Position numbers and translations under genes: made by a program
Part shown: piece by piece, positions 1 through 64,000 of the stretch
How the letters are laid out: the number at the start of each line of letters is the position of its first letter
How positions within the stretch are numbered: the first letter of the stretch is position 1
Virus genome (UHGV): UHGV-0179803
Strand: one strand, 5' to 3'
Length of the DNA stretch: 64,000 nucleotides
Source of the DNA: a virus
Notes under the pieces: generated by a model
Database searches by the model: none
What the model was told of the DNA's origin: nothing
The model's input: only the letters and a program-made list of their open reading frames with translations

Positions 1-149
1 CAGGTAATCACCTATTGCTGGTGTTTTCGTACATTTTACAAACATCTCTACACCTTTTATTCGCCTTCAAAAGATTTCTTTTGCAATTCATCAATAGCGT
101 AGCTAACGATGAGATCTATCTGTTTTTAAGTAATTTCATCTTAAGCCCT

Positions 150-482
150 CTATTTTGCAGATTTCCTTGCTACTTTCTTCGTAGCTCTGCGGCGTTTGTG
201 GTAGATATCAAGAACAGCGTTCTCCTGGGCACATGTTTTGACTGTTTTCAGGTTGTAGGCTTGCGCTATCGGAAGATTCAGTTCCCACCAGCCAAGCCAG
301 TATAGCTCACTCTCTGTGAGCTTCTCCTCCTTTGCTTTTCGGTACAGCTTCTGCATACCCGCGATAATATCATCGAGCGGGGTATCAAACACAAAAGCTG
401 TTTTATCAAAAGGTGCTTTCTTCGGCTGTTTTGCCTTAGGCATCTTCCACCTCCTTAAATATCTGGTGCATCGATTCATCAC
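150..482 (-). CDS. hypothetical protein (basic C-terminus)
   Basis: ORF track; overlaps the next minus-strand ORF so the true start is uncertain; no recognisable motif. Confidence 0.3.
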   Translation of the reverse strand: MMNRCTRYLRRWKMPKAKQPKKAPFDKTAFVFDTPLDDIIAGMQKLYRKAKEEKLTESELYWLGWWELNLPIAQAYNLKTVKTCAQENAVLDIYHKRRRATKKVARKSAK

Positions 483-705
483 TCATCACCAGAAAATCCC
501 CAAAGAAGTCCACCAGCCAATCACCACGATGGAGAACATACCCACCAAAATCATCATCGATGAGGGCTTGTGGTCGGAAATCTCTCGTCCGTACAGCATG
601 ACGAACAAACACCCCAGTATCGTGCCAGTGTTGCAATTCAGACACGCTTGTGCTTGAGCCATCAAACTGGTGTGCTTCAATCGGTTTAATCAGTTCAAAT
701 TTCAT
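436..705 (-). CDS. hypothetical protein
   Basis: ORF track, co-oriented with neighbours; no motif recognised. Confidence 0.3.
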   Translation of the reverse strand: MKFELIKPIEAHQFDGSSTSVSELQHWHDTGVFVRHAVRTRDFRPQALIDDDFGGYVLHRGDWLVDFFGDFLVMSDESMHQIFKEVEDA

Positions 706-980
706 TCCGGTAACTCCTCAACAGGGTAAACTAACAGGTGGCAATCATCATAACGCACATTCATATGTTGCCAGCAGATAAATCGGATCGCTACAAGGTT
801 GATCAAGTTACGATCACCGTGCAGGCCGACACAGACATTACGCCAGTTACTACCATTCACCACACAGGTGTCAAAGTACAATTTTTCATCAAACTTGTGT
901 TCAATATCCTGAACAATACCTTTCAGAGCGGCAAATTGTCCACCGAACACGAAGTCTCCTTCGAGATCTTTCAGTTTCAT
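702..980 (-). CDS. hypothetical protein
   Basis: ORF track; 4-nt overlap with downstream ORF suggests translational coupling. Confidence 0.35.
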   Translation of the reverse strand: MKLKDLEGDFVFGGQFAALKGIVQDIEHKFDEKLYFDTCVVNGSNWRNVCVGLHGDRNLINLVAIRFICWQHMNVRYDDCHLLVYPVEELPE

Positions 981-981
981 C

Positions 982-1455
982 TTAGTTACCTTTTGCGTAA
1001 TTCTCCAACCACGAAAAATCAGTTTCCCAGACCTTGATCTTGCTTAGTTCTCTCCACTCTTCGAAGCACGCTTCATAATACTCCTGTGCCTGCTGTTCTG
1101 TCAACCAGTTTACGTCAGCAAAATGTTTTCTTGCACGGAGATAAACATCCCTGCCGAGGCAATTGCAGCGGCCAGGATGCACACTCATATGGCAGTCTGG
1201 GCACAATGCGATCAGACCCACACAGGTGATCTTGTGATCTTCGAACAGGTACAACTCGTGGGCTTCCACAGGATGTTTAGGTCCTTTACCACCACAGACT
1301 TCGCATCTGTACTCTGCTTCTTTGTAACAGCGTTTACGGGCTTTATCCCACAAGCCACGACCGATAGCTTCACGTCCTGCTACCCCCCACAGCGGTTTAG
1401 GGATAAGCTGAACGATCAGCATTTTCTCTTCACGCATTTTACGACCGTCTTGCAT
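982..1455 (-). CDS. Cys-rich putative zinc-binding protein
   Basis: CEVCGG...H and CPDCH...H motifs in translation; promoter-like element upstream on minus strand. Confidence 0.45.
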   Translation of the reverse strand: MQDGRKMREEKMLIVQLIPKPLWGVAGREAIGRGLWDKARKRCYKEAEYRCEVCGGKGPKHPVEAHELYLFEDHKITCVGLIALCPDCHMSVHPGRCNCLGRDVYLRARKHFADVNWLTEQQAQEYYEACFEEWRELSKIKVWETDFSWLENYAKGN

Positions 1456-1496
1456 GTAGCACCTCTCTTCTTATGCATACTCTTACCAGTAGGCGA

Positions 1497-1525
1497 ACCA
1501 TAACATAATTTTCATTTGCTGTCAA
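1497..1525 (-). promoter_or_regulatory. sigma70-like promoter for 982..1455
   Basis: minus strand reads TTGACA-17 nt-TATGGT about 40 nt upstream of the ATG. Confidence 0.35.
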
Positions 1526-2127
1526 TACTGATTTAAACGCTCTCAAACGCTCTGTAACGCTGTTGGTAGTTTAGTAATGCAACTGTAGCACTTAGTCACT
1601 ATTAGCTCACCACAGAAGCTACCAGAGGCCTCAAAGCCGATTTCTGGTGTTGGGATAAGGTTGAAGCGGCGGCGCAGACTTTCGACGGCTCCTCCCGGCA
1701 GCTTCGCTTTTCGCCGTCATCCCACATTAGCACCTCCCTCACGGTCGGTGATCTTCCCACACAACTCAGGCAGCTCTGTTGTCACAGACCTGCTATGTAC
1801 CCACATACATCTTCTGGATTGTTGATAATATAATATAAAATTTATTAAAACAATCCAGAAAAATAACCACCCACAGCCTGATCATCTGCTACAAAGCACT
1901 GCTTTGTCACTCCAGTGCTGTTGTCAGTGGATCATGATAATAATTATCATTAAGAAAGAGATCATTGATCAATTTGTAACATGCATAAAAAGTATGTTGA
2001 AGAGAGATCATGGAGGTGGTGGTAAATACCACAGAACTACCATCAAACAGACAGCGGAGGGTGTGCTTGGTATTAGCACCCACCTCCTAGTCTATTTTCT
2101 TTCTTTAGAAAGAAGAAAATAGTTAGG

Positions 2128-2243
2128 TGGGCCATTATTTGGCCCTTAGAATTCAGTTTAAGGGCCATTATTTGGCCCTTGGAAGCGTTTTAAGGGCCAT
2201 TATTTGGCCCTTGGATTGACTTTTATGGGCCATTATTTGGCCC
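2128..2243. repeat. four tandem ~33-bp repeats, each a GGGCC-ATTATTT-GGCCC hairpin
   Basis: GGGCCATTATTTGGCCC occurs at 2128, 2162, 2194 and 2227 with conserved flanks CTTRGA; lies in a ~980-bp noncoding gap. Confidence 0.85.
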
Positions 2244-2435
2244 TTAGAATCACTCATATTGGTGGGATTTATGGTATTTTCTGTTTATTGTCAAACAGTT
2301 ATAACAGTATTTCATTCTGTTGGTATCTTTATATAGACCGATCAGTCTATTACAACTATTTAACAAATGCCGACACTGTACAAAATTTCTGAGTTTTCAT
2401 GTTTGACATTTCGTTAACAAATCACCAATACAGTA

Positions 2436-3110
2436 TTATTTTCTTCTTTGAGGGAAGGGTATGTGGTCATATCCTTTCCCTGCATTATCATTCACCCATT
2501 TCAGGAAGTCTATTCTGTCTTCGAACACGTATTTCAGGTCACAACCCTCTGTACGGTACAGCATCAGGTAGTTCACCTGATTGGCATCTGGTAATTCATT
2601 CACCATTGCCAGGCGACGTGCTGGTACTCTCGTGCACAGATTTTTACCATCTTGTGGTTGCCTGCTGATCACAAGGCCAATTGACTCCAGGAACTTGATA
2701 CTTTCTGCTACCTTCCGGTTCCTGTTGTGGTTCTTGTCATATGGCAATCCTGCTTCCATAGCGATTACATGTGTGGAATCCCCGCACCAGTTGTTCCTGT
2801 GCATATCTTCATAGCTTGTCTGCTTACGAATCTGGTAGCATTTGAACTGGATTCTGTTCTGATCAGCAAGATGACTCAACACTGCCTTGTCAATATTGGT
2901 CAGAAACAGGCAGCTTTTCTCTGCCCACACACTACCAGCCTCAGGGATTCTTCGCTTATCGAAATCTTTCCTGTTGGTCACATCTGCCGGATTTTTCACC
3001 CACACAGCAAACAGGTTGTCAACCTTCCGATGACAATCGTCGTTGCCAAAGCAGATGTTTTTGTTGAACCAGTTCTCCAGTACGCTTGATTTGATCTCTT
3101 GTTCTGCCAT
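2436..3110 (-). CDS. hypothetical protein
   Basis: 224-aa ORF; minus-strand promoter and RBS (GAAGGTAACAGAG-ATG) upstream. Confidence 0.45.
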   Translation of the reverse strand: MAEQEIKSSVLENWFNKNICFGNDDCHRKVDNLFAVWVKNPADVTNRKDFDKRRIPEAGSVWAEKSCLFLTNIDKAVLSHLADQNRIQFKCYQIRKQTSYEDMHRNNWCGDSTHVIAMEAGLPYDKNHNRNRKVAESIKFLESIGLVISRQPQDGKNLCTRVPARRLAMVNELPDANQVNYLMLYRTEGCDLKYVFEDRIDFLKWVNDNAGKGYDHIPFPQRRK

Positions 3111-3138
3111 CTCTGTTACCTTCTTCTGTTTTTAACAG

Positions 3139-3167
3139 AGTATAGCAGGCACAAGGCCTGCTGTCAA
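3139..3167 (-). promoter_or_regulatory. sigma70-like promoter for 2436..3110
   Basis: minus strand TTGACA-17 nt-TATACT. Confidence 0.4.
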
Positions 3168-3170
3168 TGT

Positions 3171-3290
3171 TCACTCGTCACGTAATGCTTTGATCATCTG
3201 TTCGAAGAATCTCCTTGCATCGTCGTAGTGCTTGTTCAGGAGTGCTTCTTTATAGTAGTAACGATAAACAACGTATTCAACGCCACGCAT
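3171..3290 (-). CDS. small ORF (39 aa), hypothetical
   Basis: minus-strand ATG preceded by GAGGTGG; not in ORF track because under 60 aa. Confidence 0.25.
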   Translation of the reverse strand: MRGVEYVVYRYYYKEALLNKHYDDARRFFEQMIKALRDE

Positions 3291-3298
3291 ATGCCACC

Positions 3299-3457
3299 TC
3301 ACTTGTTGTCAGCTTCAATCATCAGGAGTAATGCATCTTTGAACCCCATAAAAAGAACGCCACAGCGAATTTGCGGGTACGCCCTCAGGATTGGGAGCAT
3401 GTACACCTTCTCTTCGTCACAGAACGTTTGAACGCTGTAGAATACGATTCTTCTCAT
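3299..3457 (-). CDS. small ORF (52 aa), hypothetical
   Basis: minus-strand ATG preceded by AGGAGG at ideal spacing. Confidence 0.3.
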   Translation of the reverse strand: MRRIVFYSVQTFCDEEKVYMLPILRAYPQIRCGVLFMGFKDALLLMIEADNK

Positions 3458-3586
3458 GGTGGTTTCCTCCTATGTGTGCAAAACATATCACACCTTGTTG
3501 TGGAAGTCAAGAATAAAATCATGTTGACAACGAGATCAGGATGTGTTATCGTTCGCCAACAAGCGGATAAATGGAGGACTCATAAC

Positions 3587-3886
3587 ATGATTAGTCAAGA
3601 AACAGTACACGATATGGCACTGGCATTCATCCGTGAGGGGTGTGATGTGTGTTACATACCAAACCCTCGCCATCAGAATGACCCTGAAGACCCATCTATT
3701 TATCTTTCTGTATCTGGCAGAGGAATGGACCATCTTATCTATCTCGGACTGAGTAGTAAGAGAAGGGATGAATATATTGAAAAATACCAGCAGGCAATTG
3801 ATCAGGCAAAAGAAGACGCACATGGTGAACAGATGTACAATTTTATTCCTGGTTTGGACGATTGTAAGGATGGAGGTGCTTTATGA
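3587..3886 (+). CDS. hypothetical protein
   Basis: internal ATG of track ORF 3371..3886 preceded by GGAGG; 4-nt overlap with next gene. Confidence 0.45.
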   Translation: MISQETVHDMALAFIREGCDVCYIPNPRHQNDPEDPSIYLSVSGRGMDHLIYLGLSSKRRDEYIEKYQQAIDQAKEDAHGEQMYNFIPGLDDCKDGGAL

Positions 3887-4608
3887 AGAAGGTTTTAGAG
3901 TTTCAATTTGAAATTGCTGAAATAGGTGGAGAAAGACGGAGGCTTGTTAATGCAAGAGATTTGCATAAACAGTTAGGCATTCGTACACGCTTTAGTGACT
4001 GGATTAAAAGGTCATTAATTAATCAAAATTTCTTGCAAGATGTTGATTTTATCGTGGTTCTCAAAAATGAGTATGACGCAAGTAAGTTTGGTGGCATACG
4101 TAAGCAAGAGGAATATTTATGCACTGTTGAGACAGCTAAACACCTTGCTATGATGGCGAAGACACCGAAAGGTAAAGAGGTTCGTAATTACTTTATCGAA
4201 ATTGAAAGAAAGTACCGCGAGTACATGATTGAGCAACGGAGGTTGGCAAGGAAGATGCTTAACATGGAAAGCTCAACAGATATGGTCTGCATAACTGTTT
4301 CGGCGAAGAAAATCGCTAAAGTGCTTGGGATAACCATGTCTGTGTTTGACCTGAATGGATTCTTGAGGACGGATGGTTACAAGCATAAACATTGGTATAA
4401 CGCAACTCTTGCTGGTCAGGAGGTGTGGAATGATTGGGTTATGAAAAGCAAATATGGGGGTCATAGGTTTACAAGCCAGAACAGTATTAACATTGTGCAA
4501 TGCCTGCTTTATGAAAAAGGTATTAGTAAGCTGGAGGATGACATTTGGCAAGAACTTGTTTGGATTGTGTTCATGAAGAATTGGGTTGATTATCTTGCCA
4601 ACAGATGA
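3883..4608 (+). CDS. Bro-N/KilA-N/AntA-like DNA-binding protein (antirepressor-type)
   Basis: N-terminal FQFEIAEIGGERRRLVNARDLHKQLG...FSDWIKR pattern resembles phage Bro-N/AntA N-terminal domains. Confidence 0.45.
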   Translation: MKKVLEFQFEIAEIGGERRRLVNARDLHKQLGIRTRFSDWIKRSLINQNFLQDVDFIVVLKNEYDASKFGGIRKQEEYLCTVETAKHLAMMAKTPKGKEVRNYFIEIERKYREYMIEQRRLARKMLNMESSTDMVCITVSAKKIAKVLGITMSVFDLNGFLRTDGYKHKHWYNATLAGQEVWNDWVMKSKYGGHRFTSQNSINIVQCLLYEKGISKLEDDIWQELVWIVFMKNWVDYLANR

Positions 4609-4662
4609 TTGACAAACACAACCAAACATGCTAAGATTCTTCTTATCGAAAGGAGGTACACC

Positions 4663-4863
4663 ATGGATAATCCTGTTGCTAAAAACTGCAACAAGTTTAA
4701 CAAAGCTGCAACTCATGCTGATCGGAAGAAAGGTTGGTGTCCAGATTTAGACGAAGGACTTGAAGAGTACTTCGAAGATGAACTGGAAGACCTAGCAGAC
4801 AATGCTCAAGAGATTGCAATCAGGGAATATGCAGAAAGAGCGAAAGCTGCAAGAATTTGTTGA
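4663..4863 (+). CDS. hypothetical acidic protein
   Basis: ATG preceded by AAAGGAGG; internal start of track ORF 4609..4863. Confidence 0.4.
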   Translation: MDNPVAKNCNKFNKAATHADRKKGWCPDLDEGLEEYFEDELEDLADNAQEIAIREYAERAKAARIC

Positions 4864-4888
4864 CAATACCCTGTTTGTTTGGTAATAT
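4860..4888 (+). promoter_or_regulatory. sigma70-like promoter
   Basis: TTGACA-17 nt-TAATAT with TGG immediately upstream of the -10. Confidence 0.4.
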
Positions 4889-4942
4889 TAAAGCATGAGG
4901 TGAGGTAAACGATTTTAGTTTGAGAGGTCTACAGGAAATGCT

Positions 4943-5185
4943 ATGTTTAAGGTTAAGCTCGTTTTCAGATCCTTAGAAGGAGACTATTTAGAACACGAAT
5001 CTGAACACAGATTCTTTGATGATGCTTTTGAAGTTGCAAACGATATTGCCTGCGAGAACACAGGTTACGGACTGGAGTTCTGGGAAGGAGGTGCACAAAT
5101 AGATAAAAGCAAAATCTTCTATTTTTACCCGGATCCAGAATGCAGACATGTGAAATATGTGTTGTTCTTCTGTGTATTGCAATAA
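4943..5185 (+). CDS. hypothetical protein
   Basis: ORF track; RBS-like AGGAAATGCT-ATG. Confidence 0.35.
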   Translation: MFKVKLVFRSLEGDYLEHESEHRFFDDAFEVANDIACENTGYGLEFWEGGAQIDKSKIFYFYPDPECRHVKYVLFFCVLQ

Positions 5186-5222
5186 GGAGAGACATGAAAG
5201 ACGAATTTGATGGCTTTTAGCT

Positions 5223-5251
5223 TGACAATGTTGAGTTAAAACGCTATACTT
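5223..5251 (+). promoter_or_regulatory. sigma70-like promoter
   Basis: TTGACA-17 nt-TATACT. Confidence 0.45.
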
Positions 5252-5482
5252 ACAGTGTTCCCCATAGAGGGCTTGATAGTGCACCACACTGAAAAATGGT
5301 AGGAACGTAGAGGGCTACGGACGCGTAGGGTTCCAGCAACCTGTAATAAGGTCGAGTCCAAGTACGGTAATGGCTTCCCCTTTCCCTTCGAGGGCTTGAA
5401 AATGCCAGAGACGGACTGGCAATCTATTGACAATCTCCAGAGTACGTGATAAACTCAGCTTATTAACTATTCTGGAGGTTAT

Positions 5483-5830
5483 ATGGTGGACAAAAAAGAG
5501 AAAGCGAAAAAACGTCGTCGCAGGGGCAGACCCCTGAAAGAGGAATCAAACGCTATTCAACTTGATAAAAATCTTATTGAGATGAAAGAAGCGTTCATTG
5601 CAATGGTTCCAGAGGCACACAAAGTTCTCCGCGATATGATGAATAACCCCAAAACGAAAGAAAACATTCGTCAGGGCATAGCAACATACGTTCTGGAGAA
5701 AGCTGCTGCCATGCAGGAAGAGTACGACGAAATGTTCGGGGAAGAGGAAGAAGAATCTACTGTTGTAGATGCGACCCCAACACCGTTCTCTCCGTTTACT
5801 ACAGAGATTATCCCGATCAACGATCAGTAA
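5483..5830 (+). CDS. small protein with basic N-terminus (KKRRRRGRP) and acidic C-terminus; possible DNA-binding protein or small terminase subunit
   Basis: RBS GGAGG before ATG; composition only; lies upstream of the packaging genes. Confidence 0.4.
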   Translation: MVDKKEKAKKRRRRGRPLKEESNAIQLDKNLIEMKEAFIAMVPEAHKVLRDMMNNPKTKENIRQGIATYVLEKAAAMQEEYDEMFGEEEEESTVVDATPTPFSPFTTEIIPINDQ

Positions 5831-5899
5831 TCATTGTTGTGTAGCCTTGGAGAGAGAAGAGTGCTTGGGCGGTAAGCACTGGAAACACCGCTCAGTAGT

Positions 5900-5975
5900 G
5901 CCCCGTTAGTTCAAATGGAAGAACAGTGGCCTTCTAAGCCATAGGTTACAGGTTCGAGTCCTGTACGGGGTGCCA
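5900..5975 (+). tRNA. tRNA-Arg (anticodon TCT)
   Basis: hand-folded cloverleaf: acceptor GCCCCGT/ACGGGGT, D-stem GTTC/GAAC, anticodon loop CTTCTAA, T-arm ACAGG-TTCGAGT-CCTGT, 3' GCCA. Confidence 0.8.
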
Positions 5976-6019
5976 ACACTTTTAACCAAAACACTAATCA
6001 TTTAAAGGAACTTAGTAAT

Positions 6020-6286
6020 ATGTATACATTAAAAATCGTAGAACGTGTAATGCCAGAAGGTGAACCGGAAGATACCAACATTCCATCTAAACCGTATCTT
6101 CGTGAGTCATACTATGACATGAATAAAAACACAGATGTTATCTTCTATGAACCAAATCAGGAAGGTATCATCGCTGTGGTAATGGATGGTGAACAGAAGG
6201 TCTACATTTATGATGACACTTCTGCTTACCTGATGAATGAAAACGCTGTTACAGTACGTATCATTCATCGTGTTCAGTTCAACTAA
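6020..6286 (+). CDS. hypothetical protein
   Basis: ORF track; RBS-like AAAGGAAC; followed by hairpin terminator. Confidence 0.4.
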   Translation: MYTLKIVERVMPEGEPEDTNIPSKPYLRESYYDMNKNTDVIFYEPNQEGIIAVVMDGEQKVYIYDDTSAYLMNENAVTVRIIHRVQFN

Positions 6287-6353
6287 GGTGGTTTCAGTTC
6301 ATAATCAGTTTCATTGATACATCTCCTTTCATTGGTTTATAAGTTTTAACCCG

Positions 6354-6386
6354 CCCCGTTGACTGAAATGGTCACGGGGTTTTTTA
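6354..6386 (+). terminator. rho-independent terminator
   Basis: CCCCGT...ACGGGG hairpin followed by TTTTTTATTT. Confidence 0.5.
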
Positions 6387-6407
6387 TTTGTATGTTCTGG
6401 AGGTTTC

Positions 6408-6809
6408 GTGCCAGCAGTACTTGCATTCCTGATAAAATATAAGCGCGTGATAAAATGGACTATCGCGGCTGTCTTACTGGTTGTAGCCTGCGCTGGAGTG
6501 CACAGTTGGTACAACACCCAGATACAAAATGCCTACAACGAAGGGGTCGCTGTAACAGAGCAGAAATGGGATAAACTGATGATGCAGCAGAAGCTACAGG
6601 CCAACCAGACGAAGTTGGAACACGCTTACGAAGTCAGAGAGCTTGAGCAAAAGCTGGCTAACATGCAGAACGCCATGAACGCTCCTGGAGCTTTTGGTGG
6701 GGCTACACAACAGCAGTTCCAGTCATCTCCAGAAGGGCAACAGAACCGGATCCCAGATAAAGTGATCGATATCTACAACGAAAGTATTAACTCGGAGGTG
6801 CAGCAATGA
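6408..6809 (+). CDS. i-spanin (Rz-like inner-membrane spanin component)
   Basis: GTG start after GGAGG; N-terminal TM segment WTIAAVLLVVACAGV then a Q/E/K-rich coiled-coil region; overlaps the next gene by 4 nt. Confidence 0.55.
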   Translation: MPAVLAFLIKYKRVIKWTIAAVLLVVACAGVHSWYNTQIQNAYNEGVAVTEQKWDKLMMQQKLQANQTKLEHAYEVRELEQKLANMQNAMNAPGAFGGATQQQFQSSPEGQQNRIPDKVIDIYNESINSEVQQ

Positions 6810-7102
6810 GGTGGTTACTTGCATTAGCGATTGCACTCACGTTTTCTATGGCCCTGGTAGGTTGTAGCTCACCTAAAAGTACGCCAGTTACAGTTGCACC
6901 GCAGAAAGTTGAACAACTTGCTGTAGAGCCTCCTGCGGCAGCTATGATCCCACCAGCAATAGCTATCCCCTTGGTGAAAGGTGCACCAGATGCGGATAAC
7001 TCTGCAATTATGAGGCAGAACAATCTCTCCTGTAGCAATGATCGTGCCAAATTAATCATCTTGCAGGATTATGTAAAATCTTTATTCAATAAGGAGAATT
7101 AA
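6806..7102 (+). CDS. o-spanin (Rz1-like outer-membrane lipoprotein)
   Basis: signal peptide ending in lipobox LVGC, proline-rich mature part; immediately downstream of and overlapping the i-spanin gene. Confidence 0.6.
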   Translation: MRWLLALAIALTFSMALVGCSSPKSTPVTVAPQKVEQLAVEPPAAAMIPPAIAIPLVKGAPDADNSAIMRQNNLSCSNDRAKLIILQDYVKSLFNKEN

Positions 7103-8217
7103 TGGCTAAAATGTATGGCCCATGCTCCCGTAAACAACAAATGATTCTGGAAAATGATGCCGACTTCCTGATCATTGGTGGGGCAGCGGGTTGTTTGTCA
7201 ATGCGACATGAGGTGATGACACCTAACGGGTGGATCAGAATATCGGAATGGGATGGTCAAGATATCCTCCAGTTTGATAAAGAAACTGGTAAGGCCATGT
7301 TTATCCAGCCTGAAGAGTTTGTTAAGCTGGAATGCGACAAACTAACCAGGATTGTGCAGGATGGTATTTGTCAGGAATTATCCGACGAGCACACAGTTCT
7401 GTACGTCCCAGAAGACGGAACAGCTTACGGTACACTTAATTTCGGAGAAGTGGCTGAACAGTATGCTAACGGTGAGTTGGCAATGCGTATGCAGACCACG
7501 TTTGTGAACATGGGTGGTACTGGCCTTGGCATTTCTGACGAAGAGCTGAAAGAAAGGGCAAGATATTACAAATTCACAGATGAGTGGTATAATTGTGATC
7601 GTCGTCAGTTGTTGCAGATCTGGTATGAGATTTACCTGAACGGTAATGATCCCCATGCCTACGTTGTTCCAACGAAAGAACAGGCTGATTTCTTGCAATA
7701 CCTCGGATCATCTTTAGGTTTCAACGCACAGATCTTCTTCGAAGAAGGTTACAAAGTTGTGTTCTCTAATGAACGTGCAGGTACGATTGCTCTTAATAAC
7801 GATGCAACGTTCGAAGAGTTTGAGCCGGAAGATGGTTACAAATATTGTTTTGCTACCACAACAGGCTATTTTATCACCAGACTGGAAAACTGCATTGCAG
7901 TGACTGGTAACAGTGGTAAATCCTTTCTTCTACAGCTTCTCCCACTAAAGATGATAGATGACCCCAACACTTCTGTGGTGATGTTCCGTAGGACAACTCC
8001 ACAACTGGAAGGTGAAGGTGGTCTGTGGCCTAAAGCACTGAGTGTGTATCTGGATCTTCCTGAGTACATGAGGCCGAAATTCAGAGAGAAAGACCATAAG
8101 TTTACTTTTCCATATTATGATGCAAAGACGGGCAAATGGAATAAGAAAAGAGACGGAGCAGTAATCAAATACTGCCATATGGAATACGTCCAAGATAAGC
8201 TGAATCATCAAGGGTAA
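7102..8217 (+). CDS. terL: large terminase subunit, N-terminal (ATPase) part, carrying an in-frame intein-like insertion
   Basis: flanks of the insertion rejoin as IIGGAAG|SGKSFLL, a GxxxxGKS Walker A; the reading frame stops at 8217 where intron-like sequence begins. Confidence 0.65.
   Translation: MAKMYGPCSRKQQMILENDADFLIIGGAAGCLSMRHEVMTPNGWIRISEWDGQDILQFDKETGKAMFIQPEEFVKLECDKLTRIVQDGICQELSDEHTVLYVPEDGTAYGTLNFGEVAEQYANGELAMRMQTTFVNMGGTGLGISDEELKERARYYKFTDEWYNCDRRQLLQIWYEIYLNGNDPHAYVVPTKEQADFLQYLGSSLGFNAQIFFEEGYKVVFSNERAGTIALNNDATFEEFEPEDGYKYCFATTTGYFITRLENCIAVTGNSGKSFLLQLLPLKMIDDPNTSVVMFRRTTPQLEGEGGLWPKALSVYLDLPEYMRPKFREKDHKFTFPYYDAKTGKWNKKRDGAVIKYCHMEYVQDKLNHQG
7192..7911 (+). other. candidate intein (240 aa) inserted in the terminase P-loop
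   Basis: begins with Cys (CLSMRHEV...), ends with Asn followed by Ser (..IAVTGN|SGKS); removing it restores a canonical Walker A. Confidence 0.5.
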
Positions 8218-8742
8218 ACAAACCTGCCCTTCGTGCCTAATTCGGTGAAACTCCTTGACAAAAGGACAATACCGAGCTACGGTTAAAGGATTAGTTGAAA
8301 CCGAGTGTAACGACTATCCCCGATGAGTGTAGGGGAGTAGAATCACAAGCGATTGGTGATCCAAACGGCACGCCAAGGAGGGAAGAGCTAGTCTGTTCCA
8401 CATGGTAACATGTGGCGGGTGTCTTAGCACACCGCGTCGGAGTAGCGATCCGGCGGGACAAAAGTGGAATATACTTTAATATGTTTTGATGAGGGTTAAC
8501 TGGTAGCTCTCGTAAAACCTCCCTAATTGCGGGGAAATCTTTACTATTGACACCACCAACCTATTATGGTAACATAATATTGGCTTCGGAGAAATACCGA
8601 AGGTATGGTAATAGCGTGTTGATTTAGATAATCCGCAGCGAAGCATCCTGATAGGATGTGTGCTCAACGACTATCGCTTACGGGCGTTAGGGCCAAGCGG
8701 CTGGGGAAACCCACAGTCTTTTAAGACTGCCGAAACGGGAGG

Positions 8743-9036
8743 ATGGGAATGTGTAAAACTAAAAAATGTGTAGATTGCCAGAGAGTCCTACCTCTTGAGG
8801 ATTTCTTTTTATCTTCTAAGAGTAATGATGGGTACTCTGGTACATGCAAGGAATGCTATATGTACTACAGAAAGAATGGATCTCGTAGAAACAAGGATAT
8901 GGTTAAGAGAGATGATGCAGCAGCGTTTATTCAAGATTTGCTAGAGAAAGGTGAGCTTTTTGAATGCAAATCTTGTCATAAAAGTATGCTCGCTGACAAT
9001 TTTACACAAAACGTGATTATGGTAGGGTATATCTAG
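8743..9036 (+). CDS. Cys-rich zinc-finger-like protein, intron-encoded
   Basis: CVDCQ...GTCKEC and CKSCH motifs; RBS GGGAGGATGGGA-ATG; inside the intervening sequence. Confidence 0.4.
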   Translation: MGMCKTKKCVDCQRVLPLEDFFLSSKSNDGYSGTCKECYMYYRKNGSRRNKDMVKRDDAAAFIQDLLEKGELFECKSCHKSMLADNFTQNVIMVGYI

Positions 9037-9053
9037 TCACGGGCAGGTGTAAA

Positions 9054-9338
9054 ATGTGTGAGAAGTTCTATCAGCTTGAGAAGAAATTTCACATAACAAA
9101 AGACGAATATTTTCGTCTACTCTCAGATCAAGATTATAAATGTGCCATTTGCGGGATATCACTTGATGAGTATAGGTCGCAAGGGTACAGAGATTTCTTT
9201 AGTGTTGATCATGACCATAAGACTGGCGCTGTAAGAGGTTTGCTTTGTGATAAGTGTAACAGAGCTTTAGGTTTTTTCCAGGAGGATGAGGAAACTCTTC
9301 TTAAAGCGGCAGAGTATTTACACACTCATAAGATATAG
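9054..9338 (+). CDS. HNH / endonuclease VII-family homing-endonuclease-like protein
   Basis: motif CAICG...SVDHDHKTGAVRGLLCDKCNRALG matches the EndoVII/HNH signature (DHDH-x-TG-x-RG-x-LC-xx-CN). Confidence 0.7.
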   Translation: MCEKFYQLEKKFHITKDEYFRLLSDQDYKCAICGISLDEYRSQGYRDFFSVDHDHKTGAVRGLLCDKCNRALGFFQEDEETLLKAAEYLHTHKI

Positions 9339-9454
9339 TCTGGTCTGCATGGAGACATGCAGCTGCCACATGGTGGCGGGGCAAGAGTAGCGACCTTGCC
9401 CGAACACAAACGACACAGTTCGATTGGGAGCAAATCGACTACCTGATTTCTCGT

Positions 9455-10534
9455 ATGAGGTCGAAATCGAAATACTCTTCACGGATGGTGATCAGCTGTA
9501 ACCCGGATTCTGAACACTATTTAGCCAAACTGGTTCGTTGGTGGCTTGACGACGAGGGCTACCCAGATGAAAGCAAGTGTGGCGTTAAGCGCTATTTCAT
9601 CCGTAGGGATGGGGAATTTATCTTCGGCGATACGCCAGAAGAGTTGATCGAGAAGTATACCTATGTTAACGGCAAAGGTGTTGAGATAATCCCAAAACCA
9701 CTCTCTATCGCTTTTATCGGTGCAACAATCCACGATAACCCCATCTGCTTGCGTGATAACCCAGAATATCTTGCATTCCTGGAAGGTCTGCCAGAGCTGG
9801 AAAAAGCACAACTCCTCTACGGTAACTGGTTCGCTAAGCCTGAAGGTGCAAACTATTTCAGTCGCACATTCTTGAAAGATGCGGATCATGTCCCCCTCGG
9901 AGCAGTTTCTGTAAGAGCATGGGATAAAGCTGGTACAGAACGTACCTCTGGCAACAAATTCCCCGACTATACAGCCAGTATCAAGGTCAGTAAGGATAGT
10001 GATGGTTACTACTACATCTCCGGTGACTATTGCCCTGAAAACGTAGATGATGGCAGATATTCTACGGGCTTGCACGGTAAGTTCTGCAAGAAAGCTGGGG
10101 AACGTGATGTTATTATCAAGAAACAGGCAGAGTTTGATGGTGAGGACTGCGTAATTGTCTTCTCTGTGGACCCCGGTCAGGCAGGTAAGAGTGAGTTTCT
10201 TACTTCATCTCGTAAACTTCTTGCCGGAGGGTTCAGGGTAGAAGAAGACCCAATGCCGTCTAACAAATCAAAACTCACCCGTTTCTCCCCGTTTGCCAAC
10301 CTTGCCCAACAAGGGATGGTGCGGCTTGTCCGGTCAAGTTTCGACCCGGATACACTGGAAGCATTTTTGACAGAGCTGGAGAAATTTAACGGCGAACGGT
10401 CAACCTTTAGCCGTAAAGATGATTGGGCTGACTCCATTGCTTCTGCAATTAACTACCTTGAAAAAGAGGAAGTTGCTATGCCATGTGTTATTCCGAAGAT
10501 TGTTTCACCCTCTATGTATAAGAGGATGATTTAA
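9455..10534 (+). CDS. terL: large terminase subunit, C-terminal part (nuclease domain exon)
   Basis: frame is open from 9332; contains ISCNPDSEHY, RAWDKAGT and DDWADSIASA acidic motifs expected of a terminase RNase-H-like nuclease domain; true 5' end depends on the splice junction. Confidence 0.65.
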   Translation: MRSKSKYSSRMVISCNPDSEHYLAKLVRWWLDDEGYPDESKCGVKRYFIRRDGEFIFGDTPEELIEKYTYVNGKGVEIIPKPLSIAFIGATIHDNPICLRDNPEYLAFLEGLPELEKAQLLYGNWFAKPEGANYFSRTFLKDADHVPLGAVSVRAWDKAGTERTSGNKFPDYTASIKVSKDSDGYYYISGDYCPENVDDGRYSTGLHGKFCKKAGERDVIIKKQAEFDGEDCVIVFSVDPGQAGKSEFLTSSRKLLAGGFRVEEDPMPSNKSKLTRFSPFANLAQQGMVRLVRSSFDPDTLEAFLTELEKFNGERSTFSRKDDWADSIASAINYLEKEEVAMPCVIPKIVSPSMYKRMI

Positions 10535-10540
10535 GTAGTT

Positions 10541-10569
10541 GCCAATCTTAGATGAATGTGTTACAATAA
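10541..10569 (+). promoter_or_regulatory. sigma70-like promoter
   Basis: TTGCCA-17 nt-TACAAT upstream of the portal gene. Confidence 0.3.
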
Positions 10570-10634
10570 TCTATAGAGCATAACTAAGCCCTCTTCGGAG
10601 GGCTATTTCTTTTGTCTAACTTGAGGGTAATCTT

Positions 10635-12194
10635 GTGTCCAAGAAAAGCCGTAGGAAAAACAACGCAGCAGCCAAAGCGAGGGCTGTGAAAAAAGCTGGA
10701 AATCAAGATGCCCAGGTGCACAATGTTCGTCTGGGAGAGATTGGTTCCGGTGCACTGGCTCAGATCCAATTTGAATCTCAGCAGATGATGGTTGAGGAGT
10801 TGCGTTGGCCCAACCTTATCGCTACCGTAGAGACGATGAAATGCGACTCAACAGTAGCTACCGCTCTGGATTCTAAATATGTACTGATCACCAAAGCCTT
10901 CAACGATTTCAAAATTCTCTGTAATGAAGAGAGTGAAGAATCTAAGAAAGCAGCAGCATTTATCGACTATGCCCTGCGTAATCTCTCTAATCAGCAAACA
11001 CTTCGTGATATTGCAAGAAGTGCAGCCACCTTTAATGAATACGGCTTCTCAATATTTGAGAAAGTTTACCGTCGTGAACAGGAAGGGGAGTACGCTGGTA
11101 AATTAGTTATTGACAAGTTTGCATTCAGACCTCAAGCGAGCCTGTCCCGCAGTAACCCGTTCCAGTTTGATAAAAATAGTCGTAAACTTGAAGGTATATG
11201 GCAGTCACCGAATGCGTTTGTTAATTTCAAACGTAATTCATACGCTGGCCCACTACTTTCTGCTCCGGCAAACTTCAACGGTGAGGAGATTTTCATTCCG
11301 GCTAAGAAAATCATGATCATGACTCTTTCCGGTACAGAGTCCAATCCGGCAGGTGTTTCACCTATGATTGGTTGTTACAGATCCTTCCGTGAGAAAGTGC
11401 TGATCGAAAACCTGGAAGTGGTTGGTTGCTCCAAAGATCTTGGTGGTGTGCTTGAGCTGAAAATACCGTCCAACATTCTGAATAAAGCAAGTATCGACCC
11501 CACCTCAATGGAAGGTCAGATGGTTGCTAACCTGATGGCAGATGCTGCAAATGCCCACTCCGGTGAACAGAGTTTCTTTATTCTCCCATCGGATCGTGAT
11601 AAATCAGGTAAAGAACAGTATTCCATGGACCTGAAAGGGATCAATGGTGCTGGTAAACAATACTCCACCAAAGATCTTGTTGATGCACGTAAGAAAGCTA
11701 TCCTTGATAGATTTGGTGCTGGTTTTATTAACTTAGGTAACGACAACGTTGGTTCTTACTCGTTGTCCGAGTCCAAACAGTCTTTACATGGTCACTTCGT
11801 TAACCGTGATATTGACATTATTGTTGAGGCTTTCAACAAAGACTTCATTCCCCAGATGCTGGCGCTGAACGGTATCTACCTCTCCAATGAGGATATGCCG
11901 AAACTCAAACCAGGGTTGACTGAAAAAGTTGACATGGAAGAGTTCTCCAAATTCGTACAGCGTATTGGTGCAGTTGGTTATCTGCCTAAAACTCCGGGTG
12001 TTATCAATAAAATCCTTGAAGTTGGTGGTTTTGACTACCGCGTTGATGAGGATATTGACACTGAAGAGTTAATGCAAATACTGGGTCAGGATGTAAGTCG
12101 GTCAGGTGACGGTATGGCGGCGGGGACCAACGGTAATGGCACGTCCAGAATGTCATCCACACGCGATAATTCTGTATCAAATATGGAAAATTAA
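10635..12194 (+). CDS. portal protein (putative)
   Basis: GTG start after GAGGG; 519 aa; position immediately after terminase; no motif-level confirmation. Confidence 0.55.
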   Translation: MSKKSRRKNNAAAKARAVKKAGNQDAQVHNVRLGEIGSGALAQIQFESQQMMVEELRWPNLIATVETMKCDSTVATALDSKYVLITKAFNDFKILCNEESEESKKAAAFIDYALRNLSNQQTLRDIARSAATFNEYGFSIFEKVYRREQEGEYAGKLVIDKFAFRPQASLSRSNPFQFDKNSRKLEGIWQSPNAFVNFKRNSYAGPLLSAPANFNGEEIFIPAKKIMIMTLSGTESNPAGVSPMIGCYRSFREKVLIENLEVVGCSKDLGGVLELKIPSNILNKASIDPTSMEGQMVANLMADAANAHSGEQSFFILPSDRDKSGKEQYSMDLKGINGAGKQYSTKDLVDARKKAILDRFGAGFINLGNDNVGSYSLSESKQSLHGHFVNRDIDIIVEAFNKDFIPQMLALNGIYLSNEDMPKLKPGLTEKVDMEEFSKFVQRIGAVGYLPKTPGVINKILEVGGFDYRVDEDIDTEELMQILGQDVSRSGDGMAAGTNGNGTSRMSSTRDNSVSNMEN

Positions 12195-12214
12195 AAAAAT
12201 TTTCATAAACAGGG

Positions 12215-12243
12215 TTGCATTTTAATTTGCAGTGTGGTAGAAT
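12215..12243 (+). promoter_or_regulatory. sigma70-like promoter with extended -10
   Basis: TTGCAT-17 nt-TAGAAT with TGG upstream of the -10. Confidence 0.4.
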
Positions 12244-12261
12244 AGTTTACATGAGGTAAAA

Positions 12262-12690
12262 ATGTCTACAACTGAAGAGATGATTTCATACGAGATCATC
12301 TACGAACCAAACACTAAAGATGCTCACGGCGAGTGGATGTCCGAAGAAACTCTTCGCAAAGCGAAAGAAAGCTGGGACATGGCATACGCCGCTGGCATCG
12401 CCAGAGAAAACCTTTTCCATCTCACCTCCACTGAAGCATTCACTATCGAAAAAACCTGGATTCAGGAAGAACTTGATGTGGTTGTTGCAGAAACCGGACA
12501 ACCTATCAAGGCTGGATCATGGGTAGCTAAAGTGAAATACAATAACGAAGCCTTGTGGGAAGCTAAGAAAGCTGGCATTGTCGGTGGACTAAGCATCCAG
12601 TGCACAGGCCATGTTAACGAAGAGACAGGTGAGATTACAGATATCAATTTCGGGGCCACAATCGTGGAAAATGAAGAGGGCGATGAATAA
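12262..12690 (+). CDS. head morphogenesis protein (hypothetical)
   Basis: ORF between portal and scaffold genes; RBS GAGG; overlaps the next gene (ATAATG). Confidence 0.4.
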   Translation: MSTTEEMISYEIIYEPNTKDAHGEWMSEETLRKAKESWDMAYAAGIARENLFHLTSTEAFTIEKTWIQEELDVVVAETGQPIKAGSWVAKVKYNNEALWEAKKAGIVGGLSIQCTGHVNEETGEITDINFGATIVENEEGDE

Positions 12691-13745
12691 TGGCAGACAC
12701 CATCAAAATTCAAGAGAAGGGCATTGCACTGTGCCATGAAGCACAAGGTTTCAGTGCCAATAACCGTCCGATCTCTTTGCTGATGAAAAGTGATCTTGAA
12801 CCAGAACAGTTGACAGCTGATATTGTCAAAGCTCTGCGTCAGGTCACGGTGGATCTTAGTTTTGAAGAATACCTCATGAGATTCTTCGGTTTGTGGGCCT
12901 ATGATGCTAAAAAATTAGCCGCACTTCTGGGGTTTGAAATCGAAGAGGAAGCCTTCGCTAGAGAACACCCAGACAATGATTGGGCGCAAGCCGACGCTGA
13001 AATGGTTCGTGAATGGCTGGAAGAAGTAAACTCCACAGTAACGATCCACAAAGCTGCTCAGGAAGGTAAAGACCTTTCTTTAGTCGAACAATATGAACTT
13101 CTGAAAGCACAGCAGAAGTTCGAGGAAGTAACCGCTGATCTCTTCGATGCAGAAGGGAACCTTATTAAAGCGGTCGAAGACCCAGTAGAACCTGAGGTGA
13201 AACATGAACCTCAACCGGAGCCGAAACCGGAACCTGTACCTGAAGAAGTAGTTCCAGTTAAGCCTGTGAAAGAAGTTCCTGAAAAAACCCCAGCTAATAC
13301 TGATAACAATGAACCCGCAAATATCGAGGGGAATACGGTGGAAGATGTAACCAAATCTCAAGAGTACATTGACCTGTTGAAACAGTTTGAAGCATTGCAG
13401 GCTAAACAAGCAGAAGCCGATGCAATCATCAAAGCTCAGGTTGAACTCAAAAAAGCAGAAATGCTTGAAAAAGCTAAAGCTCTTAGCTTCGTAACTGAAG
13501 AAGATCATGAAATGCTGGTTGACTTCATGTTAGAAAAAGCTAATGAAGCAGTTGTCGCACTTCTTGAAAAAGCTCAGGCACGTATTGCTGAACTTGAAGC
13601 GGAAGTTAAAAAAACCAAAGAAGAATTCGCAACCGCCGAACACGGTAAAGACGGCGAACCTATTGTGGATGATGTTCAAAAATCCGCAGAAGAAATCCTT
13701 GCAGAAAACGTAGCGAAAGCTCTCGCTGCAAAAGCTAACAAATAA
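12690..13745 (+). CDS. scaffolding-like protein
   Basis: acidic, coiled-coil-rich, PEPKPEPVPEE low-complexity stretch; sits between portal and capsid genes. Confidence 0.45.
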   Translation: MADTIKIQEKGIALCHEAQGFSANNRPISLLMKSDLEPEQLTADIVKALRQVTVDLSFEEYLMRFFGLWAYDAKKLAALLGFEIEEEAFAREHPDNDWAQADAEMVREWLEEVNSTVTIHKAAQEGKDLSLVEQYELLKAQQKFEEVTADLFDAEGNLIKAVEDPVEPEVKHEPQPEPKPEPVPEEVVPVKPVKEVPEKTPANTDNNEPANIEGNTVEDVTKSQEYIDLLKQFEALQAKQAEADAIIKAQVELKKAEMLEKAKALSFVTEEDHEMLVDFMLEKANEAVVALLEKAQARIAELEAEVKKTKEEFATAEHGKDGEPIVDDVQKSAEEILAENVAKALAAKANK

Positions 13746-13757
13746 TTCAAGGGGAAA

Positions 13758-14135
13758 ATGATGATCACCACTCAATATTCTGATATCGTGCTCGGCAAAG
13801 TAGACGCAAGCGATGCTGGCTTCAACTTTAAAGAGATCGAAATCACTCTGACTGATGACCATGTAGCAGGTGCTGTAGTTACCGCTACTGGTACTCTGGC
13901 TAACGCAGATGGTTCTGATACATTCGGTGTTCTGGTAGACCGTGCCTTACTGCCTGATTCTGCTGGTCGTGTAAACCTGGCTGAACCGCTGACTATTGGT
14001 CAGACCTATAAACTGGTTGTTGCTGTTCGCGGCGTTACCTTTGCAAAAGAACATCTGGTTATCGCTGACGGTGCAGAAGCTCCTGAAGCTGTTCTGAAAG
14101 CTCTGGAAGCTCGTGGTAACAAAGTTCAAGAATAA
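13758..14135 (+). CDS. small head protein (possible decoration protein)
   Basis: 125 aa immediately upstream of the capsid gene; strongly biased codon usage; position-based call. Confidence 0.35.
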   Translation: MMITTQYSDIVLGKVDASDAGFNFKEIEITLTDDHVAGAVVTATGTLANADGSDTFGVLVDRALLPDSAGRVNLAEPLTIGQTYKLVVAVRGVTFAKEHLVIADGAEAPEAVLKALEARGNKVQE

Positions 14136-14158
14136 TTGATTGATAACTGGAGAAAATA

Positions 14159-15163
14159 ATGATCACTCGTAAAGATGATTTTGGTATTGTTGACCTGGGT
14201 GCAACTCTTGAGCTGGTTCCACGCCAATTCCGTCTGATCACTGGCATGAACCTTTTTGAAACCCACCTGGGTACTTCTACCATCGCACAAATCGAACGTG
14301 TTGACGAAATCGTAGCAGATATCCCTGCTCGTCGTCGTGGTGGTGAACGTAACTACGTAGGTAGCGAACGTGCTCAGATCAAAAACCTGAACATCCCGTT
14401 CTTCCCATTGGATAAAGGGATTACAGCAGCTGACGTTCAAAACTTCCGTCGCTACTTTACTCCTGATGCTCCGAAAACTGTGGAAGATGTTGTAACTCGT
14501 GTAGTTCGCCGCATCCGTATCTCCCATGAAGCTCTGCGTGAAAAAGCACTGTTTGCTGCTGTCATGGGTAAATCCTATGCTCCTGGTGATGCAACCTGCA
14601 AATATGACTATTACACCCTGTGGGGCGTAACTCAGAAATCCATCGAAATCGATCCGGCTGATGCTGCTCAGGACCCGATGGAAGTTATCGAAGAAGGTCG
14701 TCTGCACATTGCTCTGCAAGCTGGTGACAATGCTGGTGCATACCGCATTATTTGCCTGTGCTCTCCTGAATTCTTCAGTGCACTGGTTCATCATCCGCTG
14801 GTAGAACTGGCTTACACCTACTACAGCTCACAACAGGAACCTCTGCGTCGTCGTCTGGGTGCTGGCGGTGAAAATTCAGTCTATCGCGTATTTGAACACA
14901 AAGGCATGACCTTCATCGAAGATATCTCCGGCAACATCCCGGCAAAAGAAGCACGTTTAGTACCGATGGGTATTGATGCTATGTTCCAGCTGCACTTTGC
15001 TCCGGCAGATGACCTGGCAGAAGCAAATACTCCGGCACAAGAACTGTACATGTGGTACAAACACTCAGCTTATCTGCGTGAAGAAAAAGTTGAGTCTGAA
15101 ACCTCTATGCTGGCTGTTAACACCCGTCCTGAACTGGTTGTTAAAGTCACTCTTCATGAATAA
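14159..15163 (+). CDS. major capsid protein (putative)
   Basis: 334 aa, highly biased codon usage (CTG/CGT/GGT) typical of abundant virion proteins, strong RBS GGAGAAAATA-ATG, position after scaffold. Confidence 0.6.
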   Translation: MITRKDDFGIVDLGATLELVPRQFRLITGMNLFETHLGTSTIAQIERVDEIVADIPARRRGGERNYVGSERAQIKNLNIPFFPLDKGITAADVQNFRRYFTPDAPKTVEDVVTRVVRRIRISHEALREKALFAAVMGKSYAPGDATCKYDYYTLWGVTQKSIEIDPADAAQDPMEVIEEGRLHIALQAGDNAGAYRIICLCSPEFFSALVHHPLVELAYTYYSSQQEPLRRRLGAGGENSVYRVFEHKGMTFIEDISGNIPAKEARLVPMGIDAMFQLHFAPADDLAEANTPAQELYMWYKHSAYLREEKVESETSMLAVNTRPELVVKVTLHE

Positions 15164-15245
15164 TCGTCACCTCGGTGACTAACCTCGAAGGGGGGAGGGG
15201 GAACCCTCTCCCCTTTCTTGTTTTAGGGCTGTAAAGGAGACTCTT

Positions 15246-16670
15246 GTGTTCTATCCAGTTGAATATGATCCGAAATTACGGATTTTCAATAACCAGGTAG
15301 ACTTCTACGAATTTCTGGCAGAAGCTAATCCAGAAATCAACGTAGGTCTGTCTGCGTTATTACCACCAACCGAATTTGTTGTTGGTGAAAAACACTTCCC
15401 ATGCAGAACGATTGTGGATTTCTTCGAACAGATTGCAGAACAGACTGGATTGCCAATCGACACGGAAGCCTCCACTATCCGTATGGGTGTAATTCTTTTG
15501 TTCTTCACAGAAGACTTGGGTGAGAGCATCTTAACACTTCAAAGCGGTGATGCTCATATTACGCTTACCCCTTCCGTGTTTAAAGAGGTAGATGCTGCTT
15601 CCAAGGTTTCAGTGGCAAAAGGTCATCTGTGGTATCCTGAAGAAATGCCCAGCAAGGTTACCATAAATGATGAGCAATGTGATGTTGTTTATGCAGAGGG
15701 TACTCAAACTTTCACCATTGGGTGGCCTAAGAAACGTTCTCAGGTTGTAAATCCAGGTCTGACTTCCGAACCGATTGTAAGAGAAGAGTGGGAAGAGAGT
15801 CCTAATACGCTACCAAATGAAAGAGCACTTAAAGAAGACGGTACTTTAAAAATGGGAACGGGTGTAAAAGGCACTTATGCTACAGTTACCAGTGATGGGG
15901 TAATTGAATTAGCACTCATTCCAATGATACCTGGTCGTAAAGTATTAGGTCCTGCTGGCGATGATGGTATTTTTACTAAAACAGAAAAAGGCGACGTTTC
16001 TTGTTTCTTTGGTGTGACTAGTTTGAAATATCCGTTAAAAGATGTAATTGGTTTATATGATTCCATTACTTTAGATGTAATTAGTGATGGTACACCTATA
16101 CAAAAAATGGACTTACAATTACATAATGGCGGTTGGTATGACAAAAACGGAGAAATGTTAGAGGGTACTTACCTTGACGAATATACTATTCAAGAAGCCA
16201 CTCGTGTATCATTCTATGCAGAAAGGGGTAGAGAACATAAGTTTGTTTTAAGTGCTACCTCTGGAGAAAACACGGAGAGCATAGAAGTTACCGTTATTGA
16301 TGAGTACGTAGAACCGGATCCTGAACCAGAGCTGGAACCAGAGCCGGACCCGGATACAGGAGTTGACCCAGGACCTGATCCAGAATCATTACCTGAGCCA
16401 GGACCCACTGTGGGAGACAACGGTGAAACTACAGGGCCTGCTGAATCACAGGGTGCGGAGCCAGCTATAATGACAATGAGTATGGAAGAAGCTGCTCCCG
16501 ATAGCGTCGATGCCATCCTACAGCAGGCTGCTGTTTTAGAAGACGAAGCAGACAAGAGTGGCTCTAAAGTGGCTCTTGAAGCATTCGCCAAACAATACGG
16601 TGTGAGCTTAGCTCGAAATAAAACTTTCGCCAATATGATGAAAGATTTCGAAGCAGCTCTTAGAGCATAA
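15246..16670 (+). CDS. head-associated protein with acidic Pro-Glu-Asp-rich linker
   Basis: GTG start after AAAGGAG; PEPELEPEPDPD...PGPDPESLPEPGP segment; position after capsid gene. Confidence 0.4.
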   Translation: MFYPVEYDPKLRIFNNQVDFYEFLAEANPEINVGLSALLPPTEFVVGEKHFPCRTIVDFFEQIAEQTGLPIDTEASTIRMGVILLFFTEDLGESILTLQSGDAHITLTPSVFKEVDAASKVSVAKGHLWYPEEMPSKVTINDEQCDVVYAEGTQTFTIGWPKKRSQVVNPGLTSEPIVREEWEESPNTLPNERALKEDGTLKMGTGVKGTYATVTSDGVIELALIPMIPGRKVLGPAGDDGIFTKTEKGDVSCFFGVTSLKYPLKDVIGLYDSITLDVISDGTPIQKMDLQLHNGGWYDKNGEMLEGTYLDEYTIQEATRVSFYAERGREHKFVLSATSGENTESIEVTVIDEYVEPDPEPELEPEPDPDTGVDPGPDPESLPEPGPTVGDNGETTGPAESQGAEPAIMTMSMEEAAPDSVDAILQQAAVLEDEADKSGSKVALEAFAKQYGVSLARNKTFANMMKDFEAALRA

Positions 16671-16696
16671 AATTAAAAATTACACCACTACTGGCC

Positions 16697-16735
16697 CCAC
16701 ACCATTCCCGGTCTGGGGCTTTATTTTTATCAGCT
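16697..16735 (+). terminator. rho-independent terminator
   Basis: GCCCCA...TGGGGC hairpin followed by TTTATTTTTAT. Confidence 0.5.
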
Positions 16736-16754
16736 TACATGTTATAATAATTAA

Positions 16755-17456
16755 GTGTTCATAATCCTCAAAGGAGATAGAATGGCGTGGTATGAAGAAG
16801 AAGAGGTAGTCCCTACTCCTGGTGGGGGAGAGCCTGAAAATCCAGATCCTGTAGGGCCAGATGTTGGTGAAGGCGAGGAACCCACAGATCCTGTGCCTGA
16901 GGAACCGGAACTGCCGACTGTACCAGATGAAGATATTGATCCAGATTTTAGTCAAGAAGATTCATTGTCAGCATTCGTTCGTATTCTGCTTGGTAATGTA
17001 TCACCTGAAGTACTTCCACCGGAAACACTGGCTCTGTTTGTAGAAATGGCAGTAATGAAATACGATCTGGAAAACCATCCAGAAAGGTTGCCGAATGTCA
17101 AATATGATGCAATGGTCCAGGCTGTACGCTGGCTGATGGTTCAGGAAGTTGCGAGCGGTGAGTCCAGCATCAGTTCTCGTCTGGAAAAAGTTGGTGATGA
17201 AACTATCGAAGTCCGTATAGGTCAGACTACATGGCAAGGCTGGAAAGACTTCCTTGACTGGCTGGTTGCCAATCCAGATTATGTTGACTCTGAACTGGAT
17301 TCCTGTGGCAGACTGGTTATCATCGGTGGTGTGCGTGAAGATGAGTTCCAGAGAGTCAAACGTAATAGAAACAGTGTTTGTGGCTTTGATGTTTCTGGTA
17401 TCACACCTATGAGTGGTTTACATGGACAACCAAAAAGATACCCATCTCGCAGGTAA
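16755..17456 (+). CDS. virion protein with acidic Pro-rich N-terminus
   Basis: RBS AAAGGAG; N-terminal EEEEVVPTPGGGEPENPDPVGPD... low-complexity region. Confidence 0.35.
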   Translation: MFIILKGDRMAWYEEEEVVPTPGGGEPENPDPVGPDVGEGEEPTDPVPEEPELPTVPDEDIDPDFSQEDSLSAFVRILLGNVSPEVLPPETLALFVEMAVMKYDLENHPERLPNVKYDAMVQAVRWLMVQEVASGESSISSRLEKVGDETIEVRIGQTTWQGWKDFLDWLVANPDYVDSELDSCGRLVIIGGVREDEFQRVKRNRNSVCGFDVSGITPMSGLHGQPKRYPSRR

Positions 17457-17472
17457 TTTGCTAAATTAGTAT

Positions 17473-17501
17473 TGAAAATTGTTGCAGCCTGTGGTATAAT
17501 T
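17473..17501 (+). promoter_or_regulatory. sigma70-like promoter with extended -10
   Basis: TTGAAA-17 nt-TATAAT preceded by TGTGG. Confidence 0.45.
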
Positions 17502-17518
17502 TATCTATTGGGGGCAAA

Positions 17519-17986
17519 GTGCTTAGAGTAAAATGCACTTCTAAAACCAATTTTAAGCCGCTTGAAAGGTTCCACAGGGAACTTATTAAGTTGGAAAGTA
17601 AAACAATCTCCTATGGATTCTACGACGAAGAACATTACTCCGGCCTGAATATGGCAACACTGGCTGCAATTCATAACTTTGGCTGGAATGGTCTTCCGGT
17701 TCGTAACTTCATGGAAACTGCTTTCGTATTTTATAATGCGGAACTCTCCAAGCAGATGGAACGACTGCTCCGCGCGATGGCGCGTGGGGCAAGTCCAGAT
17801 ACTATCCTGAAGCAAATCGGTAAAGGCGGGGCTGAGGCCATTAAGTTTGTTATCGAGGCGGGGATGTTCAGCAATCCAAAGGTTAGCGAACAGTGGGCGC
17901 AAGAAAAAGGCTTTAACGAAGCTATGCGTCATTATGATGTGTTGCTTGAGTCAGCAACCTTCAAAATCGGACAATTAAAAGACTAA
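17519..17986 (+). CDS. head-tail joining/neck protein (hypothetical)
   Basis: GTG-start ORF between head and tail modules; position-based. Confidence 0.35.
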   Translation: MLRVKCTSKTNFKPLERFHRELIKLESKTISYGFYDEEHYSGLNMATLAAIHNFGWNGLPVRNFMETAFVFYNAELSKQMERLLRAMARGASPDTILKQIGKGGAEAIKFVIEAGMFSNPKVSEQWAQEKGFNEAMRHYDVLLESATFKIGQLKD

Positions 17987-17996
17987 TGGAGGTTGA

Positions 17997-18434
17997 ATGG
18001 CTGTAGGCTACAGATTGATTGGTAAAAATAAATTAATTCCGAGAAAGACTTTTAAAGGTCGTCACAGAACGCTTAAACGCATTGATAACAGCCCTTTTGC
18101 TAACAAAGGTGTTGAGCTTGAGATAGAAGAGTTCGATGTTTTAGAATGCGTTATGCAGCCTTTAACAGGCCGTGCGGCTAAAGACTACTCCTCGCAAATT
18201 AACCCCGAAGGTGGCAGACAATACGAAGCGTATACAGTTTACTCTTCTGTACGTCTACGTAACCCCGACGAAGGGGAATATCAACTTGCAGATCAGATCC
18301 AGTTGCCAAACCTGCATGGTGAGTTAACATGGTTCACTGTTCTGAAATGCGATCAATATCATACATCAGGTGTGGAAAGATACCGCTCCTATGTTGTGGA
18401 AGAACCCGCAAATAACGAAGGAGACACAATCTGA
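17997..18434 (+). CDS. head-tail joining/neck protein (hypothetical)
   Basis: RBS GGAGG; overlaps next gene by 1 nt; position-based. Confidence 0.35.
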   Translation: MAVGYRLIGKNKLIPRKTFKGRHRTLKRIDNSPFANKGVELEIEEFDVLECVMQPLTGRAAKDYSSQINPEGGRQYEAYTVYSSVRLRNPDEGEYQLADQIQLPNLHGELTWFTVLKCDQYHTSGVERYRSYVVEEPANNEGDTI

Positions 18435-18982
18435 TGGAAGAGTTTGAAAAAGTTTTTAGCGATCTGGAGGAAATTGTTGCTAAGATGGCAAGAGTTGCCA
18501 CAGGCAGACGTGTCATCATGGGTGATCAGGAGATCATTCCGAAACCAGATGGTGAGTTTATCCTTCTTGAAACGATGGGTATTCAGCCACACATCTGGGA
18601 AGACAATGAATTCCAGACCGAAGAGGGTGTTGCTTACGTTACCCACAACTACACAGTTACCTATATGTTAACTGCCTATCGTGGTAAAGCGTATGCAGCA
18701 TTGTCCAGATTATTGCAAGCAATAAACCTTCCGATGTTTTACGATAAATTCTTTCCTGATGGTTCTATGTACGCCTATTCTTCGGCCTCTACAATCTCAC
18801 CTCTGCGAGTACCGATGAATAAGCAAGCATATGAGGTAAGAGCCACGGTAATGATGACGTTTAACGTCAGGTTTATTGAGACTGACATGGCAGCGTTCGA
18901 AGATCTTCAGGGCATCGAAGCTGAGCTTCATGTTCTCCACCCTGCTGATGACAGTCAAGCGGTTATCGACCCTGGTCAGTAA
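18434..18982 (+). CDS. head-tail joining/tail completion protein (hypothetical)
   Basis: ORF track; position-based. Confidence 0.35.
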   Translation: MEEFEKVFSDLEEIVAKMARVATGRRVIMGDQEIIPKPDGEFILLETMGIQPHIWEDNEFQTEEGVAYVTHNYTVTYMLTAYRGKAYAALSRLLQAINLPMFYDKFFPDGSMYAYSSASTISPLRVPMNKQAYEVRATVMMTFNVRFIETDMAAFEDLQGIEAELHVLHPADDSQAVIDPGQ

Positions 18983-19054
18983 TCGTTCTCCATGTAGCGT
19001 AATGATTATGCTACTTGTTAATATCCTGTGCACAAGATATTGAAGAGGAAACAA

Positions 19055-20443
19055 ATGCCTTACAATGATAAAGTTGTCGATGTGCAAGTAAACCTGGGTA
19101 CACAGCCGATTGACACAGTAGGCTTCGAAACTCCCCTGTTTATTGCCATCCACAATAATTTTACTGAACGCGCTCGCGTTTACGCTGAACTCGATCAGTT
19201 AGTTGACGATGGTTTTGCACCAGGTAGTGCTGCTCACACCTTCGCTTCTAACGCTTTCGGTGGTGAGTTTCCGCCACAATACATTGTCATTGGTCGTCAG
19301 GCTGCAACAGAAACTGTTGTTGACTTTGTTGGTGGTGTATTCCCAGCTGAATCTGAAGTTATCGTAAACGTAGCAATCCCTAATTATGATCGTGCCGTAG
19401 TCATCCAAGTTGGTGGTGGTACTGCTGCTACAGCAATTGCTGAGGCTCTGGCTACAGCGATCACTGAAGATGAAACCTTGTCAGGTGCTGGCGTAACTGC
19501 TACCGCTGGGGAAGGTAAAGTTACCGTTACAGGGGCTACCGTAGGCTACAGTGCTGGCGATTTCAAAATCGAAAATAAATCTGATGAAACTCCGCAGACG
19601 ATTATCGATGAAATCAATGACGCGAACAACAACTGGTATTTCCTGTGTGCCGAAGATCACAGCACTACTGCTATCACAGCTCTTGCAAAATGGGCACAAG
19701 CTAACTACAAACTCCATGTTTACTCCACTGCTGATGAAGATGCAATGGGCGTAGAAGGGGGTATCGGTTACGCTCTCAAACTGCTCCAGATTGATAATAC
19801 CATAGGTATGTGGGATCCGCGTGCTAACATGGACTTCCCAGAAGGTGGTATCATCGGTGCAATGGCATCCAATGACCCGTCATATGGTGATAGCTTACAC
19901 CTGAAAAAAATGCCAGGCATTACTCCTCCGAACATGAGTATCGGACAGAGAATGGCATTGTGGGATAATAACCTGAACTTCTACAGAATGATCAATGGTG
20001 TTGGTTGCTTCTGGGAAGGTAAATGCGCTTCAGGCCAATATGCTGACGTAATCAGATTCTCCCACTGGATCAAATTCCGTTCCGAAGAATCTATGTTTGG
20101 CTACATGCATCGCAGATCCAATATAGGCATGAGCATGAAAATGTCTGATGATGACCTGCCTGTTATTAAATCTGTTCTGATGAACGACCCGATCAACGTT
20201 GGTATCACCAACGGTGCTATCCTGACCGGATATGACGAAGAAAATAGTGTGTTCTATGATCCGATTATCACTGTTCCGAAACGTGCTAACATCCCTACCA
20301 ATCAGCTGGCTGCTCGCACTTTGGAAGGTGTTAAAGTAGAACTGGTCTATAACAACGCTCTGCACTTTGTTAAAATCCGTATCAATGTCCTGCTGGACAA
20401 AACGGGTACTACCGGCACAAGTGCTCAGGCAATGACTGCATAA
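19055..20443 (+). CDS. tail sheath protein (putative)
   Basis: 463 aa from ATG after GAAGAGGAAACAA; directly followed by a ~157-aa gene, the usual sheath-tube pair; biased codon usage. Confidence 0.5.
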   Translation: MPYNDKVVDVQVNLGTQPIDTVGFETPLFIAIHNNFTERARVYAELDQLVDDGFAPGSAAHTFASNAFGGEFPPQYIVIGRQAATETVVDFVGGVFPAESEVIVNVAIPNYDRAVVIQVGGGTAATAIAEALATAITEDETLSGAGVTATAGEGKVTVTGATVGYSAGDFKIENKSDETPQTIIDEINDANNNWYFLCAEDHSTTAITALAKWAQANYKLHVYSTADEDAMGVEGGIGYALKLLQIDNTIGMWDPRANMDFPEGGIIGAMASNDPSYGDSLHLKKMPGITPPNMSIGQRMALWDNNLNFYRMINGVGCFWEGKCASGQYADVIRFSHWIKFRSEESMFGYMHRRSNIGMSMKMSDDDLPVIKSVLMNDPINVGITNGAILTGYDEENSVFYDPIITVPKRANIPTNQLAARTLEGVKVELVYNNALHFVKIRINVLLDKTGTTGTSAQAMTA

Positions 20444-20454
20444 CAGGAGGGTAA

Positions 20455-20928
20455 ATGGTCACAGATATTTTAACACCTTATGCATATGACCCGAAAAAGG
20501 TTCGTCTCTACTTGATGACTCAGAGAGTATTCGGTTTTGCAGCGGATACAAAAATTGTTGTTTCTCGTAACGAGGACAATATTTACCCGCATATGGGCGT
20601 GGATGGTGAACTAAGTGCAGCTTTATCCCGTAACCAATCTGGTGTAATGACTGTATCTTTACAGAACACCTCCGCATGGAACGCCTACCTGTCAGACTGG
20701 CAGAAACAAGCATCTATCACAGGTCTTGTATTCTTCCCAGTGCTGCTGGAAGGTAGCCAGGGGCCAGGCATCAGCACTATTGGCTGGATTCAGAAACAAC
20801 CTGATCTGACTTATGGTACTGAAGTTGCCCAACTTGACTGGGAAATCGGCGTACTGGATTGCTGGTTAAACAAAGACAACATCGAATCTGCAATGATGGG
20901 ACTTGCAGGTTTAACTGGTATCATTTAA
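20455..20928 (+). CDS. tail tube protein (putative)
   Basis: 157 aa after RBS AGGAGGG; followed by strong terminator. Confidence 0.45.
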   Translation: MVTDILTPYAYDPKKVRLYLMTQRVFGFAADTKIVVSRNEDNIYPHMGVDGELSAALSRNQSGVMTVSLQNTSAWNAYLSDWQKQASITGLVFFPVLLEGSQGPGISTIGWIQKQPDLTYGTEVAQLDWEIGVLDCWLNKDNIESAMMGLAGLTGII

Positions 20929-20934
20929 TGCTAC

Positions 20935-20963
20935 AGGCCACCTTCGGGTGGCCTTTCTTGTTT
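20935..20963 (+). terminator. rho-independent terminator (UUCG tetraloop)
   Basis: AGGCCACCTTCGGGTGGCCT hairpin then TTTCTTGTTT. Confidence 0.6.
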
Positions 20964-20970
20964 ATAAGGT

Positions 20971-21000
20971 TTGACAAAAGTTGGTGTTTTGTGGTATAGT
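20971..21000 (+). promoter_or_regulatory. sigma70-like promoter with extended -10
   Basis: TTGACA-18 nt-TATAGT preceded by TGTGG. Confidence 0.5.
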
Positions 21001-21033
21001 TCCTTTGTGTTTAAAATTACTAGGAGTTTACAG

Positions 21034-22560
21034 ATGGCTGGAAAATGTTACACTAAAAAAGAATGGCTAACAGCTGTCTTCAAAGAAAACCCTGAGTTTG
21101 AAGAAATGTACGATTACAGTCAAACTGAGTACAAAGGCAGTAGAGAAAAAGTGAGCATTATTTGCAAAAAACATGGTGCGTTTTCTGTAGAAGCAAATGC
21201 TCATAGAAAAGGAGAGGGATGCAAAGAATGCTACCTTGAGCGTAAACGTGGAAACAAGGAAGAATTCGTTGAAAAAGCTAAAGAAGTGCATGGGGTGCGT
21301 TACAACTACTCTAAGGTTGTGTATAAAGACAGAGTGACAAAAGTAGATATCATCTGCCCTGATCACGGAGTGTTCTCACAAAAACCTAGCAAACATTTGA
21401 GAGGACAGGGCTGCCCCCATTGTGCTAACATGGCTCGTGGTAGAAAAAGAAGAAACTCTTTTGAGGAAGTAGTGGAACAGGCCAAAGAGGTCCACAAAGA
21501 TAAATACGTTTACAAAGGTATGTTTTACGATGAAAGGAAGAAAGGTATTCTTAATATTAAATGTTCAAGGTGTGGATCAGAGTTCCAACAACCTGTGAAA
21601 GACCATGTACACCAAAATCATGGGTGTAGACATTGTGCAAAACTAACCTCAAGAGTGGAAGAATCTGTCTTTGACTTCATAAAAACTATCTGCCCAGACG
21701 CGGAGCAGTCTGATCGCACTATCCTGGATGATGGCAAAGAGTTAGATATCTATGTCCCATCAAAGCGTGTGGCGATTGAAGTCAATGGTATCTTCTGGCA
21801 TGGAGACAATCATAAGCCTAGGGATTATCATTACAAAAAATGGTTAGCCTGTAAAGAGAAAGGTATTCGTCTGATCCAGATCACAGATTATGATTGGAAT
21901 AACAACCAAAAAGTGTTTAGCCAGTTGCTGGCTCATGCCTTGGGGTGCAATAGTGAGCGTAAAGTGAATGCTAGGGAATGCGAAGTGGTGCATCTCAAAT
22001 CAACAGAGTGCAAAGAGTTTTACAACGCTTACCACCCACAAGGCCATTCTCCTAACCCAATTAATCTGGCCTTGAAAACGAAAGAAGGGGAAATTGTAGC
22101 GATCATGAGCTTTGGTTATGGTAAAACTACAAGGGGTCAGGCCAGAGCTAACGGTACGACTAAAGCAACATGGGAGTTATCAAGATTTGCATCAAGCTGC
22201 TCTGTTCGTGGTGGGGCATCTCGACTGTTTAAAACGTTCATCAGAGAGAACAATCCAGAAGAGGTTAGCTCATTCAGCATGAATGACTACTTCGCTGGTG
22301 GGGTTTACGAAGTGTTAGGATTTGTTGCGGAGACGTATGGCAAACCAGACTACAGAGTGTTCCATCCGTTCAGCGGGTTACGCCACAAATCATACTGGCA
22401 ACGCCGTAATATCCCGAAACGTTTGAAAGAACTGGGTAAAGAAGAATTAAACTTTGACCCAGAAATTGATCAGCGTACAGAGCGGGAGATAGAGGATTTG
22501 GTTGGTGCTATCCGGTTGTGGGACAGCGGCAAGATCAAATGGGTATGGAAAGCTGAGTAA
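21034..22560 (+). CDS. free-standing putative endonuclease: triple zinc-ribbon N-terminus plus Vsr/DUF559-like nuclease domain
   Basis: three repeats of C-x2-HG-x-F...G-x-GC-x2-C; C-terminal DIYVPSKRVAIEVNGIFWHGDNH resembles the Vsr-type D..P...AI.V.G.FWHG motif; own promoter and RBS AGGAG. Confidence 0.5.
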   Translation: MAGKCYTKKEWLTAVFKENPEFEEMYDYSQTEYKGSREKVSIICKKHGAFSVEANAHRKGEGCKECYLERKRGNKEEFVEKAKEVHGVRYNYSKVVYKDRVTKVDIICPDHGVFSQKPSKHLRGQGCPHCANMARGRKRRNSFEEVVEQAKEVHKDKYVYKGMFYDERKKGILNIKCSRCGSEFQQPVKDHVHQNHGCRHCAKLTSRVEESVFDFIKTICPDAEQSDRTILDDGKELDIYVPSKRVAIEVNGIFWHGDNHKPRDYHYKKWLACKEKGIRLIQITDYDWNNNQKVFSQLLAHALGCNSERKVNARECEVVHLKSTECKEFYNAYHPQGHSPNPINLALKTKEGEIVAIMSFGYGKTTRGQARANGTTKATWELSRFASSCSVRGGASRLFKTFIRENNPEEVSSFSMNDYFAGGVYEVLGFVAETYGKPDYRVFHPFSGLRHKSYWQRRNIPKRLKELGKEELNFDPEIDQRTEREIEDLVGAIRLWDSGKIKWVWKAE

Positions 22561-22564
22561 TCAT

Positions 22565-22588
22565 AAGCCTCTTCGGAGGCTTTTCTGT
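22565..22588 (+). terminator. rho-independent terminator (UUCG tetraloop)
   Basis: AGCCTCTTCGGAGGCT hairpin then TTTCTG. Confidence 0.5.
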
Positions 22589-22593
22589 CTACA

Positions 22594-22622
22594 TTGACAA
22601 AAAGTGAGTACAATGTTATAAT
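22594..22622 (+). promoter_or_regulatory. consensus sigma70 promoter
   Basis: TTGACA-17 nt-TATAAT, spacer ends in TGT. Confidence 0.6.
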
Positions 22623-22701
22623 AAATCTATATAATAACGTGGTGGTGACAGTTGTCTAAAATCGCATATCTGAATGCTTTTCATAAGAGGATAATAAAGA
22701 A

Positions 22702-23844
22702 ATGACAGATATCTACAACGATAAAGTTGTACACGCCGAGGTGGCTCTTGGTAAAGACGCTGCATCGGGTGGCAACAGGACTTCTCTGGATAAAGAGGCT
22801 TTACGAAGTTATGTTCTTGCTGCTAGAGAGGCGGCTAACAAAGCTAAAGTGGCTTCAGAAGAGGCAGCTTTATCACGAGACGCTTCCCAAGCAAACGCTA
22901 ACAATGCATCGATTTCCGCAACCAATGCACAAGATAGTGCAGATCGTGCAGAATCAGCAGCTAACGCAGCCGAATTATCTTCCTCTTCTGCTGAGGGCAG
23001 TGCAACTGCCGCTGCCTTATCTGCAACGCAAGCATCCGCTGATGCATCTACAGCAACACAAGCAAAAGATGACGCTGTTGCAGCCTCTGGTGTGGCAACC
23101 CAACAAGCAGCAAATGCTGAATCATCTGCCGATACATCCGCTGAAAGTGCAGATGCAGCAGCAGCAAGTGCCGCTTCTGCTCAAGGATCTGCAACTTCTG
23201 CTTCCGGTTCTGCCACGACTGCAACAGAGAAAGCAACAGCAGCGAACAAATCTGCCACCGCAGCAAAAACGTCAGAGACTAATGCCAAAACCTCTGAAAC
23301 CAACGCCGCAAGCTCAGCTAGTGCAGCATCCGTTTCAGAAAGCAATGCTTCTGATTCTGCAACAGCAGCAGAGTCTTCAGCGACTTCTGCAAGATCGAGT
23401 GCTTCAAGTGCATCGACAAGCGCCAGCACAGCCACTACTAAAGCGAACGAAGCTGCAACCAGCGCCACTGATGCTGCTAACAGTGCCAAATCCGCTTCTA
23501 ATAGTGCATCAACTGCGACAACAAAAGCAGGTGAAGCAAGTAAGTCAGCAACAGATGCTGCAAATTCAGCAAGCTCTGCTTCAGCAAGCAAAGATGCTGC
23601 TGCTGCCTCAGCCAGCGCCGCAGCTACCAGCGAAACCAAAGCAAAAGCCAGTGAAACTGCTGCTGCAAGCTCTGCTTCTTCGGCAGCCACCAAAGCATCC
23701 GAGGCTGCAACATCTGCCACTAACGCAGCAAAAAGTGCATCAGACGCTGCAAATAGTGTGGAGGAGGTAAAAGCACAGTTCGAACAGCGCCTTACTGAAC
23801 TTGAGGCAAGAATTGCTGCTCTTGAGGGTGCTAAAAATAATTGA
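22702..23844 (+). CDS. Ala/Ser/Thr-rich repeat protein resembling the stalk region of side-tail-fiber (Stf-like) proteins, ending in a coiled coil
   Basis: repeats such as TAAKTSETNAKTSETNAASSASAAS and ATTKANEAATSATDAANSAKSAS resemble the repeat region of lambda-type side tail fibers; C-terminal QFEQRLTELEARIAALEG heptad segment; no receptor-binding C-terminal domain. Confidence 0.55.
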   Translation: MTDIYNDKVVHAEVALGKDAASGGNRTSLDKEALRSYVLAAREAANKAKVASEEAALSRDASQANANNASISATNAQDSADRAESAANAAELSSSSAEGSATAAALSATQASADASTATQAKDDAVAASGVATQQAANAESSADTSAESADAAAASAASAQGSATSASGSATTATEKATAANKSATAAKTSETNAKTSETNAASSASAASVSESNASDSATAAESSATSARSSASSASTSASTATTKANEAATSATDAANSAKSASNSASTATTKAGEASKSATDAANSASSASASKDAAAASASAAATSETKAKASETAAASSASSAATKASEAATSATNAAKSASDAANSVEEVKAQFEQRLTELEARIAALEGAKNN

Positions 23845-24011
23845 CACAAAAACCGCTTGATGTATTATGCCTCCAACAAACAAGTTGGGGGCTTTTGCTA
23901 TGAAACACTTTGAAGAGACTTAGGGTTGCATCTTTTGGATTATTGCAACACTGATGATCGGTCTGTTCTTTGTTGTACCTGGTGTGGAGGCTGCACGGAC
24001 TATGCACCTTG

Positions 24012-24040
24012 TTGACAAAAAGAAAGTACAATGCTATAAT
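24012..24040 (+). promoter_or_regulatory. consensus sigma70 promoter
   Basis: TTGACAAAAAGAAAGTACAATGCTATAAT, near-identical to the element at 22594. Confidence 0.55.
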
Positions 24041-24086
24041 AAACCTATGCGATAACGCATAACAACTAACTTAAGGGTAACGAGAA

Positions 24087-24551
24087 ATGCCAAACTTTAG
24101 ACCTACTACAGAAATAGATTTAGTCGGACATAACTTCATCATAACCCATTGGTCCCCGATGGTGTGTATGCATAACCTGCCAAAGATTGGTAGGATTATC
24201 GCTGTGCCGATGGGAGCTATTGGTGGTGAATTACTTAATGGTGGGAGAAATTTAGCAGAAGTGCTCCCAACAGCCTTAGTCTATCTGTTCGAACAACTTG
24301 ATGACCAATCTATTGACGAACTGTTTAAAATCCTCTTCAGCGATGTTACAGTAGACGGTGTGGACAAGGTGGATCCTGATAAACTCTTTACTGGCAATCT
24401 GTTTGCAATGCTTAAACTGGCTGGTAAGGTGCTGGAGGTAAATTACGGATCTTTTTTCACGCAAGAAGGTTTAGACGGCCTGATGTCGATGTTGCAGGGA
24501 CTGCAAATGGCGAATCAGATCAACAGTCTGGACCAGGAAACTCAGGAATAA
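24087..24551 (+). CDS. tail assembly chaperone (putative)
   Basis: 154-aa acidic protein directly upstream of the tape measure gene; position-based. Confidence 0.4.
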   Translation: MPNFRPTTEIDLVGHNFIITHWSPMVCMHNLPKIGRIIAVPMGAIGGELLNGGRNLAEVLPTALVYLFEQLDDQSIDELFKILFSDVTVDGVDKVDPDKLFTGNLFAMLKLAGKVLEVNYGSFFTQEGLDGLMSMLQGLQMANQINSLDQETQE

Positions 24552-24562
24552 GCAAAGTCGTA

Positions 24563-24808
24563 TTGCAGGCCAGCGAGTGGGCAAGGAAACATAGCTCACT
24601 CAGCTGGTTCGATTTCCTGTGGTGTAAAGTGTTGAAAGGGTTTCGTGGTGAGAACTATGAATCTCTCAATAGCGCCGACATGGACTACTTCTTGATGTTG
24701 TGTGAGTATCTTGACATAGAAGAGTTCCTTGACGGTGTTCAGAACAAAGAGTTTGAGAGAGAGCAAGAAGCCAGGATAGCCCAGGCAAAAGCGAAACGTA
24801 GACGTTAA
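24563..24808 (+). CDS. small protein upstream of tape measure (possible second chaperone component)
   Basis: ORF track; followed by hairpin plus T-tract at about 24814-24850. Confidence 0.35.
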   Translation: MQASEWARKHSSLSWFDFLWCKVLKGFRGENYESLNSADMDYFLMLCEYLDIEEFLDGVQNKEFEREQEARIAQAKAKRRR

Positions 24809-24865
24809 AGCAGAGGGCTGGTTCCGAAAGGATCCGGCCCTTTTTATTACTAACCAGGAGAGAAT

Positions 24866-27220
24866 ATGGCTGGTAACAAAGTGGTTGCCACAACCACAAA
24901 CCGAATTACATTTGAGATTGACAACAATAGCTACAAAAAAGCTATTGAAAGAATTAAAGGATTAGGCAGAGAGTTTACAAAGCTGGGCGATTCTTTGGGA
25001 AAGGGGAATCCTCTGAAAGCCTGGCAAGCATCAATGGAGAAGACTGGTCAGATTGTTCAGAGGGTACAGAATAAACAGTTGCAACAGCAACGCCGTATGC
25101 ATCAGGAAGCTGTATCCCAGGCCAAACGTGAAGCTGCTGTACGATCTGCGATAGAAAAACGTGAGAATGCCAGAAGGAAACAGGTTGTCGGTCAGATGAC
25201 TGCCAAAGATCCTGAATTGGTGAGAATGCGTAAATTCTATCAGGAGCAATCTAAGTTGGCTAAGAAAAGTGGTGGCTTAGGTGGTTCCTACTTCTCCAAC
25301 AAACCAGTCTCACCTCGTGCTCTGTCCAGAGCAAATACCTTCAGATATATCCCAGGTAACCCCAACATGGGGGGTGTAGCTTCCAACCCTGCACTTGTTC
25401 GTGCCCAGACTGCCGCTATGAATAGATGGCATAAGCAGAATGGTGGTACAGGAGGCTCAGGAACGCCAAGGCGCAACAATGTAGGCATGGATAGGCTAAC
25501 ACACCTTACCAATATGTCAACGCGTCTGACAGCTCGTTATGGGGCTAATTTCAGGGATATGCTTGGCGGCTACCGTCAGGTTGAACAGCAATACGCAAAA
25601 GGGTTGATAGGTAAGTCAACTTTCAACGCCCAGATCGCTGCAATGCAGAAGGGGTTTGCTAATGCTGCTGCCGGAACCATGTCTTTGAGCACTGCCTTCA
25701 ATAAACTAAGAACAACAGTCATGGATCTGACCAAAGCATACACTGCATTCTCTGCAATTGTTAGTGTTAACAGGTCTGGTCACATGATGGAAGGTGCGAG
25801 TGCTGCTCTCACTAACGTTATGGGTGATCCTACGAAAGCTAACGCGGAAGTTGCATTCGTGCAAAGTGAGGCTATGAGATTAGGCTTCGACCTGAAATCA
25901 GGTCTGCAAGGTTACGCTCAAATGGCAGTAAACGCCAAAAACCAAATGACAGGGCAGGAAGTCCGTGATCTGTTCTCTGCTTATTCGCAATATGCTGCGT
26001 CTTATGGTGCTGATGAAGTGAAATACCAACGTGGTATTATGGCAATCCAGCAAATGCTCGGCAAAGGGCAGGTAATGTCGGAGGAACTAAAACAACAATT
26101 GGCAGAGGCAATGCCGGGTGCTTACGAGCCGTTCATTAAAGCAACAAAAGAGGCTTTCAACCTGTCCGAGCTGACTATGGAACAGTTCATGGACATGATG
26201 CAGAAAGGCCAGGTCAAAACAGCCAAAGTAATGAAATATGTTGCTAAGTACATGAACGAAGCATCTGCTGCTGGTTATGAACGTATGCAGAAATCTAACG
26301 TTCTGGCTGAAAACCGTTTGAAAACTTTCATCGAATTAACCAAACAGAAACTGTTCACTACATGGTCAGATGAACTTACCGAGTTCTATTACACCCTGAT
26401 CCGTACAGGTGAAACATTCACCCCTATGATTATGCAAGCTGGTGAGTTTGTATCTGGCTTTATCCAAGGTCTGAACGACATTGTTGGTGAATTGAATAAT
26501 ACAATTGTTAGTATTCGTATCTGGTGGTTGCAAGTCAGAGATCACTTTGGTCTGCTGAAAAAAGAAGTCAAAGATACAAGCAACACTGTTGATGAAACCT
26601 TCAGCAAAGCTAAGTGGGTGGGCTATGCATTCTCCATCTTAGTTGTTGTTAGCGCTGTTGGTAGATTGTTAAAAATCATCAAAGCTGTTGCCGCAACCTT
26701 AGGTATGATTAAAGCTGCGGGTGGTATAGCAGGTGCTATAGGTGGTGCCGCAGGTGGCGCAGCTGCCGGAGGAGCAGCGGCAGGAGGTGCAGCAGCCATG
26801 GCTAAGAAAGGATTGTTTGCAAGGATACTTGGTGGCCTGTGGAAATACAAAGGACCATTAGCTATTGGCTACATGGGGTATGAAGGTGCCAACCTGATTG
26901 ACGAATGGATGCAAAACTACCATCAGGAAACTGACGTGACTAAGCATCCGCAGTGGCTTGTTGATGGTGTTAATGGTATTTCATCTTTCTTTGGCTTGGA
27001 CTACCGCATGGATAATCCAATTACCTACAGAGCTAATCCAACCCCAAGTACACCTTTGGATCCGTTCCAATCTTTCAACGTTCCTCCGATTCCTCTGGAA
27101 ATTGGTGAGGGTAAAATTACAATTGAGTTTGACGCTGCTCAGTTCGAAGAAATGCTGGATGCAAGGTTTGAATGGGAAAACTGGAAAGATATTAACTTGT
27201 TTGCAAGTCCTAATAACTAA
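24866..27220 (+). CDS. tail tape measure protein
   Basis: 784 aa; helical N-terminal region, hydrophobic segments and Gly/Ala-rich stretch GGAAGGAAAGGAAAGGAAA; follows the chaperone genes. Confidence 0.7.
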   Translation: MAGNKVVATTTNRITFEIDNNSYKKAIERIKGLGREFTKLGDSLGKGNPLKAWQASMEKTGQIVQRVQNKQLQQQRRMHQEAVSQAKREAAVRSAIEKRENARRKQVVGQMTAKDPELVRMRKFYQEQSKLAKKSGGLGGSYFSNKPVSPRALSRANTFRYIPGNPNMGGVASNPALVRAQTAAMNRWHKQNGGTGGSGTPRRNNVGMDRLTHLTNMSTRLTARYGANFRDMLGGYRQVEQQYAKGLIGKSTFNAQIAAMQKGFANAAAGTMSLSTAFNKLRTTVMDLTKAYTAFSAIVSVNRSGHMMEGASAALTNVMGDPTKANAEVAFVQSEAMRLGFDLKSGLQGYAQMAVNAKNQMTGQEVRDLFSAYSQYAASYGADEVKYQRGIMAIQQMLGKGQVMSEELKQQLAEAMPGAYEPFIKATKEAFNLSELTMEQFMDMMQKGQVKTAKVMKYVAKYMNEASAAGYERMQKSNVLAENRLKTFIELTKQKLFTTWSDELTEFYYTLIRTGETFTPMIMQAGEFVSGFIQGLNDIVGELNNTIVSIRIWWLQVRDHFGLLKKEVKDTSNTVDETFSKAKWVGYAFSILVVVSAVGRLLKIIKAVAATLGMIKAAGGIAGAIGGAAGGAAAGGAAAGGAAAMAKKGLFARILGGLWKYKGPLAIGYMGYEGANLIDEWMQNYHQETDVTKHPQWLVDGVNGISSFFGLDYRMDNPITYRANPTPSTPLDPFQSFNVPPIPLEIGEGKITIEFDAAQFEEMLDARFEWENWKDINLFASPNN

Positions 27221-27226
27221 CTTTTC

Positions 27227-27255
27227 AGGGGCCTTTATGGCCCCTTTTCTTTTAT
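27227..27255 (+). terminator. rho-independent terminator
   Basis: AGGGGCCTTTATGGCCCCT hairpin then TTTCTTTTAT. Confidence 0.5.
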
Positions 27256-27260
27256 GTAAC

Positions 27261-27289
27261 TTGTAAAAACCACATTTCTATGGTATAAT
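27261..27289 (+). promoter_or_regulatory. sigma70-like promoter with extended -10
   Basis: TTGTAA-17 nt-TATAAT preceded by TGG. Confidence 0.5.
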
Positions 27290-27323
27290 TATGAAATGGT
27301 GACTACTAGCAACTGGAGAGGTT

Positions 27324-28205
27324 ATGCCCTATACACCTGGTGTATCAACAGTGGTTGATGAGAAAGACCTGAATAAACCTCATCTGGTCAGGTCAGAAAA
27401 GGCAAAAGAAGCTGAGAAACAAACAGAGGACGTGCAGTTCACACTGTTTATCAGTGGGCTTAATTATGGTGGTCGTAACATTGAGCTGAAAGGTAAAAAC
27501 TTCACCAACGATATCGCTATCATATTTGACCAGATTGAGAATTACACTTTTGACAGAAGTATTGATAAATCCCAATTTGCAGTAGAAGATCGTGTTACAA
27601 TTTCGGATCACGCAGTGATCAAAGATGCAGTGTTCTCCTTCACAGGTAGGGTGAATACTTCCCCACACATCATCTACGAACAAAACTATATTGACAGAAA
27701 CACTGACCCAGAAAGACCAGCAGACTCTGCAAGACCTGAGGCTGCATTGCAGGCAATGGGTGAAGTCATCAAGAGAAGACAACTGGTTACATTGGTAACT
27801 GAGGAAGCTGTCCTTGAAAACTACATCGTTACCAAGTGCAGTGCGAAGAAAAGCACAGGTGAGGGAGCTGCTCTGGTGTTTGATGTTGAGCTGACAGAGT
27901 TCAGAACTTTTGTCCTCAACAAAATGGTTAATGCGACTGTCTACACCAATCCTAAAAAAATTGATAAATCAAAACAGAAAGGTGCGGTTAACGATTGCAC
28001 GAAGGATAGTAATGTTGGTAACTCAAATAATGGTCCGTATGCAGATACGACCTATACCAATGCTGCTGAGAAGTGGAACAGCCAGAAAAATATCCAGCTC
28101 AAAAATTCCGGTATGACTGTTCAGGAAGCCTATCGTCAAGAGTACGGTGGTAACTCTACAATAGTCCCCTCTGAGCAAGGTAACTACATGCATGACAACA
28201 AATAA
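27324..28205 (+). CDS. tail/baseplate protein (hypothetical)
   Basis: first gene after tape measure; RBS GGAGAGG; position-based. Confidence 0.35.
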   Translation: MPYTPGVSTVVDEKDLNKPHLVRSEKAKEAEKQTEDVQFTLFISGLNYGGRNIELKGKNFTNDIAIIFDQIENYTFDRSIDKSQFAVEDRVTISDHAVIKDAVFSFTGRVNTSPHIIYEQNYIDRNTDPERPADSARPEAALQAMGEVIKRRQLVTLVTEEAVLENYIVTKCSAKKSTGEGAALVFDVELTEFRTFVLNKMVNATVYTNPKKIDKSKQKGAVNDCTKDSNVGNSNNGPYADTTYTNAAEKWNSQKNIQLKNSGMTVQEAYRQEYGGNSTIVPSEQGNYMHDNK

Positions 28206-28213
28206 GGTGGCGT

Positions 28214-28591
28214 ATGGAAATCAAAGAAATGTGTGTCATCACGTTTACATGGGACATTGATGGCTATGCAGACCAAACCATGCGTGTTGTGCTTGACAAT
28301 GAAACCTACGAAATGCGACTGCAATGGAATGAGAGAGATGAGTCCTGGTGGTTATCCCTTGGGGCATTAGGTGATGATCCTTTGGTATGCAGAAAAGTTT
28401 GCAACTGCCAGGACATTCTTGATGGCCTCCATTACAGAGACGATTTGCCGAAAGGTAAGCTGATAGTTCTGTGCTTTAAAGATCAGCTCTACTGGGGCCG
28501 CTGCGGTCGCTACAATATGGGTGCACGTTCTGAGCTGCAACTGGTGTATGGTACACCTGCAAGCCTCTACGATGAAATCTACATGGAGTGA
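28214..28591 (+). CDS. tail/baseplate protein (hypothetical)
   Basis: ORF track; tightly packed with neighbours. Confidence 0.35.
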   Translation: MEIKEMCVITFTWDIDGYADQTMRVVLDNETYEMRLQWNERDESWWLSLGALGDDPLVCRKVCNCQDILDGLHYRDDLPKGKLIVLCFKDQLYWGRCGRYNMGARSELQLVYGTPASLYDEIYME

Positions 28592-28594
28592 TTT

Positions 28595-29629
28595 ATGGCT
28601 GAGTACAGACACAGAACTTGGCGATTACTCTTTGGCAGATGTATTGACGCTAAAAGTAAATCCAAAATAGATATCCCGAAAGCAGTTCAAAAGCGTAATG
28701 AATCAGATTCCGGTGTCTATGAGATCAGCTCCGATACCGGATTCGCCAACATTGAGTTTGATTTGCAGAAAGATAATTCCAAAGAGCCAAACAAAGGCTA
28801 TGTGGTTGTCTACAACTTGTCAGATGATACAGTGAACTATCTTGATGCCCATCAAGCAGATGCTGTTGCTGTTCTGCTTGAAGCAGGCTATGATAACGAT
28901 AACCAGGTTATCTTCTCTGGTACAGTTGAGTTTGTGGAAGATACATGGGATGGGCCAACCCGTAAGACTAAACTGATCTTCGGCGATGGTACAGAGAACA
29001 TCATCAAATGCCAGACAACAAGATCATATGCCAAAGGTACTCCGATGGATACGGTGTTGAATGATCTTTTAAACGATATGAATCTACCCCGTGGACGTGT
29101 GGTTAAGTTCGGCAATCAGACTTTGCAATATTCTATGGCTTTCTCCGGCAACACGGCTGAGAACCTTCGGAAGTTTGCACGTCTCACCAACTCTAATTTC
29201 AGCGTTCAAGATGGCGCAGTTTATTGGACTAAGACGGGTAAACGGTTTAAAGATTCAGTCTATGAGATCAGCGCCGAGACTGGTATGCATGGTTCTCCTA
29301 CACCTAAGAACCCAGAACCTGCTAAAAAACGCAAAACAAAAGCTGCTGCTAAAAGTGGTGGCAAAAGCCCTATCACCGATGAGCAAGCTGGTGTAACTGG
29401 TAAGAAAAAGAAAAATCCGAAAGAGGATGTTGGCCTGACGGTAACTACGGTGCTGAACGGTGCAATTATCCCTGAATCGACAATTTACCTGAAAAGCAGA
29501 AAATACACAGGCTTCTACAAAGTGATCACGGTTCACCACAAAGGACAGTTGGAGTCAGGGTCCTGGGAAACCGAGCTTGGCTTAGGTGAATGCTATGCAG
29601 GTGTAGTTGATGATAGTCAGGAGGAATAA
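28595..29629 (+). CDS. baseplate protein (hypothetical) with Lys-rich segment
   Basis: ORF track; overlapping start with next gene (TAATG). Confidence 0.35.
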   Translation: MAEYRHRTWRLLFGRCIDAKSKSKIDIPKAVQKRNESDSGVYEISSDTGFANIEFDLQKDNSKEPNKGYVVVYNLSDDTVNYLDAHQADAVAVLLEAGYDNDNQVIFSGTVEFVEDTWDGPTRKTKLIFGDGTENIIKCQTTRSYAKGTPMDTVLNDLLNDMNLPRGRVVKFGNQTLQYSMAFSGNTAENLRKFARLTNSNFSVQDGAVYWTKTGKRFKDSVYEISAETGMHGSPTPKNPEPAKKRKTKAAAKSGGKSPITDEQAGVTGKKKKNPKEDVGLTVTTVLNGAIIPESTIYLKSRKYTGFYKVITVHHKGQLESGSWETELGLGECYAGVVDDSQEE

Positions 29630-30309
29630 TGGGAACACTTGCCAGAAAAGATGCAGCGTTTCGTAGTTTCATCGAAGAGACGATGAGAGGCTTCCACACT
29701 TCTGTGAGAGCAAGAGTTGTCTCTGTAGACTACTCCATTCCTTCTGCCTCTGTCCAGCCTCTGGCTGAGACATATTTCGAAGATGATGATGTGGATCGCT
29801 TTCCACTGATTTATGATGTGCCGCTTCAGATGGTATCTGCCAATGGCGGTAAGGCAAGGCTGACATTACCAATCAAACCTGGAGATATCGTTGGTTTACA
29901 GTTCTCTGAGCGTAATGAGAACAACAACGATGATATGCAAACTCATGGCCTGTTCCCTGGGTGGGCGATTACTTCTGTTCATTCAGATGGTAATGCAATG
30001 CCTATTGACCCGGAGAACGTTGAGCTGTATAATGACCAAGTGCATTTCACAATGACACCGAACGGAGATTTTACATTACAGACTCCAGCTGGTACTCTAG
30101 TTGTGGATCAATCTGGTGAGTTCAGCTTCAACAACGGGGCAGCAAGCCTGACTGCTAAGACAGATGGTAACATTGTGATGAATGGAGCCAAGGTTACTCC
30201 TGAGGGGAGAATGATTACTGCCAACGGCGTTGACCTTGACAGTTTCTATCAGGAATACAAATCTCATACTCACAATTGCCCTGACGGTGGTACTTCCGCA
30301 CCTCGTTAA
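29629..30309 (+). CDS. baseplate spike-like protein (putative)
   Basis: beta-rich 226-aa protein with C-terminal His/Cys cluster KSHTHNCPDGG; position in baseplate block. Confidence 0.35.
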   Translation: MGTLARKDAAFRSFIEETMRGFHTSVRARVVSVDYSIPSASVQPLAETYFEDDDVDRFPLIYDVPLQMVSANGGKARLTLPIKPGDIVGLQFSERNENNNDDMQTHGLFPGWAITSVHSDGNAMPIDPENVELYNDQVHFTMTPNGDFTLQTPAGTLVVDQSGEFSFNNGAASLTAKTDGNIVMNGAKVTPEGRMITANGVDLDSFYQEYKSHTHNCPDGGTSAPR

Positions 30310-30320
30310 TAGGAGAAGAA

Positions 30321-31037
30321 ATGGCAACACTATACAACGATTTCTTACTAGACCCTGTAACTGGAGATTTGGATATCCGGTCAGGGTTGCAGATGATAGA
30401 GTCTAATCAGTTGAGCCTGAGACAGAGACTGTATCTACGCTTCAACACATGGAAAGGCAATTGGTATTTCGATGAAACATTCGGTTTTCCCTATATGGAT
30501 TATATTGGCAAAAAGGTAATGAAAACGGTTCTTGATAACAAGATTCGTTCCATTGCTCGGGAGGAGCCGGATGTATTGAACATCATCAATTTCGAATCCA
30601 CAATGGACCGCAGATCCCGCACCTATCAAGCATTTTTCGAGGTAGTCACCAAAGAGAATGAGATTGTCAGGATTGCATTCATAGGCTTCGACCAGTTCGA
30701 ATACCCGCAGCCTGAAGCTGGCTCCACATCTTTGTGTGATGATGAGGGCTGGATTAAGTGGGCTAATAAACTTTATTACCTGATTAACTTCCGTCTACCA
30801 CGTACTGGTGATGCTACATGGTGGAGTGAGTGGGCTGGCCCTGAAATGGAAAACCCGATTCCAGTTGGTTCTCTACTTGCACAGAATAAAGATCTGCTGC
30901 TCACAGATGCTGATCAGACGATTAACAGAAACAACTTCCAGACCATTCCTGATGAACGTGAATTCTCTGGTGTTATTGCGACAACAGATGGTGAAGGTAT
31001 TGCTAACCAATCTGATCGTGGTATTGATGTAAACTAA
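30321..31037 (+). CDS. baseplate wedge protein (gpW/gp25-like, putative)
   Basis: N-terminal DPVTGDLDIRSGL...LRQRLYLRF...FGFPY pattern resembles gpW/gp25-family baseplate proteins. Confidence 0.4.
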   Translation: MATLYNDFLLDPVTGDLDIRSGLQMIESNQLSLRQRLYLRFNTWKGNWYFDETFGFPYMDYIGKKVMKTVLDNKIRSIAREEPDVLNIINFESTMDRRSRTYQAFFEVVTKENEIVRIAFIGFDQFEYPQPEAGSTSLCDDEGWIKWANKLYYLINFRLPRTGDATWWSEWAGPEMENPIPVGSLLAQNKDLLLTDADQTINRNNFQTIPDEREFSGVIATTDGEGIANQSDRGIDVN

Positions 31038-31047
31038 TGGAGATCTT

Positions 31048-31716
31048 ATGGCTGTAGCTTATCCTACAATTCCTATCCCAGATCTTGATGATGTGTCTAC
31101 AGTATTGACAGATGACTTCTTAGTTGTCAACCAGTCAGATGGCACACGCAAGGCTAAAATTAATGACGTACTGAACGATATCGGCATTGCGAAGATTGTC
31201 TACTTCAACGAAGGTGGTCATCTAGATAGCAAAAAAGATCTTGCCTATGACATTGAGACTAACCGTTACTACACCTGGAACGGCGAGTATCCGAAAGTAA
31301 TCCTACCGGACTCCACGCTGGAAGGTGCTGGTGGTGTGAGAGCTGGTGCATGGGCAGTCTTTGGTGAACTCCCAGTAACTGCTTCTGGTGGTATAATTGA
31401 CTACGGTGCCATCGGTGGTACACTAGAACTTGACCTTAAAGTTGCAGATACTTTCATTGTTCGTTTGACTACAGACACCACCCTTGTCTTCGATAACGAA
31501 ACAGAAGGTGTTGAGGGTACAGCGCGTTCTGTTACGATTGTGATTACACAGACTACAGGTGGTAGCAAAATTCACTGGCCTGAGAACATCCGTTGGGCAT
31601 TTGGTAGAAAACCTATTCTTACCTTTACCCAGGGTGCTACTGATATCTTTAAACTTGAGACGTATGATAACGGATTAACGTGGTACGGCTCATTAATCAT
31701 CGCAGGAGCTATGTAA
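31048..31716 (+). CDS. baseplate/tail protein (hypothetical)
   Basis: ORF track; position. Confidence 0.35.
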   Translation: MAVAYPTIPIPDLDDVSTVLTDDFLVVNQSDGTRKAKINDVLNDIGIAKIVYFNEGGHLDSKKDLAYDIETNRYYTWNGEYPKVILPDSTLEGAGGVRAGAWAVFGELPVTASGGIIDYGAIGGTLELDLKVADTFIVRLTTDTTLVFDNETEGVEGTARSVTIVITQTTGGSKIHWPENIRWAFGRKPILTFTQGATDIFKLETYDNGLTWYGSLIIAGAM

Positions 31717-31717
31717 T

Positions 31718-34306
31718 ATGCGTATTCAACACGGCATTGATAACGTATACCAGATGATAGAGGGGCACAGGACGTGCCTCGACAACAACACTGGCCTTAC
31801 AGTTAGCCCAACGAGTCAGAACTTTCTTGTTGATCCTGAACATCTAATCGCCAGCGGTTGGAAGGGTTCCATTATCAACAATGACTGGACGACTCCAGAG
31901 GCCCAGGCTGTGTTGATCCTGGGTTACGTAGAGGTATACAGAGCAACAGAGGATGAGTTCTGGTTAGACAGAGCTAAAACCTGCTGGGATGCTTATGCTA
32001 AACACTTAACAGATAGTTTTGCAGTAGAAGGAAAATGCAATCGTGTTTCCCACTACCCATTAACAGATGACGGTATTCCACAACACGGTGGTTTTAAAGG
32101 GGTAAACATCTCTTTCAGTGAAGGGAGAGCTAAAATACCCTCTGGCTCACCTACCTGGGGTGAGTATCTTGATATTGCAGTTATGGCTTACGATGGTGCT
32201 TTAGGCCGTAATTCTATGAATTCTGATGTGTATGCAGGTACAGATGATGCCCCAAACTGGTATGCGTCTGGTACGAAGTATCCGGTTGATTGGTACATAG
32301 CTTGGGATGGTAACCGTTACTGGGACAATGGTACTATCGCCGATACAGGACATGCTGCTTCTGAGTACGGCACTGTTCAGTTAGCCAGCACTTCGGTTAA
32401 CGGCACACATAAATTAAACTATGCAGTACGTTTACCTGTTGCGCAGGGAGGTAAAGAGATTGAACGTTATGATCCGGTGATCACTTCTCCATGTAACGTG
32501 ACAGCACCTGACCAGCCAAAGCCTGTTGACTCATTGGCGATGTGGTGTGATGCTTGCTATGCACTTTATTCAATCACTTATGAAAGCAAGTATTTTGAGG
32601 CCTATAAGAAGGCCCACAGCGAGCTATTAGCGTACTGCAACCCAAATGCCTATGATATGATTTATAGACGCACCACGGCGATGAGAGCGCCTTTTACCGA
32701 CGGTAATGTGACAATCACTGGCAACAGACCTACACTTACCCGCGATGCTGAAGGTTATATCAATGTTGGCATGGGTGCACGTAGACCGTGTGAAGTTATC
32801 CAGCAAGGTCTGACTTACAAGGTTGACAGAGATTCTTCAACTGTGATTGAGTTCGGTGGTGAGAATGTTTTGTTCCAGCCGTATTTCACTATTGACGACG
32901 GTTATGGTAAAAACATAGAGTACCGTGTCGGTGTCCCGTTTGGTGGGGCAGGTATGCAGGCTAATACTTTCGAGATCCGCGACTTTGTAAGGGTATCCCC
33001 AGAGTTTGGCGACCCCTACCTGCTGCCAAAAGAAGAGAGATTGACAGCCAGCGGTGGTGCTGTTCTGGGTATGGGCTACTCCAGCACTTTATTGGGCCAT
33101 AGTGATAACTACGCTTCACTGAACCTGTCAAGCGGTCAGGTTGTTTTTGATTTTGATGGTGTGAAAGCGCTACGTTCCATTACTTATCAATGCACAGCAG
33201 ATATTGTCAGGATTAATTTCCTTGATAAAGATGGCTGGTTATGGTATACTGATCTACATGGCACAGGTGCAAACTGGGTCACTGAAAATTTATCAATTGG
33301 TGATTTTCTGCTTGAATCTACGCAACCTAATCACTCCGCTGACGAAGTGAAACCCTTCTTTGCCAACCTGAAAGAAGTAACTCAAATTACTCTCAAACTG
33401 GCAACGACTAAGATTGGTGATGGCATTTTCAATCTATACTGTGTAAACAATTTACCAGAGTTCTTTAACTTTGTTGGTGACGTTTACATCGTAAGATTCT
33501 CAATGCATCTTTCATCCCGTGTGGCAGCAACTGCTAAACTCGGCGATTGCTATGTCACAAATTACAAATTTGACAGCTTGAACTATGCACCAGGGGCATG
33601 GCCTACAGGTAAGGTTGCCAATCCAGACAGATACCTGCTGGAAGAAAGACCTGCCTATCCGGTAGCTGGTGAACAGTACCCTGCTGTATTCTGTATGGGT
33701 GAAGAACCTACAGACCTTACAGAGCTTACGAACTGTGTTAAATTCTTGTTTGATGCTCAGCAGCAATACGCAGTCGTATTTGACACAGAAGGCCCTATCT
33801 ACACAGCCTACAACTGGCAGAAAGGTAGCCTGATTGGTGGGTTCATGATGTTGGACAATTCTAAAATGCAAAGCAGAGCATTTGTTGCTGGTTGCAGAGC
33901 ACTTTATGAATTGAAGAAAAATAGAAAACCTGTGGATGAACGTTTAGAGAAATATTGCCAGAAATGGATTGCTTTCCTGAATAGATTCCAGTCAGCGAAT
34001 AGTGGCAGATTACCCACAGATTTCAATACAACAGGTGGCTATTCCAATCAGGACAGAGGTGACAAACAATGGATCACTGCTGAATGGTTAGCTGGTTGTT
34101 GTTATGCAGGTCTTGCAGGTTACACATGGGCACAGATTGACCCGGTGATTGAAGCCTGTATGAATAACTTGCAGAAACATTATTTTGTTAACAGTACCAA
34201 TATTCTCAACGGTTGTTGGGCTAACTCGGATCCTGTAGGTTTCCACTCCGGTGAAATACTGAGAGGTCTGGGCCTTTACGCTCAATATCGCAACTTGTAT
34301 ATTTAA
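31718..34306 (+). CDS. large tail/baseplate-associated protein (hypothetical, 862 aa)
   Basis: ORF track; followed by hairpin GGAGGGCTTCGGCCCTCC before the fiber gene. Confidence 0.4.
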
Positions 34307-34341
34307 TCTGGAGGGCTTCGGCCCTCCTAACAGGAGAAACA

Positions 34342-37300
34342 ATGGCAGATGTGAAACTTGTCAGGATTGAGTCCTTGCCTGTAACCACAGAAGTCAACAA
34401 AGAAGAAGACTTTCTGATCGTTCAGCAACCAGACCTCACCCGCAGAACTTCAGTGAAAGATCTGATGGCAGGTGATCCGACTCTCTCCCACGTTGTTAAC
34501 TTCCATGACGGTGGCACCTTGAATGGTCCGATGGACTTCTGCTACTACGAGGAAGAAGATTTATACTTACGCTGGACAGGGGGATTCCCGCATACTGTAC
34601 CTTCATTATCAAGCCCATACGAAGATGGTGACATAACCGATGGTGCATGGGCAGTTTACACTGACCCGTCTTTACGTGACGAGTTAGGTTCCACAATCGG
34701 TGCTTCCCTGGTGTTGACTGAAGATGGTAGAACCATCCAGGATACTATGGATGAAGCTATTGATGCTGCTTTTGAAGCTGTACGTGTGCTGAATGGCCTG
34801 AGCTTTGAAAGAGTGACTGTTGTATCGGATGCTAACTACCTCGAAGGCTATGCAGGCCACATCGTAATGGATGAAAAAGCAACGGTTCATTTCCCTGACG
34901 TTGCAAGAGGTGAAGGCACCTTGAACGGTTTTGTATCGAAAGTTGTGGAAACAGACACTTCTAACGTGTACGAAGCTATTATGCAGGGTGGCACAACTGG
35001 GGCGATCTACACCATCCGTGTTTCTGAAGAAGAACACAAAGCGGTATGCCACAGACATGCATTGAAATCTGAATTGAGTCGTTATGACCAAACCAATCCG
35101 ACTCGCACAGTAATCAAAGCTGGCGATGATGCTAACGCATCCTACTTACAACTTGATGCAACTGGTCGTTGGGGTGTATGGAATCCTTCCATAACCAACT
35201 GGCAACCGTTAGCTATGGAACAAGGTGGTACAGGGGTTCGTGATGCTGCTACGTTCCGTCGTAACTTCGCAGTATTTCACAGATCTCATACTGCACTGGA
35301 AGCTGATTTCAATATCAATAACCTGAAAGGTAATGATGCTGGTGTTTACTATCAGCCTATGTCAGCTCTTGCTACTACTGCTAACGGTTATCCTTGCCAA
35401 CAGGCAGGTGTATTGATTGTATTACAGAACAATGCTAACGGAGGAGATGGTTGCCGTCAGGAATATCATCCGTTCAATACTGAGGATACCTACTATTCTC
35501 GCTGGTACAATGCGGGTGAAAAAACATGGCAAGCGTGGGTAACCTGGGCAAGACCCGTGAACACTAACAGCTTCCGTGAGCGGATAGGGATTGGTGCAGG
35601 TAACTCCCCTAGCTTTAGTAATCTGTATTTGAGAGCTGTAACAGACGACAAAGGTGCTTCTGGTATCCTGAATGGTACTAAATATAAAGCAGATGGTACG
35701 ACAGAAGAGCACGGTTTCCGTATTTACTCTGAAGTCCGCAAGGATAATAAAACTTGGTTAACCTTCCACCTGAAAACAGGTCCAGAAGGTAATCAACTTC
35801 ACAAATACCTCGGCTTAAGCGAAGATGGTAATTTTGAAGTTCCGAACAATATTGCTTGTAATACTTTCGCAGTACGTGATCTGAATACAACCCGTAATAC
35901 TTTACAGGTTAACAGATTTGTACAGGCAGGTTCTGAAACTGCCGTCAACAACCCAACAAACACTGCTAAACTGATCATCACAGAGGGTAAACTTTGGGGT
36001 GCTTACGATATTGCCAACAGTTCTTACATCCCGCTGGCAATAGGCCAGGGTGGTACAGGCGCAAGAGATGCAAATACAGCCTGGGCCAATCTAGGTGGTA
36101 AGGCTCTGGGTAAACTTGACAGCATTGCATTGACCGATAATAAGATCACTGGTGTGCTGCCTGTGTCTAAAGGTGGTACAGGTGCTACAAACGTTAACGG
36201 CATTAAGAGCAGCTTAGGTGTTAACCGTTTAGTCAACTCAAGTGCAGAACGCACCATTGTACAGTCTACGGATGTACAAGGTGACGGCTGCTATCTGCAA
36301 GTCGATAAAGGTGGTCAATGGGGCTGCTTCAACCCAGTAGCTGGTAACTGGCAGGCTTTATCTATTGCTCAAGGCGGTACTGGGGCCAAAGACGCAGCCA
36401 CTGCATGGACCAATTTAGGTGGTCGTGCACTAGGTAAAATGGATTCTATCGGCTTAACCGATGGTAAAATTACAGGTGTACTCCCAGTAAGCAAAGGTGG
36501 TACTGGTTGCGTATCTGATACGGAAGTTAAAGCATGGTTAGAACGCATAGGTATCTCCGGCGGCGGTGAAGGTGGTGGCAGTACAGGTACAGGCGGTTCT
36601 GCTGTAAACACGACACCTTTCGTAATTCAGAAACCTGATGGTGCGGAAGATGGTAAATATTACCCTGTCATTATTAATACATCTGAGGTAAACGCTTCAA
36701 TTGGTACAGACCTCCTTGTTAGTACCAGATCCTCGGTAGGCACTGATCCTATGAACTGTTCTACCTTGAGATGCTGGTATCGTACTGGCGGTTGGACAGA
36801 TAGAGGTGATTCTGCCTATGGTATGATCTCCTTCTACCAGAGTGAAGTGTCCATTTTAGGTTTGCTTGTTCCTACTCGTGGTCAGACAAACTATGCCGCT
36901 ATTTATGTGCATGAAAAAGCGTTCCCTATCTACGTTTATGCAAGTGCTGCGGTGACAGATGTTTGTGCCTATGCTGAAGACTTTGTAGCCAGTACTCCTA
37001 CAGATGGTCGAGATGGGGTTGTGTATAAAGCGGGTATTACAGATATCCACGAAGCAATTTTGGGTGATAATATAACCAACACTCGTCCACTTTTTGACTT
37101 TACTGGTGGTGTAAGCGGGTTCTACTGCAACCAATGGATGTACCGTGGCACCAAAGACAAATGGTTCTTGCAGAACAAAACAGAGATGGGTGAAACCGAA
37201 CTCTGGTATAATGGTCTGAAATACATCTGCCCAGGTAGCCAGACAGCCCGTAAAGCTCTGGAATCTAACGCAGGTTTCATGACGAAATCTGAGGGTACGG

Positions 37301-39012
37301 AAGATTTAATCAACGCCACGTTTACCTCTAAATGCGGTAACTTAGGTCAGGCTGAATTCCGTGCAACAAACAGTGCTGGTCAGATCATTGTTCGTGATAT
37401 GGCAGGTACTGCTCATAAATTCTGGAACTTTAATCCTGACGGCACTTTTAACTCACCTAGCGGTTTTGTTTGTCAGACAGGTGGTGACTGGAACAACCAG
37501 TTCGGGAACAATAACCCATGTAAAGTAATGGCTGGTAGCGCCAACGGGCCTGAAGGTTCGATGGTTGTCGGTGGGCTGTCTGTATCATTCTCTGGAAACT
37601 ATGCTTTCCAGATGGCTGGTCGCCTTGATCAGTTGTATACCAGATCCATTGAAGCTGGTAACCATAGAGCATGGAATAGGGTCTTAACTCACAAAGGTGT
37701 AGGACTTGACACTACAGACCTGGACGCTTATGATGGTACTCGTGAGGGTATTTACCACCAACAAAAAGATGCCGAATGTACATCTGGAAGGCATTACCCA
37801 GCACCATACGCTGGTACTCTAATTGTTTACCAGAACAATGCAAACAATACGAAAGGCTGCGTACAGGAGTACATCACACGTTTTGGTGACAGATATACTC
37901 GTGTTGGTAACATGGATAGAACTGGGTCCACTTTTATGTGGGAAGTTTGGCGGCATGATTCTGGTAAAGCTATCCAGCTACGCCCGAATCGTAATGTTGA
38001 TGAAACAGACAAAGAGTTGCTCATTCATGTTGGTGGTTCTGACAATCCCAGCAACAACACTAGCTTACCTGCTAATAACGCTAGACTGTTCTATTGGGGT
38101 AACGGTAATGATCGTAAGAACGTTCTGGAATTACAAATCGCAGGTACTGATGATGCCGAGCAGGGTATTTCTAATTGGGTATTCCATTGTGGTACTTTAG
38201 ATGATAACTTGCATAAATACTTCTCAGTAAACGGTAACATTAATGGTCAAACCATTACAGCAAGTAAGTTCATGACTACGGACGGTACTGACCTCGCTGC
38301 TGGAGCAGGTGTTCCAGTCGGTGTTCCGCTACCGTGGCCTACTGACACAGCACCTGACGGTTATGTTATCATGGCTGGGCAGGAATTTGATAAAGCTGCT
38401 TACCCCCAATTGGCTGCTGCGTATCCGAGTGGGGTTCTCCCTGACATGCGTGGTCAGACCATTAAAGGTAAACCAGCCACTGGTCGTACTGTTCTGTCAA
38501 CCGAAGCTGACGGTGTGAAATCCCACACCCACGGTGCAAGTTCCAACAGTGTGGATCTTGGTACTAAAACTACCTCTGGGTTTGACTATGGTAGTAAAGA
38601 CACCAGTGAGAGCGGTTGGCACGGTCACGGCCTCAGTGGTAGTGTTGCTTCTGGTGGTGCTCACCAACACGTAAGATCTGGTCCCCGCACGATAGGTAGT
38701 TTTGCTGACGATGTTTTTGCAGACGGGTATACTCTTGAAAGTGCAAACGCCTATGGTAAACTCACCCAGTATGGGTCAGGTACAGCTGCAACAAAAGTAG
38801 CCAAAACATCTAACGATGGTGCCCACAGTCACACCATGAGTGGTGCTTCTATCAGCGGAGCTGGGAATCACACCCACACAGTGGGTATTGGTTCACACAG
38901 CCATACGGTAGGTATTGGTGCTCACAGCCACACAATCACAGTTAATAGCACGGGTAACACGGAAAACACTGTTAAAAACGTGGCATTTAACTACATTGTG
39001 CGTTTAGCGTAA
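34342..39012 (+). CDS. long tail fiber protein with lambda Stf / T4 gp37-type distal domain
   Basis: C-terminus PLPWPTD...[43 protein letters not shown]...SHTHG...GAHSHT...[47 protein letters not shown] matches the His-x-His repeat receptor-binding tip of lambda Stf-type fibers; RBS AGGAGAAACA. Confidence 0.8.
36031..36530 (+). repeat. tandem internal duplication (~100 codons) within the tail fiber gene
   Basis: [51 protein letters not shown] repeated as [51 protein letters not shown]; also seen at nucleotide level. Confidence 0.7.
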
Positions 39013-39095
39013 CAGAAAGGAGAGGATTGCATGAGAACGTTAATCCTCTCTGCTGTTGCAGAGATTAACAAATGCTTCAATCATGAGGGTTAATT

Positions 39096-39551
39096 ATGGC
39101 TTTTGAAATGTCAGATGAAATGCAAGTTGTTCACGTTTACAATGTGACAAATGACACATTTGCCTTCGTGGACGAAGCAGATGTACAAATTCCACCACAC
39201 ACTGGGTTGCCTGCACTGTGCACAACAATTGCTCCACCAGATGTAATCCCTGAAGGCCAGATGGCAATCTTTGATTTTGAGTTGGAAGAGTGGACTCTGG
39301 TGGATTATTTTGATGAAGCAATGGAAGCTGCAATTATGCCTCTGTCTTTGGAAATGGAAGAACCGGAGATTGCAGAGCCAAGCGCAGAACAATTAATGAT
39401 TGCAGAGCAGGAAGCTAAGCTGATTGAAGCACAGAACAGGATTGCTGAGCTGGAAGAACAAGTGGCGAGTTTGCAACGTGTGAACGACCTTGAGAAAAAT
39501 CTTGAGGAGCTTACTCGTATGGTTGAAAAACTGCGTAACAAGGAAGAATAA
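39096..39551 (+). CDS. tail fiber assembly protein (Tfa-like N-terminal domain) with coiled-coil C-terminus
   Basis: N-terminus MAFEMSDEMQVVHVYNVTNDTFAFVDEADVQIPPHTGLPA resembles lambda Tfa / T4 gp38-family N-terminal domain; directly follows the fiber gene. Confidence 0.65.
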   Translation: MAFEMSDEMQVVHVYNVTNDTFAFVDEADVQIPPHTGLPALCTTIAPPDVIPEGQMAIFDFELEEWTLVDYFDEAMEAAIMPLSLEMEEPEIAEPSAEQLMIAEQEAKLIEAQNRIAELEEQVASLQRVNDLEKNLEELTRMVEKLRNKEE

Positions 39552-39576
39552 AATTTAAGTTTCTCCTGATACATTA

Positions 39577-39598
39577 CCCCGCTTCGGCGGGGTTTTTT
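39577..39598 (+). terminator. rho-independent terminator (UUCG tetraloop)
   Basis: CCCCGCTTCGGCGGGG then TTTTTTG. Confidence 0.6.
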
Positions 39599-39608
39599 GT
39601 ATCTGTAA

Positions 39609-39637
39609 TTGACTATTTCGCTGTTTTTTGGTAAAAT
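39609..39637 (+). promoter_or_regulatory. sigma70-like promoter with extended -10
   Basis: TTGACT-17 nt-TAAAAT preceded by TGG. Confidence 0.4.
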
Positions 39638-41162
39638 AGGTCACAGAGGTTTCTCCCAACTGAGAGGAAATATGGCTAAATATGGTTTAACAGATGCTGG
39701 GTTTATATTGCCCACGCTCAACGACTTGATCGTTGAAACTAAGCAGAGCTTGATCAGGGCGTTTGGGGATGATTTCAACGTCCAGAGTAACTCGGTTGCT
39801 GACAAGCTCACCACAATTTTTAACGAACGTGAATACCAGTTAATCCTCATGATGGCTGCTGTATACGCCTCCCAGACACTGTATGGGGCAGAAGGCATCT
39901 ACCTTGATGAATTACTGGGCAGACAAGGTGTTTATCGTAGAGGGCGTACCAAGGCTTCTGGTCAGTGCCAGTTGACGATTAACAATACTGTCCCCTACAA
40001 CATGATTTACGACACAGAAACTTACAGCATTGATAGTGGTAACTTCAAACTTGCAAGTAATGTACAGGTAGCAGGCAACATAATTGCTCATAAGATAACA
40101 GCACCGGATCTCAGAATTGGTAAATACACATTCCAGATGACCAACCAGGTTGATGGCACTATCTTTACCAAAACCATGATTCTTACTGATAAGGCACTGG
40201 ATTCAACAGACCTTGTTAGTTTCTACGGCGAAATCAAGCAATTTATTGTTGACAACTCCACTCTTTTGAACGAAGATCTGATTCAGGTTGACATGACCAC
40301 AGGTACATTGTGGATCGGCTACGATGCTACCCTTGAGCGTGTGGGTCTGAACAGTAAAGTTGACTTTCGTGTATCTCCGATTGTGGGCGAACGCGCTGTA
40401 GTGATGGAAGTGATTGCTGCTGAAGCAGGTGCTCTGTCGCGTGAAGCAAATACGGTGACTACAATCTCCCCAACACCGAGTGGTTTCATCTCCCTCACTA
40501 ACAGAGAGATGTTTAACGAAGGTACTAATGTGGAGACTGATGCAGAGTATCGTCTAAGAGCTACAGGAACAAACGCTGTAACCTCTAAAGCTACTCGTCC
40601 GGCGATCCTGAGTGCAGTTCAAAATGTGGCAGGTGTAAGTAGGGTAAGGGTATTTGCCAACAATACAGACAAGACCAACAGCCTTGGCATCCCGCCCTAT
40701 AAATTCCAGGTGGTTGTATTTGGTGGTGCCACTGCTGACATTTGCCAGGCTCTGTATGATACGATTGCCTGTACGAACAGAACCTACGGCAACCTGTTCT
40801 ACGATATCAACACCTCAGATGGTCAGGTGGAGAGGATTTACTACTCCAAAGCAAGCACCTATCGTCTGGACATCAGGGTAACATATTCAGGGGCTGCACT
40901 TTCTGCTACTGAAAAAGAATCAATTATAAATGCCATGATGTCAGTTGTTAACGGTCTTGATATTGCAGACACTCTCTACAACATCCAGCTTGTAGGTGCT
41001 GCTTCTGCCGCTGTCAGTATTGGTCGTTTTAACAAACTGAACATTCATGTGAAACCGATTGGTGCTTCAGATGAGGCTTATACAGCTAATGACATTACAG
41101 CCGCTATGTCAGAGGTGTTTGACCTTGATGAAAACAACATCACATTCCAGCAAATCATTTAA
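39609..41162 (+). CDS. tail/baseplate structural protein (hypothetical, 517 aa)
   Basis: ORF track; true start probably the internal ATG at about 39672 after GAGAGGAAAT; position-based. Confidence 0.4.
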   Translation: MTISLFFGKIGHRGFSQLRGNMAKYGLTDAGFILPTLNDLIVETKQSLIRAFGDDFNVQSNSVADKLTTIFNEREYQLILMMAAVYASQTLYGAEGIYLDELLGRQGVYRRGRTKASGQCQLTINNTVPYNMIYDTETYSIDSGNFKLASNVQVAGNIIAHKITAPDLRIGKYTFQMTNQVDGTIFTKTMILTDKALDSTDLVSFYGEIKQFIVDNSTLLNEDLIQVDMTTGTLWIGYDATLERVGLNSKVDFRVSPIVGERAVVMEVIAAEAGALSREANTVTTISPTPSGFISLTNREMFNEGTNVETDAEYRLRATGTNAVTSKATRPAILSAVQNVAGVSRVRVFANNTDKTNSLGIPPYKFQVVVFGGATADICQALYDTIACTNRTYGNLFYDINTSDGQVERIYYSKASTYRLDIRVTYSGAALSATEKESIINAMMSVVNGLDIADTLYNIQLVGAASAAVSIGRFNKLNIHVKPIGASDEAYTANDITAAMSEVFDLDENNITFQQII

Positions 41163-41171
41163 GGTGGAGTT

Positions 41172-41861
41172 ATGGCAGAGAAGAAAATAGATGTTAACCA
41201 CATTCACACTCTGCCAGATTTCGTTGAGGGGGGTCTTGATTACCTCCCCGGCGATTTTCTGAGAGAGAAAGAAGACCTGACAACATTCCTGTCTATCTAC
41301 CTTAAAAGGTTGCAGACTGTTGATGAGATGTTAGTTGCTCTTGCAGAAGGCCGTCTTCTTAACAATGCCAGCGGTAAATATCTTGATGAGATCGGTAATC
41401 AGCTTGGCATAAAAAGAAATGGCTTGCAAGATGCAGATTATCGTGCTACACTTATTATTCAGCAGGCATCTTTGTCCCGTGGTGGTACGCGTGAGGATGT
41501 AATTTCCACACTACAACAACTGTTGGGCAGAAACAATTTTGATACATGGGCTGGAGATAATTTCAGATTTGACATTAACGTCAGAAAAACCTGTTTCGAC
41601 ATTAGTCAGGCAATTGACCAGATCCTTGATATGCTACCACTGCCAACACATCTGAGATTGACAGAATCGCAGGGCAGGGCATTTGGTTTTGCCGGAGATG
41701 ATACTGCTGCGGGTTTCGGATCAATCTGGGACGATGCGCAGTTCGGAGTAGATGGTATTGCTACTCTGACTTATGTACCGGATGAACGACCTGATTGGGG
41801 TTCCACCACTGTTTGGTGTGAAAGTATTGTTGTTGACGCAACTATTGTTACGGAGGCTTAA
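41172..41861 (+). CDS. tail/baseplate structural protein (hypothetical)
   Basis: ORF track; overlapping start with next gene. Confidence 0.35.
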   Translation: MAEKKIDVNHIHTLPDFVEGGLDYLPGDFLREKEDLTTFLSIYLKRLQTVDEMLVALAEGRLLNNASGKYLDEIGNQLGIKRNGLQDADYRATLIIQQASLSRGGTREDVISTLQQLLGRNNFDTWAGDNFRFDINVRKTCFDISQAIDQILDMLPLPTHLRLTESQGRAFGFAGDDTAAGFGSIWDDAQFGVDGIATLTYVPDERPDWGSTTVWCESIVVDATIVTEA

Positions 41862-43939
41862 TGGCAACCGCTGTATTCAAAGCCTACAGGGATTACACCA
41901 CACTACAAGCAGAATTTATGTACAACACACTGGCAGATACAGCTGTGCCAGGGCGTGACTACACTCACGTCGAAGGTAAGGCGATCATTCCGGTGGATTC
42001 TGCCTCTATAGACATTCCTGTTGATATTGTGGATAAAAAACCTAACAGACTGCCTCGTAGCTTCTATATGCAGTTCCATACCCCCTCACAAGGGACGATG
42101 ATTGGGACCAAACAAGCAAAATGCACGATTACCTCCCAAGAAGATTTGAGCAGACTTGAATGGGGAACACAAGAAGAACGGATGTTCCACCCACGTTATT
42201 GGGTAACAAATTGCCAGCCGACTGAAAGTACGTCAATCAAGTCAGACAACTCCACTGTGATTGTCACGATGACTGCACGTACGATGGGGGGTATGTCTGG
42301 AGCAATCTGGGAAACAGTTGACACATACGACCACTTTGGTGTAGGATACGATGATCATTATGAAATGCGTAACACCAAACTGTGGTTCAGGGTCAAATTC
42401 ACCAATGCTCTTGACTTTACAACCCCAGGTCAGGCCACAATTACTGTCACACTTGTTGACGGTTCAATAATTTACGTCCGTATGTCAGACTATGCTTCTA
42501 ACATCTCGGATGATAAAACTACGGCAGATATTCATCTAAACTTTGAGGATTGTCTGGGTGTTGACCAGAATAACTATTTGATGGCAGTTGACCCCCGTCA
42601 GGTTCGTAAGATCCTGATCCCGTTAATGCCTAAGGACTATGTGGCTAACAGTACAGACGTTCGCACGACCAATGTTGACTGTGAACTTCGCATTGACATG
42701 TTGGAGCCGGACACTGGTTGGAAATATATGCAGCTTAATGATTTGACTGTTGAAGGTCACGATTTAAGAGCTTGCACTGCATATGATGATATGTGGAATG
42801 TTTCTCCGGCGCGTGTTCTTTATAACCTTCAGAAACTTGGCTACCGTGGTAGAATCAACCACTATTGCGGAATGAGCCATTATTATAATTACACATGGAG
42901 CAACGCAACCCATAAATGGGAGATCGATAAATCAGGGACTCTGAACAAAGCTGCCAAAGCGTGGCATGAGGATTTTGCTTATAATCTGACTCGCTACGGA
43001 TTCACAGATGCAATGTTCTCTATCAGCATGGAGCTTTACAGCGATGCCTGTCCTCTGGAATGGACCCAACGTGAATGGGACGATAGCTACGCTAAGACAG
43101 GGTATACACCTTGCAGCTACCTGTTATCACCTTGTATCGAAGAAGGTATGACATTCTTATTGAACGTCTTTAAAAACTTCGCTCAGATTTTAAAAACTCA
43201 AAGCCTGCCTGTTATTATGCAGATTGGCGAACCGTGGTGGTGGTACAATACAGACTCCCGCAGACCTTGTATCTATGACTACACCACAAAAGAGATGTTC
43301 TATGATGAAACAGGGGAGTATGCACTTGACATAGGCACTATCGACAACCCATTAACTGGTGGTGTTTATGACAGATACATCGCATTCTGTCGCGACAAAT
43401 TTGGTCAGAGAATTGCAACACTCGCTACTGGCATCAAGGCAGCATTCCCTGGTGCTCAAGTTACAGTTCTTGTCTTCTACCCCACCATTGTTGGTACACT
43501 GATGGAAGAACTTAACCTGCCAGACCAGTACAAGAAAGAGTCAGGAGTACTTGACTTCTTCTGTTCAGAATGCTATGATTGGGTTATGAATGGGGAAATA
43601 GAACATTCATTTGAAGCTATTGAGCACCCTCGCAAAACCTTAGGTTGGAACAGGAACGAAATCCATTACCTCGCAGGGTTTGTACCTGGTAAAGATTTAG
43701 CTCCAGTGTATGGCTATGACCCAGAGAAGAACTATCAGGAATTTTTGTGGAGAGTGATCTGCGGTAACATCTGTACTACTGAGTATCATTACCCAGAGGT
43801 ACAGCAGTACGTATGGGCTTATCCGCAACTTATGAATGATAGTATCACATTCAGTGCGAAAGAGTCAACTGTTGTTCACATGGGGCAGACAGCCCTTAAA
43901 AGCTACACAGAAGATGTGACACCACCAGACCTTTCATAA
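41861..43939 (+). CDS. tail/baseplate structural protein (hypothetical, 692 aa)
   Basis: ORF track; position-based. Confidence 0.4.
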   Translation: MATAVFKAYRDYTTLQAEFMYNTLADTAVPGRDYTHVEGKAIIPVDSASIDIPVDIVDKKPNRLPRSFYMQFHTPSQGTMIGTKQAKCTITSQEDLSRLEWGTQEERMFHPRYWVTNCQPTESTSIKSDNSTVIVTMTARTMGGMSGAIWETVDTYDHFGVGYDDHYEMRNTKLWFRVKFTNALDFTTPGQATITVTLVDGSIIYVRMSDYASNISDDKTTADIHLNFEDCLGVDQNNYLMAVDPRQVRKILIPLMPKDYVANSTDVRTTNVDCELRIDMLEPDTGWKYMQLNDLTVEGHDLRACTAYDDMWNVSPARVLYNLQKLGYRGRINHYCGMSHYYNYTWSNATHKWEIDKSGTLNKAAKAWHEDFAYNLTRYGFTDAMFSISMELYSDACPLEWTQREWDDSYAKTGYTPCSYLLSPCIEEGMTFLLNVFKNFAQILKTQSLPVIMQIGEPWWWYNTDSRRPCIYDYTTKEMFYDETGEYALDIGTIDNPLTGGVYDRYIAFCRDKFGQRIATLATGIKAAFPGAQVTVLVFYPTIVGTLMEELNLPDQYKKESGVLDFFCSECYDWVMNGEIEHSFEAIEHPRKTLGWNRNEIHYLAGFVPGKDLAPVYGYDPEKNYQEFLWRVICGNICTTEYHYPEVQQYVWAYPQLMNDSITFSAKESTVVHMGQTALKSYTEDVTPPDLS

Positions 43940-43952
43940 TCAGGAGAAATAA

Positions 43953-44993
43953 ATGGCTAAACCTAGTTTTCCTCTGGAGATATGGGCAGCGGAGGATCAA
44001 ATCCTCCCCAACTCCCATAAACAGAACAAGATGCGCCCCATTGACGACCTCTGGAGAAAAGGTTGGGATAAAGGGCAGAAACCATCGTGTGAAGAACTGA
44101 ACTATCTCCTGAACATGATGGCTACCTGGGCTAAATACATTTCTGAAGATCAGATCCCGTCTATGGAAGGACGTTATCTTATTAAGGACAACAACCTGAG
44201 TGATCTTCTGAATGTAGAGATTGCCCGTAAAAACCTTGGCATTGTTACCCAGGCTGAGACTGACGCTCGTTACGTTAAGATCACTGGTGACACAATGACA
44301 GGCCCTCTGGGGTTGCAACGTATTAATTTTGCGGCAGCGGAAACAGATGCGGCATGGATAGAAACCACAATCAGCCCAGATAAAACCTTGTTGGACTTCT
44401 GTCTGATGGATAACGTTGGTTCATTTGACGATGGTGGTACTTCCACAGTTGATGCTTTCCGTTGGAGATTCCAGCCTACACAACCAGATATCAACCCAGA
44501 GTTTACACTGATGCACCTGAATGCTATCTCTGTTAACCGTGCACTTCTCAAAGTCATCGGTAACATTGAAGCACAAGATAACGTGCGTTCCAACACAGTC
44601 ACCATCACTGGTACAGCTTCCTTCGGTAACGTCAGCGTATCGAGCCAGTTGACCACAGGTAGCTTCTATGCTAACGGTGGTTCCAACGTTGATAACATGA
44701 CAGTCCGTAGCCAGTATTGTGTGGTTGGTGGTCGCCATGTAGTTCGTTCAGTCAACGGTGTGAACGCAGATGGTAATGGTAACCTGACTATCAGTATCCC
44801 AGCTTCAGGCGTTCAGGATATTCGCTGCGGCGGTATGTTGATCGATGGGGTTTCTGATAACAGGGTACGTCCGGGTTATGTTATGAGAGGATGGGCTAAT
44901 GGTAATAAAAAAGAACTCCGTGGTGCAGGTTACTGGGCAGCTCCGCTACAGAAACTTGTTAACGGACAGTGGATTACCGTTCAGACATTATAA
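43953..44993 (+). CDS. tail fiber / receptor-binding protein, paralog 1
   Basis: N-terminus MAKPSFPLEIWAAED and C-terminus GYVMRGWANGNKKELRGAGYWAAPLQKLVNGQWITVQTL shared with 46032..47096; NLSDLLNVEIARKNLG fiber-type motif. Confidence 0.6.
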   Translation: MAKPSFPLEIWAAEDQILPNSHKQNKMRPIDDLWRKGWDKGQKPSCEELNYLLNMMATWAKYISEDQIPSMEGRYLIKDNNLSDLLNVEIARKNLGIVTQAETDARYVKITGDTMTGPLGLQRINFAAAETDAAWIETTISPDKTLLDFCLMDNVGSFDDGGTSTVDAFRWRFQPTQPDINPEFTLMHLNAISVNRALLKVIGNIEAQDNVRSNTVTITGTASFGNVSVSSQLTTGSFYANGGSNVDNMTVRSQYCVVGGRHVVRSVNGVNADGNGNLTISIPASGVQDIRCGGMLIDGVSDNRVRPGYVMRGWANGNKKELRGAGYWAAPLQKLVNGQWITVQTL

Positions 44994-45009
44994 TTGAGGG
45001 TTATAGATT

Positions 45010-45627
45010 ATGATTAAAATAGCTACAGGTTTTGAGTTGTATGATCCGCAAGAGCCTCGCCCAGAGGTGTTGGCTCTTGATGAAGATCAGCCACAAACCT
45101 TGGAATTAACAGAGCAGGAGATTGAAGATTACGCTCGCTATTCTGCTTACTTCCTTCGCAACGAGCACGGTGACTGGTATGCCCAGACCCGAGAATTACA
45201 GCAGATTGCCCAGGAATCTGGAGTAGAATACCTGTTTGCAGTCATAGAAGCTGATGGTTTACTGAAAATTGTAACCACGGACCCAACAGGTATTTTCCCC
45301 AGCAACGGTCTTCAAGTCCTGCATGGTAAACGAGAGGAGTTCCCGGAAGACATTGAAAACATGATCAATGCCTACCGCTGGAATGGTGAGAAATTTGTTG
45401 TTGATAACAAACCTTACATCGATGCTGCACAACAGGTTGTCGAAGAAGAGTTGCAATGGGCTACAGCAAGGCTTGGAGCTTTCAGCGACATGCTGGACTT
45501 GGATTATATACTCTCTCCTGCACAGGAGCAGTTTGTTAAGGAATTAAAACTTTACAGGATTCATCTACTGGAGATTGATATAAACAAAGCCCCCAACATA
45601 CATATCCCTGATCGCCCAGCCCTCTAA
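45010..45627 (+). CDS. tail fiber assembly chaperone (Tfa-like C-terminal domain)
   Basis: C-terminal LKLYRIHLLEIDINKAPNIHIPDRP resembles the conserved Tfa C-terminal motif (..YRV.L.RVD....PDI.WP..P). Confidence 0.6.
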   Translation: MIKIATGFELYDPQEPRPEVLALDEDQPQTLELTEQEIEDYARYSAYFLRNEHGDWYAQTRELQQIAQESGVEYLFAVIEADGLLKIVTTDPTGIFPSNGLQVLHGKREEFPEDIENMINAYRWNGEKFVVDNKPYIDAAQQVVEEELQWATARLGAFSDMLDLDYILSPAQEQFVKELKLYRIHLLEIDINKAPNIHIPDRPAL

Positions 45628-45636
45628 GGAGGTAAT

Positions 45637-45951
45637 GTGGAACTGGACTTTGGTACGCTTTTTGAGATAATCATGAGCGCTATTGTCCCTATAGGTGTCT
45701 GGATTTTTGGTCAGTGGCACGTAAAATGGAAAGCCGTCTCTAAAAGATTGGATGATTTAGAGAAGGACCTTATTTTGGTGAAAAGCAATATGGTTACGAA
45801 AGACAGACTTGACGCGGTGCTAAATCAGCGTCTTAAAGATATTCAAGATAACCTTGACGAACTAAGGAAAGAGGTCAAAGGTGACGTTAATGGATTGCGT
45901 AGTGATATTCAACAAATTATCCAGATTCTTCTCAGTAACAAGGAGAAATAA
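45637..45951 (+). CDS. membrane-anchored coiled-coil protein (holin or spanin-like candidate)
   Basis: GTG start after AGGAGG; one N-terminal TM segment IIMSAIVPIGVWIFGQW then coiled-coil region. Confidence 0.4.
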   Translation: MELDFGTLFEIIMSAIVPIGVWIFGQWHVKWKAVSKRLDDLEKDLILVKSNMVTKDRLDAVLNQRLKDIQDNLDELRKEVKGDVNGLRSDIQQIIQILLSNKEK

Positions 45952-46031
45952 CCTGCGGCAAGGAAGCCTCTGGTTGCATTTTGAGGAGTTTAGTGCTAAA
46001 ATAATGTCAAGAATTTTAGTCAGGAGAAAAC

Positions 46032-47096
46032 ATGCCAAAACCAACTTATCCGCTTGAGGTGTGGGCATATCAGGATGTGATGCTTGACACCACGCGAGAA
46101 TTAAATAAGGCCCAGCCTAGTAAGGAACAAAGGTTAGCTGGTTGGGACTTCAGTCAGAGAATCGCTGTTGAACATATGAATTTCGAGTTCAATATGATTA
46201 GTAACTGGCTGAAATACTTGAACGAAGAGGTTGTTCCTGGTTGGGATGATCGATTTTTAAAAGTTGCAAATAACCTAGCAGAAATACCGGATAAAGCTGC
46301 TGCAAGACAAAACTTAGGTTGCCTGACAATAGAGGAGATGGATGACCGTTATGTTCACCTAACAGGGGATACCTTGAAAGGTACTATGACTTTAGGGGTT
46401 ACAAGGATTAATTTTAAATCTGCTGATACAGACTCGTGTGCGATTTATTGTTCCACGATTGCAGATACCCCAGGGTATAAAGGTGGGGATAAAACCTATT
46501 TCGATTTTCGTATGGCAGACAACTACGGTACAGATGACATTGAGGCATCTTACTATACAGGCACAGAAGGATTCCGCTACAGATTCCACCCCGCAGGCGG
46601 TAGCTTGTTCACATTGATGAAATTGTGTGCTATCTCTCCAAACCGTGGGAGATTGTCCGTAGTAGGTGACATTATTGCTGCTGATAACTTACGTGCTGGT
46701 TCTATGAATGGTAACACTGTTGATATCTGGAGTACAGCTTCTGTATCAAGTCAGACACTGTGTGGTAACCTCTATACCAACAGTTTTAACTGCGATAGCC
46801 ACACAACCCGTAGTAATTACCATGTTGTAGGTGGAAGACATGTTTGCAGGTCAGTAAACGGTGCCACAGCGGATGGTAACGGCAACTTAACATTAACACT
46901 ACCTCAACCCGCTATCTCTGATGTTCGTTGTGGAGGTATGCTGATAGATGGCACAGGTGATAACCGCGTAAGGGCTGGCTACGTAATGCGTGGTTGGCAG
47001 AATGGTAATAAGAAACAATTGCGTGGCGCTGGCTATTGGGCAGCTCCACTCCAGAAACTGGTAAATGGTCAATGGATCACAGTACAGACATTGTAA
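46032..47096 (+). CDS. tail fiber / receptor-binding protein, paralog 2
   Basis: termini shared with 43953..44993 (MPKPTYPLEVWAYQD ... GYVMRGWQNGNKKQLRGAGYWAAPLQKLVNGQWITVQTL) with a divergent centre. Confidence 0.6.
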   Translation: MPKPTYPLEVWAYQDVMLDTTRELNKAQPSKEQRLAGWDFSQRIAVEHMNFEFNMISNWLKYLNEEVVPGWDDRFLKVANNLAEIPDKAAARQNLGCLTIEEMDDRYVHLTGDTLKGTMTLGVTRINFKSADTDSCAIYCSTIADTPGYKGGDKTYFDFRMADNYGTDDIEASYYTGTEGFRYRFHPAGGSLFTLMKLCAISPNRGRLSVVGDIIAADNLRAGSMNGNTVDIWSTASVSSQTLCGNLYTNSFNCDSHTTRSNYHVVGGRHVCRSVNGATADGNGNLTLTLPQPAISDVRCGGMLIDGTGDNRVRAGYVMRGWQNGNKKQLRGAGYWAAPLQKLVNGQWITVQTL

Positions 47097-47104
47097 AGAA
47101 GGGG

Positions 47105-47475
47105 TGATGTTTAAGAAAACCAAAGCCTTTTTGTGGATGTTGGTCGCAGCACCAGACGATCCCGACAAGGTATCTCAGACCAAGTTGTGGTCCAATATAG
47201 GTATGCTAGCTATGACTATCGTTTTCCTGCACATGGGGTACACTAATACTTTGCAGGAATGGTATGCATGGATCTATGCTCCTTCAGTTGCTTGCCCACA
47301 ACTGATCAGCAAGTTTATTTCACTTCGTTGGGGCTGGAGAAGTCCTTCTTTTGGTGAACGCTACCCAGATGAGGAGTATCCTGGTAGCAGATACTCAGGA
47401 GATTGTAACTACAGGCATTCTGAATGTTCTGACTCCCCCATTGAACCAGAAGATTATAGAGATTCAAGGAGATAA
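47105..47475 (+). CDS. small single-TM protein (hypothetical)
   Basis: ATG after AGAAGGGG; hydrophobic segment IGMLAMTIVFLHMGY; stop abuts the start of the next gene. Confidence 0.35.
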
Positions 47476-49231
47476 CGTGGCTCAAGATATGACAAACTTT
47501 GAGGAGGCCGTGGATCAGGTCATAATTGATTCTGAGCGCCTCCATCTGGTTGTCAATGGTACTGCCGTGGATGAAGTTGTGGTAGAGGATGGGACAACCA
47601 TCCCTACCGTCCGTAAGGCACTACTTGATAACCTGTATTTTAAAACTCCACCAATCCCGTGGGTATATGGTTCTTCCACCACAGTATTTAACCAGATTTA
47701 TGAATACAAAGCGGATGGAAAAATCACATGGTGGTATGCTCCTGGAGCATCTAAATCCACACCAGTGCGCTTGCCAGCAGACCCTTTCACCTCTACCGCG
47801 TGGAGGTTGTATACTGATGCCAACGTGCTTGCTGAATTCTATGCTAAACTGAGTAGCCCACTCTTCCAGGGGGATCCGCGTGTTCCGACACCGCCGATGG
47901 ATGATAAATCTCTGTCCATTGCCAACACCACATTCGTTGTTGACTATGTAGACAGCATTTTTGAAGCTATGGCTGGTATGCAGGTCACAGTTGGTTCCCT
48001 AGTTGTTCGTGGCTTATCAGAATTAGCTAACACTATTATTGACGGTACTTTAACTGTACGTGGTCCTTTAAATGCTTCCGACTTTGCTGGGCGTTTCAAA
48101 GAGTTGACTTTAACAGGTAAAGATTCCGCTATCAATTTTAACTGGACAGACAGGAACCATCCTAACTGGACCTCCACAGCGCTGGATCCTTACAACATCG
48201 AGACTCACCTGTTGACCTCTGATGTGATCCACAATGGTGCTCCGGTAAGTGATAACACCACTGTTCACTTCGATGGTCGCGGTAACAACTTCTTTGACTA
48301 CGTTTATATTCGGGGGAATTCTCAGAAAGATGTTCAGGAACCCACCCTGACGGTTGACGGTGTAACTCAAGTCAAAGATCTGAAAGTAACAGGTAAAGTT
48401 GAAGGTATTGTTCACTCTGTAGATGGTCTGGATATTTACCCGAACTATCTGGAAACAACTAACGATGCCCGTGTCAACGGTGACTTGCAGGTTGGTGGAT
48501 CAGTGGTTATTCAGGGTAATGCAATGGTTCAGGATTTGTCTACCAACACATTCAGATCTAACCAGCAGGCTACTTTTGAGGGTAACGGTATTGTTGCCAA
48601 TAAAGCTGCGATTACGACTTTAACTGGTACAACTGCCACCATTGATACTGGTAACTTCACTAATTGTAATGTGAATCACAACTTGCAGGTAAATGGGGAT
48701 GTAAGCCTGAACGCAGAGGGTAATGGTACGACTTATGTTCATAACATCCAGGTCTCTGGCACACTGACAGGTTGGATGCCGGATTACACAGGTAAAACTC
48801 TCAACTGTGGCGGTGTGAACGCATCAGGTAACATCAGCATCAATGGCGACCTCAGCGTTGGTGGTAGCACTACAATTGGGAAGATCCGTACAACCAAACT
48901 GGAATTCGAATCTGAGGATATCGCTGGCGCTACGGGGACATGGACCCCATCAGGAAATGCTAACATGTACGTTGTTGAAGTTACTGGCGACCTGAACGTA
49001 GCAACATGGCCTGGCGTTACAGCAGCTTCAGAAGAGGATAAACCTTATCCGTTCTCAGTGGTGATTTATTTCCGTCAGGATGCTACAGGGCATCAGGTCA
49101 CATTCAGTGATAAGTATGCAATCTTGTCTGCAACTCCTGTAGTTAACAACAAAGCCAATAGCGTGACCCTTTGTCAACTAACCTACCCTGGCTTCGGCGA
49201 CATTGTGGACGTTATTATTGCACAACGTTAA
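47476..49231 (+). CDS. tail fiber/spike-like protein (beta-rich, 585 aa)
   Basis: GTG start 5 nt after AAGGAG; repetitive N/G/T/V-rich beta-strand-like sequence; the track ORF start at 47351 lacks an RBS. Confidence 0.5.
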
Positions 49232-49237
49232 TTAATT

Positions 49238-49268
49238 AGCCTCTCCTGCGGGAGAGGCTTTACTGTTT
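49238..49268 (+). terminator. hairpin (attenuator/terminator-like)
   Basis: AGCCTCTCCTGCGGGAGAGGCT followed by TTACTGTTT; weak T-tract. Confidence 0.35.
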
Positions 49269-49278
49269 GGAGAACACA

Positions 49279-58584: not shown

Positions 58585-59076
58585 TTATTTTTCATGTAAG
58601 TACTCCTCTGGTTCAGCTTCAGGTTCTGGATAGTCCTCTATAACGAGAGGCCAGTTATTCTCTTTCGCTTTACGTTTGTACATCACTTCATCCCTGGCGA
58701 ACTCCAGTTGATTCTTAGCCGGGATACCTGCTGGATTATCATCAATCCAGATATCTGGGAAGATGCCCATCGTAGCCATATAAGCTGCTTTCTGTATACC
58801 AGAAGTATAGAAGATATCCATACCCAGTTTTTCAGCCCACATCTGAATGTCACAGCTGTCCTGTTCAGGGAAACGGAATGTGACAAAGCAGCAATACCAA
58901 CCAGCCTTCTGCAATGCGCCCACAAAAGAGGCGAAGATAAAAGGCTCTGCATTGAACGTATTATCGAAGTCAAATGCAGCAACTTTCGTGCCATTACGTG
59001 TTTCAAACGGCAGAGAAGTGGTTAAGCTACTGTAATCAAAAATATCCCCACTAACGTCATCATAGCCTGAATCCAT
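58585..59076 (-). CDS. HAD-superfamily phosphatase-like protein (possible nucleotidase)
   Basis: motif I VAAFDFDNT (DxDxT) near the N-terminus and DIWIDD near the C-terminus. Confidence 0.5.
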   Translation of the reverse strand: MDSGYDDVSGDIFDYSSLTTSLPFETRNGTKVAAFDFDNTFNAEPFIFASFVGALQKAGWYCCFVTFRFPEQDSCDIQMWAEKLGMDIFYTSGIQKAAYMATMGIFPDIWIDDNPAGIPAKNQLEFARDEVMYKRKAKENNWPLVIEDYPEPEAEPEEYLHEK

Positions 59077-59086
59077 AGCCTACTCC

Positions 59087-59356
59087 TTATTTTTTCAAGA
59101 ATTTGTATGCAAAAGCATGTGTGTTTTCCGCAGCTTCAATGATACAACGAATCTTGCGATCCAGTTCTTCATTTTCTTTTACCAGCTGCGGGATCTCTTT
59201 GGCATGAACTGTGAACTCGGCAAAGTCCATATCCAAGATCTGGTTGATACGGGCATCATTAGCTTTGGCTTGCATATTCATACGATATGCAGCAGACAGA
59301 CCTTCCTGTACCATCGACAGGCCGTATTCAAGGTAGCGTAACTGTTCTTTAGTCAT
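59087..59356 (-). CDS. hypothetical protein
   Basis: internal ATG (MTKEQLRYLEY...) of track ORF 59087..59416. Confidence 0.35.
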   Translation of the reverse strand: MTKEQLRYLEYGLSMVQEGLSAAYRMNMQAKANDARINQILDMDFAEFTVHAKEIPQLVKENEELDRKIRCIIEAAENTHAFAYKFLKK

Positions 59357-59452
59357 CGTAGTGGTCCTTCGTTCTGTTGATGAGGTATTTATACCACAAC
59401 GTACGGGGTATGTCAACAGTTTTCTTTCAATAAATCAGTTGTGTAGGAAAAG

Positions 59453-59478
59453 ACAAAAATAAACCCCGCCGAAGCGGG
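59453..59478 (-). terminator. rho-independent terminator (minus strand, UUCG tetraloop)
   Basis: minus strand reads CCCCGCTTCGGCGGGG then TTTATTTTTG; same hairpin as 39577 on the + strand. Confidence 0.5.
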
Positions 59479-59488
59479 GTCTATGCGA

Positions 59489-59632
59489 TTAGAAGTTCAT
59501 CTGCATATATCCCATCGGATGTGCTCCTGCCATGCTTTCAGCTACTGCACCCCAATCCACGTCCATAGCATGAACCCCTAAAACTACCAAACCCATTGCA
59601 ACCAGTGCTAAAACTTCAATTCTCATTTTCAT
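59489..59632 (-). CDS. small secreted/membrane peptide (47 aa) with signal peptide
   Basis: MKMRIEVLALVAMGLVVLGVHA signal-like N-terminus; RBS GAGGGG. Confidence 0.35.
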   Translation of the reverse strand: MKMRIEVLALVAMGLVVLGVHAMDVDWGAVAESMAGAHPMGYMQMNF

Positions 59633-59642
59633 AACCCGCCCC

Positions 59643-59795
59643 TCATTTATCGAATGCACTAAGATTATCAATGCAGAAATCTTTTACTTCATTTTTGTCT
59701 GCACCTTGTACAAGGATTTCACCCGGACAAGCCTGATCCATAGAATCTGCAAAATCTTCTTTAAAGCAAGCTAAGTTGTCAATATCGTATTTCAT
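59643..59795 (-). CDS. small Cys-containing protein (50 aa)
   Basis: ATG after AAGGAG at ideal spacing; internal start of track ORF 59643..59858. Confidence 0.35.
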   Translation of the reverse strand: MKYDIDNLACFKEDFADSMDQACPGEILVQGADKNEVKDFCIDNLSAFDK

Positions 59796-59896
59796 GGCTG
59801 ACTCCTTATTTATCTGTTGTACTGTGCTTCTCTTCATTTGATGGAAGCATCTTAACACAACTGATCTTCCATGTCAAGAAATATTTCTACTTTCTT

Positions 59897-60502
59897 TTAG
59901 TCAAATTGTAATATCAGATCGACCAGTTTACTTGGTTCGTTGATATACTCATCTTTACCGTATGGCACAGGTCTCATTTCGTGGATAGGCTGTTCTTCTA
60001 CGTACGGTCTGATAAATTCTGCCAGCACCAGTTCCACAACCCCTGGCCCACAAGGTGATTCCAGCATTCTCCGGTGGAGTTTGGGATCTCTCAGTGCCAG
60101 AAGTGGACCGTAACCATCCATTCTGCCATACAATAGATACTCCGCAGAGTGGTGGATGAAAGCCTTCTCGTAGCGTCTGCGTTGGTTTAAGGTCGCTATG
60201 ATTATCTCTGCATAGGCATCCTGTAGAGCCTTCTTAGCGTGTTGGATGTTGTTATCCCCAGACTCCAGTAAGCCTTCCAGGATTCTTACACGACTCATGT
60301 GGACCTGATTCTCACTGACGTGGGCGATAATATTCCCTGTCTGATCGAAGTTTTCCATCAGCCTCCACACGATGTTGACACTGCCTGTCTGGGATAATGA
60401 CTTGGCGTACCAGCCTTGCTTGTGGAAGTACCAGTCAGCGTCCTCCATCAGGATTTTACTGAAGTCTGCTTTCAGTTGTTCTTTGCTGTGCGGATCATTC
60501 AT
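59897..60502 (-). CDS. hypothetical protein
   Basis: start re-placed at MNDPHSK... (GGGAG 6 nt upstream), abutting the stop of the upstream gene. Confidence 0.4.
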   Translation of the reverse strand: MNDPHSKEQLKADFSKILMEDADWYFHKQGWYAKSLSQTGSVNIVWRLMENFDQTGNIIAHVSENQVHMSRVRILEGLLESGDNNIQHAKKALQDAYAEIIIATLNQRRRYEKAFIHHSAEYLLYGRMDGYGPLLALRDPKLHRRMLESPCGPGVVELVLAEFIRPYVEEQPIHEMRPVPYGKDEYINEPSKLVDLILQFD

Positions 60503-61088
60503 TGCCATCTCCCAACAATTGAAGCAGAAGGTTGATACCTTCGTTTGGGTCATCATCCTCACCGTAGTGTTTGGCAGACATTGCATAGCCTTCACCATCC
60601 ACATACTGTTTGATGTATTTGAACAGGCTCGAACGCAGCATATCCATCCCCATCGGATCTCGCAGTAAGCGATCCAACAGTTTTGGTGCACGTTTTTCCA
60701 TCACACAAGGGCCACCGTTATTGCCACAACCATTACGGTTAGTCAGGAGGTCAACTCCGAACTGTAGCAGCTCTTTCTTGTGCTTCTCGCGTTTTCTCCA
60801 GATCTTGACGTGCATTTCGCCATCAACATCGTGGACCATGTTGCGAAGATCACTTATGCTGGGGTGCTCATTGTTCTTCAAAGCCCTTATCATTACTTTA
60901 CACTTAGTAGTGTAAGTTTCTTCCCTGTAGTACCGTGGTACTGGGAAGATATACTTCTCGAATATCATCTTGAAGGCGTTGAAGCGAGAACTGGCAAAAT
61001 AATTATCCCAGTAGTCCTTCCACTCAAATTCAAGAAAAGTATCCAGATCCCTCTGGAGATTGTTAGTAAAAAATTCTACATTGCTCAT
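60495..61088 (-). CDS. hypothetical protein
   Basis: ORF track; 4-nt overlaps with both neighbours. Confidence 0.4.
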   Translation of the reverse strand: MSNVEFFTNNLQRDLDTFLEFEWKDYWDNYFASSRFNAFKMIFEKYIFPVPRYYREETYTTKCKVMIRALKNNEHPSISDLRNMVHDVDGEMHVKIWRKREKHKKELLQFGVDLLTNRNGCGNNGGPCVMEKRAPKLLDRLLRDPMGMDMLRSSLFKYIKQYVDGEGYAMSAKHYGEDDDPNEGINLLLQLLGDGNE

Positions 61089-61327
61089 AGCTCTACCACC
61101 GTACCTTCCAGGTCTTCTTCAATCAGGTCATCCAGCTTAACCACCTTGATAAGGCCACGACGGATGTACAGATCCATCATCTCACGATAGTTTTTGAATG
61201 GATCGTCACTGTTACTGACTACAACAACTTTATGGTCTTGACGAGCTTCTTGCCATACCAGACGGCAACGCATCAGGTGCCCCAGTACATCTTTATCCAT
61301 TTCTGGCTTACGTGCAAACATTATCAA
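61085..61327 (-). CDS. hypothetical protein
   Basis: ORF track; overlapping ATGA junctions with neighbours. Confidence 0.4.
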   Translation of the reverse strand: MIMFARKPEMDKDVLGHLMRCRLVWQEARQDHKVVVVSNSDDPFKNYREMMDLYIRRGLIKVVKLDDLIEEDLEGTVVEL

Positions 61328-61758
61328 TCCCCCGTAAAATATTCTTTAAGTTTTTCTGTTAAAAAGTTTTGTAATTCCTGCTCGTCGAGCTTCTCGTCAA
61401 AGTCAGCAGCAGCTGCCTCAACACACATATGATAGATCGCAATTTCAAGGTCGTCAAGCCCCAACATCAATTCGACCATCATATTTTCATCATCTGTTGG
61501 GTGAGCCGGATCAGAGATCATATCCATTGGTACGATGACTTTCCAGTCTTCTTTAGTCCCCACAGGACCTTGAATTTTACGGCTAATCTCTATCAGATGC
61601 TTGGTGTAAAAGGCTTCGTACTGAACAATCTCGTAGTTATTACGGTAGTAAACGTAGTCGAGGTAAGTACCCAGCCGAAGCTGGCATACTTCAACCCCAA
61701 ACCACTCCTTCTTCCACTGTTTTTCGCCTGAAGATTGGCATTGGCGTTTAGTCAGCAT
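61324..61758 (-). CDS. hypothetical protein
   Basis: ORF track; part of the same overlapping minus-strand operon. Confidence 0.4.
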   Translation of the reverse strand: MLTKRQCQSSGEKQWKKEWFGVEVCQLRLGTYLDYVYYRNNYEIVQYEAFYTKHLIEISRKIQGPVGTKEDWKVIVPMDMISDPAHPTDDENMMVELMLGLDDLEIAIYHMCVEAAAADFDEKLDEQELQNFLTEKLKEYFTGD

Positions 61759-61773
61759 GGCTGGGTTCTCCTG

Positions 61774-62052
61774 TTATTGACGAGCGTATCCGCAGAGGAC
61801 GATGGTTGCATTAATTTCTGTTGCAGATAAGTCCCCATCCATAATTTGTAAAGAGAAATCTTCCAGGTCTACAGTGTAGATGCCTCCGTCATAAGAGTTA
61901 TCCTCCATGATTAGCACGTTGCGTACTTCAGCAGCCACTATGATTTCTACAATCGTACCTGGTTTAAAATTTTTGAGAGGTTTGACTACAGGTTCAAGCT
62001 CTCTTAAAGATACAGATGTTGCCATAATGTGTCTCCTATTTAACGTTTTCAA
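61774..62052 (-). CDS. hypothetical protein
   Basis: ORF track. Confidence 0.35.
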   Translation of the reverse strand: MKTLNRRHIMATSVSLRELEPVVKPLKNFKPGTIVEIIVAAEVRNVLIMEDNSYDGGIYTVDLEDFSLQIMDGDLSATEINATIVLCGYARQ

Positions 62053-63487
62053 TCAAATCTATAGTTCTGCCAAAAGATGGCGTATAGTCTTTGTTACCAC
62101 CTTCTGTCCTAATCCAGAGCGTATTATACTTATCCCAACCGTTGCTGTCAACCTCTTTTTCAAAACCTGATTCAAGAAACAGGTCAGTAAAGATAATAAC
62201 ATCCTGAACATCAGACAGATGTTTATCCAGATATTCAAACACACAACCTGCACGAGTACCGAACGTAGACTTGATCTGGTAGTCTGGCATCTGTGCAATA
62301 TTCTGGTGAGTGTATACCTGAACATCACCAACTTCTGTTGACCAACAGAACATCGTAACTTTAAACTCTTTATACAGGCTGCACAACCCGCTGATTTCTG
62401 AAGTGATACGTTTCAGAGTCCGTGGAGAGATAGAGCCTGATACGTCGAATGCCACCACTATATCAATCGTTTTCTCCTGGTTGCGACCTGGGAGAATAAC
62501 AGACTGGCGATTGTTGATAGCCCCTCTGCTACGCAATGTGTGAGTTAAAGCACCAGAGCGACGGGCCGGACGACGATAAGTCATATCAGCTTTCCGGTGT
62601 GACAACATACGTTGACGAATCACATCCAGATAGTTGATGATAGGCTTATTGCGATTCTTGATCCACTCACGCACCTGTGCCGGACCTTCACCACCTGCCG
62701 CTTTCATAGCAGCTTCCATCATGTCACCAGAGTCCTGCATTGCTGCATCTTTCTCTGCCTGAGTCATTGCTGGTTGGTTGCCTTTTTCGTAGCCCATAGC
62801 TTCACTGAGGTTGTCAGACTGGCCTTGTCCGTCCCCCATGTGAGTATCTGTGGCTCGTAGACCACCGCCACTAGCTTTACCTGGTTGTTGCTGTTGCTGT
62901 TGTTGTCTTTCCAGGTCTGCATAAACTTTTTCAGTTATCCACCCGTGGTATTTCTTATCACAATAACAATATTCAAGAAATGCAAACGGCTGGCCTTTTT
63001 TCAGCTGTGTGCGAATCCCGTGTGGGAACATTGCACATGGCGGTTCGGCTAAATCTACCATCAGACCAGTATTAATAACGTGGTCAGCGGCCTGATTAAA
63101 CAGGTTGTGATCAGAGAAGGCTTTACCACGGCTGAGGTGATCAGCAATGATGTGACCTATCTCATGGCACAGGAGAAAAGCAACCTCTTTAAGCGTTTTA
63201 GGTGCATAGAAAGCGTCCAGCTGTTCTTTCATCTTATCATCGCACTTAGGCAGAATGATAGCACGGCGTTCCTGGCAAACACCTATGATGAACTCTGGAT
63301 TGTAGTAAATCCGCTTATGGTCTGTGGCGATAGTGTCACACCATGTGTGGTTCTCAACAAATTGTAAGCCTGACAGGAGCACACCGTAGAAGCTCAATCT
63401 TTCCATGAGCCACATGCGAGCACCCTGAAGCATACGTAGAGCTTCTGGTTTCTGTGCTAAAATCAGTTCTGAACTTCTTGCGTCCAC
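62036..63487 (-). CDS. vWA-domain protein with N-terminal HExxH metallopeptidase-like domain
   Basis: HEIGHIIADH (HExxH) in the N-terminal half; MIDAS-type DVSGS in VAFDVSGSISPRT in the C-terminal half; poly-Q linker. Confidence 0.6.
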   Translation of the reverse strand: MDARSSELILAQKPEALRMLQGARMWLMERLSFYGVLLSGLQFVENHTWCDTIATDHKRIYYNPEFIIGVCQERRAIILPKCDDKMKEQLDAFYAPKTLKEVAFLLCHEIGHIIADHLSRGKAFSDHNLFNQAADHVINTGLMVDLAEPPCAMFPHGIRTQLKKGQPFAFLEYCYCDKKYHGWITEKVYADLERQQQQQQQPGKASGGGLRATDTHMGDGQGQSDNLSEAMGYEKGNQPAMTQAEKDAAMQDSGDMMEAAMKAAGGEGPAQVREWIKNRNKPIINYLDVIRQRMLSHRKADMTYRRPARRSGALTHTLRSRGAINNRQSVILPGRNQEKTIDIVVAFDVSGSISPRTLKRITSEISGLCSLYKEFKVTMFCWSTEVGDVQVYTHQNIAQMPDYQIKSTFGTRAGCVFEYLDKHLSDVQDVIIFTDLFLESGFEKEVDSNGWDKYNTLWIRTEGGNKDYTPSFGRTIDLIENVK

Positions 63488-63538
63488 TACGATCCTCCAA
63501 AGGGGGCAAAAGCCCCCTCGTTGTTATTTTCTGCTATC

Positions 63539-63988
63539 TTACACCTTTTTAAAGATGTTTGCAAGCTCTGCCATCGTCATGTTAGTCGTTTTCATGAGGT
63601 CAGTCATCGCCTTTTCCATCACAGGTGTAACTACCATGAAGTTGCCTTTGACAAAACCTTTATCGCGATCAGCCACCAGGATAGATTTAAGGCCGTCACC
63701 CAGACGTTCACCAGTCAGTGCACAACATTTTTTCTGGTACACTTGTTTGAACTGTCCGAATGTCAGATCTACTTTCATGCCTATATCATAGAAGACCTGA
63801 CAGTAGAAAGCGTAAGCCTGAGCAATAGCCACATCTGGTGGTAATGCCTGAGGTAGCGGTTTAGGCTCTTCAGGAGCGTCTGTACGGTCCTCAACAACTT
63901 CGGCTTGTACTTCTTCAACTTCAGCCGTTTCTTCAACCACAGGCTCACTCATGATGTTCCTGACATGTTTTTCAGCACGTTTGTCCAT
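63539..63988 (-). CDS. hypothetical protein (frame may extend past the window edge)
   Basis: ORF track; acidic N-terminus; upstream sequence leaves the window. Confidence 0.35.
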   Translation of the reverse strand: MDKRAEKHVRNIMSEPVVEETAEVEEVQAEVVEDRTDAPEEPKPLPQALPPDVAIAQAYAFYCQVFYDIGMKVDLTFGQFKQVYQKKCCALTGERLGDGLKSILVADRDKGFVKGNFMVVTPVMEKAMTDLMKTTNMTMAELANIFKKV

Positions 63989-64000
63989 GAACTCACGTAA

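Follow-up and report, generated by a model that had tools for sequence, protein, structure and literature searches.

The long-tail-fibre locus of the virus genome UHGV-0179803 is best explained as a receptor-binding module in which the self-chaperoned end of an rV5-type fibre was exchanged for a tip of the T4 gp37/lambda Stf type, served by a minimal Tfa chaperone with an oligomerising helix. We put the probability of this explanation as a whole at roughly 0.6. The window, by which we mean the whole 64,000-nt stretch of DNA that was analysed, belongs to a divergent Vequintavirinae-like myophage related to rV5, and the locus is a case of ordinary tail-fibre module swapping, or mosaicism, with one unusual detail. 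Its features are listed in Table 1.

Table 1. Features of the long-tail-fibre locus and of the separate short-tail-fibre locus (positions are those of the window).
Feature	Position	Strand	Basis or remark
Lateral/long tail fibre gene, 1556 aa	34342..39012	+	single ORF; phrog_6578 tail fibre, E 1.5e-275
N-terminal anchor domain Tail_spike_N, aa 52-104	34495..34653	+	Pfam PF18668, E 1e-9
Knob-like domain copy A, aa 324-500	35311..35841	+	similarity to copy B
Repeat region, ~108-aa units, aa 506-735	35857..36546	+	unit = spacer + QGGTG...VSKGGTG piece
Central conserved domain, aa 757-1125	36610..37716	+	best phrog_6578 stretch, aa 757-1128
Knob-like domain copy B, aa 1126-1300	37717..38241	+	last domain common to rV5-type fibres
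T4 gp37/lambda Stf-type tip, aa 1313-1556: collar, needle with seven HxH, variable head	38278..39009	+	2XGF, Collar, phrog_295
Variable head segment between third and fourth HxH, aa about 1444-1494	38671..38823	+	poor alignment to T4, about 17 aa longer
Intergenic spacer, 83 nt, two RNA hairpins and a 20-codon ORF (39031-39093)	39013..39095	+	MFE -31.5 kcal/mol, z -3.74
Chaperone N-domain, aa 1-70, lambda-Tfa type (Caudo_TAP_N)	39096..39305	+	similarity to lambda Tfa
Acidic Pro/Glu-rich linker, aa 71-96	39306..39383	+	8 D/E, no K/R; pLDDT below 50
C-terminal amphipathic helix, aa 97-151, in the place of Caudo_TAP	39384..39551	+	AlphaFold2
Intrinsic terminator (39576-39600), then TTGACT-N17-TAAAAT promoter (39609-39637)	39576..39637	+	closes the fibre-chaperone unit
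Short-tail-fibre locus: STF1 (43953-44993), complete Tfa (45010-45627), 104-aa ORF, STF2 (46032-47096)	43953..47096	+	not part of the long-fibre system

The fibre tip and the shaft that carries it

ORF calling returned the fibre gene as one uninterrupted frame. The last 244 residues of its product align with 2XGF, the structure of the T4 gp37 tip (E 6.7e-69; query residues 1313-1556 against chain residues 18-242), and the tip is similar to lambda Stf (54% identity, E 6e-75), T4 gp37 (56%, E 9e-67) and phrog_295 (E 3e-107). The Pfam Collar domain (PF07484, aa 1327-1374, E 6e-11) precedes the needle, and all seven HxH motifs (aa 1395, 1427, 1441, 1495, 1510, 1519, and 1528) lie in register with those of T4 in the 2XGF alignment. 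The assignment made in a first-pass annotation, that of a tip of the lambda Stf/T4 gp37 type, was thus borne out by the alignment that it had proposed as a check, and the motifs that it quoted are all present. The HxH sites of the T4 tip in 2XGF bind iron, and a trimeric, iron-containing needle fold would be expected of the tip described here. The shared features extend to an identical terminal NTENTVKN[IV]AFNYIVRLA, to 54-66% identity over about 230 aa and to a chaperone gene directly downstream (PMC9659904). Unlike the T4 tip, the one in the window has a longer head segment that is unrelated in sequence, and unlike both T4 and lambda tips, which are borne by a gp34-37 fibre and a lambda side fibre, it is carried by a shaft of the rV5 type that has a Tail_spike_N anchor. 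This head is the least conserved stretch among six related loci (column identity 0.51 at 38761-38814, with a range of 0.51-0.75 over the head), and it likely sets receptor specificity.

Residues 1-1308 are collinear with the lateral tail fibres of rV5-type phages. Within this part, aa 46-148 match the PDB chains 9occ_G, 9lna_A, 9d84_A and 9d80_D, and nucleotides 2863-3729 of the gene are 81.7% identical to phage JEP1. AlphaFold2 gave an unusable model for aa 740-1312 (pLDDT 41.8). Knob copy B varies among relatives, with column identities of 0.62-0.77 at 37693-38172. Two internal duplications noticed at first pass both proved significant, namely the QGGTG...VSKGGTG unit (residues 565-625 against 673-733, 70% identity, E 3e-27) and the YP..AG.LIV.QNNAN segment (324-400 against 1126-1203, 36%, E 3e-9). 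Residues 237-300 also resemble residues 617-683 (37%, E 2e-14) and about 506-575 (E 3e-6), and GGTG motifs occur at aa 295, 570, 611, 678, and 719. The duplications are old, because the copies are only 66-83% identical as DNA. Two of the related fibres (L005 and L007, 1274-1280 aa) lack roughly aa 310-557 of the window fibre, and fibre length among relatives would have varied through shaft repeat units and the duplicated knob.

The rV5-type fibres match the window fibre at aa 1-1308 only and have an end of their own, Peptidase_S74 (E 7e-15 in Bas58). Nine of 13 shaft homologues carry PF13884 and only two carry Collar. In our Pfam search, Peptidase_S74 was absent from the C-terminus of the window fibre, where Collar and needle stand instead. 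Since the relatives share the shaft but end in Peptidase_S74, we conclude that a gp37-type tip and a separate chaperone took over from a self-chaperoned tip. At the domain boundary near aa 1308, the collar-needle-head tip would have displaced the ancestral intramolecular chaperone, which was C-terminal and self-cleaving. The separate chaperone, encoded directly downstream, would have arrived together with this tip, because a gp37/Stf-type tip cannot fold alone. The lateral fibre of Bas58 (HeinrichReichert; bas58_0027, phrog_6578) is a close point of comparison: it occupies the same genomic slot with the same neighbours and is 48-62% identical over aa 1-1308, a stretch that takes in the Tail_spike_N anchor, the repeats and both knob copies. 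Unlike the window fibre it ends in the Peptidase_S74 intramolecular chaperone, lacks one repeat unit and is followed by four more genes (bas58_0028-0031) that have no homologue in the window.

The 151-residue chaperone and its gene

The chaperone is encoded by the ORF at 39096..39551 (+), directly downstream of its client fibre gene, and the terminator comes only after the chaperone gene. Bas58 has this terminator stem and promoter too, ahead of the corresponding baseplate gene. The spacer between fibre and chaperone genes is near-identical in the six loci and has no Rfam family at gathering threshold. These loci have the same gene order, with chaperones of 148-155 aa and fibres of 1274 to 1617 aa.

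As the first-pass annotation had claimed, the protein begins with a domain of the Tfa/gp38 type: residues 1-70 are about 49% identical to the N-terminus of lambda Tfa, 33% identical to T4 gp38 and up to 54.5% identical to Tfa proteins of P2-like prophages. The protein matches phrog_105 (E 4e-15), and its relatives are labelled PF28596 Caudo_TAP_N in precomputed Pfam assignments. Nearly all of the 84 representative proteins that matched it in an exhaustive search did so over aa 1-70 only. By these similarities the domain is shown to be homologous to the fibre-binding N-domain of lambda Tfa. Its dN/dS is 0.08 and its column identity 0.87-0.97, and AlphaFold2 models it at low confidence.

Beyond this domain the protein is acidic (36 D/E against 8 K/R, pI 4.05). 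The linker has a dN/dS of 0.39, with insertions and deletions among relatives. Residues 97-150 are modelled by AlphaFold2, as a monomer, as a single helix with pLDDT 91-97, and its dN/dS of 0.14 indicates purifying selection; against 0.39 in the linker, this value argues that the helix is functional and not decaying. Hydrophobic residues recur at 3-4 spacing; no one heptad register runs through the helix, the core fraction being 0.44 at best and the register shifting near aa 126-132. The helix has I/V at 'a', Leu at 'd' and a single Asn, which, together with a sub-threshold bZIP match, would agree equally with a dimer and a trimer; Pfam matches of the helix are to generic coiled coils only, all sub-threshold. 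The acidic, coiled-coil-like tail lacking Caudo_TAP that was described at first pass was therefore recovered: Caudo_TAP (PF02413) was not found in Pfam searches, whether of the tail (E<=0.1) or of the whole protein (E<=0.01). Lambda Tfa has the motifs EDHRGK, W.G.W and W..YR...WP and T4 gp38 has them in part, but the chaperone in the window has none.

Homology searches returned no relatives of the helix outside its own clade except P0079, a 110-aa protein of an unrelated metagenomic phage that consists of a Tfa_N domain plus helix and is 33% identical to the chaperone over 122 aa, helix included. Its gene adjoins, directly on the 3' side, that of a 271-aa Collar-domain fibre. Both proteins match phrog_1766, an uncharacterised family labelled just 'tail fiber protein', and they have in common a small size, a Tfa_N domain, a short linker and a C-terminal helix. 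P0079 differs in its much shorter helix and in its simple fibre with one HxH. It is an independent second case of this layout.

Further identities for the protein were considered and rejected. A gp57A-like tail (PF17594) received a BLASTP E of 9.6 and no PF17594 match, against E 1.9e-51 for T4 gp57A itself. An adhesin of the T2/S16 gp38 type would carry Gly-rich motifs with hypervariable segments, and the protein has only two Gly and no such motifs. The gene at 45010..45627 had been proposed to hold the displaced Tfa C-domain. It does carry Caudo_TAP (E 5.4e-6), but it encodes a full-length Tfa of 205 aa (phrog_136 covers aa 35-204) without detectable similarity to the 151-aa chaperone. It lies between two paralogous short tail fibres (51% identity), of which STF1 matches the PDB entry 'Short tail fiber' 9cuy (E 2.4e-21), and this locus of short fibres with a GpU-like chaperone is conserved throughout the Vequintavirinae (PMC8594841; PMC12143355). 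As the complete, conserved chaperone of these fibres, it is ruled out as the missing half of the 151-aa protein. The modular shuffling suggested at first pass did occur, but in another form, the exchange of an S74 end for a gp37-type tip with a separate chaperone.

A proposed minimal Tfa and competing explanations

We infer that the 151-aa protein is a minimal Tfa: its helix would form an oligomer from which the fibre-binding N-domains are displayed on flexible acidic linkers. Pam3 gp25 and Mu Tfa attach to the fibre through the N-domain and trimerise through a C-terminal helical domain, with a flexible linker between the two (PMC9608196). The same succession of modules is seen here, with oligomerisation inferred; the C-module of those proteins is a conserved multi-helix bundle, whereas here there is one helix with no detectable homology. 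The N-domain would bind each nascent fibre chain at its conserved C-terminal part. From this domain a flexible acidic linker of 26 residues leads to one amphipathic helix of 54 residues, which stands where a multi-helix Caudo_TAP domain would be expected. The helix may self-associate as a coiled coil, probably a trimer, which would join three N-domains and thereby hold three fibre C-termini in register. The iron-binding needle could then fold from its distal end. A conserved N-domain (0.87-0.97) beside a varying head (0.51-0.75) fits binding to the conserved needle or C-terminus.

With lambda Tfa and T4 gp38 (PF02413 + PF28596; 183-207 aa) the protein shares the homologous N-domain, the position after the fibre gene and presumably the client. 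Unlike them it lacks EDHRGK, the W.G.W hairpin and the entire Caudo_TAP C-domain, and has the linker and long helix instead. The helical tail is not a gp38 trait, because T4 gp38 is laid out like an ordinary Tfa. In T4, gp57A is a further requirement; a search of the window returned no homologue of it. A survey of the gp37/Stf-type tip family (PMC9659904) contains chaperones of 184-207 aa only, and given this range a functional chaperone without the C-domain is without experimental precedent.

The helix could instead be a strongly diverged, shortened Caudo_TAP, making the protein an ordinary Tfa minus its loop and the terminal W..YR...WP. A gapped BLASTP alignment does extend aa 102-148 onto the helices of lambda Tfa (QVAS..LQ..DLE..EE), the pairwise score of the tail has p of about 0.011-0.014, and the tail receives 5.3-5.9 bits from a custom profile built on Tfa C-domains, a score that 55 of 2000 shuffles also reached (p about 0.03). 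Such significance is marginal for a coiled-coil sequence, however, and every defining motif is missing along with any Pfam Caudo_TAP match at E<=0.1. Natural short Tfa proteins exist (P0023, 152 aa; P0074, 141 aa), but they keep the terminal motifs, and the tail of P0079 has no similarity to lambda Tfa (p 0.6). We regard this origin as unlikely. Distinctly improbable, in our judgement, is a recombination hybrid, in which recombination inside the coding sequence of an incoming tfa linked it to the resident fibre gene's 3' end, so that a client-binding N-domain of a trans-acting Tfa acquired the terminal, trimerising coiled-coil helix of the ancestral, cis-acting Peptidase_S74 chaperone in the same recombination as the tip swap. 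Trans chaperones resemble intramolecular ones structurally (PMC9608196, PMC10579305). The rV5-type fibres end ...DDKITALEEQVKKLTEVVTGLQEKLK, the window chaperone has ...NRIAELEEQVASLQ...ELTRMVEKLRNKEE, and a profile of 12 rV5-type ends scores the helix at 9.5 bits, a value reached by 1/2000 composition-preserving and 1/2000 heptad-preserving shuffles, though shuffles do not model natural coiled-coil motifs and three candidate sources were tried. Pairwise BLAST gave only E 0.05-0.1 (shuffle p about 0.012). Moreover, P0079, from a phage without an rV5-type fibre, shares the N-domain/linker junction and the helix (p 0.001-0.008), which favours acquisition of the whole chaperone gene as one unit.

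A different role is conceivable, in which the protein stays on the fibre tip as a virion cap or accessory and its acidic helix serves host interaction, not folding. Mature virions of Mu and Ur-lambda contain Tfa (PMC9608196), chaperone 'caps' are an earlier proposal (PMC10579305), and a strongly acidic protein with a strictly conserved helix would suit such a role. T4 gp38 and Pam3 gp25, however, are not retained in virions (PMC9608196), the Gly-poor sequence has no Gly-rich adhesin motifs, and a protein acting as a cap could still have a role in folding. We consider this role very improbable.

Implications for exchange of tips and chaperones

Beyond the minimal chaperone and the tip exchange, the locus is an expected case of tail-fibre mosaicism. 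Were the hybrid origin true, the oligomerisation modules of the trans and cis chaperone classes would be directly shown to be interchangeable. The locus records the exchange of a self-chaperoned (S74) for a trans-chaperoned tip on the same shaft, which is useful for learning at which points such fibres allow cutting and rejoining. Phages and tailocins are re-targeted by exchanging fibre tips and their chaperones, and a naturally minimal chaperone, with about 70 tip-binding residues, a linker and one helix, would be useful there. If confirmed, the minimal Tfa would provide a compact, designable helper for expressing T4/lambda-type tips, and would speak for the view that oligomerisation is all that is required of the conserved Tfa C-domain.

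An rV5-type fibre with a T4-type tip

The window derives from a divergent relative of the rV5-type myophages (Vequintavirinae). Against Vequintavirus genomes, the genes for head, tail and baseplate showed ~75% nucleotide identity, restricted to 23-30% of a 24-kb query, and no record in the phage collection covered the fibre region except for an 867-nt piece of phage JEP1. The closest relatives were metagenome contigs with identical gene order (L005, a 145-kb contig, and L006-L010), and as 198 sequences belong to the chaperone cluster, P0001, this clade is often sampled. GC skew was negative at window 1-4000 and 56000-64000 and positive between; these signs suggest a + strand structural-gene block flanked by - strand genes.

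Features of the fibre-chaperone region and the short-fibre locus (window coordinates unless a record is named)
Feature	Coordinates	Product or content
Tail fibre gene	34342..39012 (+)	1556 aa
Central conserved domain of fibre	36610-37716	fibre aa 757-1125
Least conserved stretch, within the part between third and fourth HxH motifs	38761-38814	column identity 0.51 among six loci
Fibre-chaperone spacer	39013-39095	
Spacer ORF	39031-39093	20 codons (MRTLILSAVAEINKCFNHEG)
Chaperone gene	39096..39551 (+)	151 aa
Terminator	39576-39600	stem CCCCGCTTCGGCGGGG
Promoter	39609-39637	TTGACT-N17-TAAAAT
Baseplate-J-like gene, real start	ATG 39672	496 aa, 79% identical to Bas58
Protein with tail sheath matches	41861-43939	692 aa
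Short-fibre locus	43953-47096	
Tfa gene of short-fibre locus	45010..45627	205 aa
Post-fibre Vequintavirus genes absent from window (bas58_0028-0031)	L003 12901-18068	196-aa fibre protein, 183-aa baseplate protein, cell wall hydrolase, 1199-aa FnIII lateral fibre

The gp37/Stf-type tip proposed in the first-pass annotation was borne out, with significant similarity to lambda Stf and T4 gp37 at the C-terminal end. The last 244 residues matched the crystal structure of the T4 gp37 tip (2XGF, E 6.7e-69), all seven His-x-His (HxH) motifs aligned, and the terminal NTENTVKN[IV]AFNYIVRLA was kept; identity was 54-56% to lambda Stf and T4 gp37 and 62-66% to the best T-even tips. Between HxH motifs three and four lies the only segment that aligned poorly with T4 gp37; it is ~17 aa longer in the window fibre, and its T4 counterpart is the distal head (2XGF). 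Because this segment is the least conserved among the six loci sharing the fibre-chaperone gene order (against 0.89-0.96 column identity in the collar), we infer that it may set receptor specificity.

The fibre takes the genomic position that the lateral tail fibre bas58_0027 has in Vequintavirus, downstream of genes identical in kind, and the two are collinear over aa 1-1308, where similarity ends. Beyond this point the Bas58 and JEP1 fibres have a Peptidase_S74 (S74) intramolecular chaperone (Pfam E 7e-15) ending in the helix DDKITALEEQVKKLTEVVTGLQEKLK, whereas Pfam placed a Collar domain at aa 1327-1374 of the window fibre, in addition to a Tail_spike_N anchor at aa 52-104. Among 13 database homologues of the shaft, nine carry Peptidase_S74 and only two Collar. 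Published work reports S74 ends as common in Vequintavirinae fibres and T4-like needle tips in other groups (PMC12143355). The end of rV5-type similarity at aa 1308, with S74 usual beyond it, indicates that this clade has apparently swapped a self-chaperoned tip, exactly at the domain boundary, for one needing a separate chaperone.

The two internal duplications claimed for the fibre were confirmed. Identity was 70% between residues 565-625 and 673-733 (E 3e-27), and the spacer before the QGGTG repeat occurs three times (aa 237-300, ~506-575 and 617-683; E 2e-14 and 3e-6). Residues 324-400 and 1126-1203 were 36% identical (E 3e-9), with a likeness that by eye runs on to a common W.FH...LHKY motif. 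The copies are only 66-83% identical in DNA, and the duplications are therefore old. Both knob copies are already there in rV5-type fibres, the window fibre having one repeat unit more. Among six otherwise collinear phages (the window, L005 and L007-L010) the fibre ranges from 1274 to 1617 aa, as a knob-plus-repeat block between QGGTG motifs has been gained or lost: the fibres of L005-L007 (1274-1280 aa) lack roughly aa 310-557, and those of L008-L010 have 1603-1617 aa. The central conserved domain had no Pfam or PDB match and contains part of the only stretch in which nucleotide identity to a known phage (JEP1) exceeds 80%; a monomer AlphaFold2 model of aa 740-1312 had a pLDDT of 41.8.

Domains and selection in the chaperone

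The protein encoded downstream of the fibre had been described as a Tfa/gp38-type N-terminal domain joined to an acidic tail without the usual C-terminal domain, and this description held. Residues 1-70 were ~49% identical to the N-terminus of lambda Tfa; the figure reached 54.5% for Tfa proteins of P2-like prophages and was 33% for T4 gp38. Relatives are labelled PF28596 (Caudo_TAP_N); beyond this domain, Pfam gave no Caudo_TAP match. The lambda Tfa features EDHRGK, W.G.W and W..YR...WP are missing here, whereas T4 gp38 has part of them. The protein is strongly acidic (36 D/E against 8 K/R, pI 4.05), and it is atypical in length, since all chaperones in a survey of the gp37/Stf tip family had 184-207 aa (PMC9659904). 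AlphaFold2 predicted a single helix at aa 97-150 (pLDDT 91-97), with low confidence for the linker and also for the N-domain, the latter because of a shallow alignment. Hydrophobic residues in the helix are spaced by 3-4, with a register shift near aa 126-132; the residue pattern is as compatible with a dimer as with a trimer.

HMMER, run exhaustively against 1.84 billion representative proteins, returned 84 matches, which covered the N-domain alone and stopped by about residue 77, except for the protein's own cluster and fragments (P0001, P0009-P0012), P0079 and P0081. P0079, from an unrelated 50-kb metagenomic phage contig, lies directly 3′ of a 271-aa Collar-domain fibre and packs a Tfa_N domain and a helix, joined by a short linker, into 110 aa; identity was 33% over 122 aa, helix included. 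Both proteins matched phrog_1766, a family of 127 positions that is annotated as "tail fiber protein" and is uncharacterised. With P0079 added to the profile, a further search brought up no more Tfa_N-helix members, and tblastn of P0079 against phage genomes matched the N-domain alone; the two matches inspected, proteins of 163 aa (Vibrio phage X29) and 236 aa (Pseudomonas phage phi3), are not short. Among the six loci dN/dS was lowest in the N-domain (0.08), higher in the helix (0.14) and highest in the linker (0.39), which also shows insertions and deletions. These values, together with P0079 as a second case, argue that the Tfa_N-linker-helix architecture is recurrent and under selection.

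In Pam3 gp25 and Mu Tfa, a variable N-domain binds the distal fibre and is joined by a flexible linker to a C-terminal helical domain that forms a trimeric bundle (PMC9608196). By analogy, the chaperone would act in the same manner, with the bundle reduced to one self-associating helix. Since the N-domain is conserved while the head varies, it may bind the conserved needle or C-terminus of the fibre, which would fit the replacement of gp38 by lambda Tfa, reported as possible in work cited in PMC9659904.

Origin of the helix and the gene at 45010..45627

The first-pass annotation was right in what it observed and only partly right in its interpretation: the gene at 45010..45627 is not a displaced C-terminal half of the chaperone. 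It encodes a complete Tfa without detectable similarity to the 151-aa protein, and is flanked by paralogous short tail fibres (346 and 354 aa, 51% identical overall and nearly identical at the C-terminal end), the first of which matched the PDB entry "Short tail fiber" 9cuy. The split-gene reading is thereby ruled out. This is the conserved Vequintavirinae short-fibre locus, which carries a Mu GpU-like chaperone (PMC8594841, PMC12143355); it also holds a conserved 104-aa ORF of unknown function (phrog_5345). The adjacent 692-aa protein strongly matched the TIM-barrel and N-domain of "non-contractile tail sheath protein" (PF23845, E 2.8e-78; PF23844); the corresponding Bas58 protein carries a lateral-fibre annotation, with glycosidase and deacetylase domains.

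Nor is the helix a decaying remnant, given its low dN/dS and its conservation in the six loci. T4 gp38 is ruled out as a template, having the usual Tfa layout, and so is a gp57A-like source, to which there was no similarity; the 64-kb window holds no gp57A homologue. Three candidate sources gave marginal scores (p ~0.001-0.03 overall): the Tfa C-domain (shuffle-based p ~0.01-0.03), the terminal S74 helix of rV5-type fibres (profile score reached by 1 of 2000 shuffles, pairwise p ~0.012, BLAST E 0.05-0.1) and P0079 (shuffle-based p ~0.001-0.008). Most likely the chaperone gene was acquired whole, with formation of a hybrid in situ as a possible alternative.

Flanking signals and gene content

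The chaperone gene is followed by a terminator and then a promoter, like the pair preceding the same baseplate gene in Bas58, where the terminator stem is also found. The ORF list had started the baseplate-J-like gene at TTG 39609; we rejected this start, as that TTG is the -35 box of the promoter. The spacer between fibre and chaperone forms a pair of stable RNA hairpins (-31.5 kcal/mol, z -3.74): the upstream one spans the Shine-Dalgarno sequence and start of the spacer ORF, the other the Shine-Dalgarno sequence of the chaperone gene, and they may tune chaperone translation. An Rfam search of the spacer found no family. The spacer is near-identical across the six loci, but the adjoining backbone is just as conserved. 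The spacer ORF showed no special conservation above backbone level.

In the window, the chaperone gene takes the slot of the four genes that lie 3′ of the Bas58 fibre. Since nothing in the 64-kb window is homologous to them, the clade may have one set of fibres fewer. The fibre joins known modules in a new mosaic, and its chaperone departs in a new way from known Tfa proteins.

Follow-up and report, generated by a model that had tools for sequence, protein, structure and literature searches.

The window, the whole 64,000-nucleotide stretch of virus DNA analysed here, most likely carries at positions 43953-47096 a short tail fiber (STF) module in which two paralogous fiber genes, A and B, lie around one Tfa chaperone gene (Table 1). 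On sequence comparison, the source phage is a new rV5-like (Vequintavirinae) myophage, a genus-level relative of phage rV5. We tested for the order gp34 - STF - Tfa - gp31 - STF - gp29 - gp28 - gp27 in the late structural block and observed that the locus reproduces rV5 gp34 to gp27 exactly, with gene-for-gene collinearity across gp36 to gp27 (rV5 and MaxTheCat annotations). The structural block is ~76% identical to that of rV5 at the nucleotide level across ~30% of its length. A megablast search with the locus as query found no match in 50,697 phage records; placement came from protein-level and distant searches.

Table 1. Positions in the window of the short tail fiber genes, their domains and the neighbouring genes
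Feature	Position	Strand	Remark
Baseplate wedge (Baseplate_J) protein, rV5 gp36 homologue	39672..41162	+	Pfam Baseplate_J
N4 gp65-like TIM-barrel fiber protein, rV5 gp34 homologue, upstream neighbour	41861..43939	+	Pfam TIM-barrel_NCTSP
Short tail fiber paralogue A, rV5 gp33 orthologue	43953..44993	+	346 aa, intact ORF
Putative N-terminal baseplate (wedge) docking domain of A, residues 1-104	43953..44264	+	phmmer to phiTE STF (PDB 9cuy)
Tip domain of A, residues 291-346, apparently homogenised with B tip	44823..44990	+	91% aa identity to B tip
Tfa-type tail fiber assembly chaperone, single copy, rV5 gp32 homologue	45010..45627	+	205 aa, Pfam Caudo_TAP
Membrane-anchored coiled-coil protein, rV5 gp31 homologue	45637..45951	+	104 aa, GTG start
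Late-promoter-like motif TGCTAAAATA	45994..46003	+	29 nt 5' of B start codon
Short tail fiber paralogue B, at rV5 gp30 position	46032..47096	+	354 aa, intact ORF
Tip domain of B, residues 299-354, A/gp33 type	46926..47093	+	segment identities; relatives' conversion tracts map here
Small membrane protein, rV5 gp29 homologue, variable C-terminal tail	47107..47475	+	PHROG 1322 membrane protein
Third fiber, rV5 gp28 / phiTE_241-type	47489..49231	+	PHROG 4549, E 6e-205
Giant 1939-aa protein, rV5 gp27 homologue	49267..55086	+	PHROG 15684 and Ig-domain match

A preliminary description of this DNA had reported two genes of 346 and 354 aa with a common N-terminal motif, 39 near-identical C-terminal residues and divergent centres, and had proposed a pairwise alignment. 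Both reading frames are where it placed them, the motif is present in each protein (MAKPSFPLEIWA / MPKPTYPLEVWA), and 37/39 of the last residues are identical. The alignment did not bear out conserved ends around divergent centres. A and B are homologous end to end (51% identity, E = 6e-120), the N-terminal likeness is confined to the 12-residue motif, and the lowest identity falls at residues 1-72 (36%), below the middle (40%) and the C-terminal ~56 residues (91%). Within the shaft and pre-tip, identity is 40% at residues 131-250 and 62% at residues 251-290, and indels of 2-9 residues separate the shafts. Both proteins match a tail fiber family, PHROG 4465 (A, E = 1e-150; B, E = 5e-114). A is 74% identical to rV5 gp33 along its entire length (tblastn), and B is 47% identical to gp30 (end to end) and 43% to gp33. 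Among 5.8 billion proteins, just three are closer to B (83-93%). A is the ancestral-type copy and B the derived, faster-evolving one, with a non-synonymous rate ~2.5 times that of A.

Both genes are free of frameshifts and stops in six genomes of the clade, and dN/dS across five related genomes is 0.031 for A and 0.083 for B. These values indicate strong purifying selection on both paralogues and support the earlier proposal of an old duplication in which both copies have been maintained. Each fiber gene is preceded by a strong Shine-Dalgarno (SD) sequence, identical for A and B. The motif before B, TGCTAAAATA, has 2 exact matches in 64 kb versus 0.31 expected, both ~30 nt 5' of + strand gene starts. 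It is kept before B in all clade members, and its rV5 form is TGTTAAAATA. We also observed that TGCTAAAATA resembles the rV5 late motif TggTAaAAtA (PMC3606486). The selection and the expression signals indirectly support A and B as virion components. That one copy is a redundant or decaying duplicate, the outcome that the preliminary description had set against its own proposal, is barely credible. B is the more divergent copy and has few database relatives, but it is intact throughout the six genomes with a low dN/dS over five, has a strong SD and a conserved upstream motif, and its rV5 homologue gp30 is a virion protein (PMC3606486).

The N-terminal region of each fiber resembles a solved baseplate joint. 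The putative docking domain of A matches residues 1-106 of the phiTE short tail fiber (PDB 9cuy) at E = 2.4e-21 by phmmer; that of B matches the same residues at E = 7.6e-9, and a fiber profile search gave E = 1.5e-26. Residues 3-92 of the phiTE STF are the joint bound to wedge 1 (PMC11972413). By analogy with phiTE wedge 1 and phi92 gp145, the Baseplate_J protein upstream is the probable docking platform for the short fibers (PMC11972413, PMC13450770). The remainder of the fiber resembles Mu gpS: an A profile aligned residues 76-346 with gpS 151-503, the extreme C-terminal tip included (hhalign, 98%, E = 2.2e-13). A Foldseek search with an AF2 model of A, a low-confidence monomer usable only for this local match (pLDDT 65, pTM 0.35), returned Mu gpS (5yvq_A) as the sole significant match (E = 5.5e-7, prob 1.0, TM 0.20).

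The preliminary description had placed a Tfa-type chaperone and a small membrane-anchored coiled-coil protein between the fibers, and both assignments held. The Tfa gene begins 17 nt past the end of A. Its product exceeds the Pfam cutoff for Caudo_TAP (PF02413; 27 bits vs 22.1), matches PHROG 136 (E = 3e-19) and is 44-46% identical to rV5 gp32, varying with alignment method. A PDB sequence search with Tfa gave no meaningful match; the relationship to Mu gpU needed profile comparison (hhalign, 98.5%, E = 1.7e-15, full length). The gp31 homologue has an N-terminal transmembrane (TM) helix at residues 5-25 (KD 1.88) followed by a 40% charged heptad region, matches PHROG 5345 (E = 4e-34) and is 51% identical to rV5 gp31. 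In all related lineages examined, a gp31-type gene sits directly 3' of Tfa.

A third fiber and a giant Ig-domain protein had also been described as following B. Both are present, and a membrane-protein gene overlooked earlier lies between the second and third fibers. Its product is 78% identical to rV5 gp29 across residues 4-80, with a length of 90-126 aa among close relatives. The third fiber is 64% identical to rV5 gp28, and its orthologue in one relative (L017) contains Pfam Phage_phiTE_241_N/C. The giant protein is 53% identical to rV5 gp27 along ~1440 aa; the Ig label corresponds to one PHROG Ig match (residues 1737-1822), and Pfam gives only a sub-threshold RCC1-like match. Upstream, the gp34 homologue matches TIM-barrel_NCTSP (E = 3e-78) and NCTSP_N (E = 9e-15) in Pfam and is 68% identical to rV5 gp34, and the Baseplate_J protein is 80% identical to rV5 gp36 in an alignment that begins at residue 22 of the listed ORF. 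As in rV5 and phi92, the wider locus is a multivalent fiber apparatus (PMC8594841, PMC13450770). To this extent the multivalent adsorption apparatus suggested earlier stands, but it probably does not extend to A and B, whose two tips are near-identical. A host-range swapping module does not fit either, as A and B are conserved short tail fibers with the distal tip kept nearly the same.

The tips of A and B have a history different from the rest of each gene. Over residues 1-290, each fiber groups with its own rV5 orthologue, whereas the last ~56 residues group by genome. Tip identities are 91% for A-B, 62% for A-gp33, 57% for B-gp33 and 36% for B-gp30, and 44% for rV5 gp33-gp30. Quartet sites favor orthology 32:1 on the left versus 1:8 on the right (P = 7e-7, Fisher), and a pairwise test gave P = 1e-11. 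In the last 40 codons, window A and B differ with pN 0.07 and pS 0.87, so that synonymous sites are saturated. This confirms, for the shared C-terminus, the synonymous divergence that had been described earlier. The synonymous differences are not in excess: same-codon matches number 16, versus 18.8+-3.2 by random codon choice. We therefore rejected selection against direct-repeat recombination through unusually different synonymous codons.

Related genomes carry more recent traces of exchange. The A and B tips of L017 are 95% identical and have private residues in common. Perfectly identical A/B tracts of 110 nt (L017), 59+39 nt (L003), 29 nt (L005) and 30 nt (rV5) sit within a 55-70% identical background; the relatives are metagenome assemblies in which chimeras are possible, although the tracts differ between contigs from different samples. 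Painting of the tracts indicated transfer from B to A in L003 and L005 and from A to B in L017. Because the direction runs both ways, tip gene conversion appears to be recurrent. In the window genome, the saturation of synonymous sites implies that the last conversion is ancient, so that only the protein sequences of the tips still match.

The preliminary description implicitly took the C-terminal likeness as simply retained since the old duplication. Purifying selection alone, without recombination, is a very improbable source of this identity. Fully saturated synonymous sites in the window's two tips are what it would predict, but in rV5 the orthologues differ at these residues, so that the tip tree groups by genome and not by orthology, and the long identical nucleotide tracts of the relatives vary in boundaries and direction. 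The sequence data instead point to lineage-specific homogenisation, renewed by recent conversion tracts in relatives. Overall, we put at about 80% the probability of the joint reading that the locus is an STF module of paralogous fibers around one Tfa gene, that A and B are both functional fibers, and that their tips are kept near-identical by recurrent, bidirectional gene conversion together with strong purifying selection. New relative to the known system is the tip-restricted gene conversion while the rest of each gene diverges; an open-access literature search on gene conversion between phage tail fiber paralogues found nothing relevant.

A mechanism can be proposed by analogy. We infer the virion presence, receptor and chaperone dependence of A and B from rV5, Mu, phiTE and phi92. 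The N-terminal ~100 residues of each fiber would dock it on the baseplate wedge, and the single Tfa would fold each fiber from its C-terminal tip. Each would then bind a terminal (LPS-core type) receptor, committing the phage to contraction. For the LPS outer core (first glucose) as terminal receptor, genetic evidence comes from LL12 and the BASEL Vequintavirinae only (PMC8594841). Because the docking domain is the most divergent part, A and B probably differ in attachment site or geometry and not in tip specificity, and the near-identity of the distal tips argues against two tip specificities in the window phage. Most likely, the tips match because a common chaperone and/or a common receptor has to accommodate both. 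The tip conversion sets the constrained part (the tip) apart from the part free to differ (the docking domain and shaft). It predicts fibers that differ in baseplate position or seating and not in target, which is testable and relevant to fiber engineering; this prediction is absent from the cited literature. Phages of the rV5 type are popular therapy and biocontrol candidates.

A tentative extension, plausible though short of probable, is concerted evolution imposed by the chaperone: with one Tfa having to fold two fibers, selection would favor conversions by which the tips stay matched, while the docking domains diverged to distinct baseplate sites. If so, a double short-fiber set with one specificity would be an avidity or geometry device and not a host-range device. 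The locus would also be a clear natural example of concerted evolution between viral paralogues under the influence of a common assembly factor, and would offer a design rule for engineering multi-fiber phages. The rV5 tips are only 44% identical despite just one Tfa, which shows that a common chaperone does not strictly require near-identical tips. The tip constraint may be limited to the last ~15 residues, may be receptor-driven, or may be partly neutral.

We consider it doubtful that A and B differ in the terminal receptor they bind, for instance each its own LPS core chemotype, and so widen host range. The divergent shaft and pre-tip, the faster non-synonymous evolution of B and its 47% identity to gp30, and the differing tips of rV5, for which Kropinski et al. 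proposed a two-receptor idea (PMC3606486), would all suit such bivalent fibers. Against this, the distal tips of the clade, homologous to the C-terminal end of Mu gpS, are 91-95% identical between A and B and actively re-homogenised, and in the work of Maffei et al. the paralogues did not vary across Vequintavirus genomes, consistent with one common secondary receptor (PMC8594841). Quite improbable is a single fiber species in which A and B co-assemble as heterotrimers, nucleated at the tip by one Tfa and joined at the conserved extreme N-terminus. The near-identical, trimerisation-nucleating tip, the single chaperone and the conserved N-terminal motif are compatible with co-assembly, but the shafts (~40% identical, with their indels) and the docking domain (36%) speak against it. 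Moreover, conservation follows orthology separately for each copy, B is served by a promoter-like element of its own, and we found no precedent in the Mu, phiTE or phi92 structures.

Among the lineages compared, the two-fiber state is confined to rV5 and the window clade. A single STF is present in Avunavirus, Seunavirus, Phapecoctavirus, Justusliebigvirus and three metagenomic lineages. A 157-aa ORF at the slot of B in Avunavirus and Seunavirus was considered as a second-fiber remnant and rejected, as it encodes a polytopic membrane protein that is unrelated. Phages with three matching places (navn) likewise gave no third paralogue: the count is an artefact of a linear record that begins inside the locus. 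The window belongs with six metagenomic relatives, of which four are IMG/VR contigs, one is an ENA contig and one is a further protein cluster. Together they make up a new lineage in which the second fiber, chaperone and gp31 homologue (47%, 44% and 51% in the window) are far more diverged from rV5 than the neighbouring genes.

T4 gp12, a baseplate-bound short fiber that binds the LPS core, is a functional analogue of the window STFs. The T4 chaperone is gp57A, not Tfa. HHpred similarity of rV5 gp30/gp33 to gp12 has been reported (PMC3606486); no gp12 chain (PDB 1PDI/1H6W class) was among our phmmer or profile matches at E<=10 or our Foldseek matches. The phiTE short tail fiber (PDB 9cuy/9mjn) is homologous over its N-terminal ~100 residues (E = 2e-21), the solved trimeric wedge 1 joint, and its extreme C-terminal motif is also similar. 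It differs in being a single-copy, 554-aa fiber with a coiled coil and an Ig-rich distal part, from a flagellotropic phage. Fiber III of phi92 (gp147) and the single STF of Justusliebigvirus and Phapecoctavirus come from the same family and lie in the same locus, made up of STF, Tfa and a small TM protein. The C-terminal tip is conserved, at 49-55% identity to the representatives ukendt and EmilieFrey, whereas these phages have one copy with another coiled-coil-like shaft and 10-21% identity in the middle. In phi92, fiber III is attached beneath the wedge protein, and it rearranges upon contraction (PMC13450770).

The closest known system is rV5, in which gp33 and gp30 have been described as paralogous short tail fibers served by a chaperone of the Mu gpS/gpU type (Kropinski 2013, PMC3606486; Maffei 2021, PMC8594841), and gp30, gp32 and gp33 were found in virions by mass spectrometry (PMC3606486). 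The window has the same order and gene sizes as gp33 - gp32 (Tfa) - gp31 - gp30, with a single Tfa between the fibers and a conserved promoter-like motif ahead of B. The genes on either side, gp34 and gp29 to gp27, also correspond. The picture is mostly unchanged, as paired STFs together with a chaperone of Mu type have been described as a hallmark of the rV5-like phages. One difference lies in the tips, 91% identical in the window versus 44% in rV5.

In Mu (gpS/gpU, PDB 5YVQ), the chaperone gene likewise lies directly 3' of the fiber gene, fiber residues 76-346 align with gpS, and Tfa aligns with gpU over its full length. The window fiber N-terminus is not gpS-like (the alignment starts at fiber 76 / gpS 151) and instead matches the phiTE STF joint. 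No inverted S'/U'-type cassette lies within the module, and domain scans, which covered module proteins only, identified no invertase. The invertible G segment of Mu alternates two different tips. The window has two complete, same-strand and presumably co-expressed fiber genes, each with its own start and SD, and one chaperone. Mu alternates different tips, whereas the window phage keeps its two tips the same.

No megablast match to the locus was found among 50,697 phage records. At the protein level, a "tail fiber protein" encoded by rV5-like phages (Vequintavirus) was 74-75% identical to the short tail fiber (STF) A, which matched most of these phages at two places each. The structural block shared ~76% nucleotide identity with Vequintavirus over only ~30% of its length, and the window therefore probably represents a new genus-level lineage. 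Gene order was collinear with rV5 gp36 to gp27. Divergence from rV5 was uneven: the gp36, gp35, gp33 (A) and gp29 counterparts retained 74-80% identity, whereas those in 45010-47096 (the chaperone Tfa, the gp31 homologue and the second STF, B) retained 44-51%. The stretch from the A tip to the end of B appears to behave as a fast-evolving or exchanged sub-module, for which no donor was found in the databases searched.

Features of the fiber module, with amino acid identity to the rV5 counterpart and dN/dS within the clade (window and four IMG/VR contigs)
Feature	Coordinates	Strand	rV5 counterpart	Identity	dN/dS	Remark
Wedge (Baseplate_J)	from 39672	+	gp36	80%		ATG start
Listed wedge extension	39609-39671					TTG start probably wrong
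Motif before wedge	39629-39638					TG[GC]TAAAATA
Baseplate protein			gp35	79%		
N4 gp65-like TIM-barrel fiber	41861-43939		gp34	68%		692 aa
A	43953-44993	+	gp33	74%	0.031	Intact ORF, 346 aa
Tfa	45010-45627		gp32	44%	0.132	205 aa
TM/coiled-coil protein	45637-45951		gp31	51%	0.107	104 aa
Motif before B	45994-46003	+				TGCTAAAATA, 29 nt 5' of ATG
B	46032-47096	+	gp30	47%	0.083	Intact ORF, 354 aa
Small membrane protein	47107-47475		gp29	78%		122 aa
Third fiber			gp28	64%		
Giant protein			gp27	53%		
Hairpin	49238-49259					Terminator-like
Hairpin	55113-55131					GGGGGCCTTGGTGGCCCCC

The preliminary description had A and B alike at their ends only. BLASTP instead aligned them end to end (51% identity, E 6e-120), which makes them full-length paralogues; both were assigned to phrog_4465. 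In sliding-window and segment analyses, identity was 36% in residues 1-72 (A numbering), 48% in 73-130, 40% in 131-250, 62% in 251-290 and 91% in 291-346. Exceptional similarity was thus confined to the C-terminal end, where the reported near-identity of the last 39 residues held (37/39). The shared N-terminal motif was also recovered (12 residues), but the rest of this domain was the most divergent part. Synonymous sites in the shared C-terminus had diverged as described (last 40 codons, pN 0.07, pS 0.87), and identical tip residues used the same codon 16 times, compared to 18.8±3.2 under random codon choice.

The N-terminal ~104 residues matched the phiTE STF (PDB 9cuy; A, E 2.4e-21; B, E 7.6e-9; family profile, E 1.5e-26), of which residues 3-92 form a trimeric joint on wedge 1 in cryo-EM (PMC11972413). 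The family profile (41 sequences) matched Mu gpS over residues 76-346 (98% probability, E 2.2e-13). The extreme tip also aligned, with VQDIRCG...GYVMRGW...PLQKLVNGQWITV in the fibers and VRDVRLG...GHVITGF...PVQKNINGTWYNV in gpS. An AF2 monomer model was weak (pLDDT 65), and its sole significant Foldseek match was the Mu fiber-chaperone complex 5yvq (E 5.5e-7, TM 0.20). T4 gp12 was not recovered by sequence, profile or Foldseek searches. At residues ~73-115 (44170-44300 and 46250-46380), [FL]L..NL[AS][DE]..[ND]...AR.NLG followed by D.RYV..TGDT matched a motif of which gp92, the short tail fiber of Pakpunavirus P7-1 (PDB 9zd7), has five copies, and appears to be a widespread shaft module. Many family members (proteins P0022, P0027, P0070 and P0078-P0085) resembled A over the N-terminal ~22% only and carried other distal domains (PF21882, the PF07484 collar, PF04513), which suggests that the wedge-docking domain is a portable adaptor for many receptor-binding ends.

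Tfa contained Caudo_TAP (Pfam), was assigned to phrog_136, and its family aligned over the full length with Mu gpU (98.5%, E 1.7e-15). In TfaMu, as summarised from North et al. 2019 in PMC9608196, the fiber tip is bound by a variable N-terminal domain, with conserved C-terminal helices responsible for trimerisation. The 104-aa protein was, as proposed, a candidate membrane-anchored coiled coil (N-terminal TM helix, charged heptad region). Such a ~105-aa protein followed Tfa in every Vequintavirinae/Stephanstirmvirinae lineage examined, whether it had one fiber or two (homologues in L012-L016 and L020-L022); the gp31 type is not among the listed rV5 virion proteins. The fiber 5' of A carried N4 gp65-type "non-contractile tail sheath protein" (NCTSP) domains (Pfam; N-terminal, E 9e-15; TIM-barrel, E 3e-78). 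It is the deacetylase-type fiber to which other authors attribute a link with the recognition of ECA/NGR polysaccharides by Vequintavirinae and N4-like phages. The gp29 homologue had ~80 conserved N-terminal residues, a variable, charged, low-complexity C-terminal tail and the module's highest dN/dS (0.18); the whole protein measured 88 aa in rV5, 90 in L003/L008, 122 in the window and 126 in L004/L005/L017. The upstream starts of the ORFs listed at 47065 and 47351 are probably wrong.

Both copies are maintained, as had been claimed, and neither showed the decay that would have spoken against this. Every gene of the module was intact in four IMG/VR contigs (L003, L004, L005 and L008; ~90% nucleotide identity) and in the ENA contig L017 (A 93%, B 83%), dN/dS was low, and the same strong ribosome-binding site (tcAGGAGAaa) preceded A and B. 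In L017 (9207-13056), a more distant member of the clade, minus-strand genes directly followed the gp28-type fiber, the position of the giant gp27-type protein in the window and rV5, where it was missing. The 80-nt gap before B held a TG[GC]TAAAATA motif with exactly two matches in the 64-kb window (0.31 expected), both ~30 nt upstream of plus-strand gene starts. The other preceded the wedge ATG, the probable true start because rV5 gp36 homology begins at residue 22 of the listed ORF. The motif before B and an upstream TTGCATTTTG block were conserved in all clade relatives and rV5, and the motif resembles the reported rV5 late-promoter motif; it is probably a late promoter giving B its own transcription start. 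The GC-rich perfect hairpin after the giant gene, with T-runs on both strands, closes the plus-strand structural block and matches the bidirectional terminators of the rV5 annotation at this position; a second hairpin, terminator-like, separated the third fiber from the giant gene.

Single-copy STFs occurred in Avunavirus, Seunavirus, Phapecoctavirus, Justusliebigvirus and three further metagenomic lineages, always in the order STF, Tfa, ~105-aa TM protein, small membrane protein(s), fiber. In Avunavirus and Seunavirus a 157-aa ORF takes the place of B; considered as a remnant of a second fiber, it proved to be an unrelated membrane protein. Over residues 1-72, single-copy STFs were 57-65% identical to A/gp33 compared to 36-47% to B/gp30, which indicates that A is the ancestral type and B/gp30 a derived copy common to rV5 and the window clade. 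Only three closer relatives of B (83-93%) were found among 5.8 billion proteins.

Over residues 1-290, A grouped with gp33 (73-79%) and B weakly with gp30 (39-62%; clearly in residues 1-130 only). Over residues 291-346 the grouping flipped: identity between A and B (91%) exceeded A-gp33 (62%), B-gp33 (57%), gp33-gp30 (44%) and B-gp30 (36%). Quartet-informative sites for and against orthology were 32:1 before the breakpoint and 1:8 beyond it (P = 7e-7, Fisher). Sites with A equal to gp33 and B different numbered 105 up to residue 290 and 3 after it, compared to 15 and 19 with A equal to B and gp33 different (P = 1e-11, pairwise test). In L017 the A and B tips were 95% identical with private residues in common, while orthologous tips were 84-89% identical to the window. 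Against a 55-70% background, the longest identical A/B tracts were 110 nt in L017, 59 and 39 nt in L003, 29 nt in L005 and 30 nt in rV5; in the window, no such tract reached 12 nt. Painting with 77 diagnostic sites placed B-type tracts within L003 and L005 A and an A-type tract within L017 B. Tracts in several genomes and both directions indicate that conversion is recurrent, bidirectional and tip-confined. Synonymous saturation with 91% protein identity in the window indicates strong purifying selection on top of conversion.

At the sequence level, these data show two putatively functional Mu gpS-type fibers with one gpU-type chaperone, their tips homogenised, their docking domains and shafts diverged. 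Both N-terminal domains would dock on the wedge, probably at different sites or poses, since they share only 36% identity, yet each remains conserved relative to its own orthologue. A single Tfa would fold both fibers, starting at the tip. The tip would also bear or adjoin the receptor site, and the two fibers of this phage therefore probably share specificity. Homogenisation could be driven by the shared chaperone, although rV5 has one Tfa with tips only 44% identical, which weakens the strict form; it could also be driven by a shared receptor, or in part reflect neutral conversion where the two genes are most alike. The host-range-swapping cassette with divergent centres first envisaged holds only in part: the intact paralogous fibers stand, but homology runs full length and the tips are homogenised.

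The rV5 proteins gp30 and gp33 are of similar size and 42% identical (Kropinski et al. 2013, PMC3606486), and phi92-like and Phapecoctavirus phages have one copy (Maffei et al., PMC8594841). In phi92, cryo-EM assigned "fiber III" to the single homologue gp147, which is attached beneath gp145, a wedge protein, at its C-terminal domain, and changes its arrangement when contraction occurs (PMC13450770). The paired fibers are real, yet match a feature of rV5-like phages already described, to which a new lineage and gene conversion at the tips add modestly.

Follow-up and report, generated by a model that had tools for sequence, protein, structure and literature searches.

Two small genes interleaved with the tail fibre genes of an uncultivated rV5-like myophage encode conserved proteins, here called p1 and p2, that may have a late role in lysis. 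We give this reading a probability of roughly 0.35. It is our best guess because the endolysin of these phages looks soluble, the spanin genes lie beside TerL and a holin has never been identified. Both genes are already catalogued as members of families. The descriptive part of the analysis, comprising the identity, conservation and context of p1 and p2, we regard as secure.

The window, a stretch of 64,000 nucleotides from the virus genome UHGV-0179803, shows complete synteny with rV5 and with the BASEL phage Bas59, and corresponds gene for gene to Bas59 and FFH2. A megablast search with the locus gave no match in 50,697 phage records, and relatives were found only by protein-level search. 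The relatives of this lineage, which is uncultivated and divergent, are on metagenomic contigs of 118-142 kb. In the window, p1 and p2 belong to an operon with baseplate and fibre genes that is bounded by terminator-like hairpins:

39576..39593, + strand, terminator-like hairpin at the operon start (7-pair stem, 6 GC pairs, then TTTTTTG)
43953..44993, + strand, short tail fibre 1 (STF1), orthologue of rV5 gp33 (phrog_4465, 1.4e-150)
45010..45627, + strand, Tfa, orthologue of rV5 gp32 (PF02413 Caudo_TAP, 5.4e-6; phrog_136, 3e-19)
45637..45951, + strand, p1, 104 aa, orthologue of rV5 gp31
46032..47096, + strand, short tail fibre 2 (STF2), orthologue of rV5 gp30 (phrog_4465, 4.9e-114)
47107..47475, + strand, p2, 122 aa plus stop, orthologue of rV5 gp29
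47477..49231, + strand, third fibre, orthologue of rV5 gp28 (phrog_4549, 4.9e-207)
49238..49259, + strand, terminator-like hairpin at the operon end (9-pair stem, 6 GC pairs)

The first hairpin ends the preceding transcription unit. No comparable terminator was found between 39593 and 49238, no structure in the spacer between p1 and STF2 (z = +1.14) and no strong promoter proper to p1 or p2 within the operon. From its gene content we infer a late structural operon, with putative late expression of p1 and p2. The profile matches bear out the initial annotation in naming the gene ahead of p1 as Tfa and in describing the two small genes as interleaved with fibre genes, since they are flanked by two phrog_4465 matches and one to phrog_4549. 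STF1 is 74% identical to Bas59_0034, and over its first 104 residues it matches the short tail fibre of phiTE (PDB 9cuy). STF2 is a paralogue of STF1 with which it has the C-terminus in common. The third fibre begins with a GTG at 47477, 2 nt past the p2 stop codon, behind the ribosome-binding site AAGGAGA.

The open reading frame of p1, its 104 aa and its N-terminal transmembrane (TM) helix after the Tfa gene had been annotated with exact coordinates. It starts with a GTG, 4 nt 3' of AAGGAGG. One clear TM domain (TMD) is formed by a hydrophobic helix at about residues 8-27 (Kyte-Doolittle (KD) 19-residue maximum 1.88), but the C-terminal part is a 77-residue coiled coil. The coiled-coil domain, also claimed from the start, is evident in the amphipathic helices after the TM segment from a heptad periodicity at residues 30-52, where all a/d positions (100%) are hydrophobic, and a hendecad periodicity at residues 55-104, where 76% of core positions are hydrophobic versus 12% elsewhere. 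A low-confidence AlphaFold2 model (pLDDT 64) has helices at residues 5-50 and 55-103, and a Foldseek search of it against viral structures gave no match. The N-terminal flank of the TM helix has a net charge of -1 to -3, being -2 in p1, and contains no basic residue in the window protein; the first 15 residues past the helix carry net +3 and the C-terminal domain net +2. The charge-sign pattern around the helix is kept in most family members. This predicts an N-out/C-in topology with a cytoplasmic coiled coil. p1 would accordingly be a bitopic inner-membrane protein with about 7-10 acidic residues outside and one anchor helix, and its cytoplasmic part probably a helical hairpin of about 77 residues bearing the only conserved motifs, LEK and VTKD.

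p1 matches the phrog_5345 profile (E = 4e-34) along its entire length, residues 1-103 aligning to profile positions 1-103 of 104. The invariant residues of the family are D4, L41, E42, K43, I46, D59, K67, R77 and K81; sequence conservation is confined to the cytoplasmic helices and does not extend to the TM segment. A TM helix is nevertheless present in every genus, Aeromonas phages included after correction of a record frameshift: the apparently TM-less homologue in Aeromonas phage 4L372D is an artefact of a 1-nt frameshift in that record. Likewise, the "hydrolase" beside the p1 homologue in the Klebsiella record OY757067.1 reflects an annotation out of register with its sequence. A phmmer search against 1.84 billion representative proteins returned 16 matches, consisting of rV5-like relatives and unrelated proteins. 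The latter share an 11-residue repeat of the LRxEVKGD type, which we read as compositional and not as homology.

The second gene is real, but not as it was first delimited. The initial annotation described a 123-aa single-TM protein at 47105..47475; position 47105 is out of frame, with five stop codons in that interval, and the start is instead an ATG at 47107, behind AAGGGG, which gives 122 aa. Its single-TM character is marginal, as the best 19-residue hydropathy window is 1.26. Only 10 of the 66 p2 family members reach KD 1.6; the mean maximum in the family is 1.34, and the second helix averages 0.94. Consistent with this, the gene table of the rV5 paper lists gp31 with a TMD and gp29 with no TMD entry. 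The protein has a basic N-terminal amphipathic helix, followed by weakly hydrophobic helices at residues 24-45 and 51-74. Its C-terminal tail of about 45 residues, specific to this lineage, is acidic, rich in Tyr and Ser and ends in RR. We infer a small protein whose basic N-terminus is inside the cell and whose two weakly hydrophobic, very conserved helices form a hairpin. The AlphaFold2 model contains four short helices at low confidence (pLDDT 55), and Foldseek against viral structures retrieved one family member and otherwise noise.

p2 matches phrog_1322 (E = 1.1e-26). In two alignments the invariant residues of its family are W28, G32, F40, G44, W52, L66, L73 and G76, all of which are kept in p2. 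Some relatives carry the label DUF2644 (PF10841), which we reject for this family: the window protein has no match, and only one of the 66 family members reaches E = 0.1, at 13.4 bits against a Pfam gathering threshold of 22 bits. We found no paper describing DUF2644.

Homologues of p1 and p2 occur in 221 and 375 phage records, respectively, so these ORFs are not products of chance. Both families are core genes of rV5-like, phi92-like and Plateaulakevirus (Aeromonas) myophages, and are present in single copy across phages of E. coli, Klebsiella, Pectobacterium and Aeromonas. Their orthologues include PVP-SE1 gp44/gp42, phiTE_238/240 and CB7_33/35, as well as Phi92_gp144. The window proteins and rV5 gp31/gp29 (PHROG 5345/1322) are equal in length, architecture and gene position, except that rV5 gp29 lacks the acidic tail of p2. 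All 211 database clusters of p2 are on phage contigs of about 115-156 kb. A search of 185,579 bacterial genomes recovered no relatives of either protein apart from one 3.2-kb MAG fragment, and a plasmid collection yielded a single phage-like record of 137 kb. Searches of other contexts, prophage lysis cassettes among them, turned up no family members.

Most genera have one cassette of Tfa, a p1-like gene (gp31), a gene for a four-TM (4-TM) protein and a p2-like gene (gp29), which is probably the ancestral arrangement. In the Vequintavirus-like lineage, the window included, the STF2 paralogue occupies the slot of the 4-TM gene, and it is this second short tail fibre that interleaves p1 and p2 with fibre genes. 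The p1 gene is directly downstream of the short-tail-fibre Tfa throughout, and the STF-Tfa-p1 triad is invariant in all lineages examined. The neighbour of p2 is a fibre or baseplate J, depending on the lineage, and the p1 and p2 homologues lie apart in phi92-like phages.

We looked at the lysis genes of these phages, which are dispersed in rV5-like genomes. The only recognisable ones in the window are a pair directly upstream of TerL:

6408..6809, + strand, i-spanin (phrog_4297, 8e-30)
6806..7102, + strand, o-spanin (phrog_1267, 1.7e-17; lipobox LVGC)

The Rz-like spanin PHROG matches and the lipobox agree with the spanin pair first annotated at 6408..7102, and spanins are also found beside TerL in rV5, PVP-SE1 and CB7. 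The initial observation that the window has neither endolysin nor holin holds as well, in that homologues of the rV5-type endolysin, of the cell-wall hydrolase and of the BASEL "putative holin" are all missing from it. The Bas59 endolysin starts MKLDKNVQLRAFFSMISHSEGTD, with no hydrophobic N-terminus and no SAR or signal segment, and the endolysin of the family therefore looks soluble and lambda-R-like. An endolysin with neither segment should need a holin. In the published accounts of rV5, CB7, KPP-1 and Gotham, no holin is identified.

The published rV5 table assigns a TMD to just two proteins of the late unit (genes 27-81), gp31 and the i-spanin gp67. In the window, KD 1.6 is reached by p1 and the spanins alone among the small, non-overlapping + strand ORFs of the structural region. 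Other, unverified holin candidates have been proposed elsewhere in the relatives (rV5 gp129, Bas59_0111 and CB7_82). A further named holin, Hol 46 of Aeromonas phage PZL-Ah152, was set aside as it comes from an unrelated 41-kb phage. Neither p1 nor p2 matched a holin family in Pfam, PHROGs or NCBIfam, and profile comparison revealed no similarity to any antiholin or releasin family. Scans of p1, p2 and their relatives with Pfam, NCBIfam and PADLOC gave only sub-threshold coiled-coil and TM noise, including a Phage_holin_3_6 match at chance level (E = 0.07) in one of 66 p2 relatives.

If p1 and p2 do function in lysis, they would build up in the inner membrane late in the infection cycle and take part in the first step of lysis, at the membrane, either as the holin itself or by assisting or triggering one. 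p1 would work in the cytoplasm while tethered to the membrane, in the manner of Mu gp25 ("releasin"), and of the two proteins p2 would be the likelier to form the hole. Their joint action would free the soluble lambda-R-like endolysin, and the TerL-adjacent spanins would then complete lysis. Tentatively, p1 and p2, with the phiTE_239-like 4-TM protein where present, might make up a new putative type of holin within a tail fibre operon, in which a p1-like coiled-coil protein controls or triggers a weakly hydrophobic two-helix partner and the endolysin released is soluble and not of the SAR type.

Three known lysis systems offer partial parallels. The initial annotation had likened the position of p1 to that of the T4 holin gene. 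T4 holin T is likewise a single-TMD protein encoded just after a fibre and its chaperone in a genome with dispersed lysis genes, and rV5-like phages also possess rIIA and rIIB, as T4 does. However, holin T is a 218-aa N-in/C-out protein whose large periplasmic domain binds RI. The analogy fails because the N-out/C-in topology predicted for p1 is the opposite; p1, at 104 aa, is moreover essentially without a periplasmic part.

A closer likeness is to Mu gp25 (DUF2730, PF10805), a late 99-aa N-out/C-in protein with a 73-aa cytoplasmic domain that is required for lysis. Both proteins have about 100 aa, an N-terminal TMD, few periplasmic residues and, by prediction, a helical cytoplasmic domain of about 73-77 residues. 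Homology is rejected (hhalign probability 1.5%, E = 0.033), and PF10805 matched neither p1 (E up to 0.1) nor two relatives (E up to 10). Mu gp25 is restricted to transposable phages, is encoded within five genes of its endolysin and has an anionic cytoplasmic domain. In contrast, the p1 gene follows Tfa in a phage that is not Mu-like and is far from the endolysin gene, the distance in Bas59 being about 80 kb (gp31 at 37.6 kb, endolysin at 120.2 kb).

The third parallel, between p2 and the class II holins or pinholins (S21-68), consists of small size, a basic N-terminus and a pair of helices with a very short loop between them. The weakly hydrophobic first helix and charged C-terminal tail of p2 are pinholin-like, but both of its helices are below normal TMD hydrophobicity and its gene is away from the endolysin. 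Pinholins also pair with SAR endolysins, whereas the rV5-type endolysin is not SAR and this phage family has none.

Some of the evidence argues against lysis. A mean maximum KD of 1.34 makes the p2 family too weakly hydrophobic for a typical holin TMD. The unconserved TM sequence of p1 and the retention of its cytoplasmic motifs are no less compatible with a specific partner in the cytoplasm than with hole formation. The constant position of p1 after Tfa and the conservation of p2 at the level of baseplate J/I fit a morphogenetic role. We also counted against the lysis reading the separation of the two genes in phi92-like phages, the dispensability of the 4-TM cassette member in rV5 and the candidate holins outside the window.

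Only narrowly less probable is that p1 and p2 are instead membrane-tethered assembly factors, neither of them kept in the virion. p1 would then be a cytoplasm-facing coiled-coil chaperone working with Tfa on short-tail-fibre trimerisation or attachment, and p2 a helper at the baseplate periphery or fibres, located at the inner face of the membrane. The invariance of the STF-Tfa-p1 triad argues for this, as does the way in which the two core genes stay within the fibre/baseplate module. Relative to Bas59, p1 diverges at the rate of its fibre neighbours (52% identity to Bas59_0036, against 44% for Tfa with Bas59_0035 and 48% for STF2), while p2 tracks baseplate J/I (78% to Bas59_0038 over residues 4-80, against 79%). 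The conserved p1 residues are in the cytoplasmic helices and not in the anchor.

A model for such a factor would be T4 gp57A, a small helical coiled-coil chaperone of fibre trimerisation that is absent from virions and genetically tied to the fibre genes. It has no membrane anchor, unlike p1, and we saw no sequence relation between the two. We know of no precedent for a membrane-anchored tail fibre chaperone, and the p1 anchor, needless for a soluble chaperone, is kept in all genera. Mu has a homologous fibre/Tfa pair (S/U) with no adjoining p1-like gene, and its only protein of the p1 architecture, gp25, is a lysis factor. The change of p2 neighbour between lineages also fits poorly with a dedicated assembly role.

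Published virion inventories of relatives bear on both assembly and structure. Mass spectrometry of CB7 virions detected 26 proteins, among them CB7_31, 36 and 37, but not CB7_33, 34 and 35 or the CB7 Tfa. gp29 and gp31 are absent from the main-text list of the rV5 proteomics, the cryo-EM inventory of phi92 does not include gp144, gp148 or gp149, and no PDB chain, including those of phiTE (9cuy and 9mjn), matches p1, p2 or CB7_33-35. Both families are thus absent from the published virion proteomes and models of CB7, rV5 (as far as its main-text list goes), phi92 and phiTE. Such absence is expected of chaperones, the Tfa of CB7 being undetected too.

PHROG 1322 is placed in the category "moron, auxiliary metabolic gene and host takeover", and genes for small membrane proteins beside receptor-binding genes frequently serve in exclusion, as do T5 llp, cor and P2 fun(Z). 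This would suggest a role in superinfection exclusion or host-membrane takeover, with p1 and p2 as inner-membrane proteins that block DNA entry or modulate envelope stress in the manner of T4 Imm/Sp, HK97 gp15 or PspB-like proteins. The predicted N-out/C-in anchor and cytoplasmic zipper of p1 would indeed resemble the layout of PspB. However, we consider this improbable: both genes are strictly core and single-copy across diverse hosts, with no covariation with receptor-binding proteins, and, embedded in a late structural operon, they lack any strong promoter of their own. They were not found in prophages or, the short MAG fragment apart, in bacterial genomes, and the only PADLOC match was to LeoC on a coiled-coil stretch (E = 0.0015, 16.7 bits).

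Less probable still is that p1 and p2 are minor virion components, small adaptor or decoration proteins of a flexible fibre network that cryo-EM and mass spectrometry missed. Their homologues went undetected in the CB7 proteome although neighbours on both sides were found, and a tail has no evident use for a conserved TM anchor whose charge asymmetry is positive-inside. Mass spectrometry does easily miss small hydrophobic proteins, and phi92 fibres I and II and most phiTE fibres were not resolved by cryo-EM. The names "tail fiber protein" and "putative structural protein" given to the p1 homologue in some GenBank records, and a weak match to phrog_404 "minor tail protein" (E = 0.006), point the same way.

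A reading of p1 as another i-spanin-like protein, with N-in/C-out topology and its coiled coil in the periplasm, is very improbable: its phi92-lineage analogue VEcB gp211 does match phrog_739 "Rz-like spanin" (E = 5e-4) and the TM plus coiled-coil layout is alike, but the charges of p1 are reversed, with basic residues after the TM helix where the true i-spanin of the window has KYKR before it, no lipoprotein or lipobox ORF lies in or after p1, and a complete spanin pair is already present.

Phages of the rV5-like group (Vequintavirinae, Stephanstirmvirinae and relatives) are in wide use as candidates for therapy and biocontrol. We found no paper that identifies an rV5-like holin, and their lysis timing therefore cannot be engineered. 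The late structural operons of these phages encode very few conserved, functionally uncharacterised small proteins that are membrane or membrane-like, and the p1 and p2 families, being among these, provide a short, directly testable list of candidates. If they are assembly factors, they would represent an unusual link of tail morphogenesis to the inner membrane. If the lysis reading is true, p1 and p2 would supply what has long been missing in the rV5, phi92 and Plateaulakevirus myophages, an inner-membrane lysis system.

Protein-level collinearity of the module with rV5, FFH2 and the BASEL phage Bas59, together with closest relatives that are metagenomic contigs of 118-142 kb, identifies the window as part of an uncultivated rV5-like myophage; no close DNA relative was found by megablast. 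Gene for gene, the shared order is baseplate J, a gpI-like protein, a 690-aa deacetylase/TIM-barrel fibre protein, a short tail fibre (STF) and its assembly protein (Tfa), followed by a 104-aa ORF, an STF paralogue, an 88-aa ORF, a fibre and a giant Ig-domain protein. Against Bas59, the proteins are 44% to 79% identical.

The two small proteins among the fibre genes, p1 and p2, are orthologues of rV5 gp31 and gp29, respectively. p1 matches phrog_5345 (E = 4e-34) and shares 52% identity with its Bas59 counterpart, while p2 matches phrog_1322 (E = 1e-26) and is 78% identical to the Bas59 protein across residues 4-80. They are ordinary to the extent that both ORFs are conserved and already catalogued, in a phage group that is well sampled. 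In 2013, rV5 gp31 was annotated as 'membrane protein, 1 TMD', and the gp29 entry was left blank.

Genes discussed here
6408..6809 and 6806..7102, + strand: spanin pair, Rz-like spanin PHROGs, LVGC lipobox
43953..44993, + strand: STF1, phrog_4465 (E = 1e-150)
45010..45627, + strand: Tfa, PF02413 and phrog_136
45637..45951, + strand: p1, 104 aa, GTG start 4 nt past AAGGAGG
46032..47096, + strand: STF2, paralogue of STF1, phrog_4465 (E = 5e-114)
47107..47475, + strand: p2, 122 aa plus stop, ATG after AAGGGG
47477..49231, + strand: third fibre, phrog_4549, GTG at 47477 behind AAGGAGA

The initial annotation was largely right, save for one start coordinate and one overstated transmembrane (TM) call. 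Its coordinates for the p1 ORF, which begins 9 nt beyond the Tfa stop, were exact, and the domain and PHROG matches bear out the surrounding Tfa and fibre genes and the spanin pair at 6408..7102. The p2 gene is real and starts at 47107; translated from the proposed 47105, which is in the wrong frame, the range has five stops.

The spanin pair lies immediately upstream of an intron-split TerL gene (7102..8217 and 9455..10534), with small Cys-rich and HNH-like ORFs in the gap (8743..9036 and 9054..9338). In rV5, TerL is reported to consist of three segments, with a homing endonuclease within one. On the minus strand, 56013..57596 encodes 527 aa comprising a signal peptide, a long coiled-coil stalk and, at the C-terminus, a YadA-like membrane anchor. 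Its matches to PF03895 (E = 4.7e-18) and phrog_17426 ('adhesin') make it look like a trimeric-autotransporter-type outer-membrane adhesin carried by a lytic rV5-like phage; rV5 and Bas59 have no such gene at the equivalent position. A small minus-strand ORF (55314..55541, 61-75 aa) encodes one very hydrophobic helix (Kyte-Doolittle hydropathy, KD, 3.27). It stands directly behind a perfect sigma-70 consensus (55558..55531; TTGACA, 16 nt, TATAAT), adjoins a bidirectional terminator (55113..55131) and had no match in a PHROG search. An early membrane protein is the likely product.

The p1 hydrophobic helix spans approximately residues 8-27 (KD 1.88 over 19 residues; 2.16 over the best 17), and a helix of comparable strength occurs in every genus. 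The flank preceding it is acidic or neutral throughout, with D4 invariant, and basic residues follow it. By the positive-inside rule, this predicts an N-out/C-in topology, which would leave the remaining ~77 residues in the cytoplasm. This part comprises two amphipathic helices, with a perfect heptad pattern at 30-52 and hendecad periodicity at 55-104. An AlphaFold2 model (pLDDT 64) places helices at 5-50 and 55-103, with the break at a conserved MVTKD motif. Except for D4, all invariant residues fall in this predicted cytoplasmic part (LEK, I46, D59, K67, R77 and K81), while the anchor keeps its character but not its sequence.

An apparently TM-less homologue in Aeromonas phage 4L372D was rejected as an exception. 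The record (NC_048771, ~6165..6483) gives the gp31-like product as 93 aa without a TM helix, the TM-coding start (ATG 6165) being cut off from the remainder by a 1-nt shift within GGGGG. A homopolymer sequencing error is the probable cause; the orthologue in phiA009 is intact, at 106 aa with the helix.

Eight residues of p2 (W28, G32, F40, G44, W52, L66, L73 and G76) are invariant across 66 sequences from E. coli to Aeromonas phages. The family is weakly hydrophobic, with a mean best 19-residue KD of 1.34 (at least 1.6 in 10 of 66) and a mean of 0.94 for the second helix. The 'single-TM' description was thus a fair guess rather than established, the AlphaFold2 model also being unconfident (pLDDT 55). 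Charges of +2.3 at the N-terminus and -1 in the inter-helix loop suggest an N-in arrangement, in which helix 1 may run across or into the membrane and helix 2 return after a very short outer loop. Residues 76-122 (47330..47475) add a tail of ~45 residues, acidic, rich in Tyr/Ser/Asp and apparently disordered. Its end (...PEDYRDSRR; motif (E/D)xE(D/N)xR(D/E)xRR) is conserved in the window's metagenomic lineage, to which the tail is confined (homologues P0008-P0016, P0020, P0103 and P0107). In contrast, the gp29-type orthologues of rV5, Seunavirus, Certrevirus and phi92-like phages end ~10 residues past the conserved core.

Strong terminator-like hairpins occur at 39576 and 49238 with none in between, and the 80-nt spacer downstream of p1 is unstructured (z = +1.14). 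Most simply, p1 and p2 would therefore be co-transcribed with the baseplate and fibre genes. Published evidence on relatives places neither protein in the virion. Mass spectrometry of CB7 virions detected 26 proteins, including CB7_31, 36 and 37 on both flanks but not CB7_32-35. The rV5 main-text proteomics list does not include gp29 or gp31, and gp144, gp148 and gp149 go unmentioned in a 2026 phi92 cryo-EM study that assigned 'nearly all' components. No PDB chain matched p1, p2, CB7_33, 34 or 35, including those of phiTE virion entries 9cuy and 9mjn, which contain STF.

Consistent with the initial annotation, the window has no endolysin or recognisable holin: three Bas59 queries (endolysin, cell-wall hydrolase and 'putative holin') gave no tblastn hits in it, and synteny places these genes outside the 64 kb. 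The Bas59 endolysin is lambda-R-like and has no hydrophobic N-terminus. From established lysis biology, an endolysin of this type needs a hole-forming holin. The holin slot is unfilled in the rV5-like family: the rV5 authors reported 'no homolog to a holin' and offered gp129 as a guess, the CB7 authors guessed CB7_82, BASEL annotated Bas59_0111 as a putative holin, and the KPP-1 and Gotham authors found none.

We consider a lysis-related role for p1 and p2 the leading reading, at a probability of roughly 0.35. Besides the unfilled slot, it is favoured by the universal retention of the p1 anchor, the absence of both proteins from virions and the scattering of lysis genes in rV5-like genomes, where the spanins adjoin TerL. 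By precedent, late-operon membrane proteins are overwhelmingly lysis proteins, and gp31 and the i-spanin are the sole TMD proteins of the rV5 late unit in the published table. Mu S and U, homologues of STF and Tfa, also have no p1-like gene beside them. Among characterised proteins, Mu gp25 ('releasin') comes closest in architecture, being a late, 99-aa, N-out/C-in, membrane-tethered cytoplasmic protein needed for lysis. However, no homology to p1 was detectable (no PF10805 match; hhalign probability 1.5%), and p1 does not share its endolysin proximity, transposable-phage genome or anionic domain. The proposed likeness to the T4 holin fails on predicted topology, which for p1 is opposite to that of holin T. 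A holin is still a reasonable, testable hypothesis, with evidence that neither bears it out nor excludes it.

An assembly role is only slightly less probable. Pointing to it are the conservation of the cytoplasmic motifs of p1 but not its anchor sequence, the invariable p1-Tfa linkage, the weak hydrophobicity of p2, and divergence rates that resemble those of Tfa and STF2 for p1 and of baseplate proteins for p2. Exclusion or modulation of the host membrane is unlikely. Minor virion components are less likely again, flexible fibres unseen in maps being the small loophole in the virion evidence. A second i-spanin is very improbable for p1, whose predicted topology is the reverse.

STF, Tfa, p1-like, 4-TM, p2-like and fibre genes follow one another in Seunavirus (SalP219), Certrevirus (CB7), Mydovirus and many metagenomic relatives. 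The 4-TM protein (152-157 aa, 3-5 predicted TM helices; phrog_7451/PF26221 Phage_phiTE_239) had no match in a PDB search. Its gene, at 6312..6785, 9592..10050 and 5541..5999 in loci L005, L006 and L008, always has the gp31-like gene on one side and the gp29-like gene on the other. It is missing from rV5 and the window, where the second STF paralogue occupies its slot; the pair of STF paralogues had already been described by BASEL as peculiar to Vequintavirinae sensu stricto. The p2-like gene of phi92-like phages (Phi92_gp144) is just upstream of baseplate J, and a p1-like analogue follows their Tfa (VEcB gp211, locus L003, 10927..11268; phrog_15210, also phrog_462). The 'lipoprotein' label of this analogue in RefSeq and PHROGs appears wrong, as the protein lacks both cysteine and a lipobox. 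In Klebsiella phage vB_Kpn_K23PH08C2 (OY757067.1, locus L049), the deposited features do not line up with the sequence; the products, strands and pseudogene flags they give are at odds with the syntenic tail-fibre region. From these gene orders, the widespread arrangement is a single small membrane-protein cassette behind Tfa.

Relatives of p1 and p2 were found in 221 and 375 phage records, respectively, all from rV5-like, phi92-like or Plateaulakevirus genomes. A p2 profile search returned 211 clusters, on phage-sized contigs, and an exhaustive p1 phmmer search of 1.84 billion representatives added only compositional coiled-coil matches to such phage relatives. One-genome-per-species bacterial and archaeal contigs contained neither family except on a 3.2-kb phage fragment in a MAG bin. 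p1 and p2 belong to the core gene set of a lytic lineage and are not mobile morons.

Follow-up and report, generated by a model that had tools for sequence, protein, structure and literature searches.

Background

Phages in which a vWA protein is paired with a MoxR-type ATPase have already been described. In group 2.2 (RaK2-like) jumbo phages, Iyer et al. (Viruses 13:63, 2021; PMC7824862) described a MoxR ATPase together with a vWA co-chaperone, the latter being fused to an N-terminal metallopeptidase (PMC7824862), and by analogy with the MoxR (p618) and vWA (p892) proteins of Acidianus two-tailed virus they proposed a role of the pair in morphogenesis (PMC7824862). In the N4-like phages, the gp24/gp25 pair forms part of the core gene set (PMC7650795; PMC2784036). 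For rV5, bidirectional sigma-70 promoters and a transcription unit of genes 11-26 were reported, and gp011 was described as a homologue of Srd (PMC3606486). A mechanistic precedent is provided by NorQ/NorD (PMC9976466; PMC13036017), and these studies also defined the pore-inserting 'finger' of MoxR-associated vWA proteins. No phenotype, substrate or activity for any family member was found in the literature searched, which included CRISPRi-ART, the proteomics of rV5 and phAPEC6 and publications on MoxR and phage; a preliminary description of the present locus, which called the function in a phage unclear, was fair in this respect.

Here we analyse such a gene in a stretch of 64,000 nucleotides of the virus genome UHGV-0179803 (the whole stretch is referred to as the window). 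On balance, we favour the view that it encodes the vWA adaptor of a two-protein phage AAA+ machine, which would combine MIDAS-mediated capture, ATP-driven remodelling and proteolysis of a target that is not part of the virion. A single instance adds little, as Pfam and PHROG entries exist and hundreds of phage genomes are annotated; the value lies in the question of the role of a pair that is core in N4-like phages and is also retained by several unrelated lineages of large phages. To this question we contribute a quantified linkage test (51/56 loci), three lineages in which the pair resides in early/middle instead of morphogenesis modules, and a list of conserved residues, including an unexpected histidine in a disordered loop and an RRPxRR segment.

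The vWA-metallopeptidase gene and its product

The gene is located on the minus strand at 62036..63487 and encodes a protein of 483 aa (DUF2201_N + DUF2201; N4 gp25 / rV5 gp012 family; phrog_1314). It starts with GTG at 63487, homologues being aligned from residue 1, and a Shine-Dalgarno sequence GGAGG, as read from the sequence, lies 6 nt 5' of this start (63494..63498, minus strand). The preliminary description had proposed a fusion of vWA and HExxH domains here and had suggested profile searches for both; the open reading frame is present and both domains score above the Pfam curated cut-offs, with PF13203 (DUF2201_N, putative metallopeptidase) matching residues 98-334 (E 1.7e-30, 107 bits vs cut-off 23.2) and, C-terminal to it, PF09967 (DUF2201, VWA-like) matching residues 343-478 (E 6.2e-11, 42.9 bits vs cut-off 26.4). 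The protein is a member of a catalogued phage family of the N4 gp25 type, and its PHROG match is phrog_1314 (E 1.8e-109). A PDB sequence search, both with the single protein and with a family profile, yielded no close relative with a solved structure and only marginal integrin I-domain matches; NCBIfam gave no useful match, and none of the PADLOC defence-system models matched the 483-aa vWA protein.

The two motifs that had been noticed, an N-terminal HEIGHIIADH and a C-terminal DVSGS, correspond to residues 108-117 and 348-352. The first (63137..63166, minus strand) is an HExxHxxxxH motif (H108, E109, H112, H117) in a helix spanning residues 99-117 and forms a putative catalytic metal site; in 167 family sequences, these four columns are conserved in 162, 154, 161 and 148 sequences, respectively. 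Two conserved residues are candidates for the third metal ligand next to HExxH, namely H117 (148/167) and D135 (63083..63085, minus strand), which is part of an NxAxDxxIN motif, is kept in 165/167 sequences, is invariant in a second alignment and may act as a further, aspzincin-like ligand. The second motif (62432-62446, minus strand) belongs to the vWA-like domain (residues 343-478; 62054..62461, minus strand), which contains a complete MIDAS composed of D348-x-S350-x-S352, T411 and D435: the first three residues are present in all 167 sequences, T411 in 160 and D435 in 165. A regular-expression count among 165 family representatives found HExxH in 151/165 and DxSxS in 165/165. As they are conserved across the 167 family sequences, the HExxH and MIDAS motifs are evidently not chance occurrences.

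An AF2 model of the protein had a pLDDT of 81.7. In a fold search, its vWA domain matched the VWA domain of NorD (9qh6, 9qhd) and the MIDAS domains of MDN1/Rea1. At about 150 residues, the phage domain is minimal, and no protruding hairpin that would be a 'finger' candidate is obvious in the secondary-structure string of the model. Because the vWA domain dominated the whole-protein fold searches, residues 1-335 were modelled separately. This N-terminal model gave weak zincin-like fold matches. All other fold matches were to peptidases, comprising the zincin-like structure 3e11, peptidyl-Lys metalloendopeptidase, Wss1, abylysin, selecase, BlaR1 and HtpX.

A Q/G-rich loop (about residues 193-224; 62816..62911, minus strand) is predicted to be disordered, with residues 201-224 at a pLDDT below 50. 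It contains a Q7-P-G-K-A-S-G3 stretch beginning at residue 194 and shows indels even in comparison with a 97%-identical relative. This stretch had been taken for a poly-Q/Gly linker separating the two domains, a reading that has to be abandoned: it falls inside the DUF2201_N span (98-334), and the vWA fold starts near residue 335, about 110 residues past the Q/G-rich segment. Within the loop, H216 (62840-62842, minus strand) is kept in 159/167 family sequences. Directly N-terminal of the vWA domain lies a basic RRPxRR segment (R305-R310; 62558..62575, minus strand), in which R309 is R/K in 154/167 and R310 is R/K in 155/167 sequences; model confidence is low for this segment, and N4 gp25 has RPNRR at the equivalent place.

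The ATPase partner and its linkage to the vWA gene

Sequence beyond the window was obtained from its parent contig, ENA ERZ1034815 NODE_8 (139,523 bp, metagenomic phage), which matches the window exactly along 11,965 nt and carries the exact 483-aa protein. On this contig (locus L002) a P-loop AAA+ ATPase of 397 aa is encoded at 5237-6430 on the minus strand, corresponding to 67058-68251 on the plus strand if the window numbering is continued. An AAA+ partner just past the window end had indeed been anticipated, and this gene of a putative, diverged MoxR/midasin class begins 3.06 kb beyond it. With respect to the vWA gene, the ATPase gene lies 3.57 kb upstream on the opposite strand, in divergent orientation; the suggested inspection of the sequence past 64000 thus revealed a nearby partner, which however is not located in the same operon.

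The 397-aa protein possesses a Walker A (GSPGVGKS) and a Walker B motif (LLDE), and G37/K40, D109/E110, N147 and N164/R165 are invariant in the alignment. It is 72% identical to a Vequintavirus protein annotated as 'MoxR ATPase' and matches phrog_1297 (E 3.8e-101). Its direct Pfam matches are below thresholds (bpMoxR E 0.0059); remote homologues carry AAA_3, AAA_5 or bpMoxR, with AAA_3 in 15/36 and AAA_5 in 15/36 of those aligned. The ATPase profile matched midasin AAA domains (E 1e-19) and did not match RavA, CbbQ or NorQ. By transitive homology, the protein can tentatively be assigned to a diverged MoxR/midasin class. Its C-terminal region of roughly 200 residues is helical and has no Pfam match, and PADLOC returned only a P-loop-level match for the ATPase (E 5.5e-4).

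In 51 of the 56 related loci, a homologous ATPase is encoded at most 6.5 kb from the vWA gene, either directly upstream on the same strand (30 loci) or divergently (21 loci, the rV5/PVP-SE1-like clade). Cronobacter phage CR9 and N4 have the two genes side by side; in one full-length relative (L011, IMGVR_UViG_3300045988_163358), no ATPase gene was present within 10 kb of the vWA gene. Bacterial (MAG) contigs with homologues may themselves be viral, because thymidylate synthase and numerous small ORFs in the same orientation are among the neighbours at these loci.

Genomic context

Upstream of the vWA gene and in the same orientation lies an Srd-like 'anti-sigma' gene, of which the window contains the 3' part (63539..64000, minus strand) and the parent contig the whole (344 aa). 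The full protein is homologous to rV5 gp011 and matches phrog_3118 (E 8e-90) and phrog_1400 (Srd; E 7.6e-13). The 51-nt spacer between both genes holds a GC-rich hairpin, AGGGGGC-UUUU-GCCCCCU (63501..63518, minus strand), whose region folds at -19.8 kcal/mol. With a z-score of -1.7 and a tract of just 3 U behind the stem, it would make no more than a weak terminator, and we do not claim it as one.

Five small genes, according to the gene calls on the parent contig, follow the vWA gene on the minus strand (59897..62025) in tight packing and encode proteins of 83 aa (61774-62025), 144 aa (61324-61758), 78 aa (61085-61321), 197 aa (60495-61088) and 201 aa (59897-60502). They had been described as having overlapping stop and start codons throughout; starting from the vWA gene, the successive junctions are +10, +15, +2, -4 and -8 nt, so that two of the five overlap and the other three do not. 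They match PHROG families with no assigned function and are syntenic with rV5 gp017-gp019; the rV5 gp019 family is represented in the window by two paralogues that have diverged. No support was found for the 'tail protein' label of the 144-aa gene (phrog_6790, rV5 gp017); the product is small and acidic and its gene lies in an early-type cluster.

Within the 3' end of the vWA gene, a perfect sigma-70 consensus, TTGACA-17-TATAAT (12/12; 62123..62151, minus strand), faces the small genes, the first of which begins about 100 nt downstream. Four perfect sites were observed in the window compared to 0.03 expected, and a Vequintavirus has a 10/12 match at the homologous position. The small genes may therefore have their own, separate promoter, which runs counter to the initial reading of the cluster as a single operon.

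The late module of the window is encoded on the strand opposite to the vWA gene, at 7-55 kb, with the head module on the plus strand at about 7-16 kb; the vWA gene itself (minus strand, 62-63.5 kb) belongs to an early-type cluster. Early/middle-type neighbours, taking the window together with rV5-like phages and N4, are the Srd-like gene, rIIA/rIIB, a helicase and a dCTP deaminase. Judged from its position and the promoter-like motifs, the gene is presumably part of an early/middle-type module and not of a morphogenesis module. An identity as the prohead maturation protease was considered and rejected, the gene lying outside the portal-capsid head module and the weak fold matches being zincin-like instead of serine- or herpesvirus-like.

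Proposed function and alternative explanations

In the explanation that we consider somewhat more probable than the rest taken together, the vWA domain would hold a divalent cation in its complete MIDAS and capture a target via an acidic side chain of the latter. A hexamer of the ATPase would then dock on this adaptor and remodel the bound target by ATP hydrolysis, after which the N-terminal zincin-like HExxH domain would cut the target, or the adaptor itself. The target would most likely be a host protein or a non-structural phage protein, during takeover or replication, and not a component of the virion, given the location of the gene in a sigma-70-driven early/middle-type module with the Srd-like gene, rIIA/rIIB and the helicase.

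This explanation can be extended, in a speculative way that we regard as doubtful, to a widespread, hitherto unrecognised early host-takeover or counter-defence machine, in which an ATP-driven, MIDAS-targeted protease would destroy one particular host protein, for instance one involved in defence or stress that exposes an acidic motif. The nearly invariant His216 might then serve as a latency switch that sits on the catalytic metal and is released once the ATPase has withdrawn the loop, and the recurring proximity of rIIA/rIIB in N4 and in the lineage of the window could mean a shared role against abortive infection. The pair is conserved in N4-like podophages, rV5-like myophages and RaK2-like jumbo phages.

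Of the alternatives to the adaptor of a machine acting on non-virion proteins, a function in morphogenesis survives best, although we judge it unlikely. The MoxR-vWA-peptidase pair would then act late, as a chaperone and maturation protease that helps head or tail assembly and trims structural proteins. It is the explicit proposal for the homologous jumbo-phage pair (Iyer et al. 2021; PMC7824862), and the core status of the pair in N4-like phages (PMC7650795) is what is expected of an essential assembly factor. Moreover, a canonical prohead protease was not identified among the scanned head-module ORFs, and a 351-aa ORF between the portal and capsid genes matches only phrog_2970, of unknown function. 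However, in rV5-like phages, in N4 and in the window the pair lies outside the late module among early/middle genes, and this placement in three lineages argues against what is the sole published functional proposal. The rV5 unit is furthermore led by an annotated sigma-70 promoter, whereas rV5 late genes have a T4-late-like motif (PMC3606486), and the rV5 virion proteins listed by name in the published text do not include this protein, bearing in mind that a chaperone need not be packaged.

A metal-handling chaperone, in which the pair inserts or removes the metal cofactor of a target enzyme as in NorQ/NorD, CoxD/CoxE, CobS/CobT and BchI/BchD, seems improbable. It would require HExxH to be a metal-binding or non-proteolytic module, but the glutamate of this motif, which would be the general base in hydrolysis, is retained in 154/167 sequences, all other fold matches of the N-terminal domain are peptidases (3e11, Wss1, abylysin, selecase, BlaR1, HtpX and others), and no candidate metalloenzyme client was found to be consistently adjacent. 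The database labels, 'HNH endonuclease' for phrog_1314 and either this or 'anti-sigma factor' for many GenBank and RefSeq records of the orthologue, have virtually no chance of being right and are rejected as apparent annotation carry-over, since a Pfam scan to E 0.1 revealed neither HNH nor any other nuclease family, DUF2201_N and DUF2201 account for both halves of a protein whose fold matches are VWA and zincin-like only, and 'anti-sigma' is properly the name of the Srd-like neighbour. The family is thus systematically mis-annotated under these two names, as is a neighbouring gene labelled 'tail protein'.

Comparison with known systems

From sequence comparison, the pair of the window genome is homologous to N4 gp24/gp25 and to rV5 gp004/gp012. 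N4 gp25 shares the two-domain architecture, with end-to-end matches to both Pfam models (E 3.1e-87 and 1.4e-46), and carries the same HExxHxxxxH, NxAxDxxIN, RPxRR and DxSGS motifs. It likewise has an ATPase partner, gp24; the N4 pair lies among replication genes near rIIA/rIIB, in a neighbourhood that also includes a helicase. With 483 aa, the window protein exceeds N4 gp25 (380 aa) by about 100 residues; it has an added helical insert at around residues 70-100, its Q/G-rich loop is longer, and it possesses H216, which is absent from N4 gp25; its ATPase is encoded 3.57 kb off on the opposite strand, whereas that of N4 is adjacent. Identity of homologues from N4-like phages to the window protein is about 22-25% (tblastn).

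The closest sequenced relatives are found in the Vequintavirinae (rV5 gp012 / gp004), the vWA protein being 61% identical over 100% of its length and the ATPase 72%; in the example HeinrichReichert, they are annotated as 'putative metallopeptidase' (bas58_0055) and 'MoxR ATPase' (bas58_0063). As in the window genome, the Srd-like gene, the vWA gene and small genes follow each other in one unit, and the ATPase belongs to a divergent unit beside rIIA/rIIB, while the number and identity of the downstream small genes differ. Megablast of 61000-64000 gave no DNA match to phage genomes, so that protein-level searches were needed. Given this result and an identity of only 61%, the phage of the window represents a distinct, uncultured lineage.

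RaK2-like, PA5oct-like and XbC2 jumbo phages encode homologues of both proteins of the window genome at about 28-30% identity. In XbC2, the two genes are direct neighbours with a common orientation, unlike in the window genome, and the virion-assembly role proposed for the jumbo-phage pair is unsupported by the gene context seen here. With the cellular systems NorQ/NorD, CbbQ/CbbO, RavA/ViaA and midasin, the phage pair shares the genetic coupling of an AAA+ ATPase, in the phage putatively of the AAA_3/AAA_5 class, to a vWA domain with an intact MIDAS. The roles of the cellular MoxR-vWA pairs are cofactor insertion, enzyme reactivation and ribosome assembly, and their vWA proteins, unlike the phage protein, are devoid of a peptidase domain.

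The vWA-metallopeptidase gene

The gene at 62036-63487 (-) is an unbroken 483-codon ORF that starts with GTG at 63487, preceded 6 nt 5' by GGAGG, and it encodes the two motifs reported in the preliminary description, HEIGHIIADH at residues 108-117 (63137-63166) and DVSGS at residues 348-352 (62432-62446). Alignments with homologues of isolated phages span the entire protein, residues 1-483, which shows that the start is right. Both proposed domains received profile support in Pfam, DUF2201_N ('putative metallopeptidase domain') with 107 bits (E 1.7e-30) and DUF2201 ('VWA-like domain') with 42.9 bits (E 6.2e-11), scores far exceeding the curated thresholds, and the protein has all testable attributes of the DUF2201_N + DUF2201 family. 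The glutamine/glycine-rich segment (seven Gln, then PGKASGGG, from residue 194) had been described as a linker separating the domains. This boundary is wrong: the segment lies inside the DUF2201_N span (residues 98-334) as a disordered loop (pLDDT <50 at residues 201-224 of the structure model), and the vWA fold begins ~110 residues C-terminal of it.

HMMER, run in full against 1.84 billion cluster representatives, returned 3,791 relatives at E <= 1e-3, and conservation was counted in 167 aligned relatives, N4 gp25 among them. H108, E109 and H112 are kept in respectively 162, 154 and 161 of the 167, H117 in 148 and D135 in 165; MIDAS residues D348, S350 and S352 are each kept in 167/167, T411 in 160 and D435 in 165. 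Fold and motifs are consistent with a zincin-type hydrolase having putative peptidase activity. H216 (62840-62842 (-)), midway in the disordered, indel-prone Q/G-rich loop (62816-62911), is kept in 159/167, where it may bind metal or serve as a latency switch. Directly N-terminal of the vWA domain, in a low-confidence part of the structure model, the protein has a conserved basic stretch, RRPxRR (R305-R310, 62558-62575 (-)), a candidate site of ATPase contact or of processing.

This family is systematically mis-annotated as 'HNH endonuclease' or 'anti-sigma factor', the former label being carried by phrog_1314 and the RefSeq entries of rV5, N4, PVP-SE1 and CR9; many records bear one or the other name, and neither was supported by any profile or fold search. 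GenBank names in close relatives are 'putative metallopeptidase' or 'VWA-like domain containing protein' for the vWA gene and 'MoxR ATPase' for the ATPase. The name 'tail protein' given to phrog_6790, the family of an adjoining 144-aa acidic protein, likewise has no visible backing.

An ATPase gene beyond the window end

Exact-sequence look-up placed the vWA protein on ENA metagenome contig ERZ1034815 NODE_8 (139,523 bp). The locus fetched from this contig (L002) is identical to the window across all 11,965 bases in common and reaches 9.5 kb past 64000. Directly upstream of the vWA gene and co-oriented with it lies the gene of a 344-aa Srd-like protein, of which the window holds the last 153 codons only; it is a homologue of rV5 gp011, itself an Srd homologue (PMC3606486). 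Beyond it come 137 nt of divergent intergenic DNA, in which both strands have promoter-like sites, and then, on the opposite strand, six genes (298, 92, 92, 88, 122 and 83 aa), the gene of a 397-aa P-loop protein (L002:5237-6430, equivalent to window 67058-68251 (+)), a 122-aa gene, rIIA, rIIB and a gene for a PIF1-type helicase. The ATPase predicted past the window end is present 3.06 kb beyond it, the starts of the ATPase and vWA genes being 3.57 kb apart, which supports the interpretation of a vWA-metallopeptidase fusion with an AAA+ partner.

The 397-aa protein possesses Walker A (GSPGVGKS) and Walker B (ILLDE) motifs, is 72% identical to a Vequintavirus protein annotated 'MoxR ATPase' and matches phrog_1297 ('ATPase') at E 3.8e-101; its direct Pfam matches are all sub-threshold (bpMoxR E 0.0059). 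AAA_3 (the MoxR family in the strict sense) and AAA_5 occur in most homologues at E 1e-37 to 1e-44, one of which goes by the name 'MoxR family ATPase'. In an alignment of 36 ATPase sequences, AAA_3 and AAA_5 were each matched by 15/36, and its profile matches midasin AAA modules at E 1e-19. On this evidence we place the protein, as a diverged member, in the MoxR/midasin (AAA_3/AAA_5) class, an assignment that is transitive, not direct. An 83-aa ORF (L002:6430-6681 (-)) whose end overlaps the ATPase gene by 1 nt matches phrog_13164. In rV5 its counterpart is gp005, which bears the annotation 'ATPase'; the ORF could encode a small accessory subunit or be an N-terminal extension wrongly split off.

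Linkage of both genes across genomes

Profiles of both proteins were run on 56 loci, from public phage records and contigs (two), IMG/VR (39) and GTDB genome contigs (14), and an ATPase homologue was found <=6.5 kb from the vWA gene in 51/56. In 30 of these 51, all more distant relatives, it immediately precedes the vWA gene on that gene's strand, an arrangement that looks like an ancestral two-gene operon, as in N4 gp24-gp25 and Cronobacter phage CR9. In the other 21, from the clade that contains rV5-like phages, PVP-SE1-like phages and the window genome, it is encoded on the opposite strand, 3.5-6 kb upstream. Three of the five loci lacking the ATPase are too short to show it and one has a marginal hit. 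The sole genuine exception is IMGVR_UViG_3300045988_163358, a full-length vWA relative (44% identity) with no ATPase homologue within range despite 10-kb flanks on both sides, the only full-length relative with such flanks of which this holds. Among GenBank phages, records with the vWA protein number 516 and those with the ATPase 813; at 60-80% identity each has exactly 118.

In both L002:168-6430 (-) and the N4 locus (L058:3939-16277), rIIA, rIIB and a helicase gene are only a few genes away from the ATPase and vWA genes. This is synteny conserved at the level of the module, shared by a podophage family and an rV5-like myophage lineage.

The small-gene cluster and other elements of the window

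Five tightly packed same-strand genes follow the vWA gene, as described before, with the proposed stop/start overlap confined to two of the five junctions (+10, +15, +2, -4 and -8 nt in parent-contig gene calls and by direct check). The genes at 60495-61088 (-) and 59897-60502 (-), adjoining with an 8-nt overlap, are diverged paralogues (22% identity, E 4e-09), and since both match phrog_12232, the rV5 gp019 family, they look tandemly duplicated when compared with rV5.

Within the 3' end of the vWA gene, a perfect sigma-70 consensus (TTGACA-17-TATAAT, 62123-62151 (-)) faces the small genes, ~100 nt ahead of the next start codon, so that these may be transcribed from their own promoter. The window holds four perfect sites (TTGACA-N16-18-TATAAT) versus 0.03 expected by chance, the others being at 22594-22622 (+), 24012-24040 (+) and 55531-55558 (-); those at 22.6 and 24.0 kb have a near-identical spacer in common. 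In the 51-nt spacer between the Srd-like and vWA genes, a GC-rich hairpin (63501-63518; 7-8 bp stem, UUUU loop) abuts the ribosome-binding site, with just three U after the stem and a fold z-score of -1.7.

Three tRNA genes (Met-CAT, Thr-TGT, Arg-CCT; 58080-58323 (-)) lie just 3' of the cluster and a fourth (Arg-TCT; 5900-5975 (+)) near the opposite window end. Between the former and a giant 1,939-aa + strand ORF (49267-55086), a 527-aa ORF (56013-57596 (-)) matches phrog_17426 ('adhesin'). The parent-contig call there (523 aa, window 56013-57584) has a Pfam YadA_anchor domain, and the product is probably a receptor-binding or fibre protein. The large terminase subunit occupies two ORFs, 7102-8217 (+) and 9455-10534 (+), matching successive parts of phrog_979; the ~1.2 kb gap suggests an intron, intein or homing-element insertion. 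A separate ORF of 529 aa (20971-22560) is HNH/homing-endonuclease-like.

Proposed mechanism and timing

Characterised MoxR-vWA pairs have one working mode in common: as in NorQ/NorD, the metal in the MIDAS of the vWA domain holds the client by an acidic residue, the domain sits on the AAA+ hexamer and inserts a finger into its pore, and ATP hydrolysis is relayed via this adaptor to remodel the client (PMC9976466; PMC13036017). By analogy, the MIDAS of the phage protein would capture a client, the MoxR-type ATPase would remodel it and the HExxH domain would cleave it, making the simplest reading of the pair a MoxR-vWA machine with built-in hydrolysis.

The sole published proposal for the role of the pair is that of Iyer et al. 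2021, virion assembly in the homologous case of RaK2-like jumbo phages (PMC7824862). Such a role, with proteolytic processing of structural proteins, is the main rival and in our view possible but rather unlikely, as gene context argues against it. The vWA gene lies in the minus-strand small-gene cluster beside tRNAs, outside the late module (+ strand, ~7-55 kb) with the split large terminase, portal, major capsid and sheath genes. The N4 pair sits with replication-type genes in a left-hand block (RNAP II gene gp16, dCTP deaminase, rIIA/rIIB, helicase, DNA polymerase), which corresponds to the middle-gene region. In rV5, an annotated sigma-70 promoter fronts the corresponding unit, genes 11-26, the Srd-like gene being first, whereas late genes bear a T4-late-like motif, and gp012 and gp004 are absent from the virion proteins named in that paper (PMC3606486). 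Gene context in the window, rV5 and N4 and the rV5 virion list therefore favour an early/middle, non-structural target, and a MoxR-vWA-peptidase machine acting on such a target is the overall explanation towards which we lean slightly. The second rival, a metal-handling, non-proteolytic role of the pair, seems improbable.

Comparison with known systems

The closest relatives of the vWA protein are found in rV5-type phages (61% identity) and no nucleotide-level match of the window locus to phage genomes was found, so that the parent contig represents an uncultured lineage related to Vequintavirinae. Pairing of a MoxR-type ATPase with a vWA-metallopeptidase in phages has already been published (PMC7824862), and the core genes listed for N4-like phages include gp24 and gp25 of N4 (PMC7650795; PMC2784036). 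The window instance is as such an ordinary one of a family that is core to several phage groups. The best-known member of this DUF2201_N + DUF2201 family, which takes in the window protein, is N4 gp25, and unlike the window protein it is among the few members without H216.
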